A stretch of 64,000 nucleotides of DNA, taken from assembly GCA_016186625.1 (NCBI GenBank), contig JACPLG010000007.1, positions 10,426 through 74,425 on the forward strand. The letters are read 5' to 3'. The notes beneath the pieces are model-generated. The model was given only the letters and a program-made list of their open reading frames with translations. It searched no databases and was not told where the DNA came from. Source of the stretch: Candidatus Levyibacteriota bacterium. GTDB lineage: Bacteria; Patescibacteriota; Microgenomatia; Levybacterales; UBA12049. The position numbers were made by a program, and so were the translations under genes. Below are positions 1 through 64,000 of the stretch, piece by piece (position 1 is the stretch's first letter; each line of letters opens with the position of its first letter).

Positions 1-111
1 GCGGGTCAAGAGGGAGATTCACTAGCAGATTATGATAGATGCTACCGTCAAGTTGTGTTGTGTGGGGTCAAGAGGCAGCCTGAGGTTATATTGAAAGGTG
101 AAAAAAATAAC

Positions 112-636
112 TTACCTACTCGCGCATGTGCCAACTGGTCGCCCAGTGGGCATACAAAAACCGCTACGACACTGGCTGTGATCAGTACAAGCGCTGCCGT
201 TTGTTAAACCCCCTCCTCCACCGCCCCCGCTGAGACTGGGAATGCTAAGGTTTCTTATGCTTTCAAGGCCAAAGAAGGTGAATAAGAAGTTGATTATAAA
301 GAATGCCAGAAATACGAGTATCAATCCCACCACAGAAGCAACAATTGTACCTCTGGCTTCCTCAACTTTTGTCTTATCTCCTCCTGAGAGAATCCAGCGG
401 ATACCGCCAAATATTAAAAATGCCAGGGCAATTAAGACAGCCAAAATGAATGCCAATGTTACCAGCTTTCCAATAAATCCTCCTGAAAGAGTAAAGTTGC
501 ACAGTGTTCCAAAACCCACCCCGCCTCCTCTTACGCAAGGATTTACATTTGTTTGTGCAAAGACAGGAGAAGTTATGGCGAAAAATGAAAAAATAAAAAA
601 TAAAAAAGAGGAACCTGCGGCAATTAGCTTTCTCAT
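112..636 (-). CDS. TrbC/VirB2-like T4SS-type pilin (signal peptide plus two TM helices; Gly-run and Cys-rich C-terminus)
   Basis: Motif IFGGIRWILSGGDKTKVEEARGTIVASVVGLILVFLAFFIINF is typical of CPR TrbC/VirB2 pilin domains. Likely start is the internal Met (MRKLIAAG...) preceding the hydrophobic signal peptide. Confidence 0.6.
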   Translation of the reverse strand: MRKLIAAGSSFLFFIFSFFAITSPVFAQTNVNPCVRGGGVGFGTLCNFTLSGGFIGKLVTLAFILAVLIALAFLIFGGIRWILSGGDKTKVEEARGTIVASVVGLILVFLAFFIINFLFTFFGLESIRNLSIPSLSGGGGGGGLTNGSACTDHSQCRSGFCMPTGRPVGTCASR

Positions 637-703
637 ACTTAATTCGATCGTAGAAGAATTCCTCAGGTTTGTCAAGGAGAGAGCTAATAGCTAAACTAAA
701 AGG

Positions 704-2194
704 ATGCAACTTGTTAAAATAAATAAATTTAATTTTCTGATATTAATTTCTGCTTTCTTGCTCTTTTTTGCAATAGGAACCCTTTTTCTTGACCCTGATT
801 TTGGGTGGCATATGAAAATGGGGGAGCTGATGCTTGCAAAAGGAATCCCCAAGAATGACCCCTTTTCCTACACTATGCCAAGTTACCCTTTTGTGGATCA
901 TGAGTGGCTCACGGATATTATTCTTTATCTTATCTACCAAAATATCGGATATGCCTCACTTGCAGTACTTTTTGGCCTAATAGCAGTTCTATCAATACTA
1001 ATAATGTTTAGATCAAGACAAGATCAATCCTACTTCCTCGTACCTTTTATACTCGGCGCAGGATCACTTTTGCCATCCTCGGGAGTAAGGCCCCAGGTTA
1101 TCTCCTGGCTATTTTTTTCTATTTTAGTAAGCTTCTTTTTTGATGAGAAAATCTATAAACGACTTCGTATATTTCTTCCAGTCTTTTTTCTTGCGTGGGC
1201 AAATCTTCACGGAGGATTTGCCATAGGAATTTTTACGCTCGCAACATTTATATTCTTTAAATTTCTGAAGGATAAAAAGATAAATTTTATAGATATATGG
1301 GTAGTTATTTTTTGCGCTCTAGCAACTTTAATAAATCCCTACGGTATAAATCTTTGGAAAGAAATTTATATGTCAGCCTCAGATTCATCTCTTAGATGGG
1401 GAATCCAGGAATGGGCTCCGGCATTCTTTTTCTTTAATGTCCCTCTCATAACACTTGTTTGCCTTTCAGCGTTTCTTGTCATAAGATTTAGAAAAAATTT
1501 TGGACTTTTTGAAAAAGCTCTCTATTTGGGTTTACTTTTAGCCGGATTATCAAGCGTTAGGCACATGCCATTTTTTGTCCTAGTTAGCCTGCCTCTACTT
1601 TCAAAAAGCATAGGTTTTTTGGGCAAAGAGGCAGAAAGAGTCAAATATGGAAGGCAAAGGTTTAAAAAAGCCTACACTTTTATGGTGGCTCTTTCAATTT
1701 TTACCGTAATTGTGCCGCTTGTGTCAGGAAAAGATCTCTTATTTTCCAGACAAAGCGCATATCCTGCAGATGCTTTAGGCTATTTAAAACGCAATCCTGG
1801 TAGCGGTAATTTATTTTCAGAATATGGTTGGGGAGGATATCTTATATGGAGGTATCCCGAGAAAAAAGTTTTTATAGACGGAAGAATGCCCAGCTGGCGG
1901 TGGCAGGCTGATATAAAAAATGAAAGCAATTACGCCTTCAAAGAATACAAGGATTTAATGAATGGGAAATCAAAGCTTAGTTATGCCATTAATAAATATA
2001 ATATAGATACATTTTTACTTCCTGTTCAAGTAAAAAAAGAGCTATCATATCCTGAACTTTTATTTGAGCGGCTTGAAAATAAAATATTTAGAAAAGAAAA
2101 ATATGATAATATTTATATCCAGCTAGAAAGGGAGGGCTGGAATGTTGTCTACCAGGATAAAGTTGCAATTGTTTATAGAAAGAGTAGATTATAA
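704..2194 (+). CDS. polytopic membrane protein, possibly GT-C type glycosyltransferase
   Basis: 496 aa with more than 10 predicted TM helices and a large loop. No firm family call is possible from sequence alone. Confidence 0.35.
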   Translation: MQLVKINKFNFLILISAFLLFFAIGTLFLDPDFGWHMKMGELMLAKGIPKNDPFSYTMPSYPFVDHEWLTDIILYLIYQNIGYASLAVLFGLIAVLSILIMFRSRQDQSYFLVPFILGAGSLLPSSGVRPQVISWLFFSILVSFFFDEKIYKRLRIFLPVFFLAWANLHGGFAIGIFTLATFIFFKFLKDKKINFIDIWVVIFCALATLINPYGINLWKEIYMSASDSSLRWGIQEWAPAFFFFNVPLITLVCLSAFLVIRFRKNFGLFEKALYLGLLLAGLSSVRHMPFFVLVSLPLLSKSIGFLGKEAERVKYGRQRFKKAYTFMVALSIFTVIVPLVSGKDLLFSRQSAYPADALGYLKRNPGSGNLFSEYGWGGYLIWRYPEKKVFIDGRMPSWRWQADIKNESNYAFKEYKDLMNGKSKLSYAINKYNIDTFLLPVQVKKELSYPELLFERLENKIFRKEKYDNIYIQLEREGWNVVYQDKVAIVYRKSRL

Positions 2195-2225
2195 TTATAA
2201 AATCCGAATATCGAAATTCGAAATC

Positions 2226-2340
2226 CGAAACAACAATGGTCAGAATACTCGGATGATTACTAAGATAGTTCAGAAGACTCAGAATACTCAGACCACCGGA
2301 GCATCAGAGAGTCCGACTAACAGAAAACCAGAAGACCTGT
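2226..2340. repeat. dispersed repeat family A copy (CAGAA/CTCAG word element)
   Basis: The words cagaatactcgg and cagaagactcagaatactcag are shared with the elements at 15236, 24036 and 27341. Confidence 0.5.
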
Positions 2341-2368
2341 TATTATAAGTTAATGATCAGGGATGTAA

Positions 2369-2713
2369 TTGATCTTGAAGTATATAAAGAATCGCTACGA
2401 CTTCTTAAAAAACTTTATCCTCAAAAAAGTACCCAAATCTGAATATGATTCTGTTATCCAATCTAAGAAATGTGGAAAATCAATTCCTTCGAATATTGCA
2501 GAGGGGTGGGCGAAGAGATCATCTGAAGCTGAGTTTAAAAGATTTTTGAAAATTGCAATTGGCTCAAGCGATGAATTAATCTCACATTTGCGAACAATCG
2601 CCATTGCAGTCCCAAGATTATTAGAAGAGGCAAAAGAGCTCGTTGAAGACTACAAAGTATTATCTAAAAGAATTAATAAACTTCATTCGATCTGGAGATC
2701 TGGCACATTCTGA
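2369..2713 (+). CDS. four-helix bundle protein (23S rRNA intervening-sequence protein family)
   Basis: Motifs SIPSNIAEGWAKRS and IAIGSSDELISHL are characteristic of the family. Confidence 0.75.
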   Translation: MILKYIKNRYDFLKNFILKKVPKSEYDSVIQSKKCGKSIPSNIAEGWAKRSSEAEFKRFLKIAIGSSDELISHLRTIAIAVPRLLEEAKELVEDYKVLSKRINKLHSIWRSGTF

Positions 2714-2760
2714 TTTTCTGACATTCTGGATTTCTGAGTTTTCCGAGTTTTCAGAAATAT
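2700..2760. repeat. dispersed repeat family A half-element (reverse orientation)
   Basis: Its reverse complement matches the second arm of the element at 15325..15400 (cagaaaatcaga...ccagatctccagatc). Confidence 0.5.
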
Positions 2761-2795
2761 TTCAAATTGAAAATTAACAGTCTTTTGTCCAGCGT

Positions 2796-3140
2796 CTATC
2801 TTGGAACTGTGATTCCCAGTAGCTTTACGCCAAGAAAGTCGCCGATTGTATTTATTATAAAAAAAGCAAGAAAAGCAATTATGAGTCCAATTAGAGCGTA
2901 AACTAGTCTATTTCTGGCGGCCTCAATTTTTTGTTTGTCTCCGCCGGAAGTTATCCACTGGATCCCTCCCCAAATAAGAAAAAAGAGAGAAGTTATGCTT
3001 ATGGCAATAAAAAGAACAGTTACGCCCCATCTAAGAACATCAACAGCTGTTCCAAGGCCGCCGCTTGGCATCCCTCTAACAGGGTTAATGGAATAATCCC
3101 CGGGTAAATTAAAAGCAAGACGTTCCATAGTTAAATTCAA
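2796..3140 (-). CDS. TrbC/VirB2-like pilin
   Basis: WGGIQWITSGGDKQKIEAARNRLVYALIGLIIAFLAFFIIN, plus an N-terminal signal region. Confidence 0.65.
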   Translation of the reverse strand: MNLTMERLAFNLPGDYSINPVRGMPSGGLGTAVDVLRWGVTVLFIAISITSLFFLIWGGIQWITSGGDKQKIEAARNRLVYALIGLIIAFLAFFIINTIGDFLGVKLLGITVPR

Positions 3141-3178
3141 AAGTCAAAAGTTAAAAGTCAAAAGTTAAAGTAAAAATG

Positions 3179-3553
3179 TTAAAAGTTTTTTGCCTTAAGC
3201 TTTATAACTCCTGAACCAAGCATATTTGCTATTTCTGTGACTTCTGCCAGTAATTCTTCTATTTTATAGGCTTCTGTAAGCTTAGCATCACTTAGAAGAT
3301 TAAGCCAATATTTAGTTTCATTTGCACTTTTTAAAGCAATTTCATAATATTTTTTGAACTCTAATCTGGAGCTAGATGCGCGAGCTTCTACTAAATTCGC
3401 TCCAATAGAAGTTGCAGAACGGATTAATTGGTCTGCTATTATCCATGCGCTTCTCTTGTTGGGTAAGCTATCTGTTAGCTTGATAACATTTAGACTGAAT
3501 TTATAACAGCGTTCAACAAGATCGATTTTGAATTTTGAATTTAATTTTTGCAT
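3179..3553 (-). CDS. four-helix bundle protein (23S IVS protein family)
   Basis: ATSIGANLVEARASSS and YEIALKSANETKYWL motifs. Start chosen at the internal Met (MQKLNSKF) because the upstream part of the ORF overlaps the A/T palindromic repeat. Confidence 0.7.
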   Translation of the reverse strand: MQKLNSKFKIDLVERCYKFSLNVIKLTDSLPNKRSAWIIADQLIRSATSIGANLVEARASSSRLEFKKYYEIALKSANETKYWLNLLSDAKLTEAYKIEELLAEVTEIANMLGSGVIKLKAKNF

Positions 3554-3578
3554 TTTGCCTTTTGAATTTTGACTTGTA

Positions 3579-4487
3579 TTACCCGCCGAAGCCGGGTAAC
3601 CCCAGTATATCTCTTGTAATAAGTTCAAGTATAACAAGGGAGAATATGATAAAGAGAAGTCCAACAATTGCAGCCGTAAGCTGGTCTCTGGCATTTTTTA
3701 TTTTCTCAGGATCTCCCGCAGAAGTCATAAGACGGTATCCTGAGATAATTATAATAAGAATTACAATTGCTCCTGAAATACTTAAAACAAATCCTAAGAC
3801 CCAGCGTGTAAAATTATTTGCAGAAGTACCCACCCATCCAAAAGCAGTCTTTATTCTCACACACCCTCTCTCAAAACTACTATTCGCATCACTACAAGGC
3901 TTTGACAGAGGCTGATTGGGCTCCGTTACTGACCCCGGCCTAGCTGTTGGAGGCGTCTCTTTTGTCTCGCATTTTCCATTGATATCCAAATAAGGGTCTT
4001 TATCTCTATTAAATAGATGACCATCTCTATCAAGGCAATATCTCGTAGAGCAATCAGCTTCATCCCCCTCTCTACATTGTGCATTTGAGGTGCAGTTGTT
4101 TCGCACATTTTCGCACTGTCCAGGATCTGGCAAATCTGAGGGAGAGCAGCCTCCTATTTGGCGGCAAACTGGCTCTGAGTCAGTACACACCTCTTCATTT
4201 ACAACAGGAATAAGTAGATCCATTCTTGCTTCATGGTCTGTGCTCTCATAAAGACAATAAGGCGGCGGAGGATTACCGATACCTATTTGATCGGGGTCAC
4301 AATCATAGGCTTTCCCGCATTGTGCTGCAATCCCATCAAATATTTGTGGAGTTTTGTAGCCACTTTTTAAAGGGCAGAAGTTCTCACATTTATCACCTGC
4401 TGCGCCTAAAGCTGTTTTAGGGTTTAAATATGCAAAGGAGGCTAGCAGAATAAAAAAAGAGATTAATGCAAGCAGGATTTTTCTCAT
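3579..4487 (-). CDS. secreted Cys-rich protein with C-terminal TrbC/VirB2-like pilin domain
   Basis: Signal peptide, about 20 Cys in the central domain, and a C-terminal IISGYRLMTSAGDPEKIKNARDQLTAAIVGLLFIIFSLVI pilin-like segment. Confidence 0.6.
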   Translation of the reverse strand: MRKILLALISFFILLASFAYLNPKTALGAAGDKCENFCPLKSGYKTPQIFDGIAAQCGKAYDCDPDQIGIGNPPPPYCLYESTDHEARMDLLIPVVNEEVCTDSEPVCRQIGGCSPSDLPDPGQCENVRNNCTSNAQCREGDEADCSTRYCLDRDGHLFNRDKDPYLDINGKCETKETPPTARPGSVTEPNQPLSKPCSDANSSFERGCVRIKTAFGWVGTSANNFTRWVLGFVLSISGAIVILIIIISGYRLMTSAGDPEKIKNARDQLTAAIVGLLFIIFSLVILELITRDILGLPGFGG

Positions 4488-4488
4488 C

Positions 4489-4563
4489 CCGTTAGAAAAC
4501 CTCCTTTCTAATGTTGACTATTGAGGTTTTAGTTTGCTGATTTAAAAACATTTTTCTAACGGG
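4489..4563 (-). promoter_or_regulatory. 5' UTR hairpin enclosing the SD of the pilin-domain gene
   Basis: Inverted repeat cccgttagaaaa / ttttctaacggg. The aggagg sits in the loop next to the 3' arm and the ATG follows the stem immediately. Confidence 0.35.
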
Positions 4564-4754
4564 ACTCACAACTTTATCGTAATTAAAAAACTTGATTAAC
4601 GCAAGTTTTTTAATTAGAAGGTAGGTGATAGAGCATAGAAGGTAGATTACGGAGGGTAGAAGATGGAAAATGGAATACGGATAAGGAATTTGAAATTTTT
4701 AGTTTTCAATTTCCCGCCTGCCATTGCAAGCAAGGCTTTGCGGGCAGGTCGAAT

Positions 4755-4787
4755 TGAAAATTGTTTTACTGCGTGGTGTGGTATAAT
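4755..4787 (+). promoter_or_regulatory. extended -10 promoter (TGgTATAAT) with a likely leaderless start
   Basis: tgtggtataat lies 6 nt before the ATG at 4794. Confidence 0.35.
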
Positions 4788-4911
4788 CATGCCATGAAAA
4801 AAAATTTTCCTTCATTAATAAAACAATACGCCAAAATGTCTGGAGATACCAAAATTAGACTTGGTCTTTCTCTCTCTCGAACAGTCAGAAAAGTAAGACA
4901 AGACGGCATTA

Positions 4912-5517
4912 GTGATGCTCAGAAATACCATGGAAACGGAAACCGATCAGGGATTACTCCTTAAAGAAATCACTTTATTTTTAGGCAAGAATAAAATCCC
5001 CTATATGATCACAGGTGCATGGAGTGTAATTTTTTATGCAAGGCCCCGCGCTTCTCATGACATTGATTTTGTGGTAGAGATGCATGAGAGAGATTTAGAT
5101 AAAATATTAAAGATTTTTGAAAGATTACCCAAAGAATTTCTCGTGCAGCCCGAGCAGATTAAAGACGCCATTTTAAACAAGGGAATGTTTAACATTCTTC
5201 ATTTGCCAACAGCGTTAAAGCTCGATTTCTGGATGCTGGGAAATGGTAAATTCAATAAAAGCCGTTTCTTACGAAAGAAAAGAAAGAGTATTTTAGGGCA
5301 ATTTATGTATATAGCAAGTCCTGAAGACACTATTCTTAAAAAGCTGTTTTGGTACGAGGAATCAAAAATAGAGAAACACTTAATAGATGCTGCATTTGTA
5401 TATCAAATTCAGAATAAAAATCTCGACAAGGCTTATCTATCCAAATGGGCAAAAAAACATAAAATACAAAAGTTACTGGGAGAATTAAAATCGATAGACC
5501 TGGAGTCTTACTACTAA
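4912..5517 (+). CDS. nucleotidyltransferase-like protein, possibly frameshifted from an upstream 4794 start
   Basis: GAWSVIFYARPRASHDIDFVV resembles the NTase fold. The 57-codon ORF starting at 4794 overlaps it in another frame. Confidence 0.4.
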   Translation: MMLRNTMETETDQGLLLKEITLFLGKNKIPYMITGAWSVIFYARPRASHDIDFVVEMHERDLDKILKIFERLPKEFLVQPEQIKDAILNKGMFNILHLPTALKLDFWMLGNGKFNKSRFLRKKRKSILGQFMYIASPEDTILKKLFWYEESKIEKHLIDAAFVYQIQNKNLDKAYLSKWAKKHKIQKLLGELKSIDLESYY

Positions 5518-5638
5518 ATATTTTTTAAATCCCAACTGTAATTATCTAATCCTAAACAATATCCAAATTTGAATTTTAAAATTTTTTGATCATTTTAATT
5601 TGTTTCGGATTTCGTATTTAGGATTTCGAATTTGAAAT

Positions 5639-6997
5639 TTACGGATTAAATTTGAATCCTCTTCCTTTCACGGTCTGAATGTGTTGAGGTTGGTTGGGGT
5701 TTTCTTCTATCTTTTTCCTGACTCTAAAAATTAGTTGGTCTAGGGCTTGTTCACTTACCCCTGCTGTTGAGGAAAGGTCTGCCCAGACAGCATTAATTAT
5801 CTCATCTCTTTCAAGGATTTTTCCTGAGTTCTGTGCCATGAATTTTAAAAGTTTAAACTCAGAAGAAGTGAGCCCTTCGGATATGATAATCTCGCCTTTC
5901 CTGATTTCATTAGCTTGTTCATCGAAAACAATGTCTTGGCTTTTGGTTTCAATTTGATCTTTTGCAAAAGCTTCAAGCAGAGGTACGGTAATTTTTCCAT
6001 CCTTAATTAGACCAACTTTTTCAAGATGGGCAAGCTCAGAACTAGACGCTAGACGCTGATCACTAGACGCTAGTAGGCCTTGCTCATATGGGGAGAGTGA
6101 GCTCCAAATTTCATCCAAAACGGCACGTACTCGGTTTTGATTCATGAGAAAACCGAGTAAATTGTTCGATTGTTTCATTGTCTCATTGCTGTTTAAACAG
6201 GATTCGATGCTAACTAGCCATAATTTACCTAATCCCCCTGTAATCTTAGTTACTTCATCAAGGACTTTTTTATCTACACTTTTCCCTGTTGTTTTTTTAA
6301 GATATGAAAGTCTGAATTCCCTTATTTTCTCATCTCCCAGAGTTAAATAGACCAAATTTCCGACTAAAAATTCATAAAAAGAGGAAATAATTTCTGTCCC
6401 AACAGTATCCTCAAGCGGGCGATTGAGAGGAAAAACGCATGAGAAGCGGTATTTGGCTCTATCTCTAAGGACTCGTAAATGGTCAAAAAAGACAGGTTCC
6501 AAAACTCCCACGTATTCTTCAAATCGATCGAACAGTAAGATTAGGCTCAGTTCTTTTTCAAGACAGAGGTAATCAATTGTTTTCTTAAGGCCCTGGAAAA
6601 TCACCATTTCATCGCCTGATTTTAAGCCTTGGTCAAACAGCTCCTTAACACTCTTATGTTCCTCGTTCATTTTTCGGGCAGACAATGACTCAAGGATTTC
6701 AAGGAAAATATATTTTGTTGAGTCTGCTAAAGGCCTTTTTTTAATTTCTGCAAAATTCATCATCACAAAGTGAAACCATTTCTGGTTTTCTCCCAGATGA
6801 AGCTTGCGAACTGAATGATTGTATGCCAGGATCCGAAGAACATTTGATCTTCCCACTCCCCGAAGTGAAATCACCTGGCAGGAATTACCGCTTTTAAAAA
6901 AAGAGAGAATCTTCTCAATCTCCTCAAAACGCGAATCAGCGGGATAGAGACTCTCGAAGTGAGTCGTTTCCATTGTTCCATTATTCAATTGTTTCAT
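5639..6997 (-). CDS. P-loop NTPase (STAND/ORC-like) fused to a C-terminal OmpR/PhoB-type winged-helix DNA-binding domain
   Basis: Degenerate Walker A LRGVGRSN, Walker B-like LILLFDRFEE. C-terminus ALDQLIFRVRKKIE...HIQTVKGRGFKF matches the OmpR wHTH. Contains an in-frame tagacgctag repeat at 6025..6075. Confidence 0.6.
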   Translation of the reverse strand: MKQLNNGTMETTHFESLYPADSRFEEIEKILSFFKSGNSCQVISLRGVGRSNVLRILAYNHSVRKLHLGENQKWFHFVMMNFAEIKKRPLADSTKYIFLEILESLSARKMNEEHKSVKELFDQGLKSGDEMVIFQGLKKTIDYLCLEKELSLILLFDRFEEYVGVLEPVFFDHLRVLRDRAKYRFSCVFPLNRPLEDTVGTEIISSFYEFLVGNLVYLTLGDEKIREFRLSYLKKTTGKSVDKKVLDEVTKITGGLGKLWLVSIESCLNSNETMKQSNNLLGFLMNQNRVRAVLDEIWSSLSPYEQGLLASSDQRLASSSELAHLEKVGLIKDGKITVPLLEAFAKDQIETKSQDIVFDEQANEIRKGEIIISEGLTSSEFKLLKFMAQNSGKILERDEIINAVWADLSSTAGVSEQALDQLIFRVRKKIEENPNQPQHIQTVKGRGFKFNP

Positions 6998-7001
6998 TGT
7001 T

Positions 7002-7541
7002 CTAAAAGCTAAGACGCTTAATTCGCTTTCTAAAAAGGTTTTCGGTGTATCCGCCTTCCTCTATAAAGCTTTTTTCCAAAGACTGAATTTGCCTATCCAA
7101 AAGATAATTAGCTTGATTTATTAGGCAAATTAAGCAGTTAGCCGCAGTTTCGGGAGACTTCAGATAGGACCTATAGGTCTCATATGACTTATCAGTCTTA
7201 TAGGTCAGATTTCTAATTTCCCAAGCACGCGGATCATCCTTGTCCCAAATTTTAAGTCCTCGTTGTCTTAAGAAATCCTCATAATCTAGTAGAAGTTCTT
7301 CAAGAGAGGCTCTGGCAACGCCCACAAGCTTTATTTCTGATTTCTTTGAAGTACCTGATGCCTGAGATCCCTCTGCTATATTTTGTCTCCCTGATCTTGC
7401 AGCCTGAACCATTTGGTCATAAGTTCTTGAGGTTTTCTTTATATATAAATTACAGAATTCAGCAGTCAGATCATAAATCAAAGTAGCTGTTTGATAAGAC
7501 TTGAGATTTCGGTATCCTCCATGAGCTTTCTGCTTTTGCAT
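7002..7541 (-). CDS. four-helix bundle protein (23S IVS protein family, long form)
   Basis: N-terminal GGYRNLKSYQ with RSGRQNIAEGS and ARASLEEL motifs. Confidence 0.7.
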   Translation of the reverse strand: MQKQKAHGGYRNLKSYQTATLIYDLTAEFCNLYIKKTSRTYDQMVQAARSGRQNIAEGSQASGTSKKSEIKLVGVARASLEELLLDYEDFLRQRGLKIWDKDDPRAWEIRNLTYKTDKSYETYRSYLKSPETAANCLICLINQANYLLDRQIQSLEKSFIEEGGYTENLFRKRIKRLSF

Positions 7542-7658
7542 GGATCAATTATAGTTCATTAATCTTTAATCTTAAATCATTAATCTGAGGAAATCTGTAA
7601 AGTTTTTATAAGGCAAATATCAAGGCAAAATGTTTACTTAGAGATAGAATGCTCGCAT

Positions 7659-10600
7659 ATGACAAATGAAATGCAACCCGTTCGACCCGCTTCGCAGCGA
7701 GGCGAGCAAGCTCAGGGCGAGCAAGCTCGATTGACAGGGCAAAACATTAATCCTACACTGAGAAGTGAAGGAAATATTTTCATGCCGGATGCAGCTACGG
7801 GGATAAAAGTGGAAAATCCAACTACAACAGAAGGAAAAGACACTCCCGCGGAAAAAGCCACTGATGATACGCCAAAGTTTAATGGTCAAGGAAAAGACGC
7901 CGATTCCAGGACAACACTAAAGGTTATAAGCGAAGAAAATAGTGTTCCGCAAGATGTAAGAGAAGCCGCAAGAAGAGAGTTGGAAAGAGCAAAAGAAACA
8001 CACAGGGAATCTATCAGAAAAGAGTGGCAAAAGGCAAAATCAGAAGCAAAAGAAGGAGTACTAGATGATGATTCAATTGAGGCTGCCATTGAGGCGGGGC
8101 ATGGCCCAGATACTCACACTTCTAAATTATTAACCAACTTAACTGCAAGGCAGGTAATTGAGAATGCCAATCTTGACAGAGAAAGCGAAATGACACCGCA
8201 GGAAGCAAAGGAGCTTCTGGAAAGAGACAAATTATCAGAGAAGGATCAAAATGAGATTCTTGAAGCTCACCGAGAAAGACTGGATAAAGCAGAGACATTA
8301 CTTGGCAGAAAGATTTCAGTTGGACAAAAACTGGCTATTCTGCGAGCCCATTATGTAGGTTTGGGAGAATTGGGCAAAAATGGAAAGGACGCGGGAGTTT
8401 TTAACCTTAAAAAAGATCAGATTGAAAGAAGAGTAGTAATTCTAGAGAAGGCAGGGTTTAATAAAGACCAAATACGCGTACTCATAGAATCCGGCCTAAT
8501 AGCCATGGGTGCACCACCTCCCGCCCCGGGAACTGAACAATATTATACCCAGCAGATAGAAAATGTCATAAACGACTTGGACGCACTGCTAACGCCCAGA
8601 GCTGGTCATTTTACCGATACCTTTGTTGATGACACAAGTCAGCAAATACACGAACTATATACAGTTCCACGCCAAGAGCGGGAATCTGCTCGAATATGGC
8701 TAGATCGTCATGCAAACGAGGTTTACAAATATGGATCAGAACATCCAGGGCCCGCGGCGAGAGAAGCCCGAGAATTAATGGGATTTATTCGAAGGATAGC
8801 AAGTATAGACGATATAAGGCTTGGTAGAGAAGAGCAGAACGAAAGATTTAGAATCGAATTTGATACTCTTAAAGCAGATCCAGGCGCACGGGATGCGTTA
8901 GTTGAGAAAGTAATAGAGTATGTAGCAAGTATTAATCCTTCTCACCGCGAAATACCAAGCGATATTTTAAAACGAATTATCCAAACAGAGGATGAGGGAA
9001 AATCACTTGAGCGATTAGTTATTAGAATTGTTGGTACTCCTCTTCAGTCAGAGACAGGAGAGTATAGCCTTGGGTTTTATGGCAACATCAACCTAGAATC
9101 AATAAGTAATCTTTTGCAAGCAATGTCTGAAAATCCAAATCTAGAAGGTTTACAAAATCTTCCCAGGGGAGAACAGAGACGAGTGATGGACGCTAGATAC
9201 TATCAATTGCAAGAAGTCCACACAATTAAAGAGGGAGTAAGATATATCCATGAACTTAACAAGTATACTGTTACGGATCAGTTGGAAAATGCTAGGCAAT
9301 TAGGGAATCAGATGCCCCCAGAATATCTTAATAAGTTTCAAAGGCTAAAAGGTGTGGGAACTGTTATGAGATATCTTGAGTGGGCTCTTTCAGAGGTAGT
9401 TTCAAGAGAGGGTATTCTAAACAATGAAAACTTTAATAAATTAACAGGACAGGTTAGAAACCCAGACACAGGAAAATACGAAGTTAGTCAAGAGAGTTCA
9501 GTTTTTCAATCCTTCAGAAGATACATTGACATGCTAAGAAGTGGCCGGGATATAAATGGCGCCATTCTTTCTCCCAATGACCTTACTGAACTTGCCGGTT
9601 TGGAAGATTGGGAAATAAGACTAGCCTACAATATTGGGAGAAACCTTTATAACGTTGAGCATAGAAGCGTAGAGTGGGCTGCACAAGGAAGTCCCAGACC
9701 CGGATATAGCATGTGGAAATCTCCTGTTATGGAAGGATTTGCAAGGATCTTGAATTTCGGAAAGTGGTTGAATTTAAGATTTGCACTCGGAGAAGGTAGA
9801 GGAGGAATGGTTTTATTTAAGCATGTCATAGAAGTTATGCAAAGGCTAAGGCGCAATAAAGGCTATGAGAGAAATAACCCTATGACACTTGATAAAATCA
9901 AAGGTGAAGATATTGCTATGTTTGAACTGGCAAATATGACTGCGCCAAGAGGCTTCTGGGCTTCGTGGAGAGCAATGGGTGGTCTTTTGGAACAATTTGC
10001 AGCGAAATTTCATATTCGACCAAACACGCTCATTAGCGGTTATGACGTAATACATGATAAAGATGTATTGAATCCCCAGGATACTAATTTAGCATTTATA
10101 TTAGATTTCCAAGCTTTATCACTCAAAAGAGGCAACGAAGATCCTATAAAATGGGACAAAGCTACGGATGAGATGAAAATGGACTATTTAAGAGCCGTTT
10201 TTCTAAATCCGGAAAACCCAGCCCAACTGCGCCCTGATCTTAGGATTGGACTTGGCGCAATTCTTAGAATAGCCCTGACTCCAGAAGGGGGCAAAAAACA
10301 TCGGGAACTAGATAGTCTTAGGGAGACTATTAGAACCAAGATCTGGGAAAGAGTAGCAGAAGATAATCCTCTAGCTGTTGCTCCATATCTGCACGGATTG
10401 AAATATAAAGGCGGGAGAACTGTAGATATATATAATCATAATCCAAATGTAAATTGGCTGGAATTTTCCAGAAAGCTGGCATACCTAAATGAAATAAGAC
10501 TCGCTCATATTAGAGGCTATAGAGACCCAGCTACAGGCCGGATTGTAGCGAGTATAAATTATACACTCCAAGACGCAATAAATAGCGTGAGAAATGCAAC

Positions 10601-11378
10601 CCAAGGCCGTCCCGATGCCTCCCTTTATAACTTAACTGGGGCTGAAAATGATTTACTGCAGCATATTACTTTAGAAGGAAGGACAGCTGCAGCAGATCTT
10701 GCAAATGTGGAATTCCCTTTTATCCCTTTCCTTAACGATATACTTTTTGAAAGGGCTGATTATGATGAGCCTGGAGCTCAAGCTGTGGGAAGGCATTTTA
10801 ATGACTTGGCTCAAATTCATGGTTCTAACCAAGCATCAGCCGACATGTTAGTCTTTCCTGCCCAATTTATTCAAAAGGATCCTAATGCTACAGTAGAAGC
10901 ATTTAAGAAATTTGAGCAAGGAATAACAGCAGTACACGGAGATAAAGTAGGCAAAGCTAGGTTATATCCGTTTGTTGAATCGATACTTTGGTTTCATAGG
11001 AGAGGAGAAAATGGGGGCGGTCGAGTTAGAAGGTTTATTAGGAAGCAGGATGAGATTCATACGATACTGCAGAAATTTAGAATCCCAAAGATTGGATACA
11101 ACTCAGTAGCTCAGCAAGAGCTCAAAAGTTACAAACCTGAAACCCTAGACCTTGGGCAAGTTTTTGATTACATTGATTTACTTAGCGCTGAGGGACTGAT
11201 GGGTGAAGATGAACAAGATGAAGCAAAGAAAAGGCTTGGAGGCGCAGGCCGCTTTGGATGGCTCTTTATACTTAGAATGATCTGGGAGGGAGTTCAGAGA
11301 GGTACAAAAGCAGGTGCTGTAATTGGAGGAGCAGAGCTTCTTAAAAGATCATTTAATCCTAAAGGGGCTGTTGAATAA
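7659..11378 (+). CDS. giant hypothetical protein (1239 aa), no recognisable domain
   Basis: Long uninterrupted ORF with normal codon bias. Charged, coiled-coil-like N-terminal 300 aa. No TM segment or catalytic motif recognised. Confidence 0.5.
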   Translation: MTNEMQPVRPASQRGEQAQGEQARLTGQNINPTLRSEGNIFMPDAATGIKVENPTTTEGKDTPAEKATDDTPKFNGQGKDADSRTTLKVISEENSVPQDVREAARRELERAKETHRESIRKEWQKAKSEAKEGVLDDDSIEAAIEAGHGPDTHTSKLLTNLTARQVIENANLDRESEMTPQEAKELLERDKLSEKDQNEILEAHRERLDKAETLLGRKISVGQKLAILRAHYVGLGELGKNGKDAGVFNLKKDQIERRVVILEKAGFNKDQIRVLIESGLIAMGAPPPAPGTEQYYTQQIENVINDLDALLTPRAGHFTDTFVDDTSQQIHELYTVPRQERESARIWLDRHANEVYKYGSEHPGPAAREARELMGFIRRIASIDDIRLGREEQNERFRIEFDTLKADPGARDALVEKVIEYVASINPSHREIPSDILKRIIQTEDEGKSLERLVIRIVGTPLQSETGEYSLGFYGNINLESISNLLQAMSENPNLEGLQNLPRGEQRRVMDARYYQLQEVHTIKEGVRYIHELNKYTVTDQLENARQLGNQMPPEYLNKFQRLKGVGTVMRYLEWALSEVVSREGILNNENFNKLTGQVRNPDTGKYEVSQESSVFQSFRRYIDMLRSGRDINGAILSPNDLTELAGLEDWEIRLAYNIGRNLYNVEHRSVEWAAQGSPRPGYSMWKSPVMEGFARILNFGKWLNLRFALGEGRGGMVLFKHVIEVMQRLRRNKGYERNNPMTLDKIKGEDIAMFELANMTAPRGFWASWRAMGGLLEQFAAKFHIRPNTLISGYDVIHDKDVLNPQDTNLAFILDFQALSLKRGNEDPIKWDKATDEMKMDYLRAVFLNPENPAQLRPDLRIGLGAILRIALTPEGGKKHRELDSLRETIRTKIWERVAEDNPLAVAPYLHGLKYKGGRTVDIYNHNPNVNWLEFSRKLAYLNEIRLAHIRGYRDPATGRIVASINYTLQDAINSVRNATQGRPDASLYNLTGAENDLLQHITLEGRTAAADLANVEFPFIPFLNDILFERADYDEPGAQAVGRHFNDLAQIHGSNQASADMLVFPAQFIQKDPNATVEAFKKFEQGITAVHGDKVGKARLYPFVESILWFHRRGENGGGRVRRFIRKQDEIHTILQKFRIPKIGYNSVAQQELKSYKPETLDLGQVFDYIDLLSAEGLMGEDEQDEAKKRLGGAGRFGWLFILRMIWEGVQRGTKAGAVIGGAELLKRSFNPKGAVE

Positions 11379-11381
11379 TCA

Positions 11382-13034
11382 TTAAATTTTAAAGATTTGT
11401 CTCCAAACAGCTTGTGGACCACCTTTTACTCCAGGCGCGGGAGTCTTCATTGAATAAGCAGCAGTACCTCTGGCAAAAGCTCCTATGGTGGCACCTGCTT
11501 CACCTGCGGGTTGGAAGACAGGGCCGTAGTTAACTCCTGTTGCTTTTATAGCGCTTCTTGTTACATTAAGAACGTTTGGAGTGAGGAACAGAAATCCTAA
11601 GGCAATAATTCCTGAGAAAATCGGTGATCCTGCGCCTGCGCCACCTCCCGCCAGAGGAGGAATAAATATCGGGCCAGTTGCACCAAAGAGGCTTGGGTCT
11701 GCCGCAATCTGGCTAAATACTTTACCAAGAATAATCATTGAAAGCGCAGTTGGGAATACAGCCAAGTTGGCAATCATGTCCTTAAACCACGCGCCTACTC
11801 CAACAGTTGATCCTGGGAAGAGGCCAATAAGAAACCAGAAAGGCGCAAAAACTATGTCAATAAGAATAGTTATATAAGCAACAATTAGTATTATCCAAAG
11901 CCTTATTGCCGTATAAATTAAGGCAATAAATATTATTAGTGCGGATAAGACTCCCACAATTAGCCCTACTACTGCTGCAAACATATTGCCAATAATGTCA
12001 AAAAAGCCTGGTTCAAATTTGAAATCGGATGGTGGTACTCCCCCGGGAGAACCATTCAGCGCTACCTCAACCAGTCTTCTAATTGTATCCGAGCCTTGGG
12101 CAGCAAGTTCAGGAAATCCTCCCCCACCTATAACCTCTAAATCCGGATCTCCTGGCCAGAGCCTGTTTATTAAATCAAAAGGAGTGGGGGAAGTTGCAAT
12201 TTCATTAAAGCCGATTTGCTGCGCGGTGGCAGAAGGTTGCCTGATAAGATCAAAAAGGATACCCCCAACTAAATAAATTGCAACGTACATAACATCAACC
12301 AGAAATCCGGCAATTGCAAAGGAAAATGTGACCAGAAGTATTCCTACAATTATTCTGGGAATCTGGTTCTCAATGGTCATAACAGTTCTGGGATCTATAT
12401 GGACCCTAAGCATTATGGCAAGGCCAATTAGGACAAAAATTAGAACAAATAGAAGATAGGCAATATTTCTCATGGCAACCCAGATTGAAATAAGGGGCCT
12501 GATGCCACAAAACCCTACTCCTTGCGAAGCGCCTGCGCATAGATTGGTCTGGGCATATGCTTTTTTGGTTATGCCAAAATTGCCAGCCAAATAGTTTATA
12601 TACTCTCCGGAGCTTACTGGAGGGGTGAAAGTGTAGGCAATAAATGTTCCTATTATCCCAACCGCTCCATTGCCGTTTTCCACAAACCCGATTTTTCCTG
12701 TCACAGGATCAATACCCAAACACTCCTGGCCACTTCTTACTAAATCCATACCTGAGAGCTGGCAGACCATGGCAGCCATCACCTCAATTACTACAGACTG
12801 AACATAACTGTGCTGGTCTTTGGGCACATCCGGATTTAAGTTGGGAGCATAAGCGGCTGATTGCTGATTGCTGATTGCTGATTGCTGATTTCCAACTACT
12901 ACAGTAGCGTTGGTTTGAGCATAGGCTGTTCCAATATAAAATATAAAATAGAAAAAAGAAAATAGACCGAAGAATAAAACTAAACGCTTAACGCTTAACG
13001 CTAGACGCTTCGCTTGGGCAGCAATTCTCATCAA
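11382..13034 (-). CDS. polytopic membrane protein, VirB6/TrbL-like
   Basis: Signal peptide, 6 or more TM helices, Gly-rich loops. An in-frame ctgattg x5 repeat at 12855..12895 and a gcttaacgc repeat lie in the N-terminal region. Confidence 0.45.
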   Translation of the reverse strand: MMRIAAQAKRLALSVKRLVLFFGLFSFFYFIFYIGTAYAQTNATVVVGNQQSAISNQQSAAYAPNLNPDVPKDQHSYVQSVVIEVMAAMVCQLSGMDLVRSGQECLGIDPVTGKIGFVENGNGAVGIIGTFIAYTFTPPVSSGEYINYLAGNFGITKKAYAQTNLCAGASQGVGFCGIRPLISIWVAMRNIAYLLFVLIFVLIGLAIMLRVHIDPRTVMTIENQIPRIIVGILLVTFSFAIAGFLVDVMYVAIYLVGGILFDLIRQPSATAQQIGFNEIATSPTPFDLINRLWPGDPDLEVIGGGGFPELAAQGSDTIRRLVEVALNGSPGGVPPSDFKFEPGFFDIIGNMFAAVVGLIVGVLSALIIFIALIYTAIRLWIILIVAYITILIDIVFAPFWFLIGLFPGSTVGVGAWFKDMIANLAVFPTALSMIILGKVFSQIAADPSLFGATGPIFIPPLAGGGAGAGSPIFSGIIALGFLFLTPNVLNVTRSAIKATGVNYGPVFQPAGEAGATIGAFARGTAAYSMKTPAPGVKGGPQAVWRQIFKI

Positions 13035-13122
13035 TTTTAGTTTGATTTATTTTGAGCTAGATGTCAAGCAGCCCTACACTAAAGTTTCGGATCTGCGAGC
13101 AGCGTCGGATCGGCGAAAGACG

Positions 13123-13211
<89 letters not shown>

Positions 13212-13261
13212 TTAGGTGTATTTTACCAGTTTTTGAGCTTGGGTTAAAGTAAGACTGAAAT

Positions 13262-14674
13262 TTAAGCGGGTCTTCTTTGTGGCTGAGAAGTCTGTTCCAC
13301 AGTACCTCTTGCCTGTTTGAATGAATCCATTACGGTATTTGCAAATAAGACTAAAAAGATACCTAATAAGAAACTTCTTATCCTTCTTTTCCTTTTCTCA
13401 TGTCTGATCATTAAATAATGCTGGTTTGCCCCCTCATATCTTGCTTCAGCTCGATCAATTTTACTTTGATCGCCGGATCTAATTGCCTCATCAAGCTCTG
13501 ATTTTAATTGGTCTCTGTATGCTTTTGCCCCTTCATCAGCTTTTGCCACTCGTTCTTCATACGAGCGAGTTGAGTCTGTCTTGGCAGCTTTTTTCATTGG
13601 CTCAAAAACCCTCTCTTTATATAGCTCAGCATGCTGTTTTCTTATTTCACTTGAACTACTATCAGCATTTGTTCCTCTTCCAAATAAGGTACGGATTCTT
13701 GAACCCAGATGTCCAAGCTTTCCTCCAATCGCTCTCTCAGCTTGTGCCCTGATATAAGAGGAATTAAGAAGCTCATCATTTTCTTCAGCCTCTTGCAGTC
13801 TTGTTTCAAACAATTTTCTATCTTGTGCATTTAAATTTCCTTCTGCTTTTTCCTCAGCCTCAGCCAACTCCTTTTGAACATCTGCGGCAAAAGAAAATAT
13901 AGGTTCGGCCGTTTCATCAGGCTCCGGAGGTTCTGCGGCAGGTGTGTCTGGCTCATCGTCTACAGGAGGAGCCTCGGCAGGTACTCCGGCGACATCCTGA
14001 TTTTCAGCTCCTACAACATCTTTTGGAGCTTCTTCAATTTCCGAACTTTCTGCTACTGTTGGGGCATCCGCCTCATCTTGAGCTGATGTAGGCGATTCAA
14101 CTATAGGGCCTGCTGCTTCCGTGGCAGAATCTGACACCTCCTTAAACCTGAGCTTTGCTGCCTCATGTCTTAATCTAGCCTGTTTAATAGCAAGTTCGTT
14201 TCCAGAAGCAAGCGCGTCATTGAGTTCTTGTAGCGTACTATCTCTGGCGGAGGCTACATCAGCAAGCTTATCTTCCACAGGACGATAATTTGCTTCGGAT
14301 CCAACAGGAGTCGGTTCCGCAGTTTCTATTGTGGGTTCAGCTGGAGTAGTTTCTGGGGAAGCATTTTTGTCTCCTGCTGATTCAGGTGTCATTGGTTCAG
14401 CGACTGGTGGAGGAAGAGATGCGGGGTCCACATCTGCTACTGTTGCCAAGCCATTATCAACAGCAGGCGGCGCAGCTTCTTCAGACTGGCCTCCTATTGC
14501 TGTTTGAACTCTCGCTGCTAGAGCTTCACCAGCTGTGGTTTCGGCGTGGCTTGGCCCAGCTGGAGATCCGCTTTCTGGAGTCGAACTTCCGGCTGCTTCC
14601 ACAGCGCCTGGTGATGCTCCTGCTTCTGCCGGTGGTGGAGCGACTGTTATGTCTGGTGATGGTAATCCTCCCAT
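13262..14674 (-). CDS. acidic Ala/Glu/Pro-rich low-complexity protein with C-terminal TM anchor
   Basis: 470 aa with coiled-coil segments. C-terminal FLLGIFLVLFANTV is hydrophobic. Confidence 0.5.
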   Translation of the reverse strand: MGGLPSPDITVAPPPAEAGASPGAVEAAGSSTPESGSPAGPSHAETTAGEALAARVQTAIGGQSEEAAPPAVDNGLATVADVDPASLPPPVAEPMTPESAGDKNASPETTPAEPTIETAEPTPVGSEANYRPVEDKLADVASARDSTLQELNDALASGNELAIKQARLRHEAAKLRFKEVSDSATEAAGPIVESPTSAQDEADAPTVAESSEIEEAPKDVVGAENQDVAGVPAEAPPVDDEPDTPAAEPPEPDETAEPIFSFAADVQKELAEAEEKAEGNLNAQDRKLFETRLQEAEENDELLNSSYIRAQAERAIGGKLGHLGSRIRTLFGRGTNADSSSSEIRKQHAELYKERVFEPMKKAAKTDSTRSYEERVAKADEGAKAYRDQLKSELDEAIRSGDQSKIDRAEARYEGANQHYLMIRHEKRKRRIRSFLLGIFLVLFANTVMDSFKQARGTVEQTSQPQRRPA

Positions 14675-14873
14675 ATACCCTTTCTTTAGTCTAAGCTTAC
14701 TTAGCTTAGTTTGTCAAAGTATACAGTGAGGCAAGCCCGACAGCTTGATAACAACTTTACAGAAAGATTATAAGATTAGACGGTAGATGATAGATAATTG
14801 AAGATAGAATTTTTGAAGATAGAAGATTGAGGATGGATCGATTTTCTATTTTCCATATCCAAATTCCTACTTT

Positions 14874-15227
14874 CTATGTTCTATTTTCTATCGTCGAACT
14901 CTCCGTCAGGGTTTTGGCAGTTGAAATTGCTGAGTCAATATTGCCCTGTCTTATAAAATCCCGCATTTGATTTAAAACCTGGTCTCTTTTTTCATCAGTT
15001 GCTTTTTCAAGCTCATCAAGATAAACTTTCTCAGCCTCAGGATATTTTTGTCCCAAGTTTTTAAGCTTTTGCAAAAGATCAGCCTGGTCTTTTATAGGAA
15101 GAACGGCAAGGAAATCACGGGCCAGTTGCTGAGCCGCCCCAGCCTCAATTTTATTACTCTTAAGATGCTCGATAATAAGTTGGAGCAACTCTTTTTTTAC
15201 TTCTTCAACCTCTTGCGTAATATCCAC
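14874..15227 (-). CDS. hypothetical helical protein
   Basis: 117-aa ORF with no recognised motif. Confidence 0.45.
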   Translation of the reverse strand: MDITQEVEEVKKELLQLIIEHLKSNKIEAGAAQQLARDFLAVLPIKDQADLLQKLKNLGQKYPEAEKVYLDELEKATDEKRDQVLNQMRDFIRQGNIDSAISTAKTLTESSTIENRT

Positions 15228-15235
15228 ACATTTAT

Positions 15236-15410
15236 TTTACCAGAAAACTCGGAAAACTCAGAGTTCCGGAAATTCAGGTAACCAGAAAATCTGATAAGCT
15301 AAAAGTGTGGTGCGAGATGTTACAGATCTGGAGATCTGGTACATTCTGATTCTCTGATTTTCTGACAATCTGAGTAATCACCTGAGTATTCTGAACTATT
15401 TGTCTTGACG
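15236..15410. repeat. dispersed palindromic element, family A (full hairpin-type copy)
   Basis: The first 24 nt cagaaaactcggaaaactcagagt are identical to 27372..27395. The second arm is the inverted word set. Confidence 0.6.
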
Positions 15411-15421
15411 TTCGAGTTCAC

Positions 15422-16015
15422 TTGAGATACATTAGAGATATGGAAAATGAAACTGAGGGAAAAGAGTTTGAAAGGAGGGAAGAGGCACCAACTTCAAGCA
15501 GTACTCTTCCCCATGAGCATGAGCATAGCCTCAAAACCCTTCTTTCCTGGTCTGCTCCGGGACGTCCTTTTAAAGCTAGGTCAAAGCAATTTTATATGAC
15601 CGCACTCCTTATTGCCTTTTTTATTGAAGTAATACTTTTCTTATTTTCTCAGTACATGCTTATGTTTGTTGTTGCATCTCTGGTCTTTGTAGGATTTGCT
15701 TTTGCCTACGTTCCTCCCAAGAATTTTCATTATAGAATTTCAACTGAAGGACTTATGATTGAAGACCATTTTTATATCTGGCATGAGCTTTATGATTTTT
15801 ATTTTACAAAAAGACAAGGTGTTGAAGTATTAAATATTAGGACTAAAAGCATTTTCCCGGGAATTCTAACAATCTCCTTGGGGGATGTTACAAAAGAGCA
15901 CGTAAAGGATGTTTTGCTTAGATATCTGCCTTTTAGAGAGTATATTAAGCCTACTTTTCTTGAAAGATCTGGAGATTGGCTCAGCCGCAATTTCCCCCTT
16001 GAAAGACCCCAATAA
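15422..16015 (+). CDS. hypothetical membrane protein
   Basis: Two adjacent TM helices after a charged N-terminus. Confidence 0.45.
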   Translation: MRYIRDMENETEGKEFERREEAPTSSSTLPHEHEHSLKTLLSWSAPGRPFKARSKQFYMTALLIAFFIEVILFLFSQYMLMFVVASLVFVGFAFAYVPPKNFHYRISTEGLMIEDHFYIWHELYDFYFTKRQGVEVLNIRTKSIFPGILTISLGDVTKEHVKDVLLRYLPFREYIKPTFLERSGDWLSRNFPLERPQ

Positions 16016-16042
16016 ATTTGTTTACGTTGAGCCTGCGAAGTG

Positions 16043-16129
16043 CGGAGGGGGCGGGATTTGAACCCGCGATATCCTTGCGGATATACCTGCTCTCCAAGCA
16101 AGCGCACTAGGCCACTATGCGACCCCTCC
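16043..16129 (-). tRNA. tRNA-Ser(GGA)
   Basis: Class II tRNA. Anticodon loop uuGGAga, variable arm gatatcc-gcaa-ggatatc, T-arm gcggg-ttcaaat-cccgc. Confidence 0.85.
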
Positions 16130-16138
16130 AAAATGAAT

Positions 16139-16570
16139 TTAAAATTTCAAATTTAAAATTTTCTTGGCTTCTTCCCAGACTTTTTTATCCGAGGGATAAG
16201 TAAGTCTTTTTGAAACATCATTATAATCAATCCACTCAACTTTCTCCATCTCCCAATCATGATTCTCCGTGTTTCCTGAAATATATCTCATTATGAAAAA
16301 ATATACCGTTTTTTTAACTTTCTCTCCTTCCCATAGGTACCAGTAAGTAGAGGGGGCTAGCGATTTCTCAATTTTAGCCTCAATTCCCGTCTCTTCCTTA
16401 ACTTCTCTAATGGCAGTTTCCTCTTTTGTTTGATCTTTATTACCTCTGTGGTCTCCAATCAGTCCTTTTGGAAAAACCCAGCCGTGATGGCCGGAATGCT
16501 GGCAAACAAGAATCTTAATTCCTCTATTTTTTTTGTAAACAATCCCACCAGCTGAAAATTCAAATTTCAT
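16139..16570 (-). CDS. NUDIX hydrolase
   Basis: Nudix box GX5EX7REVKEETGIEA. Start moved to the internal Met (MKFEFSAGG) because the ORF's 5' extension overlaps a tRNA. Confidence 0.8.
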   Translation of the reverse strand: MKFEFSAGGIVYKKNRGIKILVCQHSGHHGWVFPKGLIGDHRGNKDQTKEETAIREVKEETGIEAKIEKSLAPSTYWYLWEGEKVKKTVYFFIMRYISGNTENHDWEMEKVEWIDYNDVSKRLTYPSDKKVWEEAKKILNLKF

Positions 16571-16576
16571 ACTTTG

Positions 16577-16663
16577 CGGTGGGAGAGGGATTTGGACCCC
16601 CGTGAGATTTTCATCTCGCATGGTTTTCGAAACCAGCCTGTTAGACCACTCCAGCACCCCACC
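16577..16663 (-). tRNA. tRNA-Ser(CGA)
   Basis: Class II tRNA. Anticodon loop uuCGAaa, variable arm gagat-gaaa-atctc, T-arm ggggg-tccaaat-ccctc. Confidence 0.8.
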
Positions 16664-16688
16664 TGTTTACATTGAGTTTTTCGAAATG

Positions 16689-16762
16689 CACCCTCGAATG
16701 GATTCGAACCATCGACCTTAGCGTCCGCAACGCTACGCTCTATCCAACTGAGCTACGAGGGC
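16689..16762 (-). tRNA. tRNA-Arg(GCG)
   Basis: Class I cloverleaf. Anticodon stem tagcg/cgcta, loop uuGCGga, T-arm gatgg-ttcgaat-ccatt. Confidence 0.7.
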
Positions 16763-16832
16763 AAGTATACATATTTTAGTCGATTATCTGAGGCTAAGCA
16801 AGTTTAAATTACCGAACATAAGCGGACTTGGG

Positions 16833-16922
16833 CGGAGGAGGTGGGATTAGAACACACGCGAGTCTTATTCAGGATCAAGGGTTTAGAAAAACCTCGCAAT
16901 GGAACTACTATGCGACTCCTCC
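16833..16922 (-). tRNA. Ser-type tRNA-like sequence with anticodon UCU (possible pseudo-tRNA)
   Basis: 5' end ggaggagtcgcatagt is near-identical to tRNA-Ser(GGA). Anticodon loop uuUCUaa, a U-C mismatch in the anticodon stem, a poorly paired variable arm and an atypical T-loop (ttctaat). Confidence 0.4.
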
Positions 16923-17025
16923 TCAAAAGACGACTAGATAGTTGAGTAATTATACACCATGAGAGCCTTGTTTGCGACCTGTCAATAAATATTGAAGTGA
17001 GTTAGCAATTGCTTATAATGTTGAT

Positions 17026-18522
17026 ATGCTTAAAAAATTTTCAATAAGCCTCAGGATAAGATTACTGATCTCAATTGCAGTAGCTTCCTTAGTTATCGCT
17101 CCACAAATCGTTGCATTTCTAATTACTCCAAGTATGTACGTATTTAATGGCATAAACACAATTTCTAATTTCAACGATGTTGAAGGAGTTTACTTCTCAG
17201 TGATTAAACAGTCTTCTGAGGGTGGCTTCAAATATATTAATCAATTTGACTTTGGCTCAACCCCATTTTTTCTTTACCCCGTTTATTTAGTCCTCGGAAA
17301 AATTGCAGCACTTGGTAATTTATCAATACCATTTGTATACCACCTGTCTTCTCTCATTCTCTCTTTCACTTTTTCTATGTTCCTCTTTAAGTTTTTATCC
17401 CTATTTTTCACTAAAGTCAAAGAAGTATTTTTAGCCTTTTTATTAATTAATTTTGGTGGAGTATTGTTAATGATTGTTCCCGAAGCTAATGTTTTTGTTA
17501 GCTACACCTTCCCGCATTTTATAGTTGCTCAGATGTCTCTTTTTATATCCATCTATTTTCTAATAAGATATGCTTCTTATCAAAACCCCCTGAACCTATT
17601 TGTCATTTTTTTTGCAACTTTTATCCTTTCTATGGTTCATCCCTGGATGAGTCTTCTTTTAGGAGTTTCATATTTTATATGGGCAACTTACTTATTCCAG
17701 AGAAACGGTAATCCTAGATATTATTTGCCAATGATTGCAATCCTAGCCGCTTCAGTTCCTTGGCTGTATTTTTATAGTTCAAATGTTTTTTGGACAACAT
17801 TTCCCTTAAAGTCAAAAATAGTTTTGTTGCCTCTCATTTTCGGGCCCTTTTTATTCCTGGCAATACTAGGTCTGTTTAATATTAAATTCAAGAAGAAAAT
17901 AGACTCTTTCATATTCTTAAGAATTTGGCTTTTAACTCAAGTTGTCTTCATGTATCTTCCTTTTGCATTCCAAAGGAGGTTTTCTGAAGGAATCTCTGTA
18001 CCAATTGCAATCTTTGCTGTATTAGGCATAAAGAAACTGATAAATTTCCATGCTCCTTCTAAGCCACTAATAGTTATAACTCTGCCATTTTTATTTACCT
18101 TCATTTTTGTCTATCCTTTAATTAATATTTTCTGGTTAATAGATAATAAAGATGTATACAAAACTCCCGGAGAAATAAATGCAGCTAAATACCTAGATCA
18201 AAATGGTGGGTTTGATAAAAGAATTTTATCTTCTCCTTACAATGGTAATTTCATTGCAGGAAGGGCGAAAATCTCAGTTTACCTAGGCCATGGAACACAA
18301 ACACCTAATTTTGACCAAAAATTGATTATTACTGCCAGTTTCTATAAAGGAGAAACGAGTAAAAAGGAAAGGGAGGAATTTCTTAAGAAAGAAAGCATTT
18401 GTTATATTTACGTAGGTCCTCAAGAAACTCAAGTTCTAAAGATAAACTTAGATAAAGAGACGTACATTCAGAAGGTTTTCCATGAAAATGAAATCTCTTT
18501 GTATAAACTCAAAATCTGTTAG
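17026..18522 (+). CDS. polytopic membrane protein (possible glycosyltransferase or other envelope function)
   Basis: 498 aa with more than 10 TM helices and no catalytic motif recognised. Confidence 0.4.
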   Translation: MLKKFSISLRIRLLISIAVASLVIAPQIVAFLITPSMYVFNGINTISNFNDVEGVYFSVIKQSSEGGFKYINQFDFGSTPFFLYPVYLVLGKIAALGNLSIPFVYHLSSLILSFTFSMFLFKFLSLFFTKVKEVFLAFLLINFGGVLLMIVPEANVFVSYTFPHFIVAQMSLFISIYFLIRYASYQNPLNLFVIFFATFILSMVHPWMSLLLGVSYFIWATYLFQRNGNPRYYLPMIAILAASVPWLYFYSSNVFWTTFPLKSKIVLLPLIFGPFLFLAILGLFNIKFKKKIDSFIFLRIWLLTQVVFMYLPFAFQRRFSEGISVPIAIFAVLGIKKLINFHAPSKPLIVITLPFLFTFIFVYPLINIFWLIDNKDVYKTPGEINAAKYLDQNGGFDKRILSSPYNGNFIAGRAKISVYLGHGTQTPNFDQKLIITASFYKGETSKKEREEFLKKESICYIYVGPQETQVLKINLDKETYIQKVFHENEISLYKLKIC

Positions 18523-18527
18523 TTTTT

Positions 18528-19088
18528 TTAGACCTCGTATTTATAGATTTTGGCTCTCTCGTGTTCGAATGAGGACATCTGAAGTTGCGTCATTTTTTCA
18601 AAATAGCGCCTAATGGGCCGAAGGCTGTTTCCCGAAGCGCAGATAAAAATGACGTCATTTTGCCAGACGTTTTGAAGAAGCTCTTTGAGAAACTCTAAAA
18701 CTCTTTCTTCAACCTGTTTTAGGCTCTCGCCTCCCGGAGGAGGAGTGTCATAGCCCCTGTGCCAGGCTGGATATTCTTTGGGGTAAAGCTCGGCTGTTTT
18801 TTTCTTACTTTTTCCGGTAAGATCCCCATAATCCCTCTCTCTAATTCTTGGATCTGCAACTACAACTTCTGTTCCGCCGTGTGGCTCTAAGACAATTTCC
18901 AGGGTGTGCTTTGTCCGTTTATTTGGAGCGCAAAATGCCTTGGTAACTTTTTCTTTTTTTAGCTCGTCTCTTATTTTTTTTGCTTCCTCCAAACCTTGTG
19001 GCGTTAAATCCGGGTCGCGGCGTCCTGAAAAAATGCCGTCTTTGTTGTCTGTTGTCTGGGCATGACGGAAAACAAATAATTTTGCCAT
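18528..19088 (-). CDS. histidine phosphatase family protein (phosphoglycerate mutase-like)
   Basis: N-terminal FVFRHAQTTDNKDGIFSGRRDPDLTPQG matches the RHG motif. Confidence 0.75.
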   Translation of the reverse strand: MAKLFVFRHAQTTDNKDGIFSGRRDPDLTPQGLEEAKKIRDELKKEKVTKAFCAPNKRTKHTLEIVLEPHGGTEVVVADPRIRERDYGDLTGKSKKKTAELYPKEYPAWHRGYDTPPPGGESLKQVEERVLEFLKELLQNVWQNDVIFICASGNSLRPIRRYFEKMTQLQMSSFEHERAKIYKYEV

Positions 19089-19169
19089 GATATATTAGGG
19101 TGTAGGGCGTAGGTGGTAGGGTGTAGTTCGAATCAAACTAAACGCTATACGCTAAACCCTATTCGCTAA

Positions 19170-19958
19170 ATGAAATTGCTTGATCTTATTTTCCCAAAAT
19201 ATTGTGTTAATTGCAAAAAATTCGGCGATTATCTTTGTCCTGATTGTTTTTCCCGTCTCTCATTTGATACAAAAAATATCTGTTTGGCATGCGGAAATCC
19301 TTCTTTTGACGGTTTGACTCATCCAAGGTGCAGTAGCCGTTATCGAATAGATGGCTCATTCACAGGAGTTGTTTTTAATCCTATCTCAAAAAAGCTAATT
19401 TATCAATTCAAATACAAGCCTTATTTATCCGGTTTGTCATCGTTTTTAACAGATTTACTTTATGAATCTCTTATTCAAAATGAAGAGTTTAATAAGGTTC
19501 TTCGTTTGCCATTGATGCTTGTTCCAATTCCTCTTAGCCCGAAACGATTTAAAAAAAGAGGATATAACCAGGCTGAAATTCTGGCAAAAAGTCTTTCCAA
19601 AAAGTTTGGTTCCCCGGTTGTTAATTACCTTGTTCGAACGAGAGAAACTCGTTCGCAAGTTGGTTTAACCAAAGAAAAGAGGAAAGAAAATGTTTCCGGC
19701 GCATTTGCATTGAGGAAAAATGTTCGGGGTCCTGCCACTCGTTTCCCTCCCGCCAGTGCTCGTTCACGAAACACTGACATCCGCGCTGTCTGGAGCCCTT
19801 CCACTCCTGTCACCCCTCACATTTTAATTGAAAATAAAAATATAATTCTAATTGACGATGTTTTGACAACTGGTTCTACTTTCTCCGAAGCTGGAAATGT
19901 TTTGAAAAGAGCTGGAGCTGCAAAAGTCTGGGCAATTGCCTTTGCAAGGGAACAATGA
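19170..19958 (+). CDS. comFC: ComF family protein (double zinc ribbon plus phosphoribosyltransferase domain)
   Basis: CVNCKKFGDYLCPDCF and CLACG ribbons. C-terminal IILIDDVLTTGSTF is the PRTase motif. A GC-rich in-frame insertion at 19727..19815 matches the family A repeat terminus. Confidence 0.75.
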   Translation: MKLLDLIFPKYCVNCKKFGDYLCPDCFSRLSFDTKNICLACGNPSFDGLTHPRCSSRYRIDGSFTGVVFNPISKKLIYQFKYKPYLSGLSSFLTDLLYESLIQNEEFNKVLRLPLMLVPIPLSPKRFKKRGYNQAEILAKSLSKKFGSPVVNYLVRTRETRSQVGLTKEKRKENVSGAFALRKNVRGPATRFPPASARSRNTDIRAVWSPSTPVTPHILIENKNIILIDDVLTTGSTFSEAGNVLKRAGAAKVWAIAFAREQ

Positions 19959-19997
19959 TCTTAGCTGTTAGCAACTAGCTTCTAGCGTCTAGTTATT

Positions 19998-20030
19998 GTT
20001 GACTTTGGACGGCGAAATATGATAATATAC
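19998..20030 (+). promoter_or_regulatory. sigma70-like promoter of the putative tmRNA
   Basis: ttgact, 18-nt spacer, taatat, then 8 nt to the ggggatg start. Confidence 0.45.
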
Positions 20031-20037
20031 GCACATT

Positions 20038-20436
20038 GGGGATGCATCGCATCGACAAGATTAGTTCTTTAAAAACTGCAAGCCGTCAACGATTAAAAAG
20101 ACGTTAACTTTGATCAAAAATTAAATGCTATAAAAGCGTTTAAAGCTAATGTTTTGGCTTTTGCCAGAACACTTAGCGCTCCATTTGCAGCACCGGCATT
20201 AGCCTTTGCTTAAATAGAGCTGTTCATTATATCTTCCTCAGGTGAGACATTTTGAGCATAAACTTAGCCTGAGAAACTGTAAGGAAGGCGGTTAGGTCCT
20301 TATTGTATTTATAACCTCGGCTCTTTTTATGGATGTTGATTTTCAAAGAAAAGAGTGATCAAAAAAATAATCAACTATGCTTGTAGAAGTTTTTAAACGC
20401 AATTCTTGCACTCGGGATCACTTCCCGACATCTCCA
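20038..20436 (+). ncRNA. ssrA: putative tmRNA (SsrA)
   Basis: 5' end ggggatgcatcgcatcgac resembles the tmRNA consensus GGGG.UG...UUCGAC. The 3' T-arm-like tcggg-atcactt-cccga is followed by catctcc pairing with the 5' end. Internal open frame ends ...AAPALAFA-taa at 20211. Adjacent to smpB. Confidence 0.55.
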
Positions 20437-20440
20437 CAAA

Positions 20441-20472
20441 AAGCCCTGACATAGTGTTCAGGGTTTTTTATT
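20441..20472 (+). terminator. intrinsic terminator after the tmRNA
   Basis: gccctgaca-tag-tgttcaggg followed by ttttttatt. Confidence 0.5.
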
Positions 20473-20917
20473 GGGATCCTGCGAGTTCTTGTTCTATATC
20501 TCGATTAAGATCTGCTCTTTTTTTAGCCTCTTTTTTGTCATATTGGCGTTTGCCTTTTCCAAGGCCTACCTCAACTTTAATCAACCCGTGTTTGTCATAA
20601 AGCGAAATAGGCACCAAGCTGGTGTTTGATCCTTCAGTTTTTCCCTTGAGTGAAATTATTTCTTTTTTATGGAGCAAAAGCTTTCTGGTTCTTGTTTCCT
20701 GATAGTTTTCCGGCCGGGCGTATTCGTATGGAAAAATTTTGGCATTAATTAGATATGCCTCGCTTCCCATAATGCGAACAAAGCTTCCGGTCAGGTCCGC
20801 ATGACCCATTTTAACAGCCTTAACTTCAGCTCCATTAAGATTTATGCCAGCCTCAAACTTATCCCCGATAAGATAATCATAAAATGCGCGTCTATTAGTG
20901 ATTTTCATATAGTTCAA
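20468..20917 (-). CDS. smpB: SsrA-binding protein SmpB
   Basis: Full-length match to SmpB (AFYDYLI...GAEVKAVK...LLLHKKEI). Confidence 0.9.
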   Translation of the reverse strand: MNYMKITNRRAFYDYLIGDKFEAGINLNGAEVKAVKMGHADLTGSFVRIMGSEAYLINAKIFPYEYARPENYQETRTRKLLLHKKEIISLKGKTEGSNTSLVPISLYDKHGLIKVEVGLGKGKRQYDKKEAKKRADLNRDIEQELAGSQ

Positions 20918-21029
20918 TTGTTACATTGTTCGATTGCTGCTCGGCTTGCCTCGCTTATTGTTGAACAGTTAGCAATTAAACAATAGAGCAATGGAGCAAT
21001 TGCTTTCCAATCATAGCCCAAAAGAGGGT

Positions 21030-22910
21030 TTACTTCAAATCGATTTGGTAGACTTTGCCACCGGAGAGAATAAAGATTTTTTTGCCGGTTTCGTCAACAT
21101 CAAGATCTTTTGCATTTTTTATGACACCGGCTGAATAAGCAGACACAAATTTACCATCTTTGTCAAGAACGATCACTCTTGAATTACCATTGTCCAGAAT
21201 ATAGATATTGTCCGAATCTTCGTTGGTGGCTATTCGAGAAGGTTTGGACATTGCTTTTTCAACCCCTGAAACAGAGAATGAATCCTCTTTCCCTCTTGTA
21301 TATTTTTTAATAGAGCCATCATCAAGGAGAATATAGACTGATCCATCAATTGCCATGGCAATACTACTTCCCAGATCAGGAGCCTCTGAAAAATAATCAG
21401 TTTTGTTGTAAGCGCTTTCTGAGGCTCCAACAAATTTCAATATCCCATCTCGCCTGTCTAGCACATAAACATTAGAGCCAAACAGACCAATTCCGCCCTC
21501 CTCTTTCCAATCCTTTTTTATGATTTGCTCTTTTTCATTGTTTCCTTTATCAATTCGAGACACTCCAGAGGAGTCAACAAAATAAATAAAATCCTCATTT
21601 TGGGCAAAATATGTGGCTTTTGGATTGTCAATTTCTACTAAGAGGAGCTTGCTTTCAGACTTTTCTACTTCTTTTGCTGAAACAATCTGTCCATCGGTGC
21701 TTGCGGAAACCTCTTTATTAACCTGTGCGAGAAGGTCTTCAATTTGTTTATCTTCCGTTGAACCCTGCCTAAACCTGTCTTTGTTTTCATCCAATATTTT
21801 CTTGGCTTCCCTAAAACTTTCCTGTGCAAGAGGCGCATTTAAATCTTTTAAGTTTTGTCCCTCGTCATATTTTTCCTGAGCTGAAGTAATTACGCTCTCA
21901 AAAAGTTCTTTGTCCGCTTGAGACTGTCTTCCTGTGAGAGCTAAAAATGCGCTTGCAGCAATAAGAACAATTAAAACTCCGGCAATAGTTAGCGCCACTC
22001 TTCTTCTATGAGATAAGGGATAAGGCAGTCTTTTTACCAAACCTAAGCCAAAACCAAACGAGACTCTCCTTCTTCTGGGCAACTGATCAGATAAAAATGG
22101 AGAAGTTGGCTCCATTGCCTCTTCTACCTCATCAATTGGAAAAGTCTCCGGCTGGGGTTCTTGTACGGGCTCTGACACTTGGTCTATATCCTCTGGAGGA
22201 GTCTTTGCAAGAGTCTGATCACTTGAAGTAATTTGCTCTTTCTCCTCTAAGGCCTCGTCTTCTATTTCGGTTTCTGGCTCTTCGGAGGGAGGAGTCATTT
22301 CTTCAAGACCGGCCTTTTTATATAAAAGTATAATTGATGAGGCAGCGCCTTCCGGCTTTTCATGCAAATGTGGCGCTAAGCTTTCCGCAATATCCTCTGG
22401 GTTGTTATGATCAAGAGACGAGGCTAAAATAGACTGTGGAATTACTTTCTGGAAAGATTTTGTCTCAAGAATAATTATATCTTCCTCCTGAACGTATCCC
22501 GAAGCAGACTTAATAGTTTGGGTTTCATCAGCCTCAAGAACAGTCCCAATTTTGTCCCCACTCTTAAGAACAGCTTTACCGCCACCTGTAGCAAAAAGAT
22601 AAAGGACATTTTCACTAAGATAACAAAGAATCATGGAAAGTTTGATGTCTTCTCTTATTTTCCCAACAGTAGTAGTGATGGCTTGTTTTATGGACTGAAG
22701 ATCTTTTTTTTCAAGTGTAAAAAATTCGCTTTCAAGTGTTGAAATTAAATCTTTGCCAATAGAATTTAGATGTTCCCCTCCGGCCTCTGGGATAATATCA
22801 GTCTCAAGAGAAAAGGCAGCAAAGAGGCGTCCTGCGCTATATGCCTGAGACCAGGCTCCTGGCGTAGGTGTTGCGACAACTTTACTAAAATTTAAATTTG
22901 TTTCTGCCAT
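21030..22910 (-). CDS. single-pass membrane protein with a cytoplasmic N-terminal domain and extracytoplasmic beta-propeller-like repeats
   Basis: TM at about residue 300. C-terminal repeated (V/I)Y(V/I)LD motifs (VYVLDRRDG, VYILLDDGS, IYILDNGNS) suggest NHL/YVTN-type blades. Confidence 0.45.
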   Translation of the reverse strand: MAETNLNFSKVVATPTPGAWSQAYSAGRLFAAFSLETDIIPEAGGEHLNSIGKDLISTLESEFFTLEKKDLQSIKQAITTTVGKIREDIKLSMILCYLSENVLYLFATGGGKAVLKSGDKIGTVLEADETQTIKSASGYVQEEDIIILETKSFQKVIPQSILASSLDHNNPEDIAESLAPHLHEKPEGAASSIILLYKKAGLEEMTPPSEEPETEIEDEALEEKEQITSSDQTLAKTPPEDIDQVSEPVQEPQPETFPIDEVEEAMEPTSPFLSDQLPRRRRVSFGFGLGLVKRLPYPLSHRRRVALTIAGVLIVLIAASAFLALTGRQSQADKELFESVITSAQEKYDEGQNLKDLNAPLAQESFREAKKILDENKDRFRQGSTEDKQIEDLLAQVNKEVSASTDGQIVSAKEVEKSESKLLLVEIDNPKATYFAQNEDFIYFVDSSGVSRIDKGNNEKEQIIKKDWKEEGGIGLFGSNVYVLDRRDGILKFVGASESAYNKTDYFSEAPDLGSSIAMAIDGSVYILLDDGSIKKYTRGKEDSFSVSGVEKAMSKPSRIATNEDSDNIYILDNGNSRVIVLDKDGKFVSAYSAGVIKNAKDLDVDETGKKIFILSGGKVYQIDLK

Positions 22911-23062
22911 TTCGTCGTCGGATCACAGCTTCCTGTCTTCATTGCGAACTTTAGTTCGCAATTTTGACTTCTTGCTGGATCCTCCTCTTCAAAATCCTTC
23001 GGATTTTGAGAAAATCTCGCTTACGCTCGATTTTAAAAAATTATTGCCTTATAAACAATAAT

Positions 23063-23311
23063 TTATAAAACAATAAGGGCAGCAACAAAAATTGAAATTC
23101 CAATAATAACGTTAAGTAATGCAATACTGTTGAGTAAAGACGAAGAAGTTCCGTCATTTACTACTGCCTGCATTGCCCTAGATTGCTTATAAACAACAAG
23201 AAGAAACCCAACATACATTCCGTTAACAATAAGGAATATAACTTTAATTAAAGTTAGGGCAGAGAATATGTTAAAAATTTGATCAAACATGAATATGTTG
23301 AACTTTTCCAA
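23063..23311 (-). CDS. small membrane protein
   Basis: 82 aa with two TM helices. Weak call. Confidence 0.3.
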   Translation of the reverse strand: MEKFNIFMFDQIFNIFSALTLIKVIFLIVNGMYVGFLLVVYKQSRAMQAVVNDGTSSSLLNSIALLNVIIGISIFVAALIVL

Positions 23312-24002
23312 TCAAATCATTAATGATGTTAATTATTCTCTCAGGATGGGGGACAGCAAGAAATTCGAAGTTTGCCGCCGGACCTGCCGTATGTATATGG
23401 ACATCTCCGTAGTCAAAAATCGAGCGAATTATTCCTACCTGTTTATAACCAACATCTTCTACCTGGCTCAACTTGGTAGCATCTACATTTTCAAACACTA
23501 AGCTTGAAAAGTCAATATCTATTATTCGTTTGTCAGTAACCAGTCCAATGTTGTAAAACCAGGTTAAATAATTAACGAATATAAATCCCACTACAAAAAA
23601 ATAATAAAGAAGAAGAATCATGAAAATATAAATAGGAGGGAGAAAATTAATTGGTAAACCCCCAAATTGCGTAATGGCAATGAAAATAAACGGAGAAATT
23701 ACCAGTGCTAGGGCTGAAACGATCCAAGGTACATTGGTAATAAAATGTTTTCGCAAAAATAATAAAAGCTCTTCATTTTCAAGTCGATCGGCAAAGGTCA
23801 CTCCAAGAGGCCTTTCACAATACGCTGTAGTCAGATGATTATGAGAATGACCTTCGTTACCCTCAAATTCTATTATTTGTTTTCTTAAATCTATGCTCTT
23901 TAGTTCTTTGTTTTTTCTTTTCTCTTCCGCCTTGCTCTCTGTTATCTCCTCACTTTTAGGGTTGTCGTTTTTTAATGTATTTCCGACAAAAATATCAGGC
24001 AT
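23283..24002 (-). CDS. YdbS/YdbT-like bacterial PH-domain membrane protein (bPH_2)
   Basis: TM hairpin followed by VTDKRIIDIDFSSLVFENVD. Confidence 0.5.
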   Translation of the reverse strand: MPDIFVGNTLKNDNPKSEEITESKAEEKRKNKELKSIDLRKQIIEFEGNEGHSHNHLTTAYCERPLGVTFADRLENEELLLFLRKHFITNVPWIVSALALVISPFIFIAITQFGGLPINFLPPIYIFMILLLYYFFVVGFIFVNYLTWFYNIGLVTDKRIIDIDFSSLVFENVDATKLSQVEDVGYKQVGIIRSIFDYGDVHIHTAGPAANFEFLAVPHPERIINIINDLIGKVQHIHV

Positions 24003-24035
24003 TGTAAAAATAGTAAATAGTAAATAGTAAATATT

Positions 24036-24200
24036 TTTCAGAATACTCAGAAGTTTACTCAGATCGTCAGAAAAAATCAGACAATCAGATAATCAGAAAT
24101 CCGGAACTCTGAAACACTGATTCTCTGAAAATATCTGGTACTCTGAGTTTTCCGAGTTTTCTGGGCAGGGAGAACGAGCGACAGGACCCCGAGCGGAGAT
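24036..24200. repeat. family A palindromic element, inverted copy of 27341..27575
   Basis: Reverse complement is near-identical (about 170 bp) to the 27341 copy, apart from a 62-bp GC-rich insertion in the latter. Confidence 0.7.
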
Positions 24201-24240
24201 CGATGATTTAACATGCGACAATTATAGCATTCTCCTGCAA

Positions 24241-25923
24241 TTATTTTCTCTCAATATTATAAAGGGGACCGACTATTTGAATATTGGCTGGAGCGCGCAA
24301 ATTAAAGTATGTTTTAAAATCAGAGCCGGAAAAAGTTTGAGAACCTGAGTTGCCAACTATTGTTATTGAACTTACTCTTCCACCACCAAAATCGGCAGAA
24401 ACCGTTACGCTTGAAACGCTGGTAAAAGGCGTCCCGCCACGACTTCCTAGCTCTTGTCTTACTCTTGCGCCGTCCCAAGTGTCAGTCCCTGCCGGGTTGG
24501 GCTTATCAATTTGATATAAATGTTCTCTTGTCCCGCCATCTCTGGCAACTAGCATTAAAACATTTACAATGTCGGCTACCTCTTCAGATTTTAGCCAAGC
24601 AGTTTTATTGTACTCCGTCCTAGATCCCCAATCGCAGTAAAACCATGGAGAATCTTTATCATAAGCATTTGACGAAAGATCGGAAAATCCTGAGGCTGAT
24701 CCACTGGTAGTATCTGTTGCGTGTTTTGTCCAAGAAGTATCATTCCAGCCAATTTCTCCTGTTGTAAATATATATCCGCCATGTGTTGAAGAGTACCAAG
24801 ACTTTATCGGGTTTCCACCCTGAACCATTACCCATCCCCGAGTTTCATTAACAGCTTGTTCCCAGCGCCCGCCCTTGGGATCTGGTTTAAATACCTGACA
24901 ACTTTGAGTTGTACAAATTGACCCCGCTCCGTTATTTGTATAAGCAAGCGCATAAGACCGCGCCGCAACGGCTTGCGCTTTTAAAGCCTCCATCTCCCAA
25001 GACTCTGGCATTTCATAAATTCTTTTAACATAGTCCTCTATGTTATACGCTCCGTATCCATCTACATTGATATTGATATCGGCTGAATAGTCTTTCTTAA
25101 GTTCAAAGTTTTGATAATAAGCATTTAGTATTGTTTCTGCATTTTGCCCTGCTTTTGCTCTTCCATTTGCGCCATATTGATTTAAGCCTGTCCTATTGGG
25201 AACTCCATAAGTAAAGAAAGCGAATGCATTCGAAAAACCAGGATCTTTGTCTCTATCATCAACACAGCCTGCAAGGATTGTTCCCGCGGATCTTGGAATA
25301 TTAAGGCTTGCAAGTCGCTGCGATAATATCTGTTGCTGGCGGGCTGAAAGGGCTGCAATTTGACCGGAGAGAACTGCCTGGTATTTTTTTGCATCAGTTA
25401 CAATCTTATCAAGTCTGACTTTTATTTCTGCTAATCTTTTCTGCTCATCTTCAAGACTTGCCTTTTTTTCCTCGAGACTATTTATAAGAAGGGCGATGTT
25501 GGTGATTATTAGTTTATCTTTGTCTGCCGTAGCTCTCTGATAGGCAAGCACTTGGGTTAATTCGCTAGCTGAGCTTGCCGAGAGAAGAAGAAGCAGTGGG
25601 GAATTATAGTAGCTTTTGATGTAATAATTCCTTATTGCCAGGTTTAATTTTTCTGTTTGTTTTTCTAAATCTTTATAACCTTTTTCAATGTCATTCCTCT
25701 TTCTAATAAGATCATTTTCAATAAAGGCAACGCGATTCTTAATTACATTCAATTGCTGCTCAACTGGAGCGGTTGCGGCTTTTGACTGATTAAGAGCAGC
25801 TGTTAGCTCACTTATTTGTTTATTAATGTCATCAAGCTCATCTCCCCAAACCTTAGTAATGCCAATAAAAAGAGACAGCGCAAAAAGAAAAGAGAATAAA
25901 AAAAGAATGTGTTTGGGCATCAA
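24241..25923 (-). CDS. SpoIID/LytB domain protein with N-terminal coiled coil
   Basis: EALKAQAVAARSYA...CTTQSCQVF and WYSSTHGGY motifs, plus a signal peptide. Confidence 0.7.
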   Translation of the reverse strand: MMPKHILFLFSFLFALSLFIGITKVWGDELDDINKQISELTAALNQSKAATAPVEQQLNVIKNRVAFIENDLIRKRNDIEKGYKDLEKQTEKLNLAIRNYYIKSYYNSPLLLLLSASSASELTQVLAYQRATADKDKLIITNIALLINSLEEKKASLEDEQKRLAEIKVRLDKIVTDAKKYQAVLSGQIAALSARQQQILSQRLASLNIPRSAGTILAGCVDDRDKDPGFSNAFAFFTYGVPNRTGLNQYGANGRAKAGQNAETILNAYYQNFELKKDYSADININVDGYGAYNIEDYVKRIYEMPESWEMEALKAQAVAARSYALAYTNNGAGSICTTQSCQVFKPDPKGGRWEQAVNETRGWVMVQGGNPIKSWYSSTHGGYIFTTGEIGWNDTSWTKHATDTTSGSASGFSDLSSNAYDKDSPWFYCDWGSRTEYNKTAWLKSEEVADIVNVLMLVARDGGTREHLYQIDKPNPAGTDTWDGARVRQELGSRGGTPFTSVSSVTVSADFGGGRVSSITIVGNSGSQTFSGSDFKTYFNLRAPANIQIVGPLYNIERK

Positions 25924-25985
25924 CGGTATTATACCAAATCAAGTGTTGATGATTGAAATTTATTGTGATATAGTAAGCCAAAATT

Positions 25986-26546
25986 ATGGAAGAGATCTCT
26001 TATTCCGGAGGGAGAGTTCCTATAAGAAGAAGAGTCCCAAAAAGACTTGCTCTTTTTGGCATATTTTTTCTTATCATACTTCTACTTTTGGGAAGTGTTG
26101 CATATTTTGCTACCAGAGGAAGCTCCAACGATCAAGTCACAGAGTCGATTACTCTGCCAGAAGAGTCCGAACCAGAAATAACCGAAGAAGAGCCGACTCC
26201 GGAGGAATCTCCCGAGCCAACTGAAGAAGAAGAGCCAACTCCTACTCCCACAAGAGCTTCAACGCAAACCTCGTCTGGCACAGTTTCGGTTCAGAACGGA
26301 AGCGGGGAAACAGGAGTTGCCGCAGCTGCTGCAGCGGTTCTTCGTGACGGCGGATTTTCAATTGCATCAACTGGAAACGCGGATAATTTTGACTACACTG
26401 ATGTGACAATCCAAGTCAAAAATTCAAAAAAGAGCATTTTATCTTTACTTCAAGATGCCCTTTCTTCGGATTACACAATTGGTAAAACCTCAACAGACCT
26501 TCCGGAAAGCTCAGGCTATGACGCCCTGGTTATTATTGGAAAATAG
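25986..26546 (+). CDS. LytR_C domain-containing membrane-anchored protein
   Basis: N-terminal TM, Pro/Glu-rich linker, C-terminal VSVQNGSGETGVAAAAAAVLRDGGF...DVTIQV. Confidence 0.6.
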   Translation: MEEISYSGGRVPIRRRVPKRLALFGIFFLIILLLLGSVAYFATRGSSNDQVTESITLPEESEPEITEEEPTPEESPEPTEEEEPTPTPTRASTQTSSGTVSVQNGSGETGVAAAAAAVLRDGGFSIASTGNADNFDYTDVTIQVKNSKKSILSLLQDALSSDYTIGKTSTDLPESSGYDALVIIGK

Positions 26547-26725
26547 GACTTTTTAAAGCTTTGATGTCGCTTGCAAAATTTTCTTGGAGACGCTCCGCTC
26601 GCGTCGGCTAGGTCCTTTAATCCCGACGCTGCTTCGCTTGCCCTCCTGCGAAAATTTCGCAAGCTCCATACGCCTTTTCCCTTTGGTACTTGTGGTACTT
26701 TTGATACCCGTGATACCCTTACAAT

Positions 26726-27340
26726 ATGATTATTCCCACAATTCTAGAAAAGACCTGGGAGGAAATAGAGGAAAAATTTGAAATATATAAAAATTTTGCA
26801 AAAGTAGTCCACGTAGATTTTATTGATGGAAAGTTTACCAACAATTTAACTTTCCTTGATGTCGAGCCTTTCTCAAAATATTCCAAGTATTTTGATCTTG
26901 AAGCGCATTTAATGGTCGAAGAACCTATAAGCTATTTGGATGAGTTGTCATCGGCAGGATTTAAAACTTTTCTTGGACAAATTGAAAAAATGATTGATCA
27001 AGTGGAGTTTGTTGCCAAGGGAGAAATGCTAGGCGCAGTAGGACTTGCACTTGATATTGAAACGCCCAGCTCTCAAATAAAAGTCTCATATGAGGACTTG
27101 GACAGAATTCTTTTAATGGGAGTGCATTTGGGAGCTTCGGGTAGACCATTTGATGGAAGAGTAATTCCTAAGATGAAAGATATTTCACAATCTGGTTTTG
27201 TAAACATTCAGGTTGACGGAGGCGTTGATGATAAAACTTTGCCAATGCTCCGACAAAACGGAGCAAGGTTTTTCTGCGTCAATAGCTTTCTTTTTAAAGG
27301 CGATCCAAAAAAACAGTTTGAAATTCTTGAATCACTTTGA
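26726..27340 (+). CDS. rpe: ribulose-phosphate 3-epimerase
   Basis: VHVDFIDGKFTNNLTF, HLMVEEP and C-terminal VDGGV motifs. Confidence 0.8.
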   Translation: MIIPTILEKTWEEIEEKFEIYKNFAKVVHVDFIDGKFTNNLTFLDVEPFSKYSKYFDLEAHLMVEEPISYLDELSSAGFKTFLGQIEKMIDQVEFVAKGEMLGAVGLALDIETPSSQIKVSYEDLDRILLMGVHLGASGRPFDGRVIPKMKDISQSGFVNIQVDGGVDDKTLPMLRQNGARFFCVNSFLFKGDPKKQFEILESL

Positions 27341-27575
27341 GCTAGGGGTCCTGTCGCTCGTTTCCCTGCTCAGAAAACTCGGAAAACTCAGAGTACCAGA
27401 TATTTTCAGAGAATCAGTGTTTCAGAGTTCCGGATTTCCCGCCTGCCATGGCCTGCCAGCCCGCTTGCCAAGCGAAGCGGCCAGGGGCACTGGCGGACAG
27501 GCTGATTATCCGATTGTCTGATTTTTTCTGACGATCTGAGTAAACATCTGAGTATTCCGAAAAATATTTTCTATG
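27341..27575. repeat. family A palindromic element carrying a nested GC-rich hairpin insertion
   Basis: ggggtcctgtcgctcgtttccctgctcagaaaactcggaaaactcagagt... The nested 62-bp insert (tttcccgcctgccatggc...) resembles the hairpin at 4705..4750. Confidence 0.7.
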
Positions 27576-27611
27576 TATATTTGCTATTTAAAATTTGATA
27601 TTTAATATGAT

Positions 27612-29894
27612 TTAGGGGTTTGGTTTTTGCTCCGAAAGACTAATTGGTCTACATAGTACCCTATTTTCTGTGCCTTTTATAAAGTATTCGTTTTTCCCTC
27701 CACACGGCTTGACCACAATATTTTTGGGTGGAGATAAGAGTTCGTCCTTAGGATCACTACTACTTAACAAATTATTCATTATCTTATTCCAAATAGGAGC
27801 AGCCCCTGTAATTCCTGAAGCAAGTCTTGGATTCATAGGGGAGTTATTGTTATTTCCCACCCAAACAGCAGTTAAAATATTGGGAGTATAGCCTATTGTC
27901 CAATTGTCTCTTTTATTATCCGTTGTCCCGGTTTTAACAGAAACAGTATGTCTTGGTATATTAAGTGGAGAATTATAACCAAACTCCATTGCCCGAGAAT
28001 TATTATCAGATAGAATATTTGAAATTATAAATGCAACCTCTTCGGGAACTGCCCTTTTCTTTTTAATTTCTTTCTTCTCTTCGAAAACCTGTCCTTGATA
28101 GTTGGTGACTTTAAGAATTGGGTTAAGCTCTATTTTTTCCCCTTGGTTGGCAAGAGTTCCATAAACAACTGCCATGTCGGTCATTTTTACCTCAGCAGCA
28201 CCAAGAGTTATTGCAAGTCCGTAATTTTGCGGATCTTTCCACGAAGTAATTCCCATTTTTTTGCCCAAATCAACCATTGTCTGAATTCCAATTTTATTAA
28301 GAATTTTTACTGCAGGGATATTGATTGAATTTCCAAGAGCATTCCTAAGAGTTACAGTTCCGTGGAATCTGCCGTCATAATTAACTGGTGAGTAGACAAG
28401 CGCTCCGGCGGGAGCATAGGAAACAGGGGTGTCTTGGACTGTTGTTGCAGCAGTGAAACCATTAAGAAGCGCTGCTGAATAAGTGACAACTTTTATTGCT
28501 GATCCGGGCTGGCGAAGTGCTGTTGTCACATTGTAATTCCCACTATCCTCCGCAAAATAATCTTTCCCTCCTACCATAGCCAGGATGTCTCCATTTTTAG
28601 GGTTTGTGATCAGTGCTGCGGCATTAGTCAGGTTTAGATAAGCTGAGTTTTCAACTTCCGCAGTTACAATCTTCTGGGCCATATCCTGAGTTTTTAAATC
28701 AAGACTTGTAATAACAGAGAGCCCACCCCGCTCAACAATAGGAAGACCGTAGCGTTCAATCAAAAGCTGCCTAACATACATTACAAAGTGAGGAGCCTTT
28801 ATGCTATTTTTATTTTCTCTAAATTCTAATTTTTCATTCTCCGCTTTTTTTGCTTGTTCCGAAGTTATGAAATTTAGCGAAACCATTTGGGCAAGAACCT
28901 CTTTTTGTCGGGCATTCCACAAGTTAGGATTTTGACCATACGGAGAGTATGTTGAAGGAGCCTGGGGAAGTCCTGCCAAAAATGCGCTTTCCGAAAGTGA
29001 AAGCTGTGTTACATCTTTTCCAAAATAAGTTTGAGCAGCGGCTTGGGCTCCCCAGGCAGTGCCTCCATAAGGAACTTGGTTAAAATACATTTCCAAAATT
29101 TGGTCTTTGGTATAAATCCGCTGTGCCCATACTGAAAGGATGACTTCTTTTATCTTTCTTTCAAGTGTTCGCTCAGGGGTTAAGAGCCTTGATTTTACCA
29201 GTTGTTGGGTAATAGTTGAGCCTCCCTGAAGAGGACGGCCCGTTAGATCAACTATTGCAGCCCTAAGTATTGCTAGGACGTCAAAGCCTGGAGTTTTGTA
29301 GAAATTCTTGTCCTCAATTGCTATTGTTGCATTTTTAAGATCCTGGGGAATTTTAGATAAGGGGACATTTGTTCTATCCTGATTGGCGTAAATTTGATAG
29401 AGAAGAGTTTTGTTTCTGTCATAAATTTTTGTTGTTTGAGAAATTTCTTGGTGAGCAAGAGTAGAAGGGTTTGGCAAGCTTCTAATAAATATTATGGAAA
29501 CTATGGGCATAAAAATAAAGAAAAAAGAAAAAATACTCCCAATTAAGATATATTTGAGTCTGGTTTGAAATGGAAGTCTAAGAGGAAGTCTTGGACGGCC
29601 TCTTTTTTTATGCTTTAAATGAAATTTTGGGAGATGCGGCCTTGAAAGTTTGATCTGCTGCATTTTTACCACGGGAAGTTTGAAAACAGGAAGTTTAAAC
29701 TGTGGCAGGCGGGGAAGTTTGACTATTGGTTTTTTAGTTTCTTCCTCAGTGCTAAAGATTATCTGTTCAACAATTTTTTTTCGCCGCAAGTGTATGAGGA
29801 TTTTCCACAGGAGAGATAAAAAAAGAAGAGTTACATCGCCAATAAAAATTAGTATTTTGGCAGCAAGAATGATAAGGTCCTCAACCAGTTTCAT
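27612..29894 (-). CDS. class A penicillin-binding protein (PBP1A-type transglycosylase/transpeptidase)
   Basis: GT51 motifs EDKNFYKTPGFD and GGSTITQQLVK. Transpeptidase SxxK/SxN motifs downstream. Confidence 0.9.
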   Translation of the reverse strand: MKLVEDLIILAAKILIFIGDVTLLFLSLLWKILIHLRRKKIVEQIIFSTEEETKKPIVKLPRLPQFKLPVFKLPVVKMQQIKLSRPHLPKFHLKHKKRGRPRLPLRLPFQTRLKYILIGSIFSFFFIFMPIVSIIFIRSLPNPSTLAHQEISQTTKIYDRNKTLLYQIYANQDRTNVPLSKIPQDLKNATIAIEDKNFYKTPGFDVLAILRAAIVDLTGRPLQGGSTITQQLVKSRLLTPERTLERKIKEVILSVWAQRIYTKDQILEMYFNQVPYGGTAWGAQAAAQTYFGKDVTQLSLSESAFLAGLPQAPSTYSPYGQNPNLWNARQKEVLAQMVSLNFITSEQAKKAENEKLEFRENKNSIKAPHFVMYVRQLLIERYGLPIVERGGLSVITSLDLKTQDMAQKIVTAEVENSAYLNLTNAAALITNPKNGDILAMVGGKDYFAEDSGNYNVTTALRQPGSAIKVVTYSAALLNGFTAATTVQDTPVSYAPAGALVYSPVNYDGRFHGTVTLRNALGNSINIPAVKILNKIGIQTMVDLGKKMGITSWKDPQNYGLAITLGAAEVKMTDMAVVYGTLANQGEKIELNPILKVTNYQGQVFEEKKEIKKKRAVPEEVAFIISNILSDNNSRAMEFGYNSPLNIPRHTVSVKTGTTDNKRDNWTIGYTPNILTAVWVGNNNNSPMNPRLASGITGAAPIWNKIMNNLLSSSDPKDELLSPPKNIVVKPCGGKNEYFIKGTENRVLCRPISLSEQKPNP

Positions 29895-30006
29895 ACTAGA
29901 TTTTAAATGAGCAGAAGATAAAGCCGTATTCAGCTTCGATTAGTGGGACGAAACTATTTGGATTATACAAAAAGGATTACTGCTTGGAAAGAGGGATTTT
30001 AGGTGA

Positions 30007-30432
30007 TTACCTGCCTGTAAATCTTGCGTAAGTAATAATAAGGAGTCCGATTGCGAGAAATCCTAGACCAACTCCTTGGAATAAAGTTACTTTTTCTTTA
30101 AAAAAGAAATAGCTTAAGATTGCAGATACTAAGATTGATCCGCCAAAAACAATTGGAACAACAACCGCAACTTTATTTTGTGAATAACTTTTAGTTAGAG
30201 CAATGCTAAAAAGAGCAATAAAAACACCAGCGATTAATGCTGCAATGAGTCCCAGCCTTTGGTTTTGAATATTTGCTTTGTTTAATATCGGAATTGCTAC
30301 AAGTGTAGGAATTATTGCTGACACAATGTTTATAAGAGCAGCAACAATAGTAGTATTTGCCATTCTTGATGCAAAAGCCCCAACGAGGATTGCCGAACTA
30401 TAAAAAAGCGTTGCGAGGAATATATATATCAC
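30007..30432 (-). CDS. small 4-TM membrane protein, EamA/DMT-like
   Basis: 141 aa with four hydrophobic helices. Confidence 0.4.
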   Translation of the reverse strand: MIYIFLATLFYSSAILVGAFASRMANTTIVAALINIVSAIIPTLVAIPILNKANIQNQRLGLIAALIAGVFIALFSIALTKSYSQNKVAVVVPIVFGGSILVSAILSYFFFKEKVTLFQGVGLGFLAIGLLIITYARFTGR

Positions 30433-31309
30433 TAGGAAAAATTATATCAGATTGAGAGATTGGCTTTTGGGCAATTACCGTGACCATCCCTCCATACTTT
30501 TGATCTTCCCATGTTTCCAGACGTTCGAGGTAGTGATTATTTCTTCCCTTCCCCCAGTCTTTGCCATAAATAAGATTTTGTTGACCTGTAGTAGGAATAA
30601 CGCGCGAATAAACTATACCAAGCCCCCTTCGTTGAAAATATTCCAAAAGGTGAGTCTGTCCGAAGAAAAGGATTTTGCCCGGTTCTTCCTCAACATCTTC
30701 CCTGTGATGATGTCCATGATGAGTGACAAAAGCTCTTGCTGGTCTAGATCGTAAGGCTTCTGGGTTCTCGCTGCTCTCTATCATAATCTGATCATATAAG
30801 TAGTCAGCGCTACCAAAGGTTCTGATGTAAATATGCCCGGAAGGTTTAGTAGCATTAATTGCCTTATCTATTACAGAATATGCGGCCTCAAGACTTGGAA
30901 AATGAAAAAAAGTATCAGCTAGCATTACAGTATCGTATTGATTCTCACCAAGATCAGCTCTTGTTATATCTTCTTCGCGCAATTCAATGGGGAGGTTAAA
31001 TCCAGAAGCCATATTTCTGACTAAATCTACAAATGTAGGATCATACTCGTATCCGACAACATTCATTCCTTGTAATGCAAAAAATAGAGATGATCTTCCT
31101 TCACCTATGCCCAAATCAAGTAGTTTACCTGCGGGAACCAAAAGCCTATCTTTAAATTTCCAGAATTCTGGATCTCCTGCCATGTAGTCCCAACCGTTAT
31201 CGGGAGAAAACCTAGCCCCCCTATTTCCAATTAGAAATAAGAAGGTATATGCAGAATCCGGCCACGTTTCAGGTTTGGGAATTATTGGCTCAATTTCCGC
31301 TCTATTCAT
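30398..31309 (-). CDS. class I SAM-dependent methyltransferase-like protein
   Basis: LLDLGIGEGRSSLFFALQG matches motif I, with an acidic motif II downstream. Confidence 0.5.
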   Translation of the reverse strand: MNRAEIEPIIPKPETWPDSAYTFLFLIGNRGARFSPDNGWDYMAGDPEFWKFKDRLLVPAGKLLDLGIGEGRSSLFFALQGMNVVGYEYDPTFVDLVRNMASGFNLPIELREEDITRADLGENQYDTVMLADTFFHFPSLEAAYSVIDKAINATKPSGHIYIRTFGSADYLYDQIMIESSENPEALRSRPARAFVTHHGHHHREDVEEEPGKILFFGQTHLLEYFQRRGLGIVYSRVIPTTGQQNLIYGKDWGKGRNNHYLERLETWEDQKYGGMVTVIAQKPISQSDIIFPSDIYIPRNAFL

Positions 31310-31396
31310 AGAAGTGAATTATACCAAAAGTGCCCTATAGTAGCAATGTTTTAGGGGTTTGGGGTGGGGGAAGGTGAGAGTTCGGGATGAGGAGAA

Positions 31397-31621
31397 TTAC
31401 TCTTTTTCGAAAAAATCTTTCTCATCTACGCCAGCTTGTTTTATAATGTTTTTTAAAGTTCCGACTCTGATTTCTCTGTGATGAGGTATAACACAAGTTT
31501 TTCTTGTTTTTTCATTCCACCATATTTCGTGTGAACCGCCAGTTGATCGCCTAAAAGAAAACCCTAACTTACGAAGTTTTTTAATTACCACTCTGTAAGA
31601 AAGAGGTTTTACTCCTGGCAT
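31397..31621 (-). CDS. hicA: HicA-family toxin (mRNA interferase)
   Basis: KLRKLGFSFRRSTGGSHEIWWN...IPHHREIRVGTLKNIIKQAG. Confidence 0.8.
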   Translation of the reverse strand: MPGVKPLSYRVVIKKLRKLGFSFRRSTGGSHEIWWNEKTRKTCVIPHHREIRVGTLKNIIKQAGVDEKDFFEKE

Positions 31622-31624
31622 AAA

Positions 31625-31903
31625 TTAATTAGTTGAAACAACTAACGGGAAGGTAAGAGTGATATTTGACGAGGGTTTTTTGGAAGTATTTTTTAATTTC
31701 AATGGTACTTTTAACCCTTCTTCTTTATAAAGTTCGATTAAAGAAGATGCTACATAGGCTATTTCGTTGATTGCTTCTTCTAAACTGTCTCCTTGTGCGT
31801 AACAATCTTTCCACTTTGTGCAAACTGCAATAAATGCTCCATCCTCCTCATGGATGGTAATTGGTAATTCATACTCAGCAATAGTTAGAGTTTTACTTTT
31901 CAT
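31625..31903 (-). CDS. hicB: HicB-family antitoxin (UPF0150)
   Basis: YELPITIHEEDGAFIAVCTKWKDCYAQGDSLEEAINEI. Gene ends 3 nt from the hicA start. Confidence 0.75.
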   Translation of the reverse strand: MKSKTLTIAEYELPITIHEEDGAFIAVCTKWKDCYAQGDSLEEAINEIAYVASSLIELYKEEGLKVPLKLKNTSKKPSSNITLTFPLVVSTN

Positions 31904-31927
31904 GCAAGTTATTATAACACAAAAAAC

Positions 31928-34096
31928 TTAAGGTGTAGGAGTGGGAGAAGGGGAGAGGTCGGGGTGAGGGCAATCAACACAATACCTGTCTCCAGTCTCG
32001 TCCGTTATTACATAATGTTCTTTTAGCTCCAGATTTTCCGTTTGTTTTGGATCCTTTGGAAGGTCCTGGGTATCTTTATCAACAAAAACATTTTGTTTTC
32101 CCGGATCTCTCTTTTTAGGATACATATTTCTTATAAAATAATCTGATCTTGTTTCGCATCCTGCGCCCTCCGAAGCGAAATACCCGGAGTATCTGCACGC
32201 ACTTAGCCTTACTACATTTTTTGGAGGAGACCAAGGTGAGGTTTTCTTGCCTTTGAGTAAAAATTCCGTAATCTCCCTCCAGATAGGAGAAGCACCAGTT
32301 ACGCCTGAAACCACTGCGCCCATTGGGCTGTTATCATTATTGCCAACCCAAGTTGTCACAACATATTCTGGAGTATATCCTATTGTCCAATTATCTCTAT
32401 AATCATTTGTAGTTCCTGTTTTTACCGAAACGGTTTGACCAGGTATATTAAGAACAGAATTTGTGCCAAAAGCAATAGTTCGAGCACCATTATCAGCTAA
32501 AATATCTGAGATTATAAATGTAACTTCCTCAGGTAAAACTTTCTCACCAAAAATAGGCGACTGGTCTCTCTTCCTCTCAAGTACTTTTCCACGAGAATCC
32601 TTTATTTCTAAAATCGGATTTAAATCAACTCTATAGCCTTTATTTGCAAAAACCCCAAAAGCAGTTGCCATGTCCATCATAGTCACTTCCCCTCCTCCCA
32701 GTGTTAGAGAAAGCCCATACCTCCCAGGATCTGTAAAAGTTGTTATTCCCATGGCAGAGGCTGTTGCCATCATAGCCTCAACCGTATTTAGTTTTAGCAT
32801 TTTAACCGCCGGAATATTTAGTGAGCTACCAAGAGCCTCTCTCATTGATACTACTCCATGAAACTTTCCGTCATAATTTCTCGGGCAATAGTATGGATTT
32901 GGCGGATTTGGAAAACAGATCTCCTTATCAACAAATACAGTTGCCGCAGAATAACCATTCAATAGGCCGGCTGCATAATTAATAGGTTTAATTGAGGAAC
33001 CGGGCTGGCGCCTTGCCAGTGCAATATTTACATTCCCATCAATTGATGAATCAAAATAGTCCTTACTTCCAACAAGAGCCAAAATATCTCCTGACCCGGG
33101 ATCAGTTACTACTGCTGCTCCATTTGAAACTCTTGCCCCTCGGAGCTTCGCAACTTCTGAGGCAACTGCAAGCTCCGCAAATTCCTGAATAGCAGAATCA
33201 AGTGTAGTTCTTACTTGGAATCCACCTTCTTCCGTGAATTTTTCTCCATACTTTTTTTCCAACAGATCTTTTACATATAAAACAAAATGAGGAGCTTTTA
33301 TGCTGTCAGAAATATTTTTATATTCGAGTTTTTCTTCTTTTGCCCTTTTCTCCTCCTCCTTAGTGATATAGCCCTGCTCTCGCATTCTTGAAAGTACGAG
33401 TTCCTGTCTTTTTTTGGCAAGCTCAGGACGCGAACCAAAAGGCGAATAAAGAGTAGGGCTTTGCGGAAGTCCAGCAAGAAGGGCTGCCTCGGAAAGAGTC
33501 AGATTATGGGCGCTTTTTCCAAAATAAGTTTTTGCGCCGGCCTCAATCCCATAAGCAGTGCCCCCGTAGGGGATTTGGTTAAGATACATCTCAAGAATTT
33601 GAGACTTTGAGTAAAGTATTTCTGTTGCAAAAGCCAAGACAATCTCTTTTATTTTTCTCTGAACAGAACGCTCAGGAGTCAGTAGACTGCTTTTTACAAG
33701 CTGCTGAGTTAAAGTGGATCCTCCTTGGATGGGCTTTCCAGATATATTTGCAACAGAGGCTCTTATAATTCCTCTAACATCAATTGCTCCGTGGCGGTAA
33801 AAATCCTTATCCTCAATTGCCACAGTTGCGTCCTGGACATGCTTTGGAATTTCCGAAAGCTTAATTTGAGTCCTGTTTTTATTTAAATAGACTGTATATA
33901 AAAGCTCACCGTTGCGATCAAAAATCTGACTTGACTGGGGAATATTAACGGGGCTATTTAGTCTGGTTGGAGAGGGAAGATCTTTAAGAATAAAAAAATA
34001 AGACAAAGCAATCAAAAATGCAGCCAAAATAAAAATAACAAGACCAAAAAATCTCTTTTTCCGAAATTTTGCGTAAAACTTCCCGAAGCCTTTCAT
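31928..34096 (-). CDS. class A penicillin-binding protein (second PBP1A paralog)
   Basis: EDKDFYRHGAIDVRG and GGSTLTQQLVK, with a transpeptidase module. Confidence 0.9.
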   Translation of the reverse strand: MKGFGKFYAKFRKKRFFGLVIFILAAFLIALSYFFILKDLPSPTRLNSPVNIPQSSQIFDRNGELLYTVYLNKNRTQIKLSEIPKHVQDATVAIEDKDFYRHGAIDVRGIIRASVANISGKPIQGGSTLTQQLVKSSLLTPERSVQRKIKEIVLAFATEILYSKSQILEMYLNQIPYGGTAYGIEAGAKTYFGKSAHNLTLSEAALLAGLPQSPTLYSPFGSRPELAKKRQELVLSRMREQGYITKEEEKRAKEEKLEYKNISDSIKAPHFVLYVKDLLEKKYGEKFTEEGGFQVRTTLDSAIQEFAELAVASEVAKLRGARVSNGAAVVTDPGSGDILALVGSKDYFDSSIDGNVNIALARRQPGSSIKPINYAAGLLNGYSAATVFVDKEICFPNPPNPYYCPRNYDGKFHGVVSMREALGSSLNIPAVKMLKLNTVEAMMATASAMGITTFTDPGRYGLSLTLGGGEVTMMDMATAFGVFANKGYRVDLNPILEIKDSRGKVLERKRDQSPIFGEKVLPEEVTFIISDILADNGARTIAFGTNSVLNIPGQTVSVKTGTTNDYRDNWTIGYTPEYVVTTWVGNNDNSPMGAVVSGVTGASPIWREITEFLLKGKKTSPWSPPKNVVRLSACRYSGYFASEGAGCETRSDYFIRNMYPKKRDPGKQNVFVDKDTQDLPKDPKQTENLELKEHYVITDETGDRYCVDCPHPDLSPSPTPTP

Positions 34097-34196
34097 TTAG
34101 ATACTAATAATATCATTCGGGTAGCATTAGAAACAACAATTTATCCAGCACCTTTTTTCTGCAGAAAAAAGGTGCTGGATTTATTATAATAAGTTT

Positions 34197-35228
34197 ATGA
34201 TTCCACTTGATAATATTCAGGATTTTCTCACGTTTCTCTCAATTCCTTTTGTTAATTTAAATTTTGTTGATCTAGCAATTATTTTAGTAATTCTGGTTTA
34301 TGCTATTGAGGGATATGCACTTGGATTTATTAAAGGATTCTCAGATTTCATAAGCTTTGTTTTATCATTCTTATTTGGCCTTACATTTTATAGTATATTT
34401 GGTGATTTTTTAGTAAATAACTTTAATATTCCAAAAGGTTTTGGAAATGCTTTAGGCTTTTTCCTAGCTGCTTTCATTGCTGAGGTTGCACTGACTTTAA
34501 TCTTAAGATTTGTGATTTTACCATTTATATTAACTAAACTTGAAAAATTAAAATATCCAAGACAAATTGAAAAGTTAACCGGGATAATCCCCGGAGTTTT
34601 TTCCGCTGTTGTACTTCTGGCATTTGTTTTAACAATGGTTGTTGCGCTTCCCCTTTCGCCATATCTTAAAAATTCCGTTTCTGTATCTAAATTGGGAGAA
34701 CCCCTTGTTTCACAAATTCAGGGATTTGATAAACAGCTTAATGAAGTATTTGGAGGCGCAGTTAATGATGCTCTTACTTTCTTAACAATTGAGCCAAAAA
34801 GCGAAGAACTTTTGCAGTTAAACTTTTCTACATCAAATGTCTCTTTGGATAGAGATTCAGAGATTGAAATGCTTGGGCTAGTAAATAGCGAGAGAGAAGC
34901 TGCAGGGCTGGGTGTACTTGATGAGGATCCTGCGCTTCGGGAAGTTGCCAGGAATCATTGTCTGGACATGCTTGAGCGCGGTTATTTCTCTCATTACACA
35001 CCAGAAGGAAAATCTCCATTTGACAGAATGACGGAAGGAAATATTGACTTCAAATTTGCCGGAGAGAATCTTGCTCTTGCACCCAATACTAAGCTTGCCA
35101 TGAGAGGACTTATGGGCAGCCCAGGACACCGTGCAAATATTTTGTCAGAAGATTTTGGTAGAGTAGGAATAGGAGTAATTGACGCAGGCATATACGGAGA
35201 AATGTTTTGCCAGGAATTCGCAGACTAG
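34197..35228 (+). CDS. CvpA-family membrane domain fused to a CAP/SCP (PR-1-like) domain
   Basis: N-terminal four-TM CvpA-like segment. C-terminal GHRANILSEDFGRVGIGV plus HYTPEG motifs match CAP. Confidence 0.65.
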   Translation: MIPLDNIQDFLTFLSIPFVNLNFVDLAIILVILVYAIEGYALGFIKGFSDFISFVLSFLFGLTFYSIFGDFLVNNFNIPKGFGNALGFFLAAFIAEVALTLILRFVILPFILTKLEKLKYPRQIEKLTGIIPGVFSAVVLLAFVLTMVVALPLSPYLKNSVSVSKLGEPLVSQIQGFDKQLNEVFGGAVNDALTFLTIEPKSEELLQLNFSTSNVSLDRDSEIEMLGLVNSEREAAGLGVLDEDPALREVARNHCLDMLERGYFSHYTPEGKSPFDRMTEGNIDFKFAGENLALAPNTKLAMRGLMGSPGHRANILSEDFGRVGIGVIDAGIYGEMFCQEFAD

Positions 35229-35263
35229 TGATTAGATATTAGTTACTAGATACTAGTTCGATT

Positions 35264-36436
35264 ATGGTAAATTTGCCGAGTTTGGAGTCTGCCAATGTTA
35301 GAAACAAAAGAGTTTTTGTAAGGTGTGATTTTGATGTTCCGCTATCGCAACAGCCAACTGCCAACAAACAACCTGCCTCGCCGGCAGGCAGGCAAACAAC
35401 TATTGCGGATGATATGCGTTTGATTTCCGGGGTTTCCACGATTGAGCATCTACTCGAACAAGGAGCCACAGTTATTGCTGCTGGTCATCTTGGACGGCCC
35501 GCTCGCCATCGCTACGCTCAGGAGTTAGCGGGCGAACCCGGCGACCAATTTCAAATTACTGAGCCGCAGTTCAGTTTACTTCCTATTGCACAGTGGTTTG
35601 CGGAGGAATTCCCGGGGACAAGCGTAAAGCAAACCCATATTGGAGGATTTTCAGCTTGGAAACTTAAGGAAAATTTTTATATTCTTGAGAATCTGAGGTT
35701 TTATAAAGAGGAAGAGGAAAATGACAGAGCTTTCTATCATAAATTAGCTTATCTTGTAGATATCTATGTTAATGAAGCTTTTGGCTCATCTCATAGGCCG
35801 CATGCTTCAATTGTTGGAATCCCTTCACTTCTTCCTCATTTTCCCGGCTTCCATTTCCAGAAAGAAGTAAAGATTTTAAGTAGTGTAATTGATAATCCCA
35901 GAAGACCTTTTACTTTTATTGTGGGAGGAGCAAAAATCGAAACCAAACTTCCGCTAATTTCAAGAATGCATAAATTTGCTGATTATGTTTTGGTGGGAGG
36001 GGAACTAGCTGAACAAGATAAAGTTTTGATAAAAGAACAGCATGAGAGTATGTCTTCAAACAAAGCAATGCTTTTTGTTGCGGATCTAAACTCTGACAAA
36101 ACAGATATTACGCCAAAAAGTCTTGAGAATTTTTTACAGATTGTTCCGCGCTCGAAATGTATTATCTGGAACGGGCCGATGGGATTAATAAATGAAAAAT
36201 TAAAAATTAAAAATGAAAAACTTGAGGAAGGGGACGGGGGATATACGAGTTTAAAACTGGCTGAAGAGATTATTGCAAGCGGAGCATATAAAGTTGTTGG
36301 GGGAGGAGATACAATTGGACTTCTTAACAAACACAAACTTTTGGGAAACTTCGATTTTGCATCCGTAGGAGGCGGTGCAATGCTTGAGTTTCTCTCAGGA
36401 GAAACTTTGCCAGGAGTTTTAGCTCTTCAAAATTAA
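35264..36436 (+). CDS. pgk: phosphoglycerate kinase
   Basis: VRCDFDVPL, GHLGRP and VVGGGDT motifs. An in-frame GC-rich insertion lies at about 35350..35400. Confidence 0.85.
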   Translation: MVNLPSLESANVRNKRVFVRCDFDVPLSQQPTANKQPASPAGRQTTIADDMRLISGVSTIEHLLEQGATVIAAGHLGRPARHRYAQELAGEPGDQFQITEPQFSLLPIAQWFAEEFPGTSVKQTHIGGFSAWKLKENFYILENLRFYKEEEENDRAFYHKLAYLVDIYVNEAFGSSHRPHASIVGIPSLLPHFPGFHFQKEVKILSSVIDNPRRPFTFIVGGAKIETKLPLISRMHKFADYVLVGGELAEQDKVLIKEQHESMSSNKAMLFVADLNSDKTDITPKSLENFLQIVPRSKCIIWNGPMGLINEKLKIKNEKLEEGDGGYTSLKLAEEIIASGAYKVVGGGDTIGLLNKHKLLGNFDFASVGGGAMLEFLSGETLPGVLALQN

Positions 36437-36474
36437 TACTTGATGATTTAGGCAACCCCTTCTATAATTTGTAA

Positions 36475-37065
36475 ATGACACCTGTTGACTTTCCTAATAT
36501 ACGGAATATTACCATCTCCGGTAGAATTGCTTCCGGCACCACAACCTTAGCGAATAACCTTATAAAAACATTAGGATGGGAACTTTTGGAAGGTGGAGAA
36601 TTGTTTGGAAAATTTCATGAAGAACACCTCGATGATAAATCGGAGCTTGCCGTTTCCCGAAGACCTGATGAGGTGGATTTAGAATATGAAGAAATGATTA
36701 AAAAGATTTTAAAAGAGAAAAATCATCAGATAATTCAGAGTCATCTAGCAGGCTTTGACGCTCAAGGAATTCCGGGTGTTTTTAAAATTTTAGTAACCTG
36801 CGAGGATGCAAACGGCGAGGACAGGATTGATATAAGAATCGATAGACTTGTGAACAGAAAAGGATTACACGTGGATGATGCCAAACACGAAATTCGGGAA
36901 AGAGAAAAAAGTAACTTAGAGAAGTGGAGAAGAATGTATGCAGGGGAAGATCCCAACTGGGTTTATTGGGATCCAAAATATTATGATTTGATAGTCAACA
37001 CTTATGATCATAATCCTGAGGAAAGTCTCAATTTAGTTCTGGAAAAGATAGGATTTAATAAATAA
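36475..37065 (+). CDS. cytidylate kinase-like family protein
   Basis: ITISGRIASGTTTLANNLIKTLGWELLEGGELF matches the cmk-like P-loop. Confidence 0.5.
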   Translation: MTPVDFPNIRNITISGRIASGTTTLANNLIKTLGWELLEGGELFGKFHEEHLDDKSELAVSRRPDEVDLEYEEMIKKILKEKNHQIIQSHLAGFDAQGIPGVFKILVTCEDANGEDRIDIRIDRLVNRKGLHVDDAKHEIREREKSNLEKWRRMYAGEDPNWVYWDPKYYDLIVNTYDHNPEESLNLVLEKIGFNK

Positions 37066-37211
37066 TCACTAACTTCTGACTTCTAAGACACTTCGTTCTA
37101 AATCGCTAATTGTTAGAGCAATAGCGTCTCAGGAGCAAGAGTGAAACGTCTTATTAGTTGATCAGGACTTGATATTTTTATCTTCTGGTGGTAGAGTAGG
37201 GTAGATTCGCA

Positions 37212-37679
37212 TTGGTATTAGAGGCAAGGATTATGAAAGTAGCAAATGCGATGAGTAAGAAAGTTGACTATGTTACTCCTGAAACCAGAGTTAAGGAATT
37301 TTCAAAATTGATTTTTTCACATCACATCAACGGTGTCCCAGTTCTAAAACGAAAAAAAGTGATTGGTTTTATCACCGAGAGAGATATTCTCAAGCAATTT
37401 TTTCCTTCCATCCGAGAATACATGGAAGACCCTGTAAATGAAGCAAACTTTGAAAAAATGGAAAAGAAAATCTCAAGAATTTTTGATCTTCAGGCAAAAA
37501 AAATAATGAGCAAACGCCCCGTTACAATTCTACCAGACGTACCTCTTCTTGAAGCACTGTCAACAATGTTTACCAACAAAGTTGGAAGACTCCCGGTAGT
37601 TAATAAAAAAGGATATATGGTAGGTATCATTGCAAAAAGAGATATATTTAAATATCTTGTTGGTAAGAAGCTAAAATGA
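37212..37679 (+). CDS. CBS domain pair protein
   Basis: Two CBS motifs (HHINGVPVL and VGRLPVVNKKGYMVGIIAKRDI). Confidence 0.7.
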   Translation: MVLEARIMKVANAMSKKVDYVTPETRVKEFSKLIFSHHINGVPVLKRKKVIGFITERDILKQFFPSIREYMEDPVNEANFEKMEKKISRIFDLQAKKIMSKRPVTILPDVPLLEALSTMFTNKVGRLPVVNKKGYMVGIIAKRDIFKYLVGKKLK

Positions 37680-37732
37680 CCCGTTCGACATGCTTCGCAA
37701 AGAGGCGAGGGTCTAGGTAGTAAGATATAGCT

Positions 37733-38284
37733 ATGAAAAAAATATTTTTGAGCTTTATTTTCTTTTTGATTGCATTTTCAACTCCTGTATATGCGCAGAC
37801 TGAAATTCCAATACCAACTGTTAGCACCAGCCCTACTCCAACACAACAACTTATAGATTATCAGCTGCCATATCCAGGAATTCTTCCAGGCAGTCCCCTT
37901 TATTCTATAAAAATGATAAGAGACAGGATTATAGAATTTCTTATTTCCGATCCTTTAAAAAAAGCGGACTTTTATATTTTGCAAGCAGACAAAAGAGTAG
38001 CAGCTGCAATCTTACTTTTTGAAAAAGGAAACAATAGTCTTGGACAAACAACAATTTCAAAGGGCCAGAACTATTTAGAAAAATCTTTAGAAAAAGCAAT
38101 GGCGGCAAAAAACTCGGGAAAAGATGCCAAAGATGTTTTAGCCCGAGTAAAAAACTCGGCAACCAAACAAAGACAAGAAATAGAAAATCTTAGTAAAAAA
38201 TCTAATGAAATAAAAAGAATACTTTCGGGAGATCTTGGAAGAGTTCAAAGATTCGAAAAAAGTGTAGAAGAGATTAAGCCATAA
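37733..38284 (+). CDS. secreted hypothetical protein
   Basis: Signal peptide MKKIFLSFIFFLIAFSTPVYAQT followed by a helical domain. Confidence 0.4.
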   Translation: MKKIFLSFIFFLIAFSTPVYAQTEIPIPTVSTSPTPTQQLIDYQLPYPGILPGSPLYSIKMIRDRIIEFLISDPLKKADFYILQADKRVAAAILLFEKGNNSLGQTTISKGQNYLEKSLEKAMAAKNSGKDAKDVLARVKNSATKQRQEIENLSKKSNEIKRILSGDLGRVQRFEKSVEEIKP

Positions 38285-38447
38285 AGGCAGGCTTAACTCA
38301 ACTTTCGCGTCATTTTTTTACTCGCCACATAATTTAAATAAGCTATTTTTTTACCCGAATTTTAGTAAATTTTTTCTTACAACTTTAATGAGATCAAAAA
38401 ACGAGGCTAAAAAATGACTTGATTAGTTTTGATGTACTTATTGTTAG

Positions 38448-38500
38448 TTGACACCCCACTTATAGGGGCATATGATCGATCTTGACACTAGATTTAGTGT
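38448..38500 (+). promoter_or_regulatory. nrdR-nrdJ promoter (TTGACA-17-TATGAT) with NrdR-box palindrome
   Basis: ttgaca cccc...ggggca tatgat. The 16-bp palindrome acactagatttagtgt at 38485..38500 overlaps the predicted TSS. Confidence 0.5.
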
Positions 38501-38583
38501 ATCGGATTTAAGTTCGAGCACAGATCAGTAGAGCACTTTAACTTGCCCTATTTGCTATTTGATATTTACTTTTTAATATTTCT

Positions 38584-39033
38584 ATGAAGTGTCCATATTG
38601 CGGATCAAAAGATACTGAAGTAGTTGAAACCAGAGACTCGGAAGATTTGGAAACCATTAGGAGGAGACGAAACTGCGTTAAATGTGAGAAAAGATTTACT
38701 ACATATGAGCGAGTCGAGAATGTTAATCTGGTTGTTATTAAAAAAGACGGAAGGAGAGAGCAATTTAATAGAGACAAGCTCAAAAATGGAATTATTAGAT
38801 CCTGCGAAAAGACCAAAGTTTCGGTTGAAGACATAGAGAAAATTGTTACAGAAGTTGAAAGAGAACTGCGAGGTGCAGACTCGGTTGAGGTAGAAAGTAA
38901 AAAGATCGGGCAGATGGTTGCGGGCAAATTAAAAAAGTTAGACAAGATAGCATACATCCGTTTTTCAAGTGTATTTAGAAGATTTGTAGATATTGAAGAT
39001 TTTGAGAAAGAAGTAAAGAAACTTATTAACTAA
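38584..39033 (+). CDS. nrdR: transcriptional repressor NrdR
   Basis: MKCPYCGSKDTEVVETR zinc ribbon plus ATP-cone. Confidence 0.9.
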   Translation: MKCPYCGSKDTEVVETRDSEDLETIRRRRNCVKCEKRFTTYERVENVNLVVIKKDGRREQFNRDKLKNGIIRSCEKTKVSVEDIEKIVTEVERELRGADSVEVESKKIGQMVAGKLKKLDKIAYIRFSSVFRRFVDIEDFEKEVKKLIN

Positions 39034-39127
39034 GTCAAAAAGCAAAATGCAAAAGTCAAAATTTAAAGTAAAAAGTAAAAAAGTTTAATAATTTTGAATT
39101 GTACTTTTGAGTTTTGATTTTTAACTT

Positions 39128-41530
39128 TTGAATTTTATGAAATTAGACGGTGTGAGACAAAAAGTATTTTTAGACAGATACTCTTTAAAAGATAAAGAGG
39201 GAAAACCTCTTGAAAAAACTCCGGATGAGATGTGGCGGCGCGTTGCCAAGGGAATTGCAGGACAGGAAAAGAAAAGTCTTCAAAAAATCTGGGAGAAGAA
39301 ATTTTATGATGCTATATCTGGGTTTAAGTTTCTTCCGGGCGGACGAATTCTTGCAGGAGCAGGGACTGGATTTGATGTAACTTATTTTAATTGTTTTGTA
39401 ATTCCTTCCCCAAAAGACTCCCGTGACGGAATTTTAGATAACCTCAAAATCATGATTGAAATTATGGCACGCGGCGGAGGAGTTGGAATTAATTTATCTT
39501 CTCTTCGTCCAAAAGGAGCAAGAGTTAAAAAAGTAAACGGATTTTCCTCAGGCCCTATGAACTGGGCTGAGCTTTATTCTTTGGCAACTAAAGATATTAT
39601 TCAGCAAGGAGGAAGCAGGCGCGGCGCTTTAATGCTTATGCTTCATGATTGGCATCCGGATATTGAGGAGTTCATTACTGTTAAAGAAGATCTAAGAAGA
39701 ATTAACGGCGCAAATCTATCCGTCTGTGTTTCCGATGATTTCATGGAGGCAGTAAAAAATGATTCGGATTGGAAACTGGAATTCCCGGATTTGGATGACC
39801 CCAAGTATGACAAAAAATGGGATGGAGACTTAAAAGCCTGGAAGGCACGTGGCGGGCGAGTTGTAGTCAAGAAGACAGTTAAGGCAAAATACCTCTGGGA
39901 TCTAATTTGCAGCGCTGCATGGAGATCTGCTGAGCCAGGACTTCACTTTTTGGACAGAAGCAACAAGCGTTCGAATACGTATTATTTTGAGCAGTTAATT
40001 GCAACCAACCCTTGCGGAGAACAGCCACTTGGGGAGTGGGCGGTTTGTAATCTTGGCGCAATTAATCTCTCAGCCTATGTACATGGAGGAGAGTTTGATT
40101 ATAAAAACTTTGGTAAAGATGTAAGAACTGCCATCCGATTTTTAGATAATGTTATTGATGATACATATTATTTTTATCCTGAAAATGAAAAAATTGCTAA
40201 GGATATCCGCCGAACAGGCCTTGGTATCTTAGGCCTTGCTGACGCTTTAATTAAAATGAAGCTAAGGTACGGCGCTGCGGAAACAGAAGAGACATTGCGA
40301 AAAATCTTTGAGACTTTGCGAGATAATGCGTATGACGCATCAGCTGACATTGCCAAAGAAAAAGGAGCTTTTCCTAAATTTAAGGCGGCAAAATATCTTA
40401 AAGGTTATCATATACAAGCCTTGCCCCAGAAAATTAAAGACAAGATTGCCAGAAATGGAATAAGAAACGCAGTACTTCTTACAATTGCGCCAACTGGAAC
40501 AACCTCTTTAATCTCAGGAGTTTCTTCTGGAGTTGAGCCTGTTTATGAGTTCGAGTTCATAAGACGCGACCGCCTTGGAGAACACAAAATGTACCATCCT
40601 TTGTTTGAAGCATGGAAAAAAAATCACCCAAATGACGTAAAACCGGATTACTTTGTCTCAGCAAATGATCTGACACCCGAAGAGCACGTTATGGTGCAAT
40701 CTATTGCTCAGGAATATATTGATTCTTCAATTTCAAAAACCGTTAACGCGCCCAATGCCCACACCCCGGAGGACGTCAAAAATCTCTATATGCTGGCTTA
40801 TGAGCACGGTCTTAAAGGCATTACATATATGAGAGAGGGAAGCAGGGAAGGAGTTTTGTCTAGGGTGAATGATAAAAAAGACCAGACTTTGGGCAGGCAG
40901 GAGTCTGCGCCGGCCACTCTTCCCAAAGAATATGTTAGAGCGCCTCGTCCAATGATGGTTGAAGGAGTTACCTACAAAACTCAAACTCCAGTTGGAGATA
41001 CCTTTATCACTCTAAATCATGATCAAGGGGGAGAACCTTTTGAAGTATTTATAACAATTGGAAAAACAGGATCAGATCTTTCTGCAATGGCTGACGCTCT
41101 GGGCAGAATGATTTCCCTAAACCTTCGTCTCGCAGGCAACCTGCCGCCGCGCGAGAGGATTAGACAGGTTATATCACAGCTCTCAGGAATCGGGGGCGCT
41201 CGAAGCGTAGGCTTCGGAGAAAATAGAGTGCGCTCCCTTCCTGATGCTGTTGCCAAGATTTTGGCAAAGCAATATGCATTTAGAGTAAATGGTGCTGTTG
41301 AAGACAAACTTGCGCCAGGTGTCCTAACACCGGTTGCCACACCGGCGGCAGATTTACCTTCGGAAAAGGAAGAAATAACAGTTTTGCAACAACTCCCTTT
41401 ACAAGAAGGGATTGTAGGTAGTAAAGCAGACACTCATTTATTTGATATTTGTCCTGAATGCGGAGCAGGAGCATTTGCATATGAAGAAGGTTGCAGGAAA
41501 TGCTATTCCTGCGGCCACTCTGAATGCTAG
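39128..41530 (+). CDS. nrdJ: ribonucleoside-diphosphate/triphosphate reductase, class II (adenosylcobalamin-dependent)
   Basis: 800 aa. Motifs PGGRILAGAG, NPCGEQPL and C-terminal CxxC...CxxC. Confidence 0.9.
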   Translation: MNFMKLDGVRQKVFLDRYSLKDKEGKPLEKTPDEMWRRVAKGIAGQEKKSLQKIWEKKFYDAISGFKFLPGGRILAGAGTGFDVTYFNCFVIPSPKDSRDGILDNLKIMIEIMARGGGVGINLSSLRPKGARVKKVNGFSSGPMNWAELYSLATKDIIQQGGSRRGALMLMLHDWHPDIEEFITVKEDLRRINGANLSVCVSDDFMEAVKNDSDWKLEFPDLDDPKYDKKWDGDLKAWKARGGRVVVKKTVKAKYLWDLICSAAWRSAEPGLHFLDRSNKRSNTYYFEQLIATNPCGEQPLGEWAVCNLGAINLSAYVHGGEFDYKNFGKDVRTAIRFLDNVIDDTYYFYPENEKIAKDIRRTGLGILGLADALIKMKLRYGAAETEETLRKIFETLRDNAYDASADIAKEKGAFPKFKAAKYLKGYHIQALPQKIKDKIARNGIRNAVLLTIAPTGTTSLISGVSSGVEPVYEFEFIRRDRLGEHKMYHPLFEAWKKNHPNDVKPDYFVSANDLTPEEHVMVQSIAQEYIDSSISKTVNAPNAHTPEDVKNLYMLAYEHGLKGITYMREGSREGVLSRVNDKKDQTLGRQESAPATLPKEYVRAPRPMMVEGVTYKTQTPVGDTFITLNHDQGGEPFEVFITIGKTGSDLSAMADALGRMISLNLRLAGNLPPRERIRQVISQLSGIGGARSVGFGENRVRSLPDAVAKILAKQYAFRVNGAVEDKLAPGVLTPVATPAADLPSEKEEITVLQQLPLQEGIVGSKADTHLFDICPECGAGAFAYEEGCRKCYSCGHSEC

Positions 41531-41599
41531 ATGCGAATGCATGCGAATTTTTACTTCGAATTAATTCGAATAGATTCGGAATAAAAATTAGTATACATT

Positions 41600-41760
41600 A
41601 GATTTCAGTAAGGTTTGGGCAAGCGAGGTTTAATACCTTCACAGTGCCGCTACCGTAAAGTCGGAAAACCACCTTACGCTATTTACCCGAGCAGGTTTTT
41701 AAACGCGCAAACTTCTCGGGATACCGAAGAACGGGGCAAACGAGGAGTTTTTTTATGGTT
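41600..41760 (+). ncRNA. probable cobalamin riboswitch
   Basis: ccgctaccgtaaagtcggaaaaccacc resembles the cgcagcgguaagg and B12-box (aagcccgaagaccugcc) segments. Downstream cccgag...ctcggg hairpin and U-run. Precedes a DUF4430 gene. Confidence 0.55.
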
Positions 41761-41826
41761 CGACAGGGACTTCGGCTGAGCTTAGTCGAATGCCCTGACC
41801 ATAAATCCTGAGCTTGTCGAAGGATT

Positions 41827-42201
41827 ATGACAAAAAGAGCAAAGATTTATTTACTTGCCGCTGTAGTTTTCATTTTAATTTTTAATGTTTTCTTTGGTTT
41901 GTTTCTAATGCAAAGAAATACAAAACCTGAGTCAGAAATCAAACCAACTGTTGCCATTCAAAATAATATTTTTTCTTATAAAGGAGAAGATGGAAAAGAC
42001 GCACTGACAATTTTGAAAGAGAAAATTAGAGTCGAGGAGTCCTCTTCCGGTTTGGTTATTTCGATAAACAATAGAAAAGCAGAAGAGGACAATAAAGAGT
42101 TTTGGGCATTCTATGTGAATGGGAAAATGGCAGAAGTGGGTCCCTCGGATTATCAAACAAAGGATGGGGATTTGATAGAATGGAAAATTCAAAAATATTA
42201 A
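41827..42201 (+). CDS. DUF4430-like secreted B12-binding candidate
   Basis: N-terminal TM or signal peptide. C-terminal FWAFYVNGKMAEVGPSDYQTKDGDLIEW. Confidence 0.55.
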   Translation: MTKRAKIYLLAAVVFILIFNVFFGLFLMQRNTKPESEIKPTVAIQNNIFSYKGEDGKDALTILKEKIRVEESSSGLVISINNRKAEEDNKEFWAFYVNGKMAEVGPSDYQTKDGDLIEWKIQKY

Positions 42202-42734
42202 GCATTGAAAAAATAATTTTGCCTGTTGCGATTGTATTGTTCGGAGTATTACTTCGGCTAGTTCCGCATCCTCCAAACTTTGCTCCAATTGCGGCAATGG
42301 CGCTTTTTGGAGGAGCATACATTAGCAAGAGATATGCCTTGATTGTTCCTTTGACTGCGTTATTTTTATCAGACATTGTTATTGGATTTCACTCCACAAT
42401 GCCCTTTGTCTATATTAGTTTTATATTGATCGGACTTGTGGGATTGTGGCTTAGGAAAAGGAGGAGTTTGAAGTGGGTTCTGGGGGCAACTCTCTTTTCT
42501 TCTTTACTTTTTTTTGTAATTACTAACTTTGGAGTTTGGACCGTTGGCGCTTTATATCCCCTGACTTTAGATGGTTTAATCCGCTGTTTTTATCTTGCTT
42601 TGCCTTTTTTCCGAAATACGGTTGTTGGAGATTTGATTTTTGTTGGGTTGTTTTTTGGAAGTTTTGAGCTCGTATTAAGGCTATCACAAAGGTTTGTCTA
42701 TGGCAGGAAAAATTTATACAAGAACAGGAGATAA
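42180..42734 (+). CDS. small polytopic membrane protein, candidate ECF-type or vitamin transporter substrate component
   Basis: About 184 aa with 5 to 6 TM helices and an HPPNFAPIAAMALFGG motif. Start set at the internal Met. Confidence 0.4.
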   Translation: MENSKILSIEKIILPVAIVLFGVLLRLVPHPPNFAPIAAMALFGGAYISKRYALIVPLTALFLSDIVIGFHSTMPFVYISFILIGLVGLWLRKRRSLKWVLGATLFSSLLFFVITNFGVWTVGALYPLTLDGLIRCFYLALPFFRNTVVGDLIFVGLFFGSFELVLRLSQRFVYGRKNLYKNRR

Positions 42735-43257
42735 AGGTAAAACCTCACTTTTTGACGGGAAAAGAGTTTTAAAATCTGATAAAAAAGTTGAGGCTTATGG
42801 AACCATAGACGAATTAAACAGTGCAATCGGCGCCGCATCGGCGTTTATAAAAGTTCGATCGATCCAAGAGGAACTTGAAGAAATACAAAACGATCTTTTG
42901 GAAATCGGCTCATCTCTTGCAGTTTCCTCAACTTTGCCCGTAGATCAATTATCCAAACGTCCCGAAGAGTTTGAAAAACTGATAGACAAACTCACCAAAG
43001 AGCTCCCGGCCTTAAATCAGTTTATTTTGCCGGGCGGGGGAAAAGGAGGCTCCCTATTACACTTGGCTCGAACAATAACCCGCCGGGCAGAGCGGCGCGT
43101 TGTTGGCTTATCCAAAAGCGAAAACATTGATCAAACAATAATAACTTACTTAAATCGCCTTTCAGACCTCCTTTTTACAATGGCGCGTTTCGTTAACCAC
43201 AAAGAAAACCGCAACGGCTCGCTCAGGGCAAGCGAAAAAATTTGGAGGAAAAAATGA
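42694..43257 (+). CDS. ATP:cob(I)alamin adenosyltransferase, PduO type
   Basis: IYTRTGDKGKTSLFDGKRVLKSD...VEAYGTIDELNS. Confidence 0.8.
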   Translation: MSMAGKIYTRTGDKGKTSLFDGKRVLKSDKKVEAYGTIDELNSAIGAASAFIKVRSIQEELEEIQNDLLEIGSSLAVSSTLPVDQLSKRPEEFEKLIDKLTKELPALNQFILPGGGKGGSLLHLARTITRRAERRVVGLSKSENIDQTIITYLNRLSDLLFTMARFVNHKENRNGSLRASEKIWRKK

Positions 43258-44435
43258 CAGAAAGAGCAGATATTCCCCAGTACAACACAGTATTTGACAG
43301 CCGGAGATTCGTAGCGCTTATGGCGGAGAGGAGAACAGTTGGGTTTGAAACATCACTTGTTAGAGAGAAAGCTTATATTGGGCAGCAATTAAAAACTGAT
43401 TTAGGAGAAAGACTAGATGTTGCAAAAAGCACATTTGTTTATGAGATAAGAGATGGAAAATTATATGAACCAGGTAGAGACGAGCCAATGGAGGAAGTGA
43501 TCAAAAGAGGGATGGGGAGAAATCCAAAAGACAGAGAAAGAGATGCAGCAGAATTGGGTTCATTTACAGGTGTTATTCAGGGATTTTTAGCAAAAGAGGA
43601 TACGCCGGATGGGACTACTGTTCTTGCAGTCTCTCCACGAGGACTGCCGGGCTCTTTTGAGAAAAAAAACTTCTTTCAGGTTTATGTTAGGGAAGGGGAA
43701 TATATAATTGGTACAAGGTATTTTTCAGATTTAACCAACGAGGATTATCGAAGAAAAATCATAAGCATAAATCCTGCTTATTCTACTCTTATACCAGAAA
43801 AACCAACAGACGTGGATCTTAAATCAAATCCTATGGTTATTCCGTGTCATCTTGATTATTCAGCAGATCCTGACAAATTGGCTATGTTTCTTTTGAAAAA
43901 AGAAATAGGAATGCCGCAGGAGCAGTTAGATGAGGTATGGGAAGTTGTAACTCCGCTGGTAACAAGTTATACAAATACTTTGATAGAAAAACCAGGAGAC
44001 CTATATTGGCTTGAAATGAATTATAGAGCATTACTTAATGGCGCGCATAAAACCAGCGAGCGAGTATTAGAACAAAAATTCAACTACGCAGAGTTAACAC
44101 TGGACGAAAGAGCTCGGACTACTTACTTCGCCTGGACTGGAACACGGATTGAGATCGAAATGCTCGCGGGTGAAGAAATAAAAATTGGTGGGGGGGCGTG
44201 CGGTTCAGGGTCCTGCTCAACGTCATCGGAATCATCATCCGGGGTTTCAGATTCACCCTTGGATAACCTTGACGGAATGGGGAAAATAAACTTTCGCTGT
44301 CCGGATTGCAATGAGCTGAACACCAGAGAGTTATTTAACTATGTAAAGAGTTGTAAAAATTGCGGAAGTGATAAAGTACTTCCTCCCAGCCTAAGAGGCA
44401 AGATTTTTCAGCTGGGCCAAATGATGAACCAATAA
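43242..44435 (+). CDS. hypothetical protein with C-terminal zinc ribbon
   Basis: CPDCNELN...CKNCGSD at the C-terminus. No other motif recognised. Confidence 0.4.
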   Translation: MEEKMTERADIPQYNTVFDSRRFVALMAERRTVGFETSLVREKAYIGQQLKTDLGERLDVAKSTFVYEIRDGKLYEPGRDEPMEEVIKRGMGRNPKDRERDAAELGSFTGVIQGFLAKEDTPDGTTVLAVSPRGLPGSFEKKNFFQVYVREGEYIIGTRYFSDLTNEDYRRKIISINPAYSTLIPEKPTDVDLKSNPMVIPCHLDYSADPDKLAMFLLKKEIGMPQEQLDEVWEVVTPLVTSYTNTLIEKPGDLYWLEMNYRALLNGAHKTSERVLEQKFNYAELTLDERARTTYFAWTGTRIEIEMLAGEEIKIGGGACGSGSCSTSSESSSGVSDSPLDNLDGMGKINFRCPDCNELNTRELFNYVKSCKNCGSDKVLPPSLRGKIFQLGQMMNQ

Positions 44436-44495
44436 TTCTTGTTAGGAATTTGTTAGGATTTTTTCAATTAATCTAGCTTTGTTGTGGTATCATAG

Positions 44496-44849
44496 TTGTG
44501 TATGGAAGACAAAAGAAAAGTTCCAGTTGGTGTAACACCTAGCCTGAATACAGAAGGAGCACCTGTAACAACAGGTCCAAGTCCTGATATTACAGAGTTT
44601 GTGAAACCTACCCATGGTGAGGCAGAGGTTCCTATAACTCTTCAAGGTTATATAAAACAAAATCCAGTAGCTAAATTACCTAATGCTCCGGGAATGGAGC
44701 CAGTTCCTCCAGTTTTTGAGAGTTTAGAATCAATTCGGGGGAATGTGATTCCGATTAAGCAATTAAGAGAGAAGAGTGAAGGAGATGCAGAAAGCGGAGC
44801 TGCTGATTTAGCAAGAGTTAGAAAAAGACAGCTTAATAGAGCTGCTTAG
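44496..44849 (+). CDS. hypothetical small protein
   Basis: 117-aa Pro-rich ORF. Confidence 0.35.
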   Translation: MCMEDKRKVPVGVTPSLNTEGAPVTTGPSPDITEFVKPTHGEAEVPITLQGYIKQNPVAKLPNAPGMEPVPPVFESLESIRGNVIPIKQLREKSEGDAESGAADLARVRKRQLNRAA

Positions 44850-44886
44850 GGACGGTTTTAATCTGTACGGATTCCTGTTTAACATT

Positions 44887-47211
44887 ATGCTGACCATATT
44901 AATACTTGGTCTTCTTGTTGCTGGTACAATCGCATTTGGATATTTGGCGTTTCTCAAATATAAATTTAGAAACAAGGAAAAAGAGTCGCTTGATTCAACT
45001 CTTATTCAGGTAGCACTGCCCCGCGATAATGAAATAAAAGTTGATGCTTCGGAACAGCTTTTCTCAAGCTTTGCCTCACTTCATAAGAGTGGAACAATTC
45101 CTTTTCTTATAACTCAACCAAGTATTTCTTTTGAAATAGTAGGAATGCCTGGAGACATCCGCTTTTTTGTTTCAACCCCCAATAAATATAAAGATTTTGT
45201 CGAAAAACAGATCCATGGAGCATACCCGGACGCAGAAATAAGAGAGGTTGATGAAAAAACACCCCTTAAAGAAGGGTATGTGGTGGGAAATGACTACAAT
45301 ATTTTCGCAGAAAATGCAAAAGTAGCATTTGCGCAACTCGTTCTTAAAAAATCAAATTATGAGCCCATTAAAGTTTATAAAGACCTTCCCACAGATCCTC
45401 TCTCAACAATCACTTCAGTTCTTGCCAAGATGACTGAAGGAGAAGGAGCTGCAATTCAGGTGCTAATTTCCCCGGCTGACTCAAAATGGAAAAAGTTAGG
45501 AAGAGACTTCCTGGCAAAGACCAAAAAAGAGGAAGCAAACCCTGAAACAGCAAAATACTCGGCCGATCCAAAAGAGCTTGAGGGGATTGAAAATAAGATA
45601 GGAAAGCCTGGGTTTAGCACAGTTATTAGAGTAGTTGTTTCTTCATCAACTAAAGAATCAGCGGAAGCACATCTTAACAATATTGTCAATGTTTTCAGTC
45701 AGTTTTCGGGTCTTAATTCTTTCACAAAAAGCGCAGTAAGAAGACAAAAATCTTTTATGGACGATTTTATTTATCGTTATCCTAAAAGAATAGGTACTTC
45801 GTCAATTTTAACCTCGGAAGAACTTGCAACAATCTATCATTTTCCAAATAAATCTGTTGCAACACCTCACATTTTCTGGATTACTTCAAAAAGAGCTCCA
45901 GCTGCTGCACACGTTCCGACAACAGGTTTGTACCTTGGAAAAAGTTCGTATAGAGGTTTGTCTCGAGATGTGTTTATCGAGCGAGATGATAGAAGACGCC
46001 ATATGTACATAATCGGAAAAACAGGAACTGGAAAAACAGAATTTCTAAAACAAATGATTATGCAGGATATAAAAAACGGAGAAGGAGTAGGAGTAGTAGA
46101 TCCTCATGGAGATTTAATTGAAGATGTTTTGCAGCTGATTCCGCCTGAGAGAGCAGAAGATGTTATTCTTTTTGACCCATCAGACACAGCCCGCCCCATG
46201 GGGCTAAATATGCTTGAGGCTTCAACTGAGGAGGAAAGACACTATGTTGTCTCATCAATAGTTGGCCTTATGTACAAGCTTTATGATCCTAATAAAACCG
46301 GAATAATCGGCCCCAGATTTGAACACGCAATTAGAAACGCAATGTTAACGGTTATGAGTAAGCCGGGAAGTACATTTATTGAGGTTGTCCGCGTTTTAAC
46401 TGATGCTAATTTTGTTCAGGAACTTTTGCCTTACGTCCAGGATCCTATCGTTCGCCGTTACTGGACGGACCAAATTGCTCAAACTTCAGATTTTCATAAG
46501 TCCGAGGTTTTGGACTATATAGTTTCCAAGTTTGGCCGCTTTGTTACCAATAAAACCATGAGAAACATAATAGGCCAATCCGAATCTGCGTTTAATTTCC
46601 GGGATGTTATGGATAATCAGAAAATACTTCTTGTTAATCTTTCCAAGGGAAAAATCGGAGAAGAAAATTCAGGTTTCCTGGGATTAGTTTTAGTCCCCAA
46701 GATTTTAGTAGCTGCAATGAGCAGGCAGAGTGTTTCAATGGATCAGCGTAAAGACTTTTTTCTCTATGTTGATGAATTCCAGAATTTTGCAACTCCGGAT
46801 TTTGCTCAGATTTTGTCCGAAGCCAGAAAATATCGTCTGGATTTAATAGTTGCCAATCAATTTATAGGACAAATGGAAGAGGAGGTTAAAAACGCGATTT
46901 TTGGAAATGTTGGGACACTTGCTGCATTTCGCGTAGGGGTAACTGATGCAAATTACCTCCAGCATGAGTTCCAACCAACGTTTACGGAAGCAGATCTAAT
47001 CAATATTGACCGCTTCAACGCTTATATGAGAACCGTTGTAAACGGAGAGCCAATTCCTCCATTTTCACTTGATACGACAAAGGATATGGAGCGCGAAAAA
47101 GCAATGATGAATCCAAGAGTTTCAGAGTTAATTAAGGAATTATCCAGACTCAAATACGGAAAAGATGTTGGTGTGATTGAGCAGGTAATAGCCCAGAGAG
47201 CATTACTTTAG
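44887..47211 (+). CDS. T4SS-type ATPase of the FtsK/HerA superfamily (VirB4/TraC-like, possibly VirD4-like) with N-terminal TM
   Basis: Walker A IIGKTGTGKTEF, Walker B FFLYVDEFQNF, ARKYRLDLIVANQ. Confidence 0.6.
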   Translation: MLTILILGLLVAGTIAFGYLAFLKYKFRNKEKESLDSTLIQVALPRDNEIKVDASEQLFSSFASLHKSGTIPFLITQPSISFEIVGMPGDIRFFVSTPNKYKDFVEKQIHGAYPDAEIREVDEKTPLKEGYVVGNDYNIFAENAKVAFAQLVLKKSNYEPIKVYKDLPTDPLSTITSVLAKMTEGEGAAIQVLISPADSKWKKLGRDFLAKTKKEEANPETAKYSADPKELEGIENKIGKPGFSTVIRVVVSSSTKESAEAHLNNIVNVFSQFSGLNSFTKSAVRRQKSFMDDFIYRYPKRIGTSSILTSEELATIYHFPNKSVATPHIFWITSKRAPAAAHVPTTGLYLGKSSYRGLSRDVFIERDDRRRHMYIIGKTGTGKTEFLKQMIMQDIKNGEGVGVVDPHGDLIEDVLQLIPPERAEDVILFDPSDTARPMGLNMLEASTEEERHYVVSSIVGLMYKLYDPNKTGIIGPRFEHAIRNAMLTVMSKPGSTFIEVVRVLTDANFVQELLPYVQDPIVRRYWTDQIAQTSDFHKSEVLDYIVSKFGRFVTNKTMRNIIGQSESAFNFRDVMDNQKILLVNLSKGKIGEENSGFLGLVLVPKILVAAMSRQSVSMDQRKDFFLYVDEFQNFATPDFAQILSEARKYRLDLIVANQFIGQMEEEVKNAIFGNVGTLAAFRVGVTDANYLQHEFQPTFTEADLINIDRFNAYMRTVVNGEPIPPFSLDTTKDMEREKAMMNPRVSELIKELSRLKYGKDVGVIEQVIAQRALL

Positions 47212-47270
47212 CGTTTAGCTACTAGCGTTTAGTTTTTCTTGGTGTGCTGAAAGCACTGAGCTTGTCGAAG

Positions 47271-47342
47271 TGCTCCCGCTTGGATTCGAACCAAGGACAT
47301 CTACTTTATAAGAGTAGCGCTCTACCACTGAGCTACAGGAGC
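47271..47342 (-). tRNA. tRNA-Ile(UAU)
   Basis: Cloverleaf. Acceptor gctcctg/cgggagc, anticodon stem ctact/agtag, loop cuUAUaa, T-arm cttgg-ttcgaat-ccaag. Confidence 0.8.
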
Positions 47343-47396
47343 AAGTGGAGAATATTATAAACTCTTTTATGGACAAATTCTACTTGAGAGCAGCGA

Positions 47397-48257
47397 TTAT
47401 AGCTCTGAGAGGACTTGGGATTCGGGGGCGCGCTGGGGAACATACTGAAGATATCGCTCGGTTGTTGAAAGTCTTTTGTGACCAAGCATTTTTGAAAGAA
47501 GAACAATTGAAGCGCCGTGTTTGAGATGGTGGGCAACAAAAGTATGTCTTAGGTCATTTACTTTGGCATTTTTGATCTCGGCAAGCCTGAAATACCTCTC
47601 AACTGATGTCCTTATGTTTCTGATCAAAAACGGCCTTCCAGATTTTGTGACAAATAAATGGTCTTCCGTAACTTTTGGACGCACATCCAAATACCTTTTT
47701 AAGGCTTCCTGAGCTCTTTTGTTAAGGGGAACCACTCTTTCTTCATGTTTTTCTAACGCCGGAATGTGTATTTGGTCTTTTCGAATATCTGAGAGCTTAA
47801 GAGCAGTGAGCTCTCCTATTCTAATACCGGTTTGGAGCAAAAGTTCAATTATTGCACTCATCCGAGCATCATTTCTGGCTGCATCTCGCAAAGCCCTATA
47901 TTCCGTAGGAGTTAAAATTCTAGGAGGCGCAAGCTCATATTTTGGGTGAGCTACCAAAAGTGAAGGATCATCTGTTATGTATTCATTTATCTTTAAAAAC
48001 CTATAAAAAGTGCGAGTTGAATTAATTTTCCGCGAGATTGACTTAGGAGTGTAACCGTCTTTGTTCATCTTAGCTAAGAATGCTTCAAGATCCTCTTTTG
48101 TTATATCGCGGACATGATGTTTTTGAAGGTCGTTTAAAAAGTCCACAAGCTGCTCTATATCTTTACCGTATGCTACAATAGTTGAGGTTGAGTGACCTTT
48201 TTCTTTAAGAAAATTTTTAAATCCTAAGCTGGCATCAGCAAGTTTTATTTGATTCAT
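47397..48257 (-). CDS. tyrosine site-specific recombinase (XerC/XerD-like)
   Basis: C-terminal RHTFVAHHL...LGH...TTERYL catalytic motifs. 286 aa. Confidence 0.85.
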   Translation of the reverse strand: MNQIKLADASLGFKNFLKEKGHSTSTIVAYGKDIEQLVDFLNDLQKHHVRDITKEDLEAFLAKMNKDGYTPKSISRKINSTRTFYRFLKINEYITDDPSLLVAHPKYELAPPRILTPTEYRALRDAARNDARMSAIIELLLQTGIRIGELTALKLSDIRKDQIHIPALEKHEERVVPLNKRAQEALKRYLDVRPKVTEDHLFVTKSGRPFLIRNIRTSVERYFRLAEIKNAKVNDLRHTFVAHHLKHGASIVLLSKMLGHKRLSTTERYLQYVPQRAPESQVLSEL

Positions 48258-48297
48258 GATGGCCTATAATATCATAGGAACGGACTAGTAGTCAACT

Positions 48298-48636
48298 ATG
48301 AAAAAAATACTTTTTTTTGTTGGAATTGCAGTTGGTATAGTTATAATCAACGGATTGGTACGCTCAATCTACGATTTATGGAAAAAACAAGATTTGGTAG
48401 TATCAGCCAAAAGGGAACTTGAAAAAGAGAAAAAAGAAAATGAGAAGCTAAAGCGTCAGCTAGTTTTGGTAGGAACAGAGGAATTTATTGAAAGTGAAGC
48501 AAGAAACAAGCTTTTTATGGTAAAGCCCGGAGAAGAAGGCGTAATTGTGCCTCAGGATCTAATTAAAAAGAAAGAAAAAAAGGAAGTTGCAAAACTCCCA
48601 AACTGGCAGCAGTGGGTTAATTTGTTCGGATTTTGA
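48298..48636 (+). CDS. septum formation initiator (FtsB/DivIC-like)
   Basis: N-terminal TM, coiled coil, and a C-terminal EARNKLFMVKPGEEGVIV motif. Confidence 0.55.
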   Translation: MKKILFFVGIAVGIVIINGLVRSIYDLWKKQDLVVSAKRELEKEKKENEKLKRQLVLVGTEEFIESEARNKLFMVKPGEEGVIVPQDLIKKKEKKEVAKLPNWQQWVNLFGF

Positions 48637-48638
48637 TT

Positions 48639-49547
48639 TCAAGGAAAAATTATGCAGCTTTTACCCTCTTTTTTGTAAGAGAACGGAGATCTTTTCCCGT
48701 TTAGGGTATATACGTCAAAGTCAAAGAGTCTGCCTAATCTTCTCGAAAGAGGGGAATCGGTCCCTTTTTCTTTTCGTGAATTCCTGTTTGCTTGCTCAAG
48801 AGCCTCATAGTTAAATCCAGGCCGATGCATTAATGTCCATTTTATGCCTTCGTACAGGAAATAGATAGCTTCAAACTTTGACTTTAACCCAGTTAGCTTA
48901 TTTACAAGCTTTGCCGTATGGTTATGTTCGTGGACGAATGGTCTTTCTTCGCCAGTCTCGGCATATTGTCTTTCTGCAATAGGAACCTGTTTCCACGGCT
49001 TTGGATTGCCGTCTTTGTCGACATCAAGTACCTTTCTTACTTTGTATCTTCTGTTAATTCTATGAATGTCTTTTTCTCTTAGAATGTCTTCGACAGATTT
49101 ATATTGTGGTTTTAGACCAAGACCTTTGTAAATTAGAGGGATAGTTCCAAATCTTCTTCCAAGAATAGAAATGAGTGAATGGTGCTTTGAAAAAGCGACA
49201 TCTAAAAGATTCGTCCAACCATGTTGTTTTGCTTCCTCAACAAATGTTTTAACTTCTCCTCCTGTACTCCAGGCGTCTTGCCTTAGAACAATGTCCTCAT
49301 GGGGAATATGGTAATGTTCTTCAAGCTCTTTAGCTATAAGTTCTCCTTCGCTAGGCTCCGTAGGTCCCCATAAGCGGTCAAGATTAACAAAAACTGTTTT
49401 GGTTTCTCTTTGATTTAATTCTACTGCAGCGGCTCTGGTAGACAAGCGGCTTCTTAAACCAAGACCGGTTCTGTGTTCACTCATCCAGTAACCATGAGCT
49501 AAAAGCGCATCATACCTCGGGCGGCTTTGTGGTGCTTCTATTGGCAT
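48639..49547 (-). CDS. hypothetical protein (weak DUF218/YdcF-like resemblance)
   Basis: 302 aa with no secure motif. Confidence 0.3.
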   Translation of the reverse strand: MPIEAPQSRPRYDALLAHGYWMSEHRTGLGLRSRLSTRAAAVELNQRETKTVFVNLDRLWGPTEPSEGELIAKELEEHYHIPHEDIVLRQDAWSTGGEVKTFVEEAKQHGWTNLLDVAFSKHHSLISILGRRFGTIPLIYKGLGLKPQYKSVEDILREKDIHRINRRYKVRKVLDVDKDGNPKPWKQVPIAERQYAETGEERPFVHEHNHTAKLVNKLTGLKSKFEAIYFLYEGIKWTLMHRPGFNYEALEQANRNSRKEKGTDSPLSRRLGRLFDFDVYTLNGKRSPFSYKKEGKSCIIFP

Positions 49548-49608
49548 ATTGGGGGGAATTATAGTACGAGGAAACTATTAAATCAAATTTGTTACGGGGA
49601 TTGGGAAA

Positions 49609-49887
49609 TTATTTACTTTTAAAATATTCCTTTAACATCATTCGAAGCGTTGCTTTTCCCTTTGTAGTTTTAAAATATTCTTCTCTTCTTTTTGCGTCTT
49701 TTTCATTCCCGTATGCTTCATAAAATATTAATTCGAATGGTGCGTAGGCTTTCGTGGAAAGTTCCTCTTTATTGTTGTGTTCAACGAATCGTTTCCTGAG
49801 ATTGGCAGTGATACCTACATAAATAAAGTCTCTATTTATGCTTTTGAGGACGTAGACATAGAAGAATTTCATTTCTGTGAGACGCAC
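49609..49887 (-). CDS. GIY-YIG nuclease family protein (small stand-alone type)
   Basis: FYVYVLKSINRDFIYVGITANLRKRFVEHN. Confidence 0.8.
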   Translation of the reverse strand: MRLTEMKFFYVYVLKSINRDFIYVGITANLRKRFVEHNNKEELSTKAYAPFELIFYEAYGNEKDAKRREEYFKTTKGKATLRMMLKEYFKSK

Positions 49888-50215
49888 CAGTCGTGAAACT
49901 CCGGTGCATCTCTTGTGTTGAGACGTACTAGTCGCATTCGCTCCAGTACATCCCTACGAGACATACCATTCGGTATATCTCTAACGCTCACCACTCATTT
50001 TAATACCACCCATTAAGTGTTTGTTGCAAGAGTGATTTATCACTCGCAGCAGTGAACCCGAATGTTAATGAGTGGTTCGCTGTTGCGGGGCTAGGAGTTG
50101 CGCCTAGCCTGTGAGATTATGAGCCTCACGTGCACTGTACACTACCCCGCGCGTGAGCGCATTATACCAGTTTGCCTTGAGGCTGGTCAACCTGATATAC
50201 TTAAGTGTTGTGCAT
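49888..50215 (+). other. GC-rich, highly paired noncoding region of unknown identity
   Basis: Several stem-loops (gagacgcacc...ggtgcatctc; ggctagg-agttgcg-cctagcc; gtgag-attatgagc-ctcac) and a long-range caccactcatt/aatgagtgg pairing. GC content well above the local average. Strand is not determined. Confidence 0.3.
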
Positions 50216-50287
50216 GTCAGGGTAGCTCAACGGTGGAGCGGAGTCTTCATAAGGCTATGGTTGAGGGTTCGAATCCCTCCCCTGACA
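50216..50287 (+). tRNA. tRNA-Met(CAU) (elongator-type or lysidine Ile2 candidate)
   Basis: Acceptor gtcaggg/ccctgac, anticodon loop uuCAUaa, T-arm gaggg-ttcgaat-ccctc. Lacks the initiator-type anticodon stem. Confidence 0.85.
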
Positions 50288-50330
50288 CAAGGCGCAGGGC
50301 CACCACAACTTCTGATATAATTCCCCCAAT

Positions 50331-51674
50331 ATGAATAGTCCTCAAACAAACTTTAAAGGTAAAAAAATTGCCGTAATTGGAGAGGGACTTGAGGGTAAAA
50401 GTTCGGCATCTTATCTCAGAAAACAGGGAGCTGAGGTCACTATTCTAGATATAAAACAAGGCAAGGATTACCTCAAAGACCTTGATAAGTATGATTTAAT
50501 AGTCAGAAGCCCTGGTATTAAGTTATCCAAGATTGAGAAACTCGTTCCCAAGGATAAAATTACGTCCCAAGCAAAACTTTTTTTTGATCTTGCCAAAGGC
50601 GCAATTATTGGAGTTACAGGCACAAAAGGAAAGGGGACAACAGCATCGCTTATTTATGAAATGTTAAAAACTTCGGGCAAAGACGCATATTTAGGAGGGA
50701 ATATTGGCGTCCCCCCTTTTGAATTTCTTGATAAGTTAAACAAAGAGTCATGGGTAGTTTTGGAAATAAGCTCATTTCAGCTTCAGGATTTGAAGAAAAG
50801 CCCGCATATTGCAGTGGTTCTTATGATAACGAGCGAGCATTTGGATGATTGGGGTGATCGTAATCGTCATGAATCACTTGGTGAGTATATTGATTCCAAG
50901 AGAAATATTCTGCGTTATCAAACGTCTTCGGATTTTGCGGTTATTAACCGTGATTATCCTGCCAGCAACGAATCGGATATTTACGCAGAGAGTAAAGTTT
51001 ATTTTGTAAGTCGTGATAGGGAAGTGGAGGAAGGATGTTTTGCGCTTGGGAATCAAGTGATTTTAAGAGCCAATGGGAAAGAGATTCCTATAATTGATAC
51101 CCGGGAATTACTTTTGAGAGGTAATCATAACCATGAAAATGTTTGTGCTGCTGTAATGGCTGCATATCTGGCAGGAGTTAGAATCGATTCGATTAAAAAA
51201 GTTCTAAAGACATTTAAAGGTCTTGAGCATCGGCTTGAATTGGTAGATAAAATTGATGGAGTTGAGTATTATAATGATTCATTTTCAACAACCCCTGAAA
51301 CAGCAATTGCTGCCATCAAATCTTTCAAAAATCCCGAGATTTTAATGCTTGGAGGATCATCTAAGAACAGCGATTTTTCGGAGCTCGGAAAAGTAATAAG
51401 TAATGCAGAAAATATAAAGGCAATTATTCAGATTGGAGAAGAATGGCCAAGGATTAAAGAGAGAATTAAGAATAATGAATCAAGAATTATGATTATCGAG
51501 GGAGCGAGGGACATGAGGACGATTGTTGCAGCGGCTTCGAAAATAGCTGCTCCGGGGGATGTAGTATTGCTATCTCCTGCCTGTGCCAGCTTTGATATGT
51601 TTAAAAATTACAAAGACCGCGGACAGCAGTTTAAGAACGAGGTTCTTAAACTGAAATCCGAAATCCGAAATTAG
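50331..51674 (+). CDS. murD: UDP-N-acetylmuramoylalanine--D-glutamate ligase
   Basis: N-terminal Rossmann segment VIGEGLEGKSS plus the Mur ligase P-loop GVTGTKGKGTT. Confidence 0.8.
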   Translation: MNSPQTNFKGKKIAVIGEGLEGKSSASYLRKQGAEVTILDIKQGKDYLKDLDKYDLIVRSPGIKLSKIEKLVPKDKITSQAKLFFDLAKGAIIGVTGTKGKGTTASLIYEMLKTSGKDAYLGGNIGVPPFEFLDKLNKESWVVLEISSFQLQDLKKSPHIAVVLMITSEHLDDWGDRNRHESLGEYIDSKRNILRYQTSSDFAVINRDYPASNESDIYAESKVYFVSRDREVEEGCFALGNQVILRANGKEIPIIDTRELLLRGNHNHENVCAAVMAAYLAGVRIDSIKKVLKTFKGLEHRLELVDKIDGVEYYNDSFSTTPETAIAAIKSFKNPEILMLGGSSKNSDFSELGKVISNAENIKAIIQIGEEWPRIKERIKNNESRIMIIEGARDMRTIVAAASKIAAPGDVVLLSPACASFDMFKNYKDRGQQFKNEVLKLKSEIRN

Positions 51675-51776
51675 AAATCCGAAACAAATCCTAATTTTCT
51701 AAATTCAAATGCCCAGAAGTTTTGTATTTTTGTCATTTGAAATTGTTTCGAGATTCGATATTCGTGCTTCGAATTT

Positions 51777-53087
51777 ATGAATAAACCAACCTTCAAAATC
51801 ATTTCTAAAGATGGAAAAGCGCGGGCCGGTGAGATCAAAACAGACCATGGCATCGTGCTGACTCCTGCTTTTTTGCCTGTAGGGACGAAGGCTACGGTAA
51901 AGAGTTTAACTCCGCAGCAATTAAAAGAGATTGGAATTGAGGCTGTTTTAGCAAACACATATCATCTGCATCTCCAGCCGGGAGAAGATACGATTGGAAA
52001 GCTTGGCGGATTGCATAAGTTTATGAATTGGAATAAACCTCTTATGACTGATTCCGGAGGATTTCAGGTTTTTTCTTTGGGGGTTGGGCTTGAAAAACCG
52101 GGAGTAAAATTCCTAAAAGATTTAGACTATGGAAGATTGAAGATAGAAAATAGAACTTTGAAGGTAGAAGATAGAAGATCGAACCATCATCCATCCTCCA
52201 TCATCAATAATCTATCATCCACCGTCAATCCTCTATCGTCAAATGAAGAGTCGCGCCCTCGTTTAAACAGAATTACAGAGGAGGGAGTGGAGTTTCAGTC
52301 TCATATTGATGGAAGCAAACACAAACTTACACCTGAACTATCTGTGGAAATCCAAGAGAAAATCGGTGCTGATCTCATCATAGCGTTTGATGATTTAGAG
52401 TCTCCGACATATTCTTTCGAACAAACAAAAAAAAGCTTGGAACTAACCAATCGCTGGGAACTCAGAAGTCTAAAAACCCATTTAGCCTTCCAAGGCGTCG
52501 CCTTGGAGCCTCAAAGGCAGCTTTTGTATGGGGTCACCCACGGAGGGCAGTTTGAAAGCTTGCGGAGAGAATCGGCGAGATTTGTTGACAAACATTTTGA
52601 TGCTGTAGCTTTGGGTGGAGCCCATCGCAACAAATCGAACATGTATCAGGTGATTGAATGGACCGTTGAAGAGCTCGATGAAGAAAAACCTAGACATATG
52701 TTGGGAATTGGAGAAGTGGATGATATTTTTGAGGTGATTGAGCGAGGAGTTGATACATTTGACTGCGTAATTCCAACTCGGCTTGGACGAATGGGCCACG
52801 TTTTCATCTATCCTCCAGAAGGAAATATTAAGAATCGGTTCAGATACGATATAACCAAGTCCAAATATGCAAAAGACCAGCGACCAATAGCCAAAGACTG
52901 CGACTGCTACGTTTGTCAAAATTTCACCCAAGCCTATATAAACCATCTATTTCGAAGCCGCGAACTCTTAGCTTACACTCTTGCCACCTACCACAACGTT
53001 TATTTTATTAATGATTTAACCAACAAAATTCGCCAGGCTATTTTAAATAAGAAGTTTATTGAATTAAAGAAAAAATGGTTACTGTAG
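51777..53087 (+). CDS. tgt: queuine tRNA-ribosyltransferase with a repeat-derived internal insertion
   Basis: LTPAFLPVGTKATVK, MTDSGGFQVFSLG, and Zn-site CxCxxC...H motifs. An approximately 55-aa insertion at 52085..52265 is built of gaagatagaa-type repeat words. Confidence 0.85.
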   Translation: MNKPTFKIISKDGKARAGEIKTDHGIVLTPAFLPVGTKATVKSLTPQQLKEIGIEAVLANTYHLHLQPGEDTIGKLGGLHKFMNWNKPLMTDSGGFQVFSLGVGLEKPGVKFLKDLDYGRLKIENRTLKVEDRRSNHHPSSIINNLSSTVNPLSSNEESRPRLNRITEEGVEFQSHIDGSKHKLTPELSVEIQEKIGADLIIAFDDLESPTYSFEQTKKSLELTNRWELRSLKTHLAFQGVALEPQRQLLYGVTHGGQFESLRRESARFVDKHFDAVALGGAHRNKSNMYQVIEWTVEELDEEKPRHMLGIGEVDDIFEVIERGVDTFDCVIPTRLGRMGHVFIYPPEGNIKNRFRYDITKSKYAKDQRPIAKDCDCYVCQNFTQAYINHLFRSRELLAYTLATYHNVYFINDLTNKIRQAILNKKFIELKKKWLL

Positions 53088-53645
53088 TTTTGCTTTTGAA
53101 GAGTCAGCCTGGACAGATCCGGGAGGAATTTCTTCGTTTTTAGCCACTTCATCAACTACCCTTTGTGCAGAACTGAGTATGATTTTTCTTAGCGCCTCAT
53201 TATCTCCGGCTCCTTTTATCATCTCGTCAAACTTCATAAAAGTAGCTGTAAGAGGAGTTTTTGAACCTTCAGGTGGTGTCAATTGCTCTGTAACTGATCC
53301 AGACAGAGAGCTAAGATTTGGCTCGGTTGCTGAAGGAGACGCAGGCTCTACTGTTTGAGCAGGAGATAACGTTGGATCCGATGAGGTTTGACCATCAAGA
53401 GAGGTTGTTGGGATCTCGGTCAGATCGTTAGAGGAAGGAGCTTCAGAGGGTTGAGTGGGCTCCGCAGGAGTTCCAGTAATGAGATTTGGTTCTACTCCTG
53501 GCTGTGGAGCATCAGGTATTGATGGAGGGACAATTCCTGGCTGCATGACTGGATTTTGAGCGGTTTCGGGAGATGGAGTAATTCCTGGAGGAGGCGGAAT
53601 AGCTCCTGTGATAGGCTGTGGCTCAAACGAAGTGGCAGTTGACAT
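53079..53645 (-). CDS. Pro/Thr/Ser-rich hypothetical protein
   Basis: Low-complexity N-terminal 130 aa with a helical C-terminus. Confidence 0.4.
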   Translation of the reverse strand: MSTATSFEPQPITGAIPPPPGITPSPETAQNPVMQPGIVPPSIPDAPQPGVEPNLITGTPAEPTQPSEAPSSNDLTEIPTTSLDGQTSSDPTLSPAQTVEPASPSATEPNLSSLSGSVTEQLTPPEGSKTPLTATFMKFDEMIKGAGDNEALRKIILSSAQRVVDEVAKNEEIPPGSVQADSSKAKLQ

Positions 53646-53783
53646 TCCACTAGATTAAGCCAAAAATTCTAAATTGTCAATATAGAAATGTTTGATTCAC
53701 CTTATGAATACTTGCTAATCACGTTACGTCTTGTGCCAACACATTAAGAATACCCAGAACTGGGTTAATGATATAATGATTTT

Positions 53784-54764
53784 ATGGATAAAAAGAAAGT
53801 TTATTCCGGGATTCGTGCGACTGGACGCCTTCATCTAGGCAATTATTTTGGTGCAGTTAAGGGAATGCTGCAGCTTCAAGATAAGTATGACTGCGTTTTT
53901 TCTGTGGTTGATCTACACGCAATTACCACTCCGTATGACCCTAATACTTTAAAGCAGAATGTCCGCGATGTAATCTTAGATTATTTGGCCGCGGGGTTGG
54001 ACCCCGAAAAATGTCTCATCGAAATTCAAAGCAGCGTACCGGAACATACAGAACTTGCATATCTCCTCTCAACAATTTATCCAGTTTCCAGGCTTGAAGA
54101 CCTCCCTACATACAAAGATAAAAAAGTCCAGTACCCAAAGTATATAAATATGGGACTCTTGTTTTATCCAGTTCTAATGGCAGCGGACATCTTGCTTTAT
54201 AAAGCGGAGTTTGTGCCTGTGGGAATTGACCAGGAGCCCCATTTGGAAGTAACAAGAGAGATTGCCAGAAAGTTTAACCAGATGTTCGGGCAGACTTTTC
54301 CCGAGCCTCAGAGGTTCAAGAGCGATGGTGAATATGTACCTTCTCTTACCGGGGAAGGTAAGATGAGTAAGACTATTGAAGGAAGTTTTATACTACTAAC
54401 GGATGATTTAGCAACAATTAAATATCGTCTGGCAGCTGTCCCAACGGATAGCGGAAAATTGGGCGGAGAAGTACCAAAGACCGGAGGCATTGCTACATTG
54501 TTTTCATTGCTGCGATTGTTCGAACGCGACGACTTGTATAAGAAATATGAACAGGATTACAAAGAGGGAAATATCAAATATTCTGAGATGAAAAAGGAAA
54601 TCGCAGATGTTATTTTCAATACTTTAAAACCCATTCAACAAAAAAGAGCAAAGCTTGAGGATTCGTTTGATCTAAACGAAATGATAGAGAAGCACACCCA
54701 AATCTGCAGAGAGGTAGCAAACCAAACATTAACTCAAGTCAAGCAAGAAATGGGCCTCATCTAA
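53784..54764 (+). CDS. trpS: tryptophan--tRNA ligase
   Basis: Class I HIGH-like GIRATGRLHLGNYFG and KMSKT motifs. Confidence 0.9.
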   Translation: MDKKKVYSGIRATGRLHLGNYFGAVKGMLQLQDKYDCVFSVVDLHAITTPYDPNTLKQNVRDVILDYLAAGLDPEKCLIEIQSSVPEHTELAYLLSTIYPVSRLEDLPTYKDKKVQYPKYINMGLLFYPVLMAADILLYKAEFVPVGIDQEPHLEVTREIARKFNQMFGQTFPEPQRFKSDGEYVPSLTGEGKMSKTIEGSFILLTDDLATIKYRLAAVPTDSGKLGGEVPKTGGIATLFSLLRLFERDDLYKKYEQDYKEGNIKYSEMKKEIADVIFNTLKPIQQKRAKLEDSFDLNEMIEKHTQICREVANQTLTQVKQEMGLI

Positions 54765-55011
54765 AATTTCTAATTATTCTAAGTGGCACGCTTGTCAAGC
54801 AAGCGAGCTCCTTCGCTGCGCTCGTCCGCTCTAATTGACCTAAAGAATTCCCAAGCACCAATTTTAGGAATTTTGAAATTGAGATTTTATTAGAAATTAG
54901 AGCAATTAGGTTAATTAGGTAAATTTTCATCGGCTCCCCGCGCTGAATATCTAGCTTTCAGCTTCGAAAATCTAGAAATTTCAGCCTCATTATGGTATAA
55001 TTTTATTTCAA

Positions 55012-56877
55012 ATGGCAAGTATAAGAAAAACCAAAAAATCATTAATTCCAAACCTGCGGAAATTAAAAAACTGGAAAAGCATTGTCATCTACTCATTGGC
55101 TTTTGCTTTTCTGGCGCTTCTTTTTATGGGCATCAATCAACCTCTTGAAGAAACAAATTCAATTCCACTTTCTCAGGCAATACAAAGTGTCAAAAGCGGA
55201 AAAGTTACCGAGATTGAGGTACATGACAACAAACTTGTTCTTAAGGAAGACGGAAAAAAGCTTGAGGCTTTTAAAGAACCGGGAGCAAATGTTTATACTC
55301 TTTTTAAAGACGCGGGGGTTGATCTTAGTAAAACAAAAGTTGTGATAAATGATAAAACAACTCTTAATAACTGGGTTAACATATTTGCATCAATTTTACC
55401 CATAATTTTAATGGTTGGGTTTTTCTATTTCATTTTCCGCCAGGCAAGAGGAGCGCAGGAGAATATATTTTCTTTCGGACAGTCCCGTGCCAAGCTTTAC
55501 AGCAAAGATACTCCAAAGATAGGATTTAACGACGTTGCCGGAGTTGATGAGGCCAAGCAAGAACTAACCGAGGTTGTGGATTTTCTTAAAAACCCGGGCA
55601 AATACAGAGCAATTGGCGCCCGTACTCCAAAAGGAGTTCTTATGATTGGTCCATCTGGAACCGGAAAAACACTTCTGGCCCGAGCAACAGCTGGGGAGGC
55701 AAATGTACCTTTCTTTTCCATGGCAGGCTCAGAATTTATGGAAATGTTAGTGGGAGTGGGGGCATCCCGCGTTCGAGATTTGTTTAATACTGCTAAAAAG
55801 AACCAACCGGCAATTATTTTTATAGATGAGATTGATGCAATCGGCCGTCAGCGTGGGTTCGGTTTTATGGGTGGGCATGATGAGCGCGAGCAGACTCTCA
55901 ATCAAATTTTGGTTGAGATGGATGGATTTTCTCCAAATGAGCAATTGGTAGTTATGGCGGCAACAAATAGGCCTGATGTTTTGGATCCGGCACTTGTTAG
56001 GCCCGGCAGGTTTGACCGCCGTGTCGCACTAGAGCTTCCTGATGTTAAAGGAAGAAAAGAGATATTAGCAATCCATGCAAAGGGTAAACCATTTGATACC
56101 AAAGTGGATTGGGAGCGCGTTGCCAAAAGAACAGTTGGTTTTTCAGGAGCCGATCTTGAAAATATGTTAAATGAAGCTGCAATTCGTACAGCTAGGCTTA
56201 ATAAGAAAAAAATTGACATGTCAGATCTTGAGGAAGCTGCAACAAAAGTAAAACTTGGTCCTGAAAAAAAGAGACTTCAAACTGATGAAGACAGGAAAAT
56301 GACAGCATATCATGAGGCAGGCCATGCTCTTGTTGCATGGGAAATGCCTCATATTGATCCAATTCATAGGATCTCAATTGTTTCCCGCGGTATGAGTCTA
56401 GGCCACACCATGACTGAGCCAATTGATAGAGTGCATGAAACAAAATCACATCTTCTTGAAGAGATTTCAATGATGTTAGGAGGACAAGCCGCTGAGAGGT
56501 TGGTTTTTAACGATATCACAACTGGAGCATCAAATGATTTGGACAAAGCCACTCAGGTGGCCAGAGCCATGGTAATGAAATTTGGAATGAGCAATCTTGG
56601 CCCAATTACCTTTGATCTTCAGAGGGAAACACCATATGATCAGGATGAGCTTTCTCCTGAGATGAGAGCAAAGGTGGACATTGAAGTTAAGAGAATAATT
56701 GATGAAGCATTTGATAGGACAACAAAAGTTCTCAGAAGGCTAAGAAGCAAGCTTGATCTTTTGGCTGAAGAGCTATTAAAAAAAGAGACGTTAGAATCTG
56801 AAGAGTTTGAGAAATTAATTGGCCCCAAAAAATTACTTCCGGGAAGTAAACTCGCAATTCTTACCGTTGAAGCATAA
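55012..56877 (+). CDS. ftsH: ATP-dependent zinc metalloprotease FtsH
   Basis: Two TM helices, AAA module [11 protein letters not shown], and the HEAGHA zinc site. Confidence 0.95.
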
Positions 56878-56981
56878 ATTAGCGTTTAGCGTATAGGGTG
56901 TAGCGTATAGTTTTCGTTTATAGCGAGTGTTCGCAGTTTCACTTCTTGACTTTTAAATAAATAAGACGGAAAATCAGCTTA

Positions 56982-57584
56982 GTGAAGCAATTTGACAAAA
57001 TTGGCCTTATTAAACATGCCTGGGAAATTGTCAAAAAGAATGTGCGTCTAATTGCACTTCTTGTTGGCGCATTTATTGTCTATCAAATAATTCAGGGAAT
57101 TGTCCAGGGCTTTTTCCGCGAATCAGTTCTTGCAGTTTTAGTTTCTCTTGCTTTTACGGTAATAACTTTATTTCTGGAGATTGGAGCAATCAAAATATTT
57201 CTTAAGCTTGTTGATGGACAGAAAGCAGAAATTACAGAGCTTTGGGCATATCCACAGTATTTGCTTAGGATGATTGGCGCTTCAATTTTATTTGGTTTAA
57301 TTGTTTTGGCAGGATTTATTCTTTTAATAATTCCGGGAATATATCTTGCTATCAGGCTCCAGTTTTATAGCTTTTATATAGTTGATAAAAATGAGGGAGT
57401 AATAGATTCTTTGCAAAAAAGCTGGAAGGTTACGCAGGGAAATGTAATAAATCTTTTCTTATTTATGCTTCTTTTAGTCGCTCTAAATATTTTGGGCGCT
57501 TTGGCCCTTCTTGTTGGACTTTTAGTTACAATTCCTGTTTCATTTATTGCAGTAACACTTCTTTACAGAAAACTGGCAGTATAA
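56982..57584 (+). CDS. hypothetical membrane protein
   Basis: 200 aa with four TM helices. Confidence 0.4.
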   Translation: MKQFDKIGLIKHAWEIVKKNVRLIALLVGAFIVYQIIQGIVQGFFRESVLAVLVSLAFTVITLFLEIGAIKIFLKLVDGQKAEITELWAYPQYLLRMIGASILFGLIVLAGFILLIIPGIYLAIRLQFYSFYIVDKNEGVIDSLQKSWKVTQGNVINLFLFMLLLVALNILGALALLVGLLVTIPVSFIAVTLLYRKLAV

Positions 57585-57676
57585 CTGCAGATTGTTAACT
57601 CGCTTCGCTCGTCTTATTGCTCAATTGCTAAATTGTTAAAAGATCGAATATGCTCCTTCTTTGATATAATCCACTT

Positions 57677-58621
57677 ATGAAAAAGCTCGTACTCGTGGAT
57701 GGTAATGCTATTGTACATAGAGCCTATCATGCCCTGCCGCCGCTTTCGAGAAAAGACGGGAAGCTCACAAATGCTGTTTACGGCTTCTTCTCTATGGTTT
57801 TAAAAATAGTTTCAGACATTGCTCCGGACGGCTTGATTGTCTGTTTTGACCGCGCAGCTCCTACGTTCAGAAAGCAGCTTTATGTGGCATATCAAGCAAC
57901 AAGGCCCAAGATGGAAGATGATTTGTCCTACCAATTTGAGGTAATCCACGATGTTCTTTCAAAAGCAAACATTAAGATTTTTGAACTGGACGGATACGAA
58001 GCAGATGATCTTATAGGCACGCTTGCAAGGCAAGCCGTTGAAGACGGTAGTCCGATGTTTGACCAAGTGATAATATTAACAGGAGATAGAGACATGCTTC
58101 AATTGGTAAATCACAATGTTTTTATTCTGGCGCCTGTTGTGGGTGTCACGAAAATGATTTTATTTGATGAGGAAAAAGTTAAGGAAAAATACGGACTTCT
58201 GCCTCATCATCTGGTTGATTATAAAGCGCTTGTTGGAGACGCATCTGATAATTATCCGGGGGTCGCGGGGATAGGACCAAAAACCGCCTCAACTCTCATC
58301 AATAAATTCGGTTCGCTTGAAGGAATTTACAGGAATTTAGGGGAAATTAATCCTAAAGTTTCGGAAAAACTGGCAAAAGATGCCGAACAATCAGCTCTTG
58401 CCAAAAAACTGGCAACAATTGATACAAATGCGCCGATTCACTTGGAGTCGGAAGAATGTTCGCTTACCAAACTCGATAGGAAAGCACTGCTTTCGGAGTT
58501 TGAAAAACTCTCATTCAACAGCCTAATTAATCGTTTTAAGCTAGATAAATCAGCAACACAAAAGAATAATAGTTCGAACAGTAAAAATGAAACAACCGAA
58601 GACCAGTTGAATTTATTGTAG
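57677..58621 (+). CDS. 5'-3' exonuclease (stand-alone Pol I N-terminal / FEN-like domain)
   Basis: LVLVDGNAIVHRAYHA, acidic active-site residues, and the H3TH motif GVAGIGPKTAS. Confidence 0.85.
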   Translation: MKKLVLVDGNAIVHRAYHALPPLSRKDGKLTNAVYGFFSMVLKIVSDIAPDGLIVCFDRAAPTFRKQLYVAYQATRPKMEDDLSYQFEVIHDVLSKANIKIFELDGYEADDLIGTLARQAVEDGSPMFDQVIILTGDRDMLQLVNHNVFILAPVVGVTKMILFDEEKVKEKYGLLPHHLVDYKALVGDASDNYPGVAGIGPKTASTLINKFGSLEGIYRNLGEINPKVSEKLAKDAEQSALAKKLATIDTNAPIHLESEECSLTKLDRKALLSEFEKLSFNSLINRFKLDKSATQKNNSSNSKNETTEDQLNLL

Positions 58622-58695
58622 ACGATTGCTCCATTGCTCGATTGCTCGATTGCTTAAACAACAATAAGCGAGCTGAGCGAGCAGCAATGTAACAA

Positions 58696-59925
58696 TTGAC
58701 GTATATGAAAGTAGCTATTGTTCATGATTACATAAAGGAATATGGCGGAGCAGAAAGGGTTTTGGAAGCACTATCTGAGATTTATCCCAAAGCTCCGATT
58801 TATACTGCATTTGTTGATAAAAATTCCAGTGCTTACGAGAGGTTTAAGAATAAAAAAATTATTTCTTCGTGGTTTGGCTATCTGCCATTTGCATCAAAAC
58901 TTGCAAGCCCGCTGCGGTTTTTAACTCCTTTTATTTGGGGCTCGTTTGATTTCTCAAAATATGACCTGGTGATTTCCAGTGCATCGTGGTACATCACTAA
59001 AGGTTTTGGTTCAGGCAAGCAATCGAGCAATGAAACAATCGAACAATCTGGCCGAAGGCCTATCGAGATTTGTTATTGTCATACGCCTCCCAGATGGCTT
59101 TATGGCTATACCACTTCTGTAAACTTTCAAAAATACGCTCTTGTTCGTCTCTATGCGCATGTTGTAGGACATTTCCTTCGTCTATACGATTTTAAACAAG
59201 CACAAAAGGTAGATTATTTTATAGCGAATTCGCAAGAAGTGGCAGCAAGAATTAAAAAATTTTACAGAAGAGACTCAACTGTGATTTACCCGCCGGTAAG
59301 TTTGCAAAATCCGAAATCCGAAATCCGAAATCCGAAATCCGGTAAGGATTATTATTTTATGGTTTCGCGAATTGTTGGAGCAAAAGGTCTGGAGTTGGCA
59401 GTGGAAGCTTCAATTAAGGCAGGGTTTAAGCTTAAAATCGCTGGAGCAAAAGCAGGATATTATTCGGATCGTGGACTTCGAGAAAACGCCCAAGAAAACG
59501 TCGAGTTTCTGGGACAAGTTTCAGATGAGGAGTTAGCTGAGCTTTACAGGGGAGCAAAAGGATTTTTGGCTTTAGCTCGCGATGAGGATTTTGGAATAAC
59601 ACCGGTTGAGGCAATGATGGCAGGAACACCTGTTATTGCTTACAACGGAGGAGGGTATAAGGAGAGCGTTATTGATCCTTCGGCAGCTTCCTCCAAAGGC
59701 GGACAGGCAGGACAAGCGGCAACAGGAGTTTTATTTGATGATTATTCTGTTGATGGTCTTATTTCGGCGATTAAAAAATTTGAAAAGACCAAGTTTGACC
59801 CAGACGTTTTAATAAACCACGCACAAAAGTTTAGCAAAGAAAGATTTGAGAAAGAAATCAGGGAGTTTGTTGAAAAGCATGCAATCACAGAAGCACAGAG
59901 GAGTCCGCAGAAAACTCAGAAATGA
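58696..59925 (+). CDS. glycosyltransferase family 4 protein with in-frame microsatellite insertion
   Basis: GT4 N-terminus MKVAIVHDY...GGAERV and C-terminal EDFGITPVEAMMAGTPVIA. A (aaatccg)n repeat at 59298..59340 encodes NPKSEIRNPKSG. Confidence 0.8.
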   Translation: MTYMKVAIVHDYIKEYGGAERVLEALSEIYPKAPIYTAFVDKNSSAYERFKNKKIISSWFGYLPFASKLASPLRFLTPFIWGSFDFSKYDLVISSASWYITKGFGSGKQSSNETIEQSGRRPIEICYCHTPPRWLYGYTTSVNFQKYALVRLYAHVVGHFLRLYDFKQAQKVDYFIANSQEVAARIKKFYRRDSTVIYPPVSLQNPKSEIRNPKSGKDYYFMVSRIVGAKGLELAVEASIKAGFKLKIAGAKAGYYSDRGLRENAQENVEFLGQVSDEELAELYRGAKGFLALARDEDFGITPVEAMMAGTPVIAYNGGGYKESVIDPSAASSKGGQAGQAATGVLFDDYSVDGLISAIKKFEKTKFDPDVLINHAQKFSKERFEKEIREFVEKHAITEAQRSPQKTQK

Positions 59926-60290
59926 AGTATCTCTACAGCGATTTGACTCAAAAGATTATTGGCGCAGCAGTTAATGTTCATAAAGAACTAGGTCCAGGTC
60001 ACCCGGAAAAAATTTATCAAAGAGCCCTGGCAGAAGAGTTTACGAAACAAGAAATACAATATATCAGAGAAAAGAGATTTGATATATTTTACAATGGCAA
60101 AAGTGTGGGATACGAAACTATGGATTTTATCGCATTTGATAAGATTGCTATAGAATTAAAAGCTGCAAGAGAGATCATGGATTTGCATGCCAAACAATTA
60201 GTAGGTTATCTTAAGGGAGCAAATATAAAACTTGGTTTAATATTGAATTTTGGGAAAAATCAATTAGAAATAAAAAGAGTTATTATATAA
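59922..60290 (+). CDS. GxxExxY protein
   Basis: IIGAAVNVHKELGPGHPEKIYQRAL matches the family signature. Confidence 0.7.
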   Translation: MKYLYSDLTQKIIGAAVNVHKELGPGHPEKIYQRALAEEFTKQEIQYIREKRFDIFYNGKSVGYETMDFIAFDKIAIELKAAREIMDLHAKQLVGYLKGANIKLGLILNFGKNQLEIKRVII

Positions 60291-60400
60291 TTTGTTGAGA
60301 AAGGACTGCAATCACAGAGCGCACTGAGAAGTCCACGGAGAACACAGAGACTAAAATTCTGTGGACTCAGTGGACAATTCTGTGATTCAGTGATTACAAG

Positions 60401-61306
60401 GTGCCGGAGCTTCCAGAGGTTGAAACCATACGCTTAGGTTTACAAAAATACGTTGTTGGACACAAAATCGAAAATGTCGAAGTTCGATTGCCAAAGATTT
60501 TCCCTGGAGACCCAAAACAAGTAATCGGTGCAAAGATTATTGCCGCTAGACGCTTTGGGAAAGGTTTGGTCATTGATTTATCAAACGGTTATAGCCTCGC
60601 CATCCATGTAAAGCTGACAGGGCAACTTGTTTATCGCGACCCAAAAACTTCAAAACTTCCTGTATCAAAGGCAAAAGTAGGAACAGTGCCGAATAAGTTT
60701 ACCCACGTGATATTTAAGCTAAAAGCTAAAAGCGGAAAGCGAAAAAATAAGAACGGAGATGCAGTTCTTTATTACAACGATCAAAGAAGATTTGGGTGGA
60801 TAAAAGTTATCCCAACGAATAAAGTTTTGGAAATGCCTTATTTCAAGGGAATCGGACCTGAGCCCCAGATAAATGTATCAAAGGCATCAGGAGTATCAAA
60901 GGGAAAACTTACGTTTGAAAAATTCAGGGCTATAGTTTCCATATCCCATGTTGTAATAAAATTCCTTCTTATGGATCAGAAAAAAATTGGAGGAATTGGA
61001 AATATTTATGCCAATGACGCGCTTTTCCTCGCCGGCATTGATCCCAGAAGAAAAGCCCACACTTTAACAGAGGAAGAAATCAAAAAACTTTATAAAGCAA
61101 TCCATACCGTAATGGAGAGAGGTTTCAAGTATGGAGGAGCAAGCGAACTCCAGTTTGTCAACGTCTTAGGACAAGAAGGAGAATACCAAAACCACAGTTT
61201 GGTTTATGGCAAAAAAGGAAAAGATTGCCCCAATGGGAATGGTAAGATCAAAAAGATATTTTTAGGAGGACGGGGGACGTTCTTTTGCTCCGCCTGTCAA
61301 AGGTAA
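60401..61306 (+). CDS. mutM: formamidopyrimidine-DNA glycosylase (Fpg/MutM/Nei family)
   Basis: N-terminal PELPEVE, H2TH region, and C-terminal zinc finger CPNGNGKI...CSACQR. GTG start. A Lys-rich insertion derives from gctaaaa repeats. Confidence 0.85.
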   Translation: MPELPEVETIRLGLQKYVVGHKIENVEVRLPKIFPGDPKQVIGAKIIAARRFGKGLVIDLSNGYSLAIHVKLTGQLVYRDPKTSKLPVSKAKVGTVPNKFTHVIFKLKAKSGKRKNKNGDAVLYYNDQRRFGWIKVIPTNKVLEMPYFKGIGPEPQINVSKASGVSKGKLTFEKFRAIVSISHVVIKFLLMDQKKIGGIGNIYANDALFLAGIDPRRKAHTLTEEEIKKLYKAIHTVMERGFKYGGASELQFVNVLGQEGEYQNHSLVYGKKGKDCPNGNGKIKKIFLGGRGTFFCSACQR

Positions 61307-61684
61307 GCCTATTTCGGGTAGTGAAGAGGACCCAAGAGGTTTTATAATGCCTTCGCCCCATAATCCAATCTCAACCCCTTCACTCAGTGGTCTTAAGGGA
61401 TCCACCCTTCGAACCAATTCATTGTGATCTGTTTCTCTTCCTGAATAATTGCCTCTTCTTGTTCGTCTATATCTCTGTGACATGGTAGGAATTCTATCAA
61501 AAAAAATATTTGTAGTAAATAAAAGTGAGATCGCCTCACTTTTTGCAAAAATGAGGGACAGGTATTGACGTTTTAGGAGGATTGGAATAAAATTAGGGCT
61601 AGATTAAGTACCCTTAAGGGTGTTTTTTTAAGCTTAATTTATGCCCTTCGACAATTGCTCAGGGCACATTAAGTAAAACTTAAT

Positions 61685-62392
61685 ATGGGTTCGAACTATA
61701 CAGATAAGGTTGTAATCTCAGTTGGGGGGTCACTCATTTACCCCAACGGAGGAATTGATACAAGATTCCTCACCAACCTTAATAGGTTCGTAAGAGAACA
61801 ATTGGCGGAGAACAAATCCCGCCAATTTTTTTTGATAACTGGAGGAGGCAAGATTGCCAGACACTATCGAGACGCAGGAGCAGAAGTTATAGGACATGCC
61901 ATTACCCGAGATGATCTGGACTGGCTGGGAATCCACGCCACAAAAATGAACGCACATTTGGTCCGCACAATTTTTAGAGATATTGCCCATCCCTTTGTGG
62001 TCAAACACTATGAAATAATTAGAAAAGTTGAGGAGCCAGTGGTTGTTGCCTCTGGTTGGAAGCCGGGCTGGTCCACAGACTATTGTTCTGTAATGATTTG
62101 TGAAGATTATGGAATAAAAACTCTGGTCAACCTTTCAAACGTTGACCAGGTTTTTGATAAAGACCCTACCAACAATCCAGATGCAAAGCCACTCTCAAAA
62201 GTTTCTTGGGAGGATTTTAGAAAAATGGTAGGAGACGAGTGGATTCCCGGAATGAATTCGCCTTTTGACCCTGTGGCTGCGAAAAAGGCGCATGAGTTAG
62301 GAGTAAAAGTAGTAGTAATGGATGGTAATAATTTTGAGAATCTTGAAAAGTACTTCAGGGGAAAAGAGTTTGTGGGAACTGTGATAGAATAA
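61685..62392 (+). CDS. pyrH: uridylate kinase, archaeal-type (amino-acid kinase family)
   Basis: VVISVGGSLIYPNG...FFLITGGGKIARHY...LGIHATKMNAHLV. Confidence 0.6.
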   Translation: MGSNYTDKVVISVGGSLIYPNGGIDTRFLTNLNRFVREQLAENKSRQFFLITGGGKIARHYRDAGAEVIGHAITRDDLDWLGIHATKMNAHLVRTIFRDIAHPFVVKHYEIIRKVEEPVVVASGWKPGWSTDYCSVMICEDYGIKTLVNLSNVDQVFDKDPTNNPDAKPLSKVSWEDFRKMVGDEWIPGMNSPFDPVAAKKAHELGVKVVVMDGNNFENLEKYFRGKEFVGTVIE

Positions 62393-62501
62393 ATTTAAAA
62401 TTCAAAATGCAAAATTCAAAATTACAATTAAAAAGTTAAAAGTTTGCCTCTTTCTTAATTTTGAATTTAACTTTTGCCTTTTGACCTTTGACTTTTGAAT
62501 T

Positions 62502-63545
62502 ATGTTAACCAGTCTCCAATTACAGAACTTTCGCAACTATAAAAAAGCCTCTTTTAATTTTGATAAATCGGTTATTATCATTGGCCCAAATACTTCGGGT
62601 AAGTCTAACTTAATTGAAGCAATATTTTTACTATCAAGCGGAAAAAGTTTCAGGGCTGAAAGAGATCCAGAAATGGTTAGGTTTGGTAGTGAAATGGGAA
62701 GGGTCAGGGGACGAGCAGATGATATTGATTTGGAAGTGGTAGTAACAGTCGGGGAAGTTGGAGGAGTAAGAAGCCAATTTAAAAGATATTTTGTGAATGG
62801 CGTTGCTAAAAGAAGGCAGGATTTTGTCGGAAATCTGCCGGCAGTTTTATTTTCTCCGCAAGACTTAGAAATTGTTGTTGGAAGTCCTGGTCTTAGGCGA
62901 GATTTTCTGGACAGTGTTTTGGAACAAACAGACAGAGAGTATCGAATAGCGCTTATCTCTTACACAAAAACGCTCAGGCAAAGGAACGCGCTTTTGGAAT
63001 TGGTCAAGAAAGGCCTAAGAAGAGACGATAGGCAATTTGAATATTGGAACAAATTAATAATTACAAATGGACAGATCCTCACAGCGAAGAGGGAAGATTT
63101 TATTGACTTTTTAAATAAGGCGAAAAAGGAAGTTTTAAGTTTCAAACTTGAATACGATAAAAGCGTTATTTCAGAAGAGCGTTTGAGTCAGTACCGCGAG
63201 GCCGAGACTGCTTCAGGCATAACTTTGGTGGGGCCCCATAGAGACGATTTTATTGTTTATTTCAATAAAGGCCATGATCTTAGATCGTTTGGCTCCAGAG
63301 GCCAGCAAAGACTTGGAGTTTTGCAATTGAAATTGCTTGAGCTAGAATATGTTCGGGCCCGGGTTGAAAACGAGCCAATTTTGCTTCTGGACGATGTTTT
63401 TTCTGAACTTGATGAAGATCACATAATTCATATTTTGGAAAAAGTGGGAGGACAGCAGACAATCATAACTACAACACATGAGGAATTTATTCCCGCAAGA
63501 ATTAAGAGTAAAATGGAGATAATAGAGCTGAAAGCTAACAATTAA
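62502..63545 (+). CDS. recF: DNA replication and repair protein RecF
   Basis: LQLQNFRNY, Walker A GPNTSGKSNLIEAI, and C-terminal LLLDDVFSELD. Confidence 0.9.
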   Translation: MLTSLQLQNFRNYKKASFNFDKSVIIIGPNTSGKSNLIEAIFLLSSGKSFRAERDPEMVRFGSEMGRVRGRADDIDLEVVVTVGEVGGVRSQFKRYFVNGVAKRRQDFVGNLPAVLFSPQDLEIVVGSPGLRRDFLDSVLEQTDREYRIALISYTKTLRQRNALLELVKKGLRRDDRQFEYWNKLIITNGQILTAKREDFIDFLNKAKKEVLSFKLEYDKSVISEERLSQYREAETASGITLVGPHRDDFIVYFNKGHDLRSFGSRGQQRLGVLQLKLLELEYVRARVENEPILLLDDVFSELDEDHIIHILEKVGGQQTIITTTHEEFIPARIKSKMEIIELKANN

Positions 63546-63580
63546 CAATTGACATTTGACTAACAATTAACAAATAACAT

Positions 63581-64000
63581 ATGAAGAGAGAGGTTGAATT
63601 TAAAGTAGGAAGAGAAACGCTCCGCGGTTCGCTATTTGTTCCAAAAGGAAAAGGGCCTTTTCCCGGAGTAGTTTTTTATCACGGAAGAGGTTCAAGCAGG
63701 AAAAGATATCTTGAGATAAGCAAAAGGCTTTCAAACAAAGGAATTATGGCTCTTGCTTTTGATTTTAGAGGTTGCGGAAAAAGTGACGGAGTTTTCAAAA
63801 ACCAAACACAACGAATGGGAATCGATGACTCAAGGGCAAGCCTTGAGTTTCTACTGAGTCAAAACGTAGATAGAAAAAGAATCGGAATCGCGGGCTCAAG
63901 CTTTGGTGGATTTGTTGCAGCGATTCTTATGAGTGATTTTGATTTTGTGAAGTCATTAGTCTTCAGAGCCCCAGCAGTTTATCCAAATGAACTTCTTGAT
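63581..64000 (+). CDS. alpha/beta hydrolase (dienelactone hydrolase / S9-like), truncated by window end
   Basis: FYHGRGSSRKRY and the nucleophile elbow GIAGSSFGG. Confidence 0.6.
   Translation, partial: MKREVEFKVGRETLRGSLFVPKGKGPFPGVVFYHGRGSSRKRYLEISKRLSNKGIMALAFDFRGCGKSDGVFKNQTQRMGIDDSRASLEFLLSQNVDRKRIGIAGSSFGGFVAAILMSDFDFVKSLVFRAPAVYPNELLD

Follow-up and report, generated by a model that had tools for sequence, protein, structure and literature searches.

How might a single polypeptide that joins a P-loop NTPase to an OmpR-type winged helix control the genes beside it in a Patescibacterial (Candidate Phyla Radiation, CPR) genome, and which DNA would it recognise? We analysed a 64-kb stretch of DNA (hereafter the window), in which the 452-aa P-loop/winged-helix reading frame described by the first-pass annotation is indeed present. 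The regulator, its regions and its neighbours lie as follows.

112..675, 2796..3140 and 3579..4487 (span 112..4487), minus strand: T4SS_pilin genes downstream of the regulator (domain matches, synteny)
3179..3694, minus strand: second four-helix-bundle gene, interrupting the T4SS_pilin genes
5639..6997, minus strand: regulator, 452 aa as the longest ORF (ORF list)
5648..5872, minus strand: OmpR/PhoB-type winged helix (Trans_reg_C, PF00486), aa 376-450 (HMM, structure)
5963..6940, minus strand: AAA+/STAND-like NTPase module with nucleotide-binding core, helical lid and winged-helix subdomain, about aa 20-345 (AF2, Foldseek, distant homologues)
6515..6544, minus strand: Walker B-like strand LILLFDRFEE (alignments)
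6842..6859, minus strand: Walker A-like loop GVGRSN (G47-N52), with Arg50 replacing the canonical Lys (alignments)
7002..7541, minus strand: 179-aa four-helix-bundle gene (23S_rRNA_IVP family, 4helix_suffix domain), between the conserved promoter and the regulator (domain matches)
7659..11378, plus strand: large divergent gene, 1239 aa (ORF list, domain searches)
11382..13034, minus strand: 550-aa polytopic membrane protein, convergent with the large gene and a conserved neighbour across loci (ORF list, synteny)

The regulator probably starts at M9 (position 6973), which would give a protein of 444 aa. An NCBI protein (P0001) of exactly this length is 100% identical to it, most homologues have a start equivalent to M9, and an 8-bp-period repeat (6968-7002) covers codons 1-8 of the longer ORF. 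The gene does not itself border the intergenic gap before the large gene, as the 179-aa four-helix-bundle gene lies in between. Its C terminus had been assigned to the OmpR/PhoB winged helices, and the HMM search upheld this: Trans_reg_C scored 71.4 bits against a gathering cut-off of 26.2 (E=6.7e-20, model positions 6-77 of 77), and was likewise matched in 30 of 30 aligned homologues. Both AF2 secondary structure and Foldseek give the Trans_reg_C fold across aa 356-450: a beta-sheet on the N-terminal side, three helices, of which alpha3 is the recognition helix, and a beta-hairpin wing at the C-terminal end. The domain matches response regulators in the PDB, Foldseek gives target-normalised TM values of 0.76-0.79 to the DNA-binding domains of YycF, RstA, KdpE and VicR, and members of the regulator family hardly vary in the recognition helix EQALDQLIFRVRKKIE.

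The N-terminal 355 aa gave no Pfam match, even at E<=10, so the NTPase assignment needed evidence from fold and remote homology, which proved supportive. The AF2 model of the regulator (pLDDT 86, pTM 0.80) places the strands of an NTPase core at aa 40-43, 75-81, 151-157, 185-191 and 215-217, a lid at aa 223-269 and a helical/winged-helix region at 273-337, with subdomain boundaries taken from secondary structure alone; by fold this is a NOD-type architecture (P-loop core, helical lid and winged-helix subdomain). Foldseek matched the N-terminal ~350 aa to Orc4, Cdc6, ORC2, PABY2304, SSO1545, CED-4 and MalT (E 5e-6 to 3e-4 for CED-4, MalT, ORC/Cdc6, PABY2304 and SSO1545). Homology to nSTAND1, AAA_16 and AAA_22 proteins is transitive only: the window regulator itself falls below the nSTAND1 cut-off, and phmmer links it (E ~1e-15) to P0172, P0174 and P0216, which score 31-36 bits against that cut-off of 27.1. 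Among 30 close homologues a single one matched nSTAND1 at best (E=0.18) and only four touched AAA_35, while distant family members that pass the Pfam nSTAND1 cut-off keep the C-terminal Trans_reg_C. Predicted structure and transitive homology thus support a P-loop NTPase of AAA+/STAND type, in agreement with the initial NTPase call.

That the P-loop is degenerate was also borne out. Arg50 stands exactly where relatives carry Lys, and GVGRSN, Arg50 included, is invariant in the clade (alignment of 30 sequences); more distant relatives have GKSN at this position, and across 96 cluster representatives the Walker A Lys column holds K in 61, R in 21, I in 13 and Q in 1. In the Walker B strand D157 is invariant and is followed by Arg instead of the catalytic Glu, so that the regulator departs from the canonical GxxxxGK[ST] and acidic Walker B of STAND NTPases. 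Given that the Levybacteria clade has a fixed Arg for the Walker A Lys and a further Arg after the Walker B Asp, the module most likely binds nucleotide or another ligand and responds by a change in conformation or oligomeric state, hydrolysing little or nothing.

The regulator keeps constant company. In loci L001-L005 and L086-L087 the gene order runs from the membrane protein and large gene, across the divergent gap, to an optional four-helix-bundle gene, the regulator, three to five T4SS_pilin genes, PrgI, a TraC-like gene and VirB4. The pilin genes, PrgI, TraC-like and VirB4 (DUF87/AAA_10) were found downstream of the regulator in L001-L003; L004, L005, L086 and L087 have pilin arrays, with PrgI also in L005 and a TraC-like gene also in L086. 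VirB4 itself was not inside the 64-kb window on the pilin side. These linked genes (VirB4, PrgI/VirB3-like, VirB2-like pilin arrays) are those of a Patescibacterial MPF-FATA-like T4SS cluster, which has been described without mention of a regulator (PMC12102498). Across Patescibacteria the regulator is the conserved first gene of the T4SS/pilin cluster, facing away from a fast-evolving neighbour that encodes 800-1300 aa, and a large divergent ORF adjoins it in most of 80 genome loci. The 1239-aa protein of the window, itself fast-evolving, gave no Pfam, NCBIfam or PADLOC match and has a conserved N-terminal motif, ELT..NPTL..G.IFMP. The same T4SS synteny surrounds P0136, which carries GKST, and a four-helix-bundle gene of the kind seen at the regulator locus occurs in 23 orthologous loci but is missing from 33. 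We infer that the regulator, a real but uncharacterised protein, is a putative switch-type transcription factor dedicated to the T4SS/pilin cluster of these CPR bacteria.

Where it might bind had been sought in a pair of direct repeats, tcattaatct, in the gap before the large gene. The pair is there: the window contains two exact copies of TCATTAATCT and no more, at 7556-7565 and 7577-7586 (spacing 21 bp), and the pair can be extended to 19 nt at 79%; shuffled sequence gave a mean of 0.38 matches, with 3 of 100 shuffles reaching two. Repeat and promoter searches placed it within two further features.

7559-7586, no strand: period-7 tandem array, TTAATCT x4.0, containing both tcattaatct copies (repeat search)
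7548..7575, minus strand: sigma-70-like site TTAAGA-16-TATAAT (10/12 matches), inside the array (promoter comparison)

That the pair is an operator bound by the OmpR-type domain and controlling the large gene now appears highly improbable. The 10-mer is real and found nowhere else in the window, its spacing of two helical turns would suit tandem winged-helix binding, and a near-identical AGATTAA/TGATTTA array takes the corresponding place in L015, L016 and, in part, L039. However, the spacing of 21 is 3x7 (TTAATCT itself starts at 7559, 7566 and 7580), and the pair belongs to one of 37 period-7 arrays in the window, as against 0-5 in 20 dinucleotide shuffles, making the repeat non-random but not locus-specific. 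Nor were the repeats conserved, which the first-pass annotation had itself named as grounds for rejection: 33 orthologous loci have neither the inserted four-helix-bundle gene nor any heptamer array, the closest relative (L001, regulator 79% identical) has CATTGCT repeats instead, and unrelated heptamers replace the array there and in L002, L004, L020, L021, L023, L025 and L076, despite the nearly invariant recognition helix; in L076 a similar heptamer array was also found elsewhere. The array sits downstream of the conserved promoter, within the transcribed leader of the inserted gene, and overlaps the TTAAGA-16-TATAAT site, which ends 6 nt before the ATG of that gene. Such heptamer arrays are numerous across the genome, and this one forms the leader or promoter of the inserted four-helix-bundle gene.

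By comparing motifs across loci, we identified a different element in the same gap, 10-65 bp from the heptamer array, and a matrix scan revealed a second copy.

7593..7624, minus strand: conserved module and candidate operator, CTTGATA-N5-CTTAYAA-N4-(C)TTACAAT (motif comparison across loci)
7645..7650, plus strand: TAGAAT, a -10-like site 8 nt ahead of the large-gene ATG (motif comparison)
14718..14773, plus strand: second module copy, AGTATA, 21 nt, CTTGATA-N5-CTTTACAG-N5-ATTATAA, with repeats from 14745 (matrix scan, 27.7 bits)

In the window the module consists of direct repeats phased 11-12 bp: CTTGATA (TTGATA 7623..7618), CCTTATAA (TTATAA 7611..7606) and CTTTACAG (TTACAG 7600..7595), and it includes a 12-bp tandem, TTTGCCTTGATA/TTTGCCTTATAA, of this genome; the third repeat, TTACAG, is without the final T of the -10 box. 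TAGAAT lies exactly 21 nt from TTGATA on the opposite strand. Across loci the consensus is AgTTTA-21nt-CTTGATATttacCTTAcAAAAaaaTTACAAT, with information peaks on all three hexamers. TTGATA is present in 58 of 66 unique modules, the middle TTA[CT]A[AG] in 50, and a reverse -10 (A.T.TA) at the fixed 21-nt spacing in 62, although this reverse -10 was left out of the scoring matrix. Towards the regulator and pilin genes the repeats coincide with a -35 box, spacer and -10 box, whereas towards the large gene they fall at about -34 to -62 of a promoter with a good -10 (TAAACT/TAGAAT) and no recognisable -35. Binding of phased direct repeats in the gap by the OmpR-type domain, untenable for tcattaatct, therefore stays plausible for the motif at 7593-7624, which on sequence grounds is the better candidate operator.

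The module is rare and stays close to these genes. Strong sites number two in the 64-kb window, both in T4SS-cluster gaps; the second, between a 470-aa gene (13262..14674, minus strand) and the plus-strand side, recurs in L001 and was not found in L002, L004 or L005. Throughout 871 kb of loci nearly all matches of >=18 bits adjoin the regulator or the large gene, the exceptions being the second module of L001 and one match in L052. A motif-first scan of 241 million metagenome records returned 56 matches, 40 of which had the regulator within the fetched stretch, which by itself is no proof of regulator binding because orthologous promoters are tied to their gene by descent. Four more had the module hallmarks and no detectable regulator; in three of these cases the contig was too short for a regulator to be seen.

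Several characterised families resemble parts of this arrangement. MalT forms oligomers once ligand and ATP are bound, and its DNA targets are repeated boxes that precede weak promoters. The regulator is organised by the same domain logic as MalT/LAL proteins, with the STAND-type NTPase switch first and the DNA-binding domain last, and MalT is among its Foldseek matches (8bob_C), a likeness limited to the NTPase fold. It differs in its OmpR/PhoB-type Trans_reg_C output (LuxR/GerE-type in MalT/LAL), in having no TPR/SUPR sensor domain, in its length of only ~445 aa and in the Walker A Arg; GerE and TPR domains were sought in the regulator and 30 homologues without a match, giving no sequence-level membership of MalT/LAL. 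AfsR/SARP proteins also combine an OmpR-type winged helix with a STAND NTPase, but in reversed order, with the winged helix N-terminal, and they differ in phylum and regulated genes; BTAD, NB-ARC and TPR, sought in the same proteins, gave no match, setting the regulator apart from SARP/AfsR. The first-pass annotation had drawn this contrast of domain order correctly, but proteins that carry Trans_reg_C on the C-terminal side of an NTPase are not rare: with the N-terminal domain alone as query we found at least 398 clusters at 50% identity, nearly all of 430-465 aa. Weak promoters bound by SARP dimers carry 11-bp direct repeats that overlap the -35 box and spacer, and two such repeats, overlapping the -35 box, are the target of AfsR (PMC10936776); the candidate operator has the same geometry.

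OmpR/PhoB response regulators have the same full-length, high-scoring Trans_reg_C and structure, from which recognition of tandem direct repeats is expected, but the regulator has no REC domain or partner kinase, its input being an NTPase-like STAND domain. Response_reg gave no match, NCBIfam and PDB matches cover the C-terminal ~100 aa only, and no N-terminal REC with a phospho-acceptor Asp was found. The fold of aa 1-350 is shared with nSTAND1 (PF20703)/AAA_35/AAA_16, archaeal ATPase_2 (PABY2304, 2qen; SSO1545, 2fna) and ORC/Cdc6, yet the regulator matches none of the nSTAND1, AAA_35, AAA_16 and ATPase_2 models, has Arg in the P-loop and DR rather than DE/DD in Walker B, and carries an OmpR winged-helix output.

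Taken together, these comparisons point, with some confidence, to a MalT-like one-polypeptide STAND/AAA+–OmpR switch regulator of the T4SS/pilin cluster, with the conserved 11-12-bp-phased repeats as candidate operator. The STAND/AAA+ module, related to Pfam nSTAND1, would act as the switch and the winged helix as DNA-binding output, and oligomers would bind head-to-tail on the phased repeats of the two-way promoter. Once bound, they would presumably activate the large-gene promoter in the manner of PhoB, OmpR or SARP, and the same oligomers may set the level of the regulator-pilin operon. More speculatively, and with considerable doubt, a hydrolysis-impaired STAND switch with an OmpR winged helix could be the master on/off regulator of the CPR host-contact apparatus (T4SS pilins and giant protein), sensing a host- or contact-derived ligand and toggling the two-way promoter of fixed geometry via the three phased hexamers; if true, organisms with very few regulators would here have a single protein in place of two-component signalling.

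TTGATA and TACAAT look like ordinary -35 and -10 boxes, and conservation of the module could therefore reflect a two-way sigma-70 promoter under unusually strong constraint. It would then be only a back-to-back promoter pair with the middle box as UP element or spacer, and the regulator would bind or regulate elsewhere, which we consider rather unlikely. TTGATA-17-TACAAT comes close to the promoter consensus, and a reverse -10 at a constant distance of 21 nt fits such a pair; the middle box, rich in A and T, falls where UP elements act, about -46 to -51 of the large-gene promoter. An UP element, however, leaves unexplained why each TTA unit is preceded by a conserved C/CC and why, in an independent lineage (L086, 37% identity), the two modules of one genome share a middle box particular to that lineage, CCTCACA. 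The pair also sits poorly with rearranged genomes, where the motif stays before the large gene with nothing to transcribe forward, even pointing back at the regulator 3' end (25 bp from its stop codon in L038), with the different type of other promoters in the same loci (TTGACA...CAAACTA) and with the scarcity of module sites. Less probable still, to the point of being hard to credit, is that the regulator is a conflict or defence STAND sensor like nSTAND1 of ternary conflict systems, its T4SS position being incidental. In favour of such a sensor, distant relatives lie beside or within TCAD9/TIR/kinase proteins (P0205, P0204; the P0172 neighbourhood), and nSTAND1 was defined in counter-invader systems (PMC8195603), but PADLOC returned no matches, the regulator has no effector domain except its DNA-binding domain, and synteny with the pilin, PrgI and VirB4 genes is strict across regulators that are 37-100% identical.

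The regulator gene is separated from the large divergent gene by a four-helix-bundle gene and an intergenic gap, and the locus is laid out as follows:

5639..6997 (-), regulator ORF, 452 aa, by ORF call
7002..7541 (-), four-helix-bundle ORF, 179 aa, with a 23S_rRNA_IVP/TIGR02436 match and a TIGR04258 suffix domain
7542-7658, divergent intergenic gap
7659..11378 (+), large gene, 1239 aa, by ORF call (the giant gene of the first-pass annotation)

Because the 179-aa gene lies in between, the regulator does not directly border the gap. The window matches Candidatus Levybacteria (Patescibacteria/CPR). Its database homologue P0001, annotated as "winged helix-turn-helix domain-containing protein", is 100% identical and 444 aa long, the equivalent of M9 is the start in most aligned regulator homologues, and the first eight codons of the 452-aa ORF (MKQLNNGT) fall inside an 8-bp-period repeat (TTCCATTG x4.4, 6968-7002). 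For these reasons the true start is probably at 6973 (M9, 444 aa), and the 452-aa start used in the first-pass annotation too far upstream.

The C-terminal domain of the regulator (aa 376-450) matches Trans_reg_C with 71.4 bits against a cut-off of 26.2, and aligns with DNA-binding domains of many OmpR/PhoB-family proteins in NCBIfam and PDB. Foldseek searches of PDB with this part returned the DNA-binding domains of YycF, RstA, KdpE, VicR and ToxR, and the recognition helix EQALDQLIFRVRKKIE is near-invariant among aligned homologues. A domain scan of the regulator detected no receiver, BTAD or TPR domains. For the isolated N-terminal 355 aa, Pfam gave zero matches at E<=10. An AlphaFold2 model built from a 30-sequence alignment is confident (mean pLDDT 86, pTM 0.80). 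It begins with a P-loop core of five strands, in which GVGRSN follows strand 40-43 and precedes helix 50-59, while LILLFDRFEE falls on strand 151-157; after the core come a helical lid, then a small subdomain resembling a winged helix, and last the OmpR domain. Foldseek hits in PDB for the N-terminal part were Orc4, Cdc6, archaeal ORC2, CED-4 and MalT, along with the archaeal Walker-type ATPases PABY2304 and SSO1545.

From the sequence, the P-loop had been proposed to be degenerate, with Arg taking the place of Lys, and the alignments bear this out. Residues G47, G49, R50, S51, N52 and D157 are invariant in the window's regulator clade, whilst across 96 aligned full-length representatives the Walker A lysine column holds K in 61, R in 21, I in 13 and Q in 1, and the Walker B Asp with its next residue reads DQ, DR or DE. 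Judged from these alignments, Arg at Walker A is a derived, clade-wide state and no one-off; the homologue P0136, with 37% identity to the regulator and a shared genomic context, retains GKST. The Arg in Walker A and the DR in Walker B make it probable that the NTPase-like module hydrolyses weakly or has lost this activity.

Two copies of TCATTAATCT, 21 bp apart in the gap, had been put forward in the first-pass annotation as the regulator's operator for the large gene. Within the window this sequence occurs only at 7556-7565 and 7577-7586, and the pair is part of a period-7 array, TTAATCT x4.0 at 7559-7586 (Tandem Repeats Finder), the 21-bp spacing being three heptamers. The 64-kb window holds 37 such arrays, as compared to 0-5 in 20 dinucleotide shuffles; they are mostly intergenic, frequently form adjacent or inverted pairs, and flank four-helix-bundle (23S_rRNA_IVP) genes. 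Examples are:

3133-3186, array flanking a four-helix-bundle gene
3525-3572, array flanking a four-helix-bundle gene
5603-5633, further period-7 array
12856-13010, further period-7 array
14772-14827, further period-7 array
14841-14891, further period-7 array
39032-39136, further period-7 array
52132-52221, further period-7 array
62391-62498, further period-7 array

The arrays resemble cyanobacterial STRR repeats; our literature searches found no description of arrays of this kind in CPR, and nothing relevant on four-helix-bundle (IVP) genes with heptanucleotide repeats in CPR. The unit sequence varies from array to array and among orthologous loci. Where the four-helix-bundle gene is inserted, the heptamer is CATTGCT in L001 (the locus with a 79% identical regulator), TTAGC-type in L002, ATTTATC/ATTTATG in L004 and L076, AAAGGCA in L023 and CAAAGTT in L025. 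Only L015 and L016, L039 in part and, at another position, L076 share the window's AGATTAA/TGATTTA array. In the 33 loci without the inserted gene, the leader is short and repeat-free. Repeat conservation upstream of orthologous large genes, on which the proposal had been made to depend, was thus absent, and an array that is variable and often missing cannot be the conserved target of a regulator whose recognition helix is almost invariant. The proposed operator is an ordinary member of a genome-wide class of heptamer arrays. The TTAATCT array itself lies downstream of the conserved promoter and shares sequence with a TTAAGA-16-TATAAT site, whose end is 6 nt ahead of the inserted gene's ATG. 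The idea that the array always travels with this gene was mostly true, but had to be rejected as a rule, since the gene is absent from L016 and L039, which do carry the array.

Alignment of the gaps at TTGATA, read along the regulator strand, revealed a conserved module of fixed geometry, tttCAT ATG..g..AgTTTA - 21 nt - CTTGATATttacCTTAcAAAAaaaTTACAAT. On the opposite strand, CAT corresponds to the start codon of the large gene and AgTTTA to the -10 box of that gene (TAAACT; in the window TAGAAT, 7645-7650); no -35 box of the large-gene promoter was recognisable in the aligned gaps. On the other strand, TTGATA-17-TACAAT is a predicted near-consensus promoter for the regulator operon, with a third conserved hexamer within its spacer, and the three units CTTGATA, CTTAYAA and (C)TTACAA are spaced 12 and 11 bp from start to start. 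TTGATA is found in 58 of 66 unique modules, the middle TTA[CT]A[AG] in 50 and TTACAAT in 38. The A.T.TA hexamer stands exactly 21 nt upstream in 62/66 and, lying outside the scoring matrix, is independent evidence of the fixed geometry. The copy in the window, which contains a 12-bp tandem (TTTGCCTTGATA, TTTGCCTTATAA), is:

7593-7624, module, with TTGATA at 7623..7618, TTATAA at 7611..7606 and TTACAG at 7600..7595

We also asked whether the middle hexamer might serve an overlapping promoter, on one strand or the other, as its -35 or its -10 box, and discarded this because the spacings do not fit.

A position weight matrix of the module found only two strong sites in the 64-kb window, scoring 36.7 bits at 7625 and 27.7 bits at 14743; at other sites with comparable -35/-10 scores, the middle-box scores were strongly negative. 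The second site is:

14718-14773 (+), second module copy, with AGTATA at 14718-14723 and the same 21-nt geometry as the first

It lies between a 470-aa gene, which is followed by tRNA-Ser and then a 550-aa membrane-protein gene, and a DUF5673-like gene. Past it come a pair of inverted heptamer arrays (14772-14827, 14841-14891) and then a small ORF, 14874..15227 (-). L001 shares the second module, which there drives a 192-aa gene and a 248-aa gene. We sought it before the ~550-aa membrane-protein gene in L002, L004 and L005 and did not find it; there this gene has its own conserved promoter, TTGACAtnTgTAAAAAtA..CAAACTAtA (TTGACA...CAAACTA type), at these sites:

L002:5000-5072, membrane-protein-gene promoter
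L004:4830-4892, membrane-protein-gene promoter
L005:5200-5262, membrane-protein-gene promoter

This putative promoter shows itself clearly unlike the regulator-linked module, with the look of an ordinary promoter in these genomes. Across 871 kb of related loci, nearly all hits of at least 18 bits adjoin the regulator or the large gene, the exceptions being the second module of L001 and one hit in L052. L086, whose regulator is 37% identical and which was outside the training set, carries two modules with a common lineage-specific middle box, CCTCACA. Scanning 241 million metagenome records for the motif alone, as CTTGATA-N6-TTAYAA-N5-TTACAAT, gave 56 stretches, of which 40 encode the regulator within the part fetched (37 directly downstream, 3 in rearranged order). 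Four others display the reverse -10 hallmark, but no regulator was detected in them, and in three of these cases the contig is too short for one to be visible; approximately 12 look like chance matches in AT-rich DNA.

We infer that the regulator binds the three phased hexamers of the module, whose centres lie near -36, -48 and -59 relative to the large-gene promoter. This geometry matches the binding of OmpR/PhoB/SARP domains to direct repeats in tandem where the -35 box that they overlap is weak or missing. AfsR, for instance, binds two 11-bp repeats that overlap the -35 box (PMC10936776). For ligand- or nucleotide-coupled switching, the model is offered by STAND proteins such as MalT, and the NTPase-like module may likewise couple ligand or nucleotide state to oligomerisation on the repeats. 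The main rival reading is that the module is only a highly constrained two-way promoter. In six rearranged genomes, where the large gene lies downstream of the regulator, the motif has moved along with the large-gene start. In L038 it stands 25 bp from the regulator stop codon, oriented back toward the regulator, so the module cannot simply be the regulator's promoter.

We searched 1.84 billion cluster representatives with the regulator's N-terminal 348 aa (HMMER, E<=1e-3), and at least 398 clusters matched, nearly all of 430-465 aa. Of ten distant members scanned, nine have Trans_reg_C: it is C-terminal in the eight whose length is ordinary, and P0205 (1784 aa) carries it internally. The remaining one, P0204 (642 aa), lacks it and has a Ser/Thr kinase domain at its N terminus. 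Scores above the Pfam nSTAND1 cut-off were reached by P0172, P0174, P0204 and P0216, and weaker matches to AAA_16 or AAA_22 occur in most of the ten. An NTPase followed by a C-terminal OmpR domain is thus a common architecture among uncharacterised proteins. As the first reading of the sequence had claimed, this order is the reverse of that in SARP/AfsR; MalT/LAL regulators likewise have the NTPase first and the DNA-binding domain last. P0205 combines Trans_reg_C with TIR and TCAD9 domains, and TCAD9/APH genes adjoin P0172. Given that the NTPase module has distant relatives built into larger proteins of conflict-system type (P0205, P0204), a STAND family from conflict systems may be the origin of the CPR T4SS regulator. 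PADLOC gave no matches for the regulator, the large protein, the AbiEii-like protein or the four-helix-bundle protein.

In every long contig examined, the regulator is the head gene of a T4SS-like cluster, ordered as a ~550-aa polytopic membrane protein, the divergent large protein (800-1300 aa), the intergenic gap, an optional four-helix-bundle gene, the regulator, three to five T4SS_pilin genes, PrgI, a TraC-like gene and VirB4. Among 80 genome loci, the large divergent ORF is adjacent in most with sufficient upstream sequence; no gene separates it from the regulator in 33, and a four-helix-bundle gene (120-180 aa) does so in 23. This presence or absence between otherwise collinear orthologous loci suggests that four-helix-bundle genes behave as mobile cassettes. 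The pilin region of the window comprises:

3579..4487, pilin gene
2796..3140, pilin gene
112..675, pilin gene
4912..5517 (+), AbiEii-like gene, inserted among the pilin genes
3179..3694 (-), second four-helix-bundle gene (IVP/TIGR02436), inserted among the pilin genes

The AbiEii/DUF6036-like nucleotidyltransferase gene, on the opposite strand between regulator and pilin genes, has a weak Pfam match (E=8e-5, barely above cut-off), and L001 has a HicA toxin gene at the equivalent position. The regulator-pilin interval seems to accumulate toxin-antitoxin-type insertions.

The large proteins evolve so rapidly that tblastn, with the 1239-aa protein as query, retrieved only close relatives, in 19 loci. 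The case for their homology across the family is therefore built on where they lie, how long they are and a short motif near the N terminus, ELT..(N/H)P(T/S)L...G(D/N)IFM(P/S)(D/E), ~15-40 aa from the start, seen at 7659-7800 (+) in the window and at the 5' ends of large genes in L001-L085. A strict regular expression for it, which is too narrow, matched 11/63 proteins and a looser one 29/63; the motif may act as a signal for secretion or processing. Large genes start within a conserved CATATG only ~8 nt past the -10 box, which suggests mRNAs whose leader is very short or absent.

Cultivated Saccharibacteria cannot grow epibiotically without T4SS and pilin genes, and genes of these kinds are widespread in Patescibacteria. 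With a transcription factor conserved alongside the cluster and a cis-module that is sharply defined and very specific, host-interaction control in these tiny symbionts gains a concrete handle, which lends itself to tests in vitro or in heterologous hosts. The regulator family likewise widens the repertoire of STAND regulators (MalT, AfsR) by a compact NTPase plus C-terminal OmpR architecture, and its natural Walker A variants (K, R, I) are useful for asking which STAND switching steps need hydrolysis. STAND-type switch regulators and OmpR-type DNA-binding domains are already known as kinds; what is new is the compact nSTAND1-related module followed by a C-terminal OmpR domain, with its natural Walker A variants, and the dedication of such a regulator to a CPR T4SS/pilin locus. 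To our knowledge, the literature searched holds no prior description of this combination. The most recent survey of Patescibacterial T4SS clusters, from 2025, describes VirB4, PrgI, VirB6 and pilin arrays, and makes no mention of any regulator or promoter (PMC12102498). Many of the records L006-L085 that carry this Levybacteria-type locus are titled 'uncultured Gammaproteobacteria bacterium', and these titles look like a submission labelling artefact, not biology.

Follow-up and report, generated by a model that had tools for sequence, protein, structure and literature searches.

We analysed a window of 64,000 nucleotides of contig JACPLG010000007.1 (GCA_016186625.1, Candidatus Levyibacteriota bacterium), to whose numbering all the positions below refer. 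It contains an open reading frame of 1239 codons, hereafter the giant gene, which lies among the following features:

2796..3140, minus strand: small pilin-like protein with two predicted TM helices (NCBIfam, BLAST)
3579..4487, minus strand: VirB2-like T4SS pilin with a long Cys-rich N-terminal extension (Pfam PF18895 T4SS_pilin, E 4.5e-09)
5639..6997, minus strand: regulator with a large N-terminal domain and a C-terminal OmpR/PhoB-type winged helix (Pfam, NCBIfam)
7002..7541, minus strand: 23S_rRNA_IVP-like gene for a four-helix bundle, located between regulator and giant gene (weak PF05635 match)
7592..7625, plus strand: conserved promoter-like block, aatcTGTAAAgtTTTTaTaAggcaaaTATCAAG (upstream-region alignment of the window and 6 homologous loci)
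7659..11378, plus strand: giant ORF, 1239 aa, ATG start and TAA stop
11382..13034, minus strand: convergent membrane gene, 550 aa, candidate divergent VirB6 analogue (hydropathy, position)
13262..14674, minus strand: 470-aa protein, acidic and rich in Pro/Ala/Glu, with a TM at its C-terminus; located downstream of the VirB6-like gene
44887..47211, plus strand: VirD4-like coupling protein, T4CP (Pfam TrwB_AAD_bind, T4SS-DNA_transf, TraG-D_C)

A first-pass annotation had described a divergent pair upstream of the giant gene, made of a regulator and a four-helix-bundle protein, and this was borne out. The regulator, transcribed away from the giant gene, matches Trans_reg_C in Pfam (E 7e-20) and also has an NCBIfam match, and the product of 7002..7541 matches PF05635 weakly (E 1.7e-07, 31.9 bits, under the curated cut-off of 33.8 bits). 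An IVP-family gene is found directly upstream of the giant gene in three related loci (L014, L039 and L040), and the upstream gene of locus L020 is 25% identical to the window's other IVP gene. The small protein encoded at 2796..3140 matches the Mbov_0395 pilin-like conjugal transfer family of NCBIfam (E 9e-06, under the curated cut-off) and, by BLAST, pilin-array genes of all related loci. It is uncertain whether the 13262..14674 protein belongs to the secretion system; its same-slot homologues in loci L001/L006 and L007 are ~29-30% identical over the C-terminal 200 aa. Of the T4SS-locus genes, the window itself contains just pilins, regulator and VirB6-like gene; the window ORFs scanned included no VirB4. 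The T4CP gene, 33 kb from the giant gene, encodes a possible substrate recruiter that may or may not be linked to this locus.

The convergent gene downstream does adjoin the giant gene on the opposite strand, with a gap of 3 nt rather than the 4 nt first given. Its earlier designation as VirB6-like agrees with its topology and position: the protein has a signal-like N-terminus, a Cys-containing extracytoplasmic region and multiple TM helices, and its orthologues have 6-10 predicted TM helices, where at least 5 in a T4SS locus were looked for. The designation found no counterpart in sequence, since no match was obtained in Pfam with 15 orthologues, in the PDB with their profile, or to TrbL/VirB6 or PrgH profiles or a solved VirB6. 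Detectable VirB6 has been reported as scarce in Microgenomatia (PMC12102498), with which this result agrees.

The giant gene itself is real, as several observations confirm. Stop trinucleotides make up 5.2% of the window, and the chance of an open frame of 1239 codons is P ~10^-28.6 per start. The remaining five frames of 7659..11378 contain 44-121 stops each, and GC content by codon position is periodic (0.55/0.38/0.32). Seven full-length homologues (34-42% identity) are collinear with the giant protein throughout, and collinear full-length homologues were found in many independent assemblies. Because the seven align end to end without frameshifts, the ORF is not an assembly or frameshift artefact, frameshifts being what the first-pass annotation had named as a possible refutation, and the earlier picture of an uninterrupted 3.7-kb frame with normal coding statistics agrees with the stop counts, the periodicity and the homologues. 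Only the unusual length and the missing annotation would speak for a chance frame or for fused or frameshifted genes; this reading, whose probability we consider negligible, is already refuted by the figures above and by a confident structure prediction.

The earlier statement that the protein has no recognisable domains also held. We obtained 0 matches in Pfam, NCBIfam and PHROGs, and 43 relatives scanned against the same databases had no match common to them. PDB sequences gave no match by phmmer or with a 28-sequence profile, and PDB fold searches with the AF2 model gave no fold match; across all these searches, no homology to a described T4SS subunit family was detected. In a regex scan, Walker A (GxxxxGK[ST]), HExxH, LPXTG and lipobox motifs were all absent, in line with the first reading for Walker and metalloprotease motifs. 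No segment reached a 19-residue hydropathy threshold of 1.6, so that the protein is indeed without a TM helix, and neither an N-terminal hydrophobic segment nor a lipobox indicates a Sec signal. The AF2 model, predicted with confidence, is almost entirely helical, compact and globular, and we confidently predict from it a new all-helical fold. Two earlier proposals were not supported by this examination. The charged N-terminal third, called coiled-coil-like, consists of helices forming the variable part of the family, and a coiled coil was not demonstrated; an adhesin finds no support, as a signal peptide, a wall-anchor motif (LPXTG) and beta-rich or repeat architecture are all lacking and the model is all-helical and globular.

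Known enzyme classes were also considered. An 'AYNxG'-like motif and a conserved Glu suggested a lytic transglycosylase (VirB1-like), which was rejected because the motif spacing is wrong and there is neither a signal peptide nor a lysozyme-like fold match. Relaxase, recombinase, NTPase and metalloprotease readings were rejected on motifs and fold; in particular, the catalytic folds and motifs of HUH, Rep_trans, PD-(D/E)xK and tyrosine-recombinase proteins were not found. It is very improbable, the fold searches already disfavouring it, that the giant protein stands in for a relaxase as a hitherto unrecognised protein of DNA processing or piloting, in which case the CPR T4SS would be a machine for DNA transfer. 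Such a protein would nevertheless suit the finding that most patescibacterial T4SS loci are without a relaxase, 'very different relaxases' having been left open (PMC12102498), and the giant protein is, as relaxases are, large and without a Sec signal, with conserved Tyr, His, Arg and Lys.

Word-indexed homologue searches, also when queried with alignments, returned only 8 close relatives, and a contig scan with a single narrow peptide pattern only 6 loci. The exhaustive HMM search was the step that revealed the wider family, comprising 603 clusters at 50% identity and proteins of roughly 850-1700 aa, of which the window's protein is the founding member here. Cluster look-ups of distant relatives (names, taxonomy) returned 'hypothetical protein' only. 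Judged from these searches, the family is large and previously unannotated.

The homologue search and the inspection of neighbourhoods, both proposed by the first-pass annotation, gave strong support to the link with a T4SS-like apparatus, which is much more general than first seen. A convergent polytopic membrane gene, encoding 7-10 TM helices, lies immediately downstream of the giant gene in all the distinct loci with downstream DNA (23/23), at a distance of -4 to +19 nt. Where more than 2.5 kb of upstream DNA was available, pilin homologues were observed upstream in 15/16 loci and the regulator in 10/16, with 45-70% identity. Homologous loci carry pilins (PF18895) and PrgI (PF12666), and in longer loci PrgI and VirB4 also lie upstream of the giant gene, both being confirmed in L028 (VirB4 as P-loop_TraG), so that linkage to VirB4, PrgI/VirB3-like and VirB2-like pilin genes, the patescibacterial MPF-FATA-like T4SS cluster, is found in homologous loci. 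Other apparatus genes are few (VirB4, a TraC/TrsD-like protein, PrgI, pilins), and the giant gene stands on the strand opposite to most genes of the locus. The peripheral members P0137 and P0152 occupy the same slot, as does P0009, whose core is no longer alignable and in which an N-terminal peptide, an 85-aa domain and the C-terminal helix persist. The 23/23 convergent membrane genes and the upstream pilins therefore make the giant protein a constant component of the T4SS locus in Microgenomates. In all the related loci examined, its gene has the same fixed slot, with the pilin/regulator block on one side and the VirB6-like gene on the other.

The housekeeping genes NadE and NadD are embedded in the same loci, and the well-conserved non-T4SS neighbours p117 and p197 accompany the giant gene. 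Such company would also be expected if the protein were a cytoplasmic membrane-associated enzyme or scaffold unrelated to secretion, for instance in the handling of lipids, cell wall or nucleotides. Its linkage to the T4SS would reflect a gene order conserved among small syntenic CPR genomes. Conserved H/E/D/R/K/S residues could then form an active site; we regard this explanation as unlikely.

Overall, identity is 22-42% for the giant protein against 35-77% for its locus neighbours. Between close loci, it is 36-42% for the giant protein, 66-70% for the regulator, 61-65% for the VirB6-like protein, 67-74% for p117 and 75-77% for p197; between distant loci, 22-28% compares with 35-61% for the neighbours. 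Lineages of the P0009 type have a core too diverged to be recognised, yet their VirB6-like partner retains 38% identity. By these comparisons the giant gene is the fastest-evolving gene of its locus. The upstream block has invariant columns across the window and 6 homologous loci, even though the proteins are only 36-42% identical, and the start codon lies within an invariant CATATG. We infer that the block works as a promoter or operator; scans with promoter and terminator consensus sequences gave counts at or below the shuffled expectation.

Within the giant protein, four conserved parts were delimited on the plus strand:

7731..7787: N-terminal conserved peptide (N-peptide), residues 25-43, LTGQNINPTLRSEGNIFMP (close-set alignment, family motif)
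8271..8513: novel ~85-aa helical domain, residues 205-285 (sole part alignable with P0009)
8934..11225: conserved all-alpha core, residues 426-1189 (conservation profile of 98 sequences, AF2 model)
11226..11354: C-terminal KKR basic cluster, then a long helix (hydropathy, 98 family members)

In the N-peptide, the close homologues share L25, T26, N31-L34 and I40-M42 without exception. Its family motif, (E)LT-x(4-24)-[IFVLYM][FYIMLS]M followed within 3 residues by D/E/N/S/G/P/A, is visible in most members, including the divergent slot-mate P0009, and the strict pattern is matched in 53/97; a low-complexity Pro/Thr/Glu-rich linker follows up to about residue 95. The 85-aa domain, with the pattern AE..LGR.LT..Q..AI..AH.VG.GE.GK.G..A..NY...Q...K..IL..AGF....R.L.E.G, matches nothing in Pfam or among PDB sequences. 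Unrelated large proteins contain 1-3 copies of it, also outside T4SS loci and outside CPR, and several of these proteins, among them an ankyrin-repeat protein, have Sec signal peptides, which suggests an extracytoplasmic role for the domain, with only an indirect bearing on the topology of the giant protein.

Among 98 sequences, the near-invariant residues of the core are Y474, N478, H531, N534, W651, R669, E672, R707, G716, W770, R771, G866, W896, K939, E996, D1027, G1039, R1045, D1049, S1149 and Q1152, and the model has pLDDT >90 for most 10-residue blocks there. The C-terminal helix of the window's protein is amphipathic (maximum 19-residue hydropathy 0.73). Over the last 60 residues of the relatives, this maximum is at least 1.6 in 42/98 and at least 1.2 in 72/98; a basic triplet precedes the helix in 59/98, and 97/98 have no TM outside the C-terminal region. 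In many relatives the helix is thus tail-anchor-like and could equally be a membrane anchor. The N-peptide, the 85-aa domain and the basic-plus-hydrophobic C-terminal helix are kept across the family.

These features raise a serious alternative absent from the first-pass annotation, namely that the protein is a resident structural subunit, tethered to the membrane by its C-terminal helix at the VirB6-like protein and forming a cytoplasmic platform of a minimal monoderm T4SS. It might represent the hydrophilic domain of an 'extended VirB6' in trans, or substitute for missing VirB8-type or other inner-membrane-complex parts. The invariant adjacency to the VirB6-like gene, the single copy in a fixed slot, the tail-anchor-like C-terminus after a basic cluster, the compact and confidently predicted fold with many near-invariant residues and the scarcity of other apparatus genes all suit such a subunit. 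Some VirB6 proteins are known to be extended by large hydrophilic domains (PMC12857230), and in Southlakia, SEML1_0011 and SEML1_0013 are essential T4SS proteins of ~1000-1090 aa with ARM-repeat-like helical domains, SEML1_0013 being annotated as TrbL/VirB6-like (PMC10633639, supplementary tables). The giant protein resembles F TraG, rickettsial RvhB6 and this Southlakia pair, the latter likened by table descriptions, in associating a large hydrophilic helical mass with a polytopic VirB6-type protein; it differs in being a separate polypeptide encoded on the opposite strand, with no fusion and no match of the family profile to a VirB6-like protein in 40 loci. A polytopic body is present in none of the best 150 profile hits. 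The rapid evolution, the twofold length variation, the loss of a recognisable core in P0009-type lineages beside a well-kept VirB6-like partner, the opposite strand with its own promoter-like block and the amphipathic, not hydrophobic, C-terminal helix of the window's protein also argue against a structural subunit, which we consider possible and rather less probable than export.

Export is the reading that we prefer, at somewhat short of an even chance: the giant protein would be a T4SS-dedicated exported protein, its gene encoding, with the same reservation, the 'slot protein' specific to Microgenomates in the type IV secretion locus of Patescibacteria. Transcribed from a conserved promoter of its own next to the regulator, the gene would yield a cytoplasmic protein that lacks a Sec signal and is recognised by the N-peptide and/or the basic-plus-hydrophobic C-terminal helix at a VirB4/VirB6-like translocon. 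The T4SS would then export it to the cell surface, the pilus tip or a host cell. The machine would hold the trafficking elements constant (N-peptide, 85-aa domain, C-terminal helix), and the ~800-aa core would be a payload diverging rapidly with the host.

Several points argue for export: a real gene and family that match no known domain or fold although the model is confident, the fixed slot kept even by P0137, P0152 and P0009, an evolution faster than that of the neighbours with lengths from ~850 to 1700 aa, and a conserved upstream block on the strand opposite to most of the locus. As looked for in an effector, the sequence points to cytoplasmic synthesis without a Sec signal peptide, and the body has no TM, while the 85-aa domain recurs in large proteins that do bear Sec signals. 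In the literature the CPR T4SS is described as having no relaxase, and protein export has been proposed for it (PMC12102498, PMC10633639, PMC11665869, PMC12857230). Other points weigh against it. The T4CP gene is far away, and the Southlakia T4CP was reported as non-essential (PMC12102498). A single copy in a fixed slot beside a channel gene is also expected of a structural subunit, and the near-invariant polar residues and compact fold indicate that, within the detectable family, the core is strongly constrained. The T4SS signals known so far mostly lie at the C-terminus, and none is defined for this T4SS class, in which the conserved N-peptide and the conserved basic cluster with its helix may be candidates. 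In 42/98 relatives this helix is hydrophobic enough to tail-anchor in the producer's own membrane, and the occurrence of the 85-aa domain in exported proteins is only an indirect pointer to topology.

For an exported protein, functional parallels would be a locus-encoded dedicated substrate such as CagA or a VirB5-like partner of VirB6, to neither of which the giant protein is homologous. CagA of the Helicobacter pylori cag T4SS has ~1200 aa, mostly in alpha-helices, showed a new fold when its structure was solved, and lacks a Sec signal; it has a fixed place inside the T4SS island, is the fastest-evolving island gene and is the single dedicated protein substrate. The giant protein appears similar in size, predicted helical novel fold, missing Sec signal, fixed T4SS-locus place and rate of evolution, a functional analogy only. 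Xanthomonas X-Tfe proteins with XVIPCD and Bartonella Beps with BID combine a conserved recognition module with a variable payload, and the giant family may be compared with them for its persistent short trafficking-like elements and its fast-diverging large body. The 85-aa domain likewise recalls effector modules as a small domain common to otherwise unrelated large proteins. Unlike XVIPCD and BID, to which it has no homology in Pfam, it is not limited to T4SS loci or CPR and co-occurs with Sec signal peptides, and it is therefore not a proven T4SS signal. VirB5/TraC-type pilus-tip proteins, VirB6's known structural partner, are all-alpha and variable in sequence, of ~220 aa, with a Sec signal. 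The giant protein could be likened to them as all-alpha and variable, with its gene beside a virB6(-like) gene and VirB2-like pilins in the system (PMC12857230), but it is 5 times larger, without a signal peptide or detectable homology, and VirB5-type structures are not among the fold matches of its model. No VirB5 homologue has been reported in a native patescibacterial T4SS, the sole one being in a genome with an MPF-T-type VirB4 (PMC12102498).

T4SS genes occur widely in Patescibacteria, and the only species examined in this respect needs them for epibiotic growth; Tn-seq is available only for Southlakia (PMC10633639). The role of the patescibacterial T4SS has been stated as completely unknown, with no substrate, relaxase or VirB5-type partner identified (PMC11665869, PMC12102498, PMC12857230). 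Since the family is always found beside a channel-like T4SS membrane gene, it is a prime candidate for what this machine exports or is built from. More speculatively, the family may be the cargo or the first-exported tip or translocon component of the patescibacterial T4SS, CagA- or VirB5-like with a new fold, loaded through the VirB4/VirB6-like channel by the N-peptide and the C-terminal helix and diversifying with the host; the 85-aa domain would then be a new extracellular or host-interaction module, widely distributed and common to secreted ankyrin-repeat and other giant proteins of unrelated bacteria. Whether cargo or scaffold, the giant family gives a concrete, testable handle on the role of the CPR T4SS. 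It is also a genomic marker for divergent T4SS loci with undetectable VirB6, exposes a new 85-aa domain common to secreted giant proteins of other bacteria, and can be compared with the ~1000-aa proteins that are essential in the Saccharibacteria locus.

The giant gene of the window, which encodes a protein of 1239 amino acids, is real and intact. Stop codons make up 5.2% of the window's trinucleotides, so that the chance of an open run of 1239 codons is about 10^-28.6 for each start, and each of the other five frames contains 44-121 stops over the same stretch. GC at the three codon positions is 0.55/0.38/0.32, an identical protein is recorded as a hypothetical protein in a Candidatus Levybacteria MAG (HYW63_02020), and seven full-length homologues align with it from end to end at 34-42% identity. 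The first-pass annotation had described an uninterrupted 3.7-kb frame of coding character, and these data bear it out; that the long frame is an artefact is practically inconceivable. The same annotation had seen neither a transmembrane helix nor Walker or metalloprotease motifs. Indeed, Walker A, HExxH, LPXTG and lipobox motifs were all missing from our motif scan, and hydropathy over 19 residues, with 1.6 as the threshold, revealed no transmembrane segment. Likewise, no recognisable domain came to light in Pfam, NCBIfam or PHROGs, nor in PDB sequences, whether the protein was used alone or as a 28-sequence profile.

The giant gene and its surroundings are as follows.

Giant gene, its neighbours and associated features (window positions)
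5639-6997, reverse strand: regulator gene with a Trans_reg_C domain (Pfam), divergent from the giant gene
7002-7541, reverse strand: IVP-type four-helix-bundle gene, divergent; weak Pfam match, just below the curated cut-off
7592-7625: conserved upstream block of 34 nt, TGTAAA..TTTT.T.A.....TATCAAG (seven-locus alignment)
7659-11378, forward strand: giant gene, ATG start, TAA stop, 1239 aa
8271-8513, forward strand: sharply conserved 85-aa domain (giant residues 205-285)
11382-13034, reverse strand: VirB6-like membrane protein gene, convergent

The neighbours proposed earlier, a divergent regulator and four-helix-bundle gene on one side and a convergent polytopic membrane gene on the other, are thus correct, but the gap to the latter is 3 nt and not 4. 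Neither Pfam nor PDB sequences gave a match to the downstream gene, even with a 15-sequence profile, so the name VirB6-like is inferred from its position and topology.

We describe this neighbourhood across homologous loci. The contigs of three close homologues share the order VirB2-like pilin array (PF18895), Trans_reg_C regulator, giant gene and membrane gene; the giant gene is on the opposite strand, a gene for a membrane protein of ~530 aa is convergent with it, and one of the three contigs has PrgI and a TraC-like gene farther upstream. A search for homologues in metagenomes together with their neighbourhoods had been recommended, and a metagenome scan with a distant subgroup yielded 27 more loci, with giants 21-28% identical to that of the window. 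The comparison covered 29 distinct loci, drawn from contig look-ups and from scans of genomes and metagenomes; in 23 of them the DNA extends for more than 300 nt downstream. In 23/23 the convergent membrane gene is the immediate downstream neighbour, at a gap of -4 to +19 nt. Where enough upstream DNA was available, pilins are present in 15/16 loci and the regulator in 10/16, and one distant locus (L028) encodes, farther upstream, a VirB4-type ATPase (P-loop_TraG, AAA_10), a 211-aa protein and PrgI. Two members at the edge of the family, P0137 and P0152 (E about 1e-18 to 1e-20), occupy the same slot. So does P0009 (1676 aa), which can be aligned with the window's giant over the 85-aa domain only; it retains the N-terminal peptide and the C-terminal helix, and next to its gene are those of a regulator (43% identical) and a VirB6-like protein (38% identical). 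The giant protein has a fixed place in the T4SS locus of Microgenomates, its gene invariably coupled to the VirB6-like one, and the proposed link to a T4SS-like apparatus is strongly supported. An enzyme merely syntenic with the T4SS genes is improbable.

This organisation agrees with the published picture of the patescibacterial T4SS, which is MPF-FATA-like and without relaxase, with pilin arrays abundant and VirB6 hardly detectable in Microgenomatia (PMC12102498). The giant family is not mentioned in that study, and the broader literature searched holds no description of it.

Several other observations concern these loci. 23S_rRNA_IVP four-helix-bundle genes recur at two places, inside pilin arrays and immediately upstream of giant genes (L003, L014, L020, L039, L040); the window has three such genes (7002-7541, 3179-3694 and 2369-2713), and some also match bAvd, a DGR accessory family. 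An AbiEii-like nucleotidyltransferase gene (4912-5517, forward strand; type IV TA toxin, weak Pfam match) lies between the pilin genes and the regulator, an insertion missing in the homologous loci. In distant loci, NadE and a cytidylyltransferase-like (NadD-type) gene are found in the middle of the pilin array (L028, 5710-7167; L039, 1313-2713), and gene pairs of similar size occupy this position in L010, L011, L026, L035 and L036. Five loci, L004-L008 (CAZBFH01, CAYORA01, CAZLQR01, CAYXTY01, CAZMGC01), are publicly titled 'uncultured Gammaproteobacteria bacterium'; these labels look wrong, since the gene content is CPR/Microgenomates-like (pilin arrays, regulator, giant, 60-77% identity to Levybacteria neighbours).

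Word-indexed searches returned only eight close relatives of the giant protein. When an HMM profile of residues 160-1239 was run exhaustively against 1.84 billion cluster representatives, it matched 603 clusters at E<=1e-3, of which 249 reach E<=1e-10 and 93 reach E<=1e-30. Most members have 850-1300 aa, within an overall range of about 850 to 1700 aa, and their source names, where given, are 'hypothetical protein'. Among 43 relatives scanned, no Pfam family is common to all; additional domains are sporadic, for example the ankyrin repeats of one protein. A conservation profile over 98 sequences divides the giant protein into five parts.

Parts of the giant protein (98-sequence conservation)
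Residues 25-43: N-terminal peptide, (E)LT...G(D/N)IFM(x)(D/E)
After the peptide: low-complexity linker
To about residue 425: variable helical region, including the small conserved domain 205-285
About residues 426-1190: conserved core
End of the protein: C-terminal basic cluster, then a long helix

Near-invariant residues of the core include H531, N534, W651, R669, E672, R707, W770, R771, K939, E996, D1027, R1045, D1049, S1149 and Q1152. The 19-residue hydropathy of the C-terminal helix reaches at least 1.6, enough for a tail anchor, in 42 of the 98 members and at least 1.2 in 72; in the window's giant protein this helix is amphipathic (0.73). Outside it, 97/98 members have no transmembrane segment.

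We also compared the divergence of the genes. Between the close loci and the window, identity is 66-70% for the regulator, 61-65% for the VirB6-like protein and 36-42% for the giant; in distant loci (best HSPs) the giant falls to 22-28%, versus 35-61% for the VirB6-like protein and 45-55% for the regulator. With the lowest identities and so wide a length range, the giant gene is the fastest-changing gene of the T4SS locus. Its longest-persisting parts are the two terminal elements and the 85-aa domain. These properties bear on the main rival to an exported protein, namely a resident, tail-anchored cytoplasmic platform acting with the VirB6-like protein, similar to the hydrophilic domains found in extended VirB6 proteins and to Southlakia SEML1_0011 and SEML1_0013, essential ARM-like proteins of ~1000 aa. 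The strict adjacency of the two genes, the C-terminal helix, hydrophobic in many members, and the strong constraint on the core argue for such a platform, but the fast divergence and variable length of the giant, and the failure to find any fused giant/VirB6-like form, speak against it, and we consider it rather unlikely.

Farther downstream, two unannotated small proteins, p117 (14874-15227, reverse strand, 117 aa) and p197 (15422-16015, forward strand, 197 aa), are much better conserved than the T4SS genes, with 67-74% and 75-77% identity, respectively, between the close loci and the window. The latter, which has two predicted transmembrane helices in its orthologues, is usually encoded within a few kb downstream of the T4SS locus and keeps 57-66% identity in distant loci. 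Just downstream of the VirB6-like gene, with a tRNA-Ser between them in the window, a gene at 13262-14674 (reverse strand) encodes a 470-aa protein, mostly Pro/Ala/Glu-rich and of low complexity, with one C-terminal transmembrane helix; weakly similar proteins occupy the matching slot in L001/L006 and L007.

The 85-aa domain, with the consensus AE..LGR.LT..Q..AI..AH.VG.GE.GKDG..A..GNYT..QL..K..IL.EAGF...E.R.L.E.G.VG, matches nothing in Pfam or among PDB sequences. Unrelated proteins of 460-1900 aa contain 1-3 copies of it (P0056, P0110, P0116, P0124, P0126, P0140, P0141, P0145, P0149, P0151 and P0083). Six proteins with the domain have N-terminal signal peptides; being present in such Sec-exported proteins, the domain may act outside the cytoplasm. 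One carrier, an ankyrin-repeat protein of 1495 aa, is encoded away from any T4SS locus; another gene with the domain neighbours LolA and Fic genes, suggesting a diderm, non-CPR organism.

The AlphaFold2 model built from 8 sequences was mediocre (pLDDT 67); with the 98-sequence alignment, residues 86-1239 were modelled confidently (pLDDT 91.8, pTM 0.77). The predicted structure is nearly all alpha-helical with a few short strands. Lysozyme-like, relaxase, recombinase, NTPase and adhesin folds were absent from its fold matches and, by these fold searches against the PDB, the modelled architecture is new. An adhesin, one of the roles first proposed, is unsupported: the protein has no LPXTG motif and no adhesin fold, and its model is nearly all helical. 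A substitute for the relaxase is very improbable.

Upstream of the giant gene, the 34-nt block could be the promoter or operator on which the adjacent OmpR-type regulator acts. In seven loci the start codon lies within an invariant CATATG and, since both are conserved despite low protein identity, they suggest a dedicated promoter/operator beside the divergent regulator gene. The giant gene runs against most other genes in the locus, which occupy the opposite strand. At the convergent junction (11376-11384), the gap leaves no room for a terminator and our scan found none between the two genes, so the 3' ends of their mRNAs must overlap, and antisense coupling is possible. In six loci the two stop codons overlap by 4 nt; the close convergent pair is seen in L014, L018, L020, L021, L022, L024 and other loci.

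Elsewhere in the window, a gene for a VirD4-like coupling protein (44887-47211, forward strand) lies 33 kb away from the T4SS-type locus and adjoins a tRNA-Ile(tat) (47270-47342, reverse strand) and a tyrosine-recombinase gene (47397-48257, reverse strand); this cluster may be the remnant of an integrated element and not part of the chromosomal T4SS. An AdoCbl-II riboswitch match (41608-41677, forward strand) barely exceeds the Rfam gathering score (36.8 versus 36.5 bits) and lies just past a ribonucleotide reductase gene (39128-41530), ahead of small ORFs.

For the giant protein we tentatively favour, at somewhat less than even chances, the role of a T4SS-dedicated exported protein, either cargo or a tip/translocon component. 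This reading is favoured because the protein has no Sec signal, its terminal elements are conserved while its body diverges fast and varies in length, its 85-aa domain is shared with exported proteins and its gene seems to be regulated separately; in addition, the substrate of the patescibacterial T4SS is unknown and protein export by it has been proposed (PMC10633639, PMC11665869). The nearest functional analogies are CagA and VirB5, the known VirB6 partner; neither is a homologue. The patescibacterial T4SS is already known; the literature searched describes neither the family and its fold nor the 85-aa domain or the invariant coupling of the giant to the VirB6-like gene. In the giant protein, an essential and unexplained secretion machine gains a concrete candidate for its missing cargo or missing subunit.

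What the first reader, a model, noticed from the sequence alone, without database searches (positions are those of the whole stretch)
19727..19815. Repeat-element fragments inserted in-frame into conserved CDSs (comFC example, multiple others)
The ComF protein carries a 29-aa GC-rich insertion, PATRFPPASARSRNTDIRAVWSPSTPVTP. Its DNA (ggggtcctgccactcgtttccctcc...) matches the family A element terminus (ggggtcctgtcgctcgtttccctgc at 27345 and at 24170 on the reverse strand). The same pattern recurs elsewhere. A (aaatccg)n run sits in the GT4 gene at 59298..59340. The tagacgctag repeat sits in the ATPase-wHTH gene at 6025..6075. The ctgattg x5 repeat sits in the VirB6-like gene at 12855..12895. 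A cctgcc...ggcagg hairpin sits in pgk at 35350..35400, and gctaaaa repeats in mutM at 60690..60740. All preserve the reading frame, which points to selection for tolerated insertions inside essential proteins.
Basis: seen in the sequence. Interest (0 to 1): 0.6.

Follow-up and report, generated by a model that had tools for sequence, protein, structure and literature searches.

The report
Hairpin repeats inserted in-frame in genes
In this Levybacteria (candidate phyla radiation) genome, a roughly 100-base hairpin-forming repeat and several smaller repeats sit in-frame inside housekeeping genes such as comF and pgk, adding disordered surface loops; this is the same kind of phenomenon as the protein-invading palindromic elements of Rickettsia, but in an unrelated lineage.

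Summary

- **The comF insert.** It spans 19722-19820 and is a full-length copy of a dispersed 80-108 nt repeat, not a fragment. It is the 'family A' copies at 27341 and 24195 that carry truncated copies.
- **The repeat family.** It has invariant ends (GCTCGGGGTCCTG...CACCCCTCGC). Its hairpin arms differ between subfamilies through compensatory changes.
- **Where copies sit.** Of 105 copies collected from low-GC (CPR-like) contigs, 44-51 lie in-frame inside long ORFs. By my reading of flanking motifs these include ComF, PGK, PRPP synthetase, TsaD, TopA, RecJ and SecA. Most use one hydrophilic reading frame, and only 2-3 break the frame.
- **Orthologs.** Most ComF orthologs lack the insert. AlphaFold2 models place the ComF insert and all three PGK inserts in low-confidence loops.
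- **Evolution.** The ComF copies are closer to copies in other genes than to each other. Their third codon positions differ far less than those of the flanking codons. This points to turnover or gene conversion.
- **Other examples.** The heptamer arrays in GT4, the wHTH protein, the secreted protein and mutM, and the pgk palindrome, are also in-frame and sit in variable loops. Their net length gains are small (+2 to +15 aa).

Best explanation: selfish palindromic repeats filtered by selection. I found no prior description.

The parts
19170..19958 (+). comF (ComF/ComFC family: double zinc ribbon plus PRTase domain), the host gene
   Evidence: Pfam DZR_2 and Pribosyltran. 100% identical to an NCBI 'ComF family protein [Candidatus Levybacteria]'.
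19722..19820 (+). Full-length copy of the hairpin repeat. It is a 99-nt unit, GTTC-GGGGTCCTG...CACCCC-TCAC, read in-frame as (V)RGPATRF...PVTP(H). This copy is slightly degenerate: a G>T change weakens the inner stem.
   Evidence: nhmmer bit score 91.6, E=1e-26 against the family model. Absent from most orthologs. Third-codon-position divergence is 6-13% against 43-52% in the flanks. AF2 pLDDT <50 for residues 186-217. The fold is weak for this copy (z about -2 to 0).
27341..27368 (+). Truncated 5' part (about 28 nt) of the hairpin repeat, fused to the 'family A' octamer/heptamer region, just 3' of the ribulose-phosphate 3-epimerase gene
   Evidence: nhmmer model positions 3-30; sequence; Pfam for the neighbouring gene.
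24155..24195 (-). Truncated 5' part (about 41 nt) of the hairpin repeat, fused to 'family A', 3' of a SpoIID-like gene. It is syntenic with a full-length copy in another Levybacteria genome (L004 7543-7641).
   Evidence: nhmmer model positions 2-41; three-genome comparison of the intergenic region.
35264..36436 (+). pgk, with repeat-derived in-frame inserts in three loops
   Evidence: Pfam PGK; PDB alignment; ortholog alignment A4. AF2 low-confidence segments 34-42, 86-96 and 314-318 coincide with the inserts.
35342..35392 (+). pgk loop 1: a heptamer-like run (CAACAGC x2.7) plus a nested 21-nt GC-rich palindrome CCTGCCTCGCCGGCAGGCAGG (35372-35392). Together they account for a 15-aa insert relative to PDB PGKs.
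   Evidence: Orthologs at this loop carry (CAATYAA)n heptamers or the 99-nt hairpin element.
35501..35539 (+). pgk loop 2: an extra 39-nt GC-rich segment (ARHRYAQELAGEP), absent from P0398 and P0438
   Evidence: Codon comparison; GC island; alignment A4.
36184..36220 (+). pgk loop 3: (ATTAAAA)x5.1 heptamer array coding EKLKIKNEKLE, absent from many orthologs
59307..59341 (+). (AAATCCG)x5 perfect heptamer array in the linker between the two GT4 domains. Net gain is +4-5 aa against the closest ortholog.
   Evidence: TRF; Pfam domain borders 17-204 and 209-378; alignment with L118, L067, L136 and L082. L067 and L136 carry the hairpin element at the same linker.
59680..59721 (+). Second, GC-rich in-frame insert in GT4 (PSAASSKGGQAGQAA). 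Its core matches 20/21 nt of an insert in the ComF of another genome (L004), read there in a different frame.
6042..6073 (-). (CTAGACG)x4.6 array coding LASSDQRLASSSE in the wHTH (Trans_reg_C) protein. Net gain is +5 aa; the variant occurs in 4 of 24 orthologs.
12856..12890 (-). (GCTGATT)x5 perfect array coding GNQQSAISNQQSA, in the variable linker after the signal peptide of a conserved secreted/membrane protein. Net gain is +2 aa against the closest homolog.
60716..60745 (+). (AAGCGAA/AAGCTAA)x4.3 array coding KLKAKSGKRK in the N-terminal domain of mutM/fpg. That domain is about 17-20 aa longer than the Pfam/PDB baseline.
52132..52221 (+).

Best explanation
**What it is.** The comF insert is a copy of a non-autonomous, palindromic (hairpin-forming) dispersed repeat of about 80-108 nt. 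The repeat is common in Levybacteria and related CPR genomes. Its ends are invariant (GCTCGGGGTCCTG ... CACCCCTCGC), while its arms differ between subfamilies and stay complementary.

**How it most likely works.**
- Shown: copies lie in intergenic DNA and inside genes, in either orientation.
- Inferred: purifying selection removes every genic copy that breaks the frame, carries a stop, encodes a hydrophobic peptide or hits a structured part of the protein.
- Shown: the surviving genic copies are in-frame, mostly in one Pro/Ser/Ala/Arg/Gly-rich frame (A-RGP...TPR), and sit in surface loops, where they add a disordered 30-aa loop.
- Inferred: a still unidentified enzyme that recognises the conserved ends plus the hairpin mobilises the element.
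- Inferred: copies at one site are replaced or homogenised from other copies, by re-insertion or gene conversion.

**The other examples.** The 7-nt tandem arrays and the small GC-rich palindromes in GT4, the wHTH protein, the secreted protein, pgk, mutM and tgt are other repeat classes of the same genome. The same selective filter lets them persist in the same kind of permissive loops.
For: **Family and structure**
- Full-length copies with the same ends occur in Patescibacteria/Levybacteria MAGs and in about 88 low-GC metagenome contigs.
- 96% of 103 distinct copies fold as a single hairpin closed by GGGG/CCCC, with a median z of -2.9.
- Each copy's own arms pair at -23.9 kcal/mol, against -15.2 kcal/mol for arms from different subfamilies.
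- On alignment A5, 7 of 8 pairs in the outer variable stem show changes on both sides. That is 90 cells against 34.5 +/- 4.4 in shuffles, and 87% of cells paired against 35-56% when the partners are slid.
- Both strands fold equally well, and G-U pairs show only a small excess on the forward strand (196 against 146).

**Copies inside genes**
- 44-51 of 105 copies are spanned by an open frame with at least 40-50 aa on both sides. Only 2-3 have open frames on both sides that do not join.
- Frame use is strongly biased toward the most hydrophilic frame, which is stop-free in 85 of 103 copies.

**Lineage-specific and in loops**

**Turnover**
- The window's ComF copy is 98.9% identical to a copy in a PRPP-synthetase-like gene. 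It is only 92% and 87% identical to the ComF copies of L001 and L003.
- Inside the element, substitutions are spread evenly over codon positions, at 6-19%. Flanking third positions differ by 43-52%.
- L004 carries a different subfamily at the same ComF site.

**Not an artefact**
- The insert appears in independent assemblies from NCBI, ENA and Logan.
Against: - No autonomous partner or transposase was identified.
- No target-site duplication was detected.
- No clean filled-versus-empty pair of closely related genomes was found.
- Translation of the inserts is inferred from frame conservation only.
- Nucleotide-level conservation and well-kept hairpins inside genes would also fit a function at the DNA or RNA level. 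In-frame copies fold as well as intergenic ones.
- The copy set was collected with patterns that require exact ends, so it is biased toward well-preserved copies.
- The window's own copy is a poor hairpin.
Confidence: 0.72

Rival explanations
1. The hairpin is a functional nucleic-acid element, for example an RNA or DNA structure bound by a host protein that affects mRNA stability, translation pausing, replication or chromosome organisation. On this view it is kept by selection where it sits, including inside genes, and the peptide is a by-product.
For: Invariant 13-nt and 10-nt ends across many genomes, and extensive compensatory change in the arms. Inside comF the element is far better conserved at the nucleotide level than the surrounding synonymous sites. 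Genic copies keep their folding energy. Different subfamilies occupy the same loop in orthologs of ComF, PGK, TsaD and TopA.
Against: Copies occur in both orientations relative to the host gene (26 same, 18 opposite). Both strands fold equally well, without a strong G-U bias. There is no Rfam family. Many orthologs lack the element, and others carry decayed or deleted remnants. The window's own copy has a weakened stem. ComF copies resemble copies in other genes more than they resemble each other, which fits spread or conversion better than in-place conservation.
Confidence: 0.17
2. The element is removed after transcription (a mini-intron) or bypassed by the ribosome, so it never appears in the protein.
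For: It is a compact structured element with conserved ends inside essential genes. CPR bacteria are known for intervening sequences in rRNA genes (this rests on my own knowledge and was not tested here).
Against: Removal would lift any frame constraint, yet 44 genic copies are in-frame against 2-3 that are not. One hydrophilic frame is preferred. Insert sites are surface loops. At 80-108 nt the element is far below group I/II intron size, and there is no Rfam intron hit. It also occurs in reverse orientation inside genes.
Confidence: 0.04
3. The segments are ordinary lineage-specific low-complexity loops that arose in place by slippage or point mutation, and their resemblance to intergenic repeats is coincidental.
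For: For the heptamer arrays in GT4, the wHTH protein and the secreted protein, the net length change is only +2 to +5 aa, and the closest homolog of the secreted protein has a similar Q/S-rich linker. The pgk palindrome has no significant DNA match elsewhere in my data.
Against: This cannot explain the comF insert, which matches a 99-nt family end to end at E=1e-26. The same element occurs in PGK, GT4 and many other genes. The heptamer units inside genes are the same or similar units as in intergenic arrays: AAATCCG also occurs at 2200 and 51653, and arrays with a related unit (CTAAACG / AACGCTT) at 19138 and 12983. Period 7 is the commonest period among tandem repeats in the window (37 of 97 TRF rows), which in-frame slippage would not favour.
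Confidence: 0.07

Closest known systems
Rickettsia palindromic elements (RPE; Ogata et al. 2000 Science, 2002 Genome Res., as summarised in PMC10969869)
   Same: Both are short (about 100-150 bp) palindromic dispersed repeats. About half the copies lie in-frame inside unrelated housekeeping genes. Both use a conserved reading frame that encodes a peptide, and both sit at sites compatible with the protein fold. Neither has an identified transposase.
   Different: The host is an unrelated lineage (CPR/Levybacteria, not Rickettsia), and no sequence relationship was tested. This family has invariant GC-rich ends and arms that have diversified strongly by compensatory change (48 arm clusters). It occurs in both orientations in genes and shows signs of ongoing turnover or homogenisation at the same sites. 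It coexists with heptamer arrays and mini-palindromes that also enter genes.
REP / REPIN elements mobilised by RAYT transposases (GTAG- or CGTC-tagged palindromes; PMC3733652)
   Same: Both are GC-rich imperfect palindromes with a conserved end motif and a hairpin of about 100 nt (the REPIN). Many copies occur per genome, both strands fold, and they often lie just 3' of genes.
   Different: REPs are by definition extragenic, whereas about half of these copies are genic. The end motif is GCTCGGGG / CCCCTCGC, not GTAG or CGTC. No RAYT gene was looked for or found.
Bacterial MITEs that occasionally fuse in-frame with genes (ERIC, Correia, Coxiella QMITE; PMC10969869, PMC5896051)
   Same: All are small non-autonomous repeats with inverted ends that can be read through as part of host ORFs.
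   Different: Here the terminal inverted repeat is only about 9 nt, imperfect (7/9). No target-site duplication was detected and there is no parent IS. The proportion of genic in-frame copies is far higher than is usual for those MITEs.
Heptanucleotide tandem repeats of cyanobacteria (STRR) and the TAACTGA repeats of Beggiatoaceae (PMC4679880)
   Same: This comparison applies to the heptamer arrays only. Both show abundant 7-nt tandem arrays of many different units concentrated in intergenic DNA.
   Different: Here arrays of the same kind also sit in-frame inside conserved genes (pgk, tgt, GT4, mutM; dnaX in L145), giving 7-aa periodic peptides. I did not find this described.

Membership tests
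RPE-like protein-invading palindromic repeats (a functional kind, not a homology family) | Short dispersed repeat able to fold into a long hairpin | tested here: met
   103 distinct copies: 96% form a single hairpin closed by the ends, with median z -2.9. Arm covariation is shown.
RPE-like protein-invading palindromic repeats (a functional kind, not a homology family) | A large fraction of copies inserted in-frame in unrelated protein-coding genes | tested here: met
   44-51 of 105 copies are spanned by long open frames, and 2-3 break the frame. More than 15 different host protein types were seen.
RPE-like protein-invading palindromic repeats (a functional kind, not a homology family) | Preferential use of one reading frame that encodes a conserved peptide | tested here: met
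   27 of 31 same-orientation genic copies read A-RGP...TPR/SPL. That frame is stop-free in 85/103 copies and is the forward frame richest in P/S/T/A/G/R.
RPE-like protein-invading palindromic repeats (a functional kind, not a homology family) | Insert sites compatible with the host fold (surface loops) | tested here: met
   In the AF2 ComF model the insert, residues 186-217, has pLDDT <50 within an otherwise confident model. The PGK inserts are the only segments with pLDDT <50.
Rickettsia RPE families proper (RPE-1 to RPE-10) | Sequence similarity to RPE consensus sequences; Rickettsiales host | not tested
The host here is Candidatus Levybacteria, so homology is not expected.
MITE | Terminal inverted repeats | tested here: inconclusive
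   The ends GCTCGGGGT and GCGAGGGGT (reverse complement of the 3' end) match at 7 of 9 positions. Beyond that, the whole element is a palindrome.
MITE | Target-site duplication | tested here: not met
   There is no excess of matching k-mers at any tested boundary. No clean empty site was available.
MITE | A related autonomous IS with the same ends | not tested
   No such element was seen in the fetched loci, and no systematic search was possible. The viral-contig scan found no full copies.
REP/REPIN-RAYT | Extragenic location | tested here: not met
   About half the copies are inside ORFs.
REP/REPIN-RAYT | GTAG or CGTC tag at one end; cognate RAYT gene | tested here: not met
   The ends are GCTCGGGG and CCCCTCGC. 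RAYT was not searched for.
Self-splicing intron / intein | Size and conserved catalytic core (group I/II RNA; intein blocks) | tested here: not met
   The element is 80-108 nt, or about 31-33 aa. There was no Rfam hit at E<=1 in four copy-bearing loci or at E<=0.1 in the window region. The frame constraint argues for read-through.

The most novel reading that the evidence does not exclude
The hairpin element is not just tolerated junk. A dedicated, still unknown enzyme recognises the invariant ends and repeatedly re-targets or converts the same permissive loops of conserved proteins. Different subfamilies occupy the identical site in ComF, PGK, TsaD, TopA, RecJ and GT4 orthologs. On this reading, Levybacteria run a homing-like system that continuously rewrites surface loops of housekeeping proteins, and the hairpin itself may be under selection in place at the DNA or RNA level.
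Probability: 0.2. Interest if true: 0.85.

Novelty: new member of a known kind. Interest (0 to 1): 0.66.

Why it matters
In-frame colonisation of housekeeping genes by palindromic repeats has been treated as a peculiarity of Rickettsia. The title of Ogata et al. 2002 calls it 'a unique but recurrent feature'. This finding would matter in four ways.

- **A second, independent case.** Here it appears in free-living or episymbiotic CPR bacteria with equally small genomes. It involves many more host genes and at least three repeat classes: the 99-nt hairpin, small GC-rich palindromes and heptamer arrays. That would show the process is a general route by which selfish DNA creates new protein loops in reduced genomes.
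- **Practical consequences.** Protein lengths and alignments in Levybacteria, and possibly related CPR lineages, are inflated by repeat-derived loops. PGK is 390 aa here against a 344-aa baseline. This affects orthology calls, phylogenetic markers and structure prediction.
- **A handle for finding the enzyme.** The invariant ends give a precise starting point for identifying the mobilising enzyme.
- **A test of tolerance.** The element offers a natural experiment on which protein sites tolerate 30-aa disordered inserts.

Tried and rejected
**Known RNA family.** Rfam was run at a permissive E-value on four loci holding copies, and on window 19000-28000. It found only the tmRNA. Rejected.

**Phage origin.** A scan of IMG/VR with GCTCGGGGTCCTGYC gave 107 hits but no full element. 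Rejected.

**The 18-mer genome scan.** Most of the 59 hits were in high-GC genomes, close to the chance expectation of about 69. Only the low-GC hits were real.

**Strand-specific RNA.** G-U counts and folding energies are similar on both strands, so there is no support.

**Target-site duplication and exact boundaries.** None was found. Comparing the orthologous intergenic site in three genomes did not yield a clean empty site.

**A 'family B' palindrome family for the pgk insert.** No significant DNA match was found. There is only a motif-level recurrence, CCTGCC-N5-GGCAGG, in P0009 ComF.

**Spurious N-terminal extension of ORF 11382-13034.** This would have put the heptamers in the 5' UTR. 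It is rejected because the signal-peptide sequence is conserved in homologs.

**Literature.** Four text searches for CPR/Patescibacteria/Microgenomates with palindromic, MITE, in-frame or repeat terms, and one search for the end motifs, found no description. One further search failed on a syntax limit.
Full report
**Source and setting**

The window is from a Candidatus Levybacteria genome (CPR/Microgenomates). The ComF, wHTH and PGK proteins are 100% identical to NCBI MAG proteins with that name, on a 94.8-kb contig. GC content is about 40%. Short GC-rich islands stand out against this background, and tandem repeats are dominated by period 7 (37 of 97 TRF rows).

**1. The observation**

ORF 19170..19958 (+) encodes a 262-aa ComF-family protein with DZR_2 and PRTase domains. 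It carries the GC-rich segment RGPATRF...PVTP.

- The first 25 nt of the segment recur at 27345 (+) at 22/25, with none expected in shuffles, and at about 24164-24192 (-).

**2. What the comF insert is**

*Orthologs.* Most of the top 120 ComF orthologs listed (of 2578 hits) are 230-234 aa. Only P0001-P0003 and P0012 carry a full insert at this site.

*A dispersed repeat.* Collection scans showed that the segment is a complete copy of a dispersed repeat.

- An 18-mer from its 5' end found full-length relatives in Patescibacteria/Levybacteria MAGs. It also found at least 10 copies in one low-GC MAG that is labelled 'Gammaproteobacteria'.
About 88 of these are low-GC.
- The unit is GCTC-GGGGTCCTG...CACCCC-TCGC and is 80-108 nt long. 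Only the ends are invariant.
- In the window, the comF copy is the full element (19722-19820).
- The two 'family A' copies hold only its first 28-41 nt, fused to an octamer/heptamer-rich palindromic region.
- The 24195 copy is syntenic with a full-length copy in another genome.

*Structure.*

- 96% of 103 distinct copies fold as one long hairpin closed by GGGG/CCCC. The median z-score is -2.9.
- A copy's own 5' and 3' arms pair much better than arms taken from different subfamilies: -23.9 against -15.2 kcal/mol.
- On a 49-sequence alignment, 7 of 8 pairs of the variable outer stem show changes on both sides. That is 90 cells against 34.5 +/- 4.4 in shuffles, and 87% of cells paired against 35-56% when the partners are slid.
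- Both strands fold equally well, and G-U pairs are only slightly more frequent on the forward strand.
- No Rfam family matches.
- The window's own copy is a degenerate hairpin.

*Genic copies.*

- Of 105 distinct copies, 44 are spanned by one open frame with at least 50 aa on each side; at a 40-aa threshold the count is 51.
- At the 50-aa threshold, 51 copies are not in an ORF and 7 are at contig ends.
- Only 3 have open frames on both sides that do not join, and one of those is an artefact of the opposite strand.
- Judged from conserved motifs flanking the inserts, the hosts include ComF, PGK, a PRPP-synthetase-like protein, DprA, TsaD, dihydroorotase, TopA, RecJ, RadA, SecA, L10, PolA, UvrD and GT4 enzymes. 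ComF, PGK and GT4 were confirmed by search or alignment; the other names are my readings and were not checked against a profile library.
- At the 50-aa threshold, 26 genic copies have the orientation of the host gene and 18 the opposite.
- At the 40-aa threshold, 27 of the 31 same-orientation copies use the frame A-RGP...TPR/SPL. That frame is stop-free in 85/103 copies and is the forward frame richest in P/S/T/A/G/R. The next frame is more hydrophobic.
- Genic copies fold as well as intergenic ones.

*Location in the proteins.*

- The AF2 model of ComF has mean pLDDT 82 and pTM 0.80. Residues 186-217 have pLDDT <50 and no secondary structure. They lie between a strand at 179-181 and the strand before the DDVLTTG loop.
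- The PGK model (pLDDT 86) has three low-confidence segments, and these are exactly the three insert loops.

*Evolution at the comF site.*

- Between the window, L001 and L003, flanking codons differ at 43-52% of third positions. The element differs at 6-13% of third positions and 6-19% at the other two codon positions, so there is no codon-position bias.
- L004 carries a different subfamily at the same site: 42-49% identity in the element against 72-74% in the flanks.
- Each ComF copy's nearest relatives are copies in other genes. The window's ComF copy is 98.9% identical to the copy in the PRPP-synthetase-like gene, and 95.6% identical to two further genic copies (L159 and L135, which I read as RecJ and TopA). 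It is only 92% and 87% identical to the other ComF copies.
- The L003 copy carries the outer-stem variant of a different, widespread subfamily.
- P0021 keeps CGGGGTCCTGTC followed by an internal deletion.
- P0005 may be a decayed copy.
- P0009 has a small CCTGCC-GGCAA-GGCAGG palindrome in the same loop.
- I infer turnover at a permissive site, by re-insertion or gene conversion, plus decay. A single ancient insertion evolving as coding sequence does not fit these data.

**3. The other listed cases**

*pgk.*

- There is a 15-aa insert relative to PDB PGKs.
- Among Levybacteria orthologs the baseline is about 344 aa, against 390 aa here, with three variable loops.
- Loop 1 here is a heptamer-like run with a nested 21-nt palindrome (35372-35392). 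In P0438 the same loop is (CAATYAA)x4.7. In P0398, P0407 and P0408 it holds the hairpin element.
- Loop 2 has an extra 39-nt GC-rich piece.
- Loop 3 is (ATTAAAA)x5.1.

*GT4.*

- The perfect (AAATCCG)x5 array lies in the inter-domain linker. It adds 4-5 aa relative to the closest ortholog (61% identity).
- Two more distant homologs carry the hairpin element at the same linker.
- A second, GC-rich 13-aa insert (59680-59721) matches an insert in L004 ComF at 20/21 nt.

*wHTH protein.* The heptamer-coded LASSDQRLASSSE variant adds 5 aa and occurs in 4 of 24 orthologs. Other orthologs carry GC-rich inserts elsewhere.

*ORF 11382-13034.*

- Its signal peptide is conserved in homologs, so the array is genuinely inside the coding sequence.
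- The array sits in a variable Q/S/N-rich linker and adds only 2 aa relative to the closest homolog.
- Pfam gives no family for this protein.

*mutM.* The N-terminal domain is about 17-20 aa longer than the Pfam/PDB baseline around the array. Lineage specificity was not tested.

It has a heptamer-coded insert of about 40 aa.

**4. Mechanism**

*Shown:* a structured palindromic repeat family exists; about half of its well-preserved copies are in-frame in genes; one frame is used preferentially; the inserts sit in loops; their distribution across lineages is patchy; and copies at non-orthologous sites are close relatives.

*Inferred:* the element spreads selfishly, mobilised by an unknown enzyme that reads the ends plus the hairpin. 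Purifying selection then leaves only in-frame, hydrophilic copies in loops. Copies at the same site are converted or replaced from other copies.

*Rivals:*

- A function at the DNA or RNA level that is conserved in place. The conservation and covariation make this plausible. The two orientations, the strand symmetry, the remnants and the nearest-neighbour pattern count against it.
- Removal from the RNA or ribosomal bypass. The frame constraint contradicts this.
- Origin in place by slippage. This is possible for the small heptamer changes but not for the 99-nt element.

**5. Comparison with known systems**

- The closest analogue is the Rickettsia palindromic elements. About half of their copies are in-frame in housekeeping genes, they use a conserved frame, and their insert sites are compatible with the protein fold (review PMC10969869, citing Ogata 2000 and 2002).
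- Every functional criterion I could test is met. Homology was not tested and is not expected.
- REP/REPIN and classical MITE definitions fail on extragenic location, end tag and target duplication.
- The heptamer arrays resemble cyanobacterial and Beggiatoaceae heptamer repeats (PMC4679880), apart from their presence inside genes.
- Text searches found no description of such elements in CPR.

**6. Verdict**

I file this as a new member of a known kind: a protein-invading palindromic repeat, in a new phylum, with unusually conserved ends and signs of site turnover.

*Caveats:*

- The copy set is biased by the exact-end search patterns, and the scan was truncated.
- Translation of the inserts has not been shown directly.
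- No mobilising enzyme, target duplication or clean empty site was found.

Noticed in passing
window, whole (e.g. 3133-3186, 3525-3572, 39032-39136, 62391-62498, 14772-14891): Intergenic regions are packed with 7-nt tandem arrays of many different units; period 7 accounts for 37 of 97 TRF rows. An array is often followed by an array of roughly the complementary unit, so the pair could form a hairpin with 7-nt periodic arms. This recalls the cyanobacterial STRR and Beggiatoaceae TAACTGA repeats (PMC4679880).
   Followed up: partly
window 52132-52221 (tgt, 51777-53087 +): tRNA-guanine transglycosylase carries an in-frame insert of about 40 aa coded by (GAAGATA)x7.4 plus (CCATCAT)x5.4. The insert splits the Pfam TGT match into two stretches.
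   Followed up: partly
window 27369-27560 (+) and 24010-24154 (-): 'Family A' is a composite: a truncated hairpin-element 5' end joined at the same junction to an octamer/heptamer-rich imperfect palindrome. In L049 a full hairpin element is followed about 35 nt later by the same kind of region.
   Followed up: partly
window 27437-27502 and 4709-4752: A GC-rich hairpin (ATTTCCCGCCTGCCAT...) is nested inside the 27345 family-A copy. Its first 16 nt recur at 4709-4724, and the 4712-4752 palindrome recurs at 94% identity in metagenome locus L104.
   Followed up: partly
window 54785-54829 and 7668-7740: Two further small GC-rich repeat families are shared with other loci. One is GCTTGTCAAGCAAGCGAGCTCC..., found in L090 and nested inside a hairpin element in L043. 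The other is CCCGCTTCGCAGCGAGGCGAGC, found in L140, L145 and L087. The second lies at the very start of the 1239-aa ORF 7659-11378, whose true start is therefore uncertain.
   Followed up: no
L145 10650-10800: What I read as a DnaX-like gene (GKTSTARI...PCNKC motif; not checked against a profile library) in another low-GC contig carries in-frame heptamer repeats, CGTCTAG and its complement, between the P-loop helix and the zinc-binding motif. This is the same unit as in the window's wHTH gene.
   Followed up: no
window 20038-20439 (+) and 20468-20917 (-): A tmRNA gene (Rfam 96 bits) lies directly downstream of comF and is convergent with smpB. ARAGORN did not report it.
   Followed up: no
L026, L031, L034, L043, L045, L049, L061, L064 (assembly CAZFNO01): A MAG titled 'uncultured Gammaproteobacteria' has about 38% GC and at least 10 copies of this CPR-type hairpin element, some inside genes. 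The taxonomic label is probably wrong.
   Followed up: no
alignment A1 columns 128-145 (ComF orthologs) and A3 (wHTH orthologs): Many orthologs carry other short GC-rich inserts at a second ComF loop (SLPPKAGRQ, SFPPEAGRQDDSL, PLQGKQVQ...) and in the wHTH protein (PARNASQPASQAERGGQGAS...). Small palindromes of the CCTGCC/GGCAGG type therefore appear to enter many proteins across Levybacteria.
   Followed up: partly
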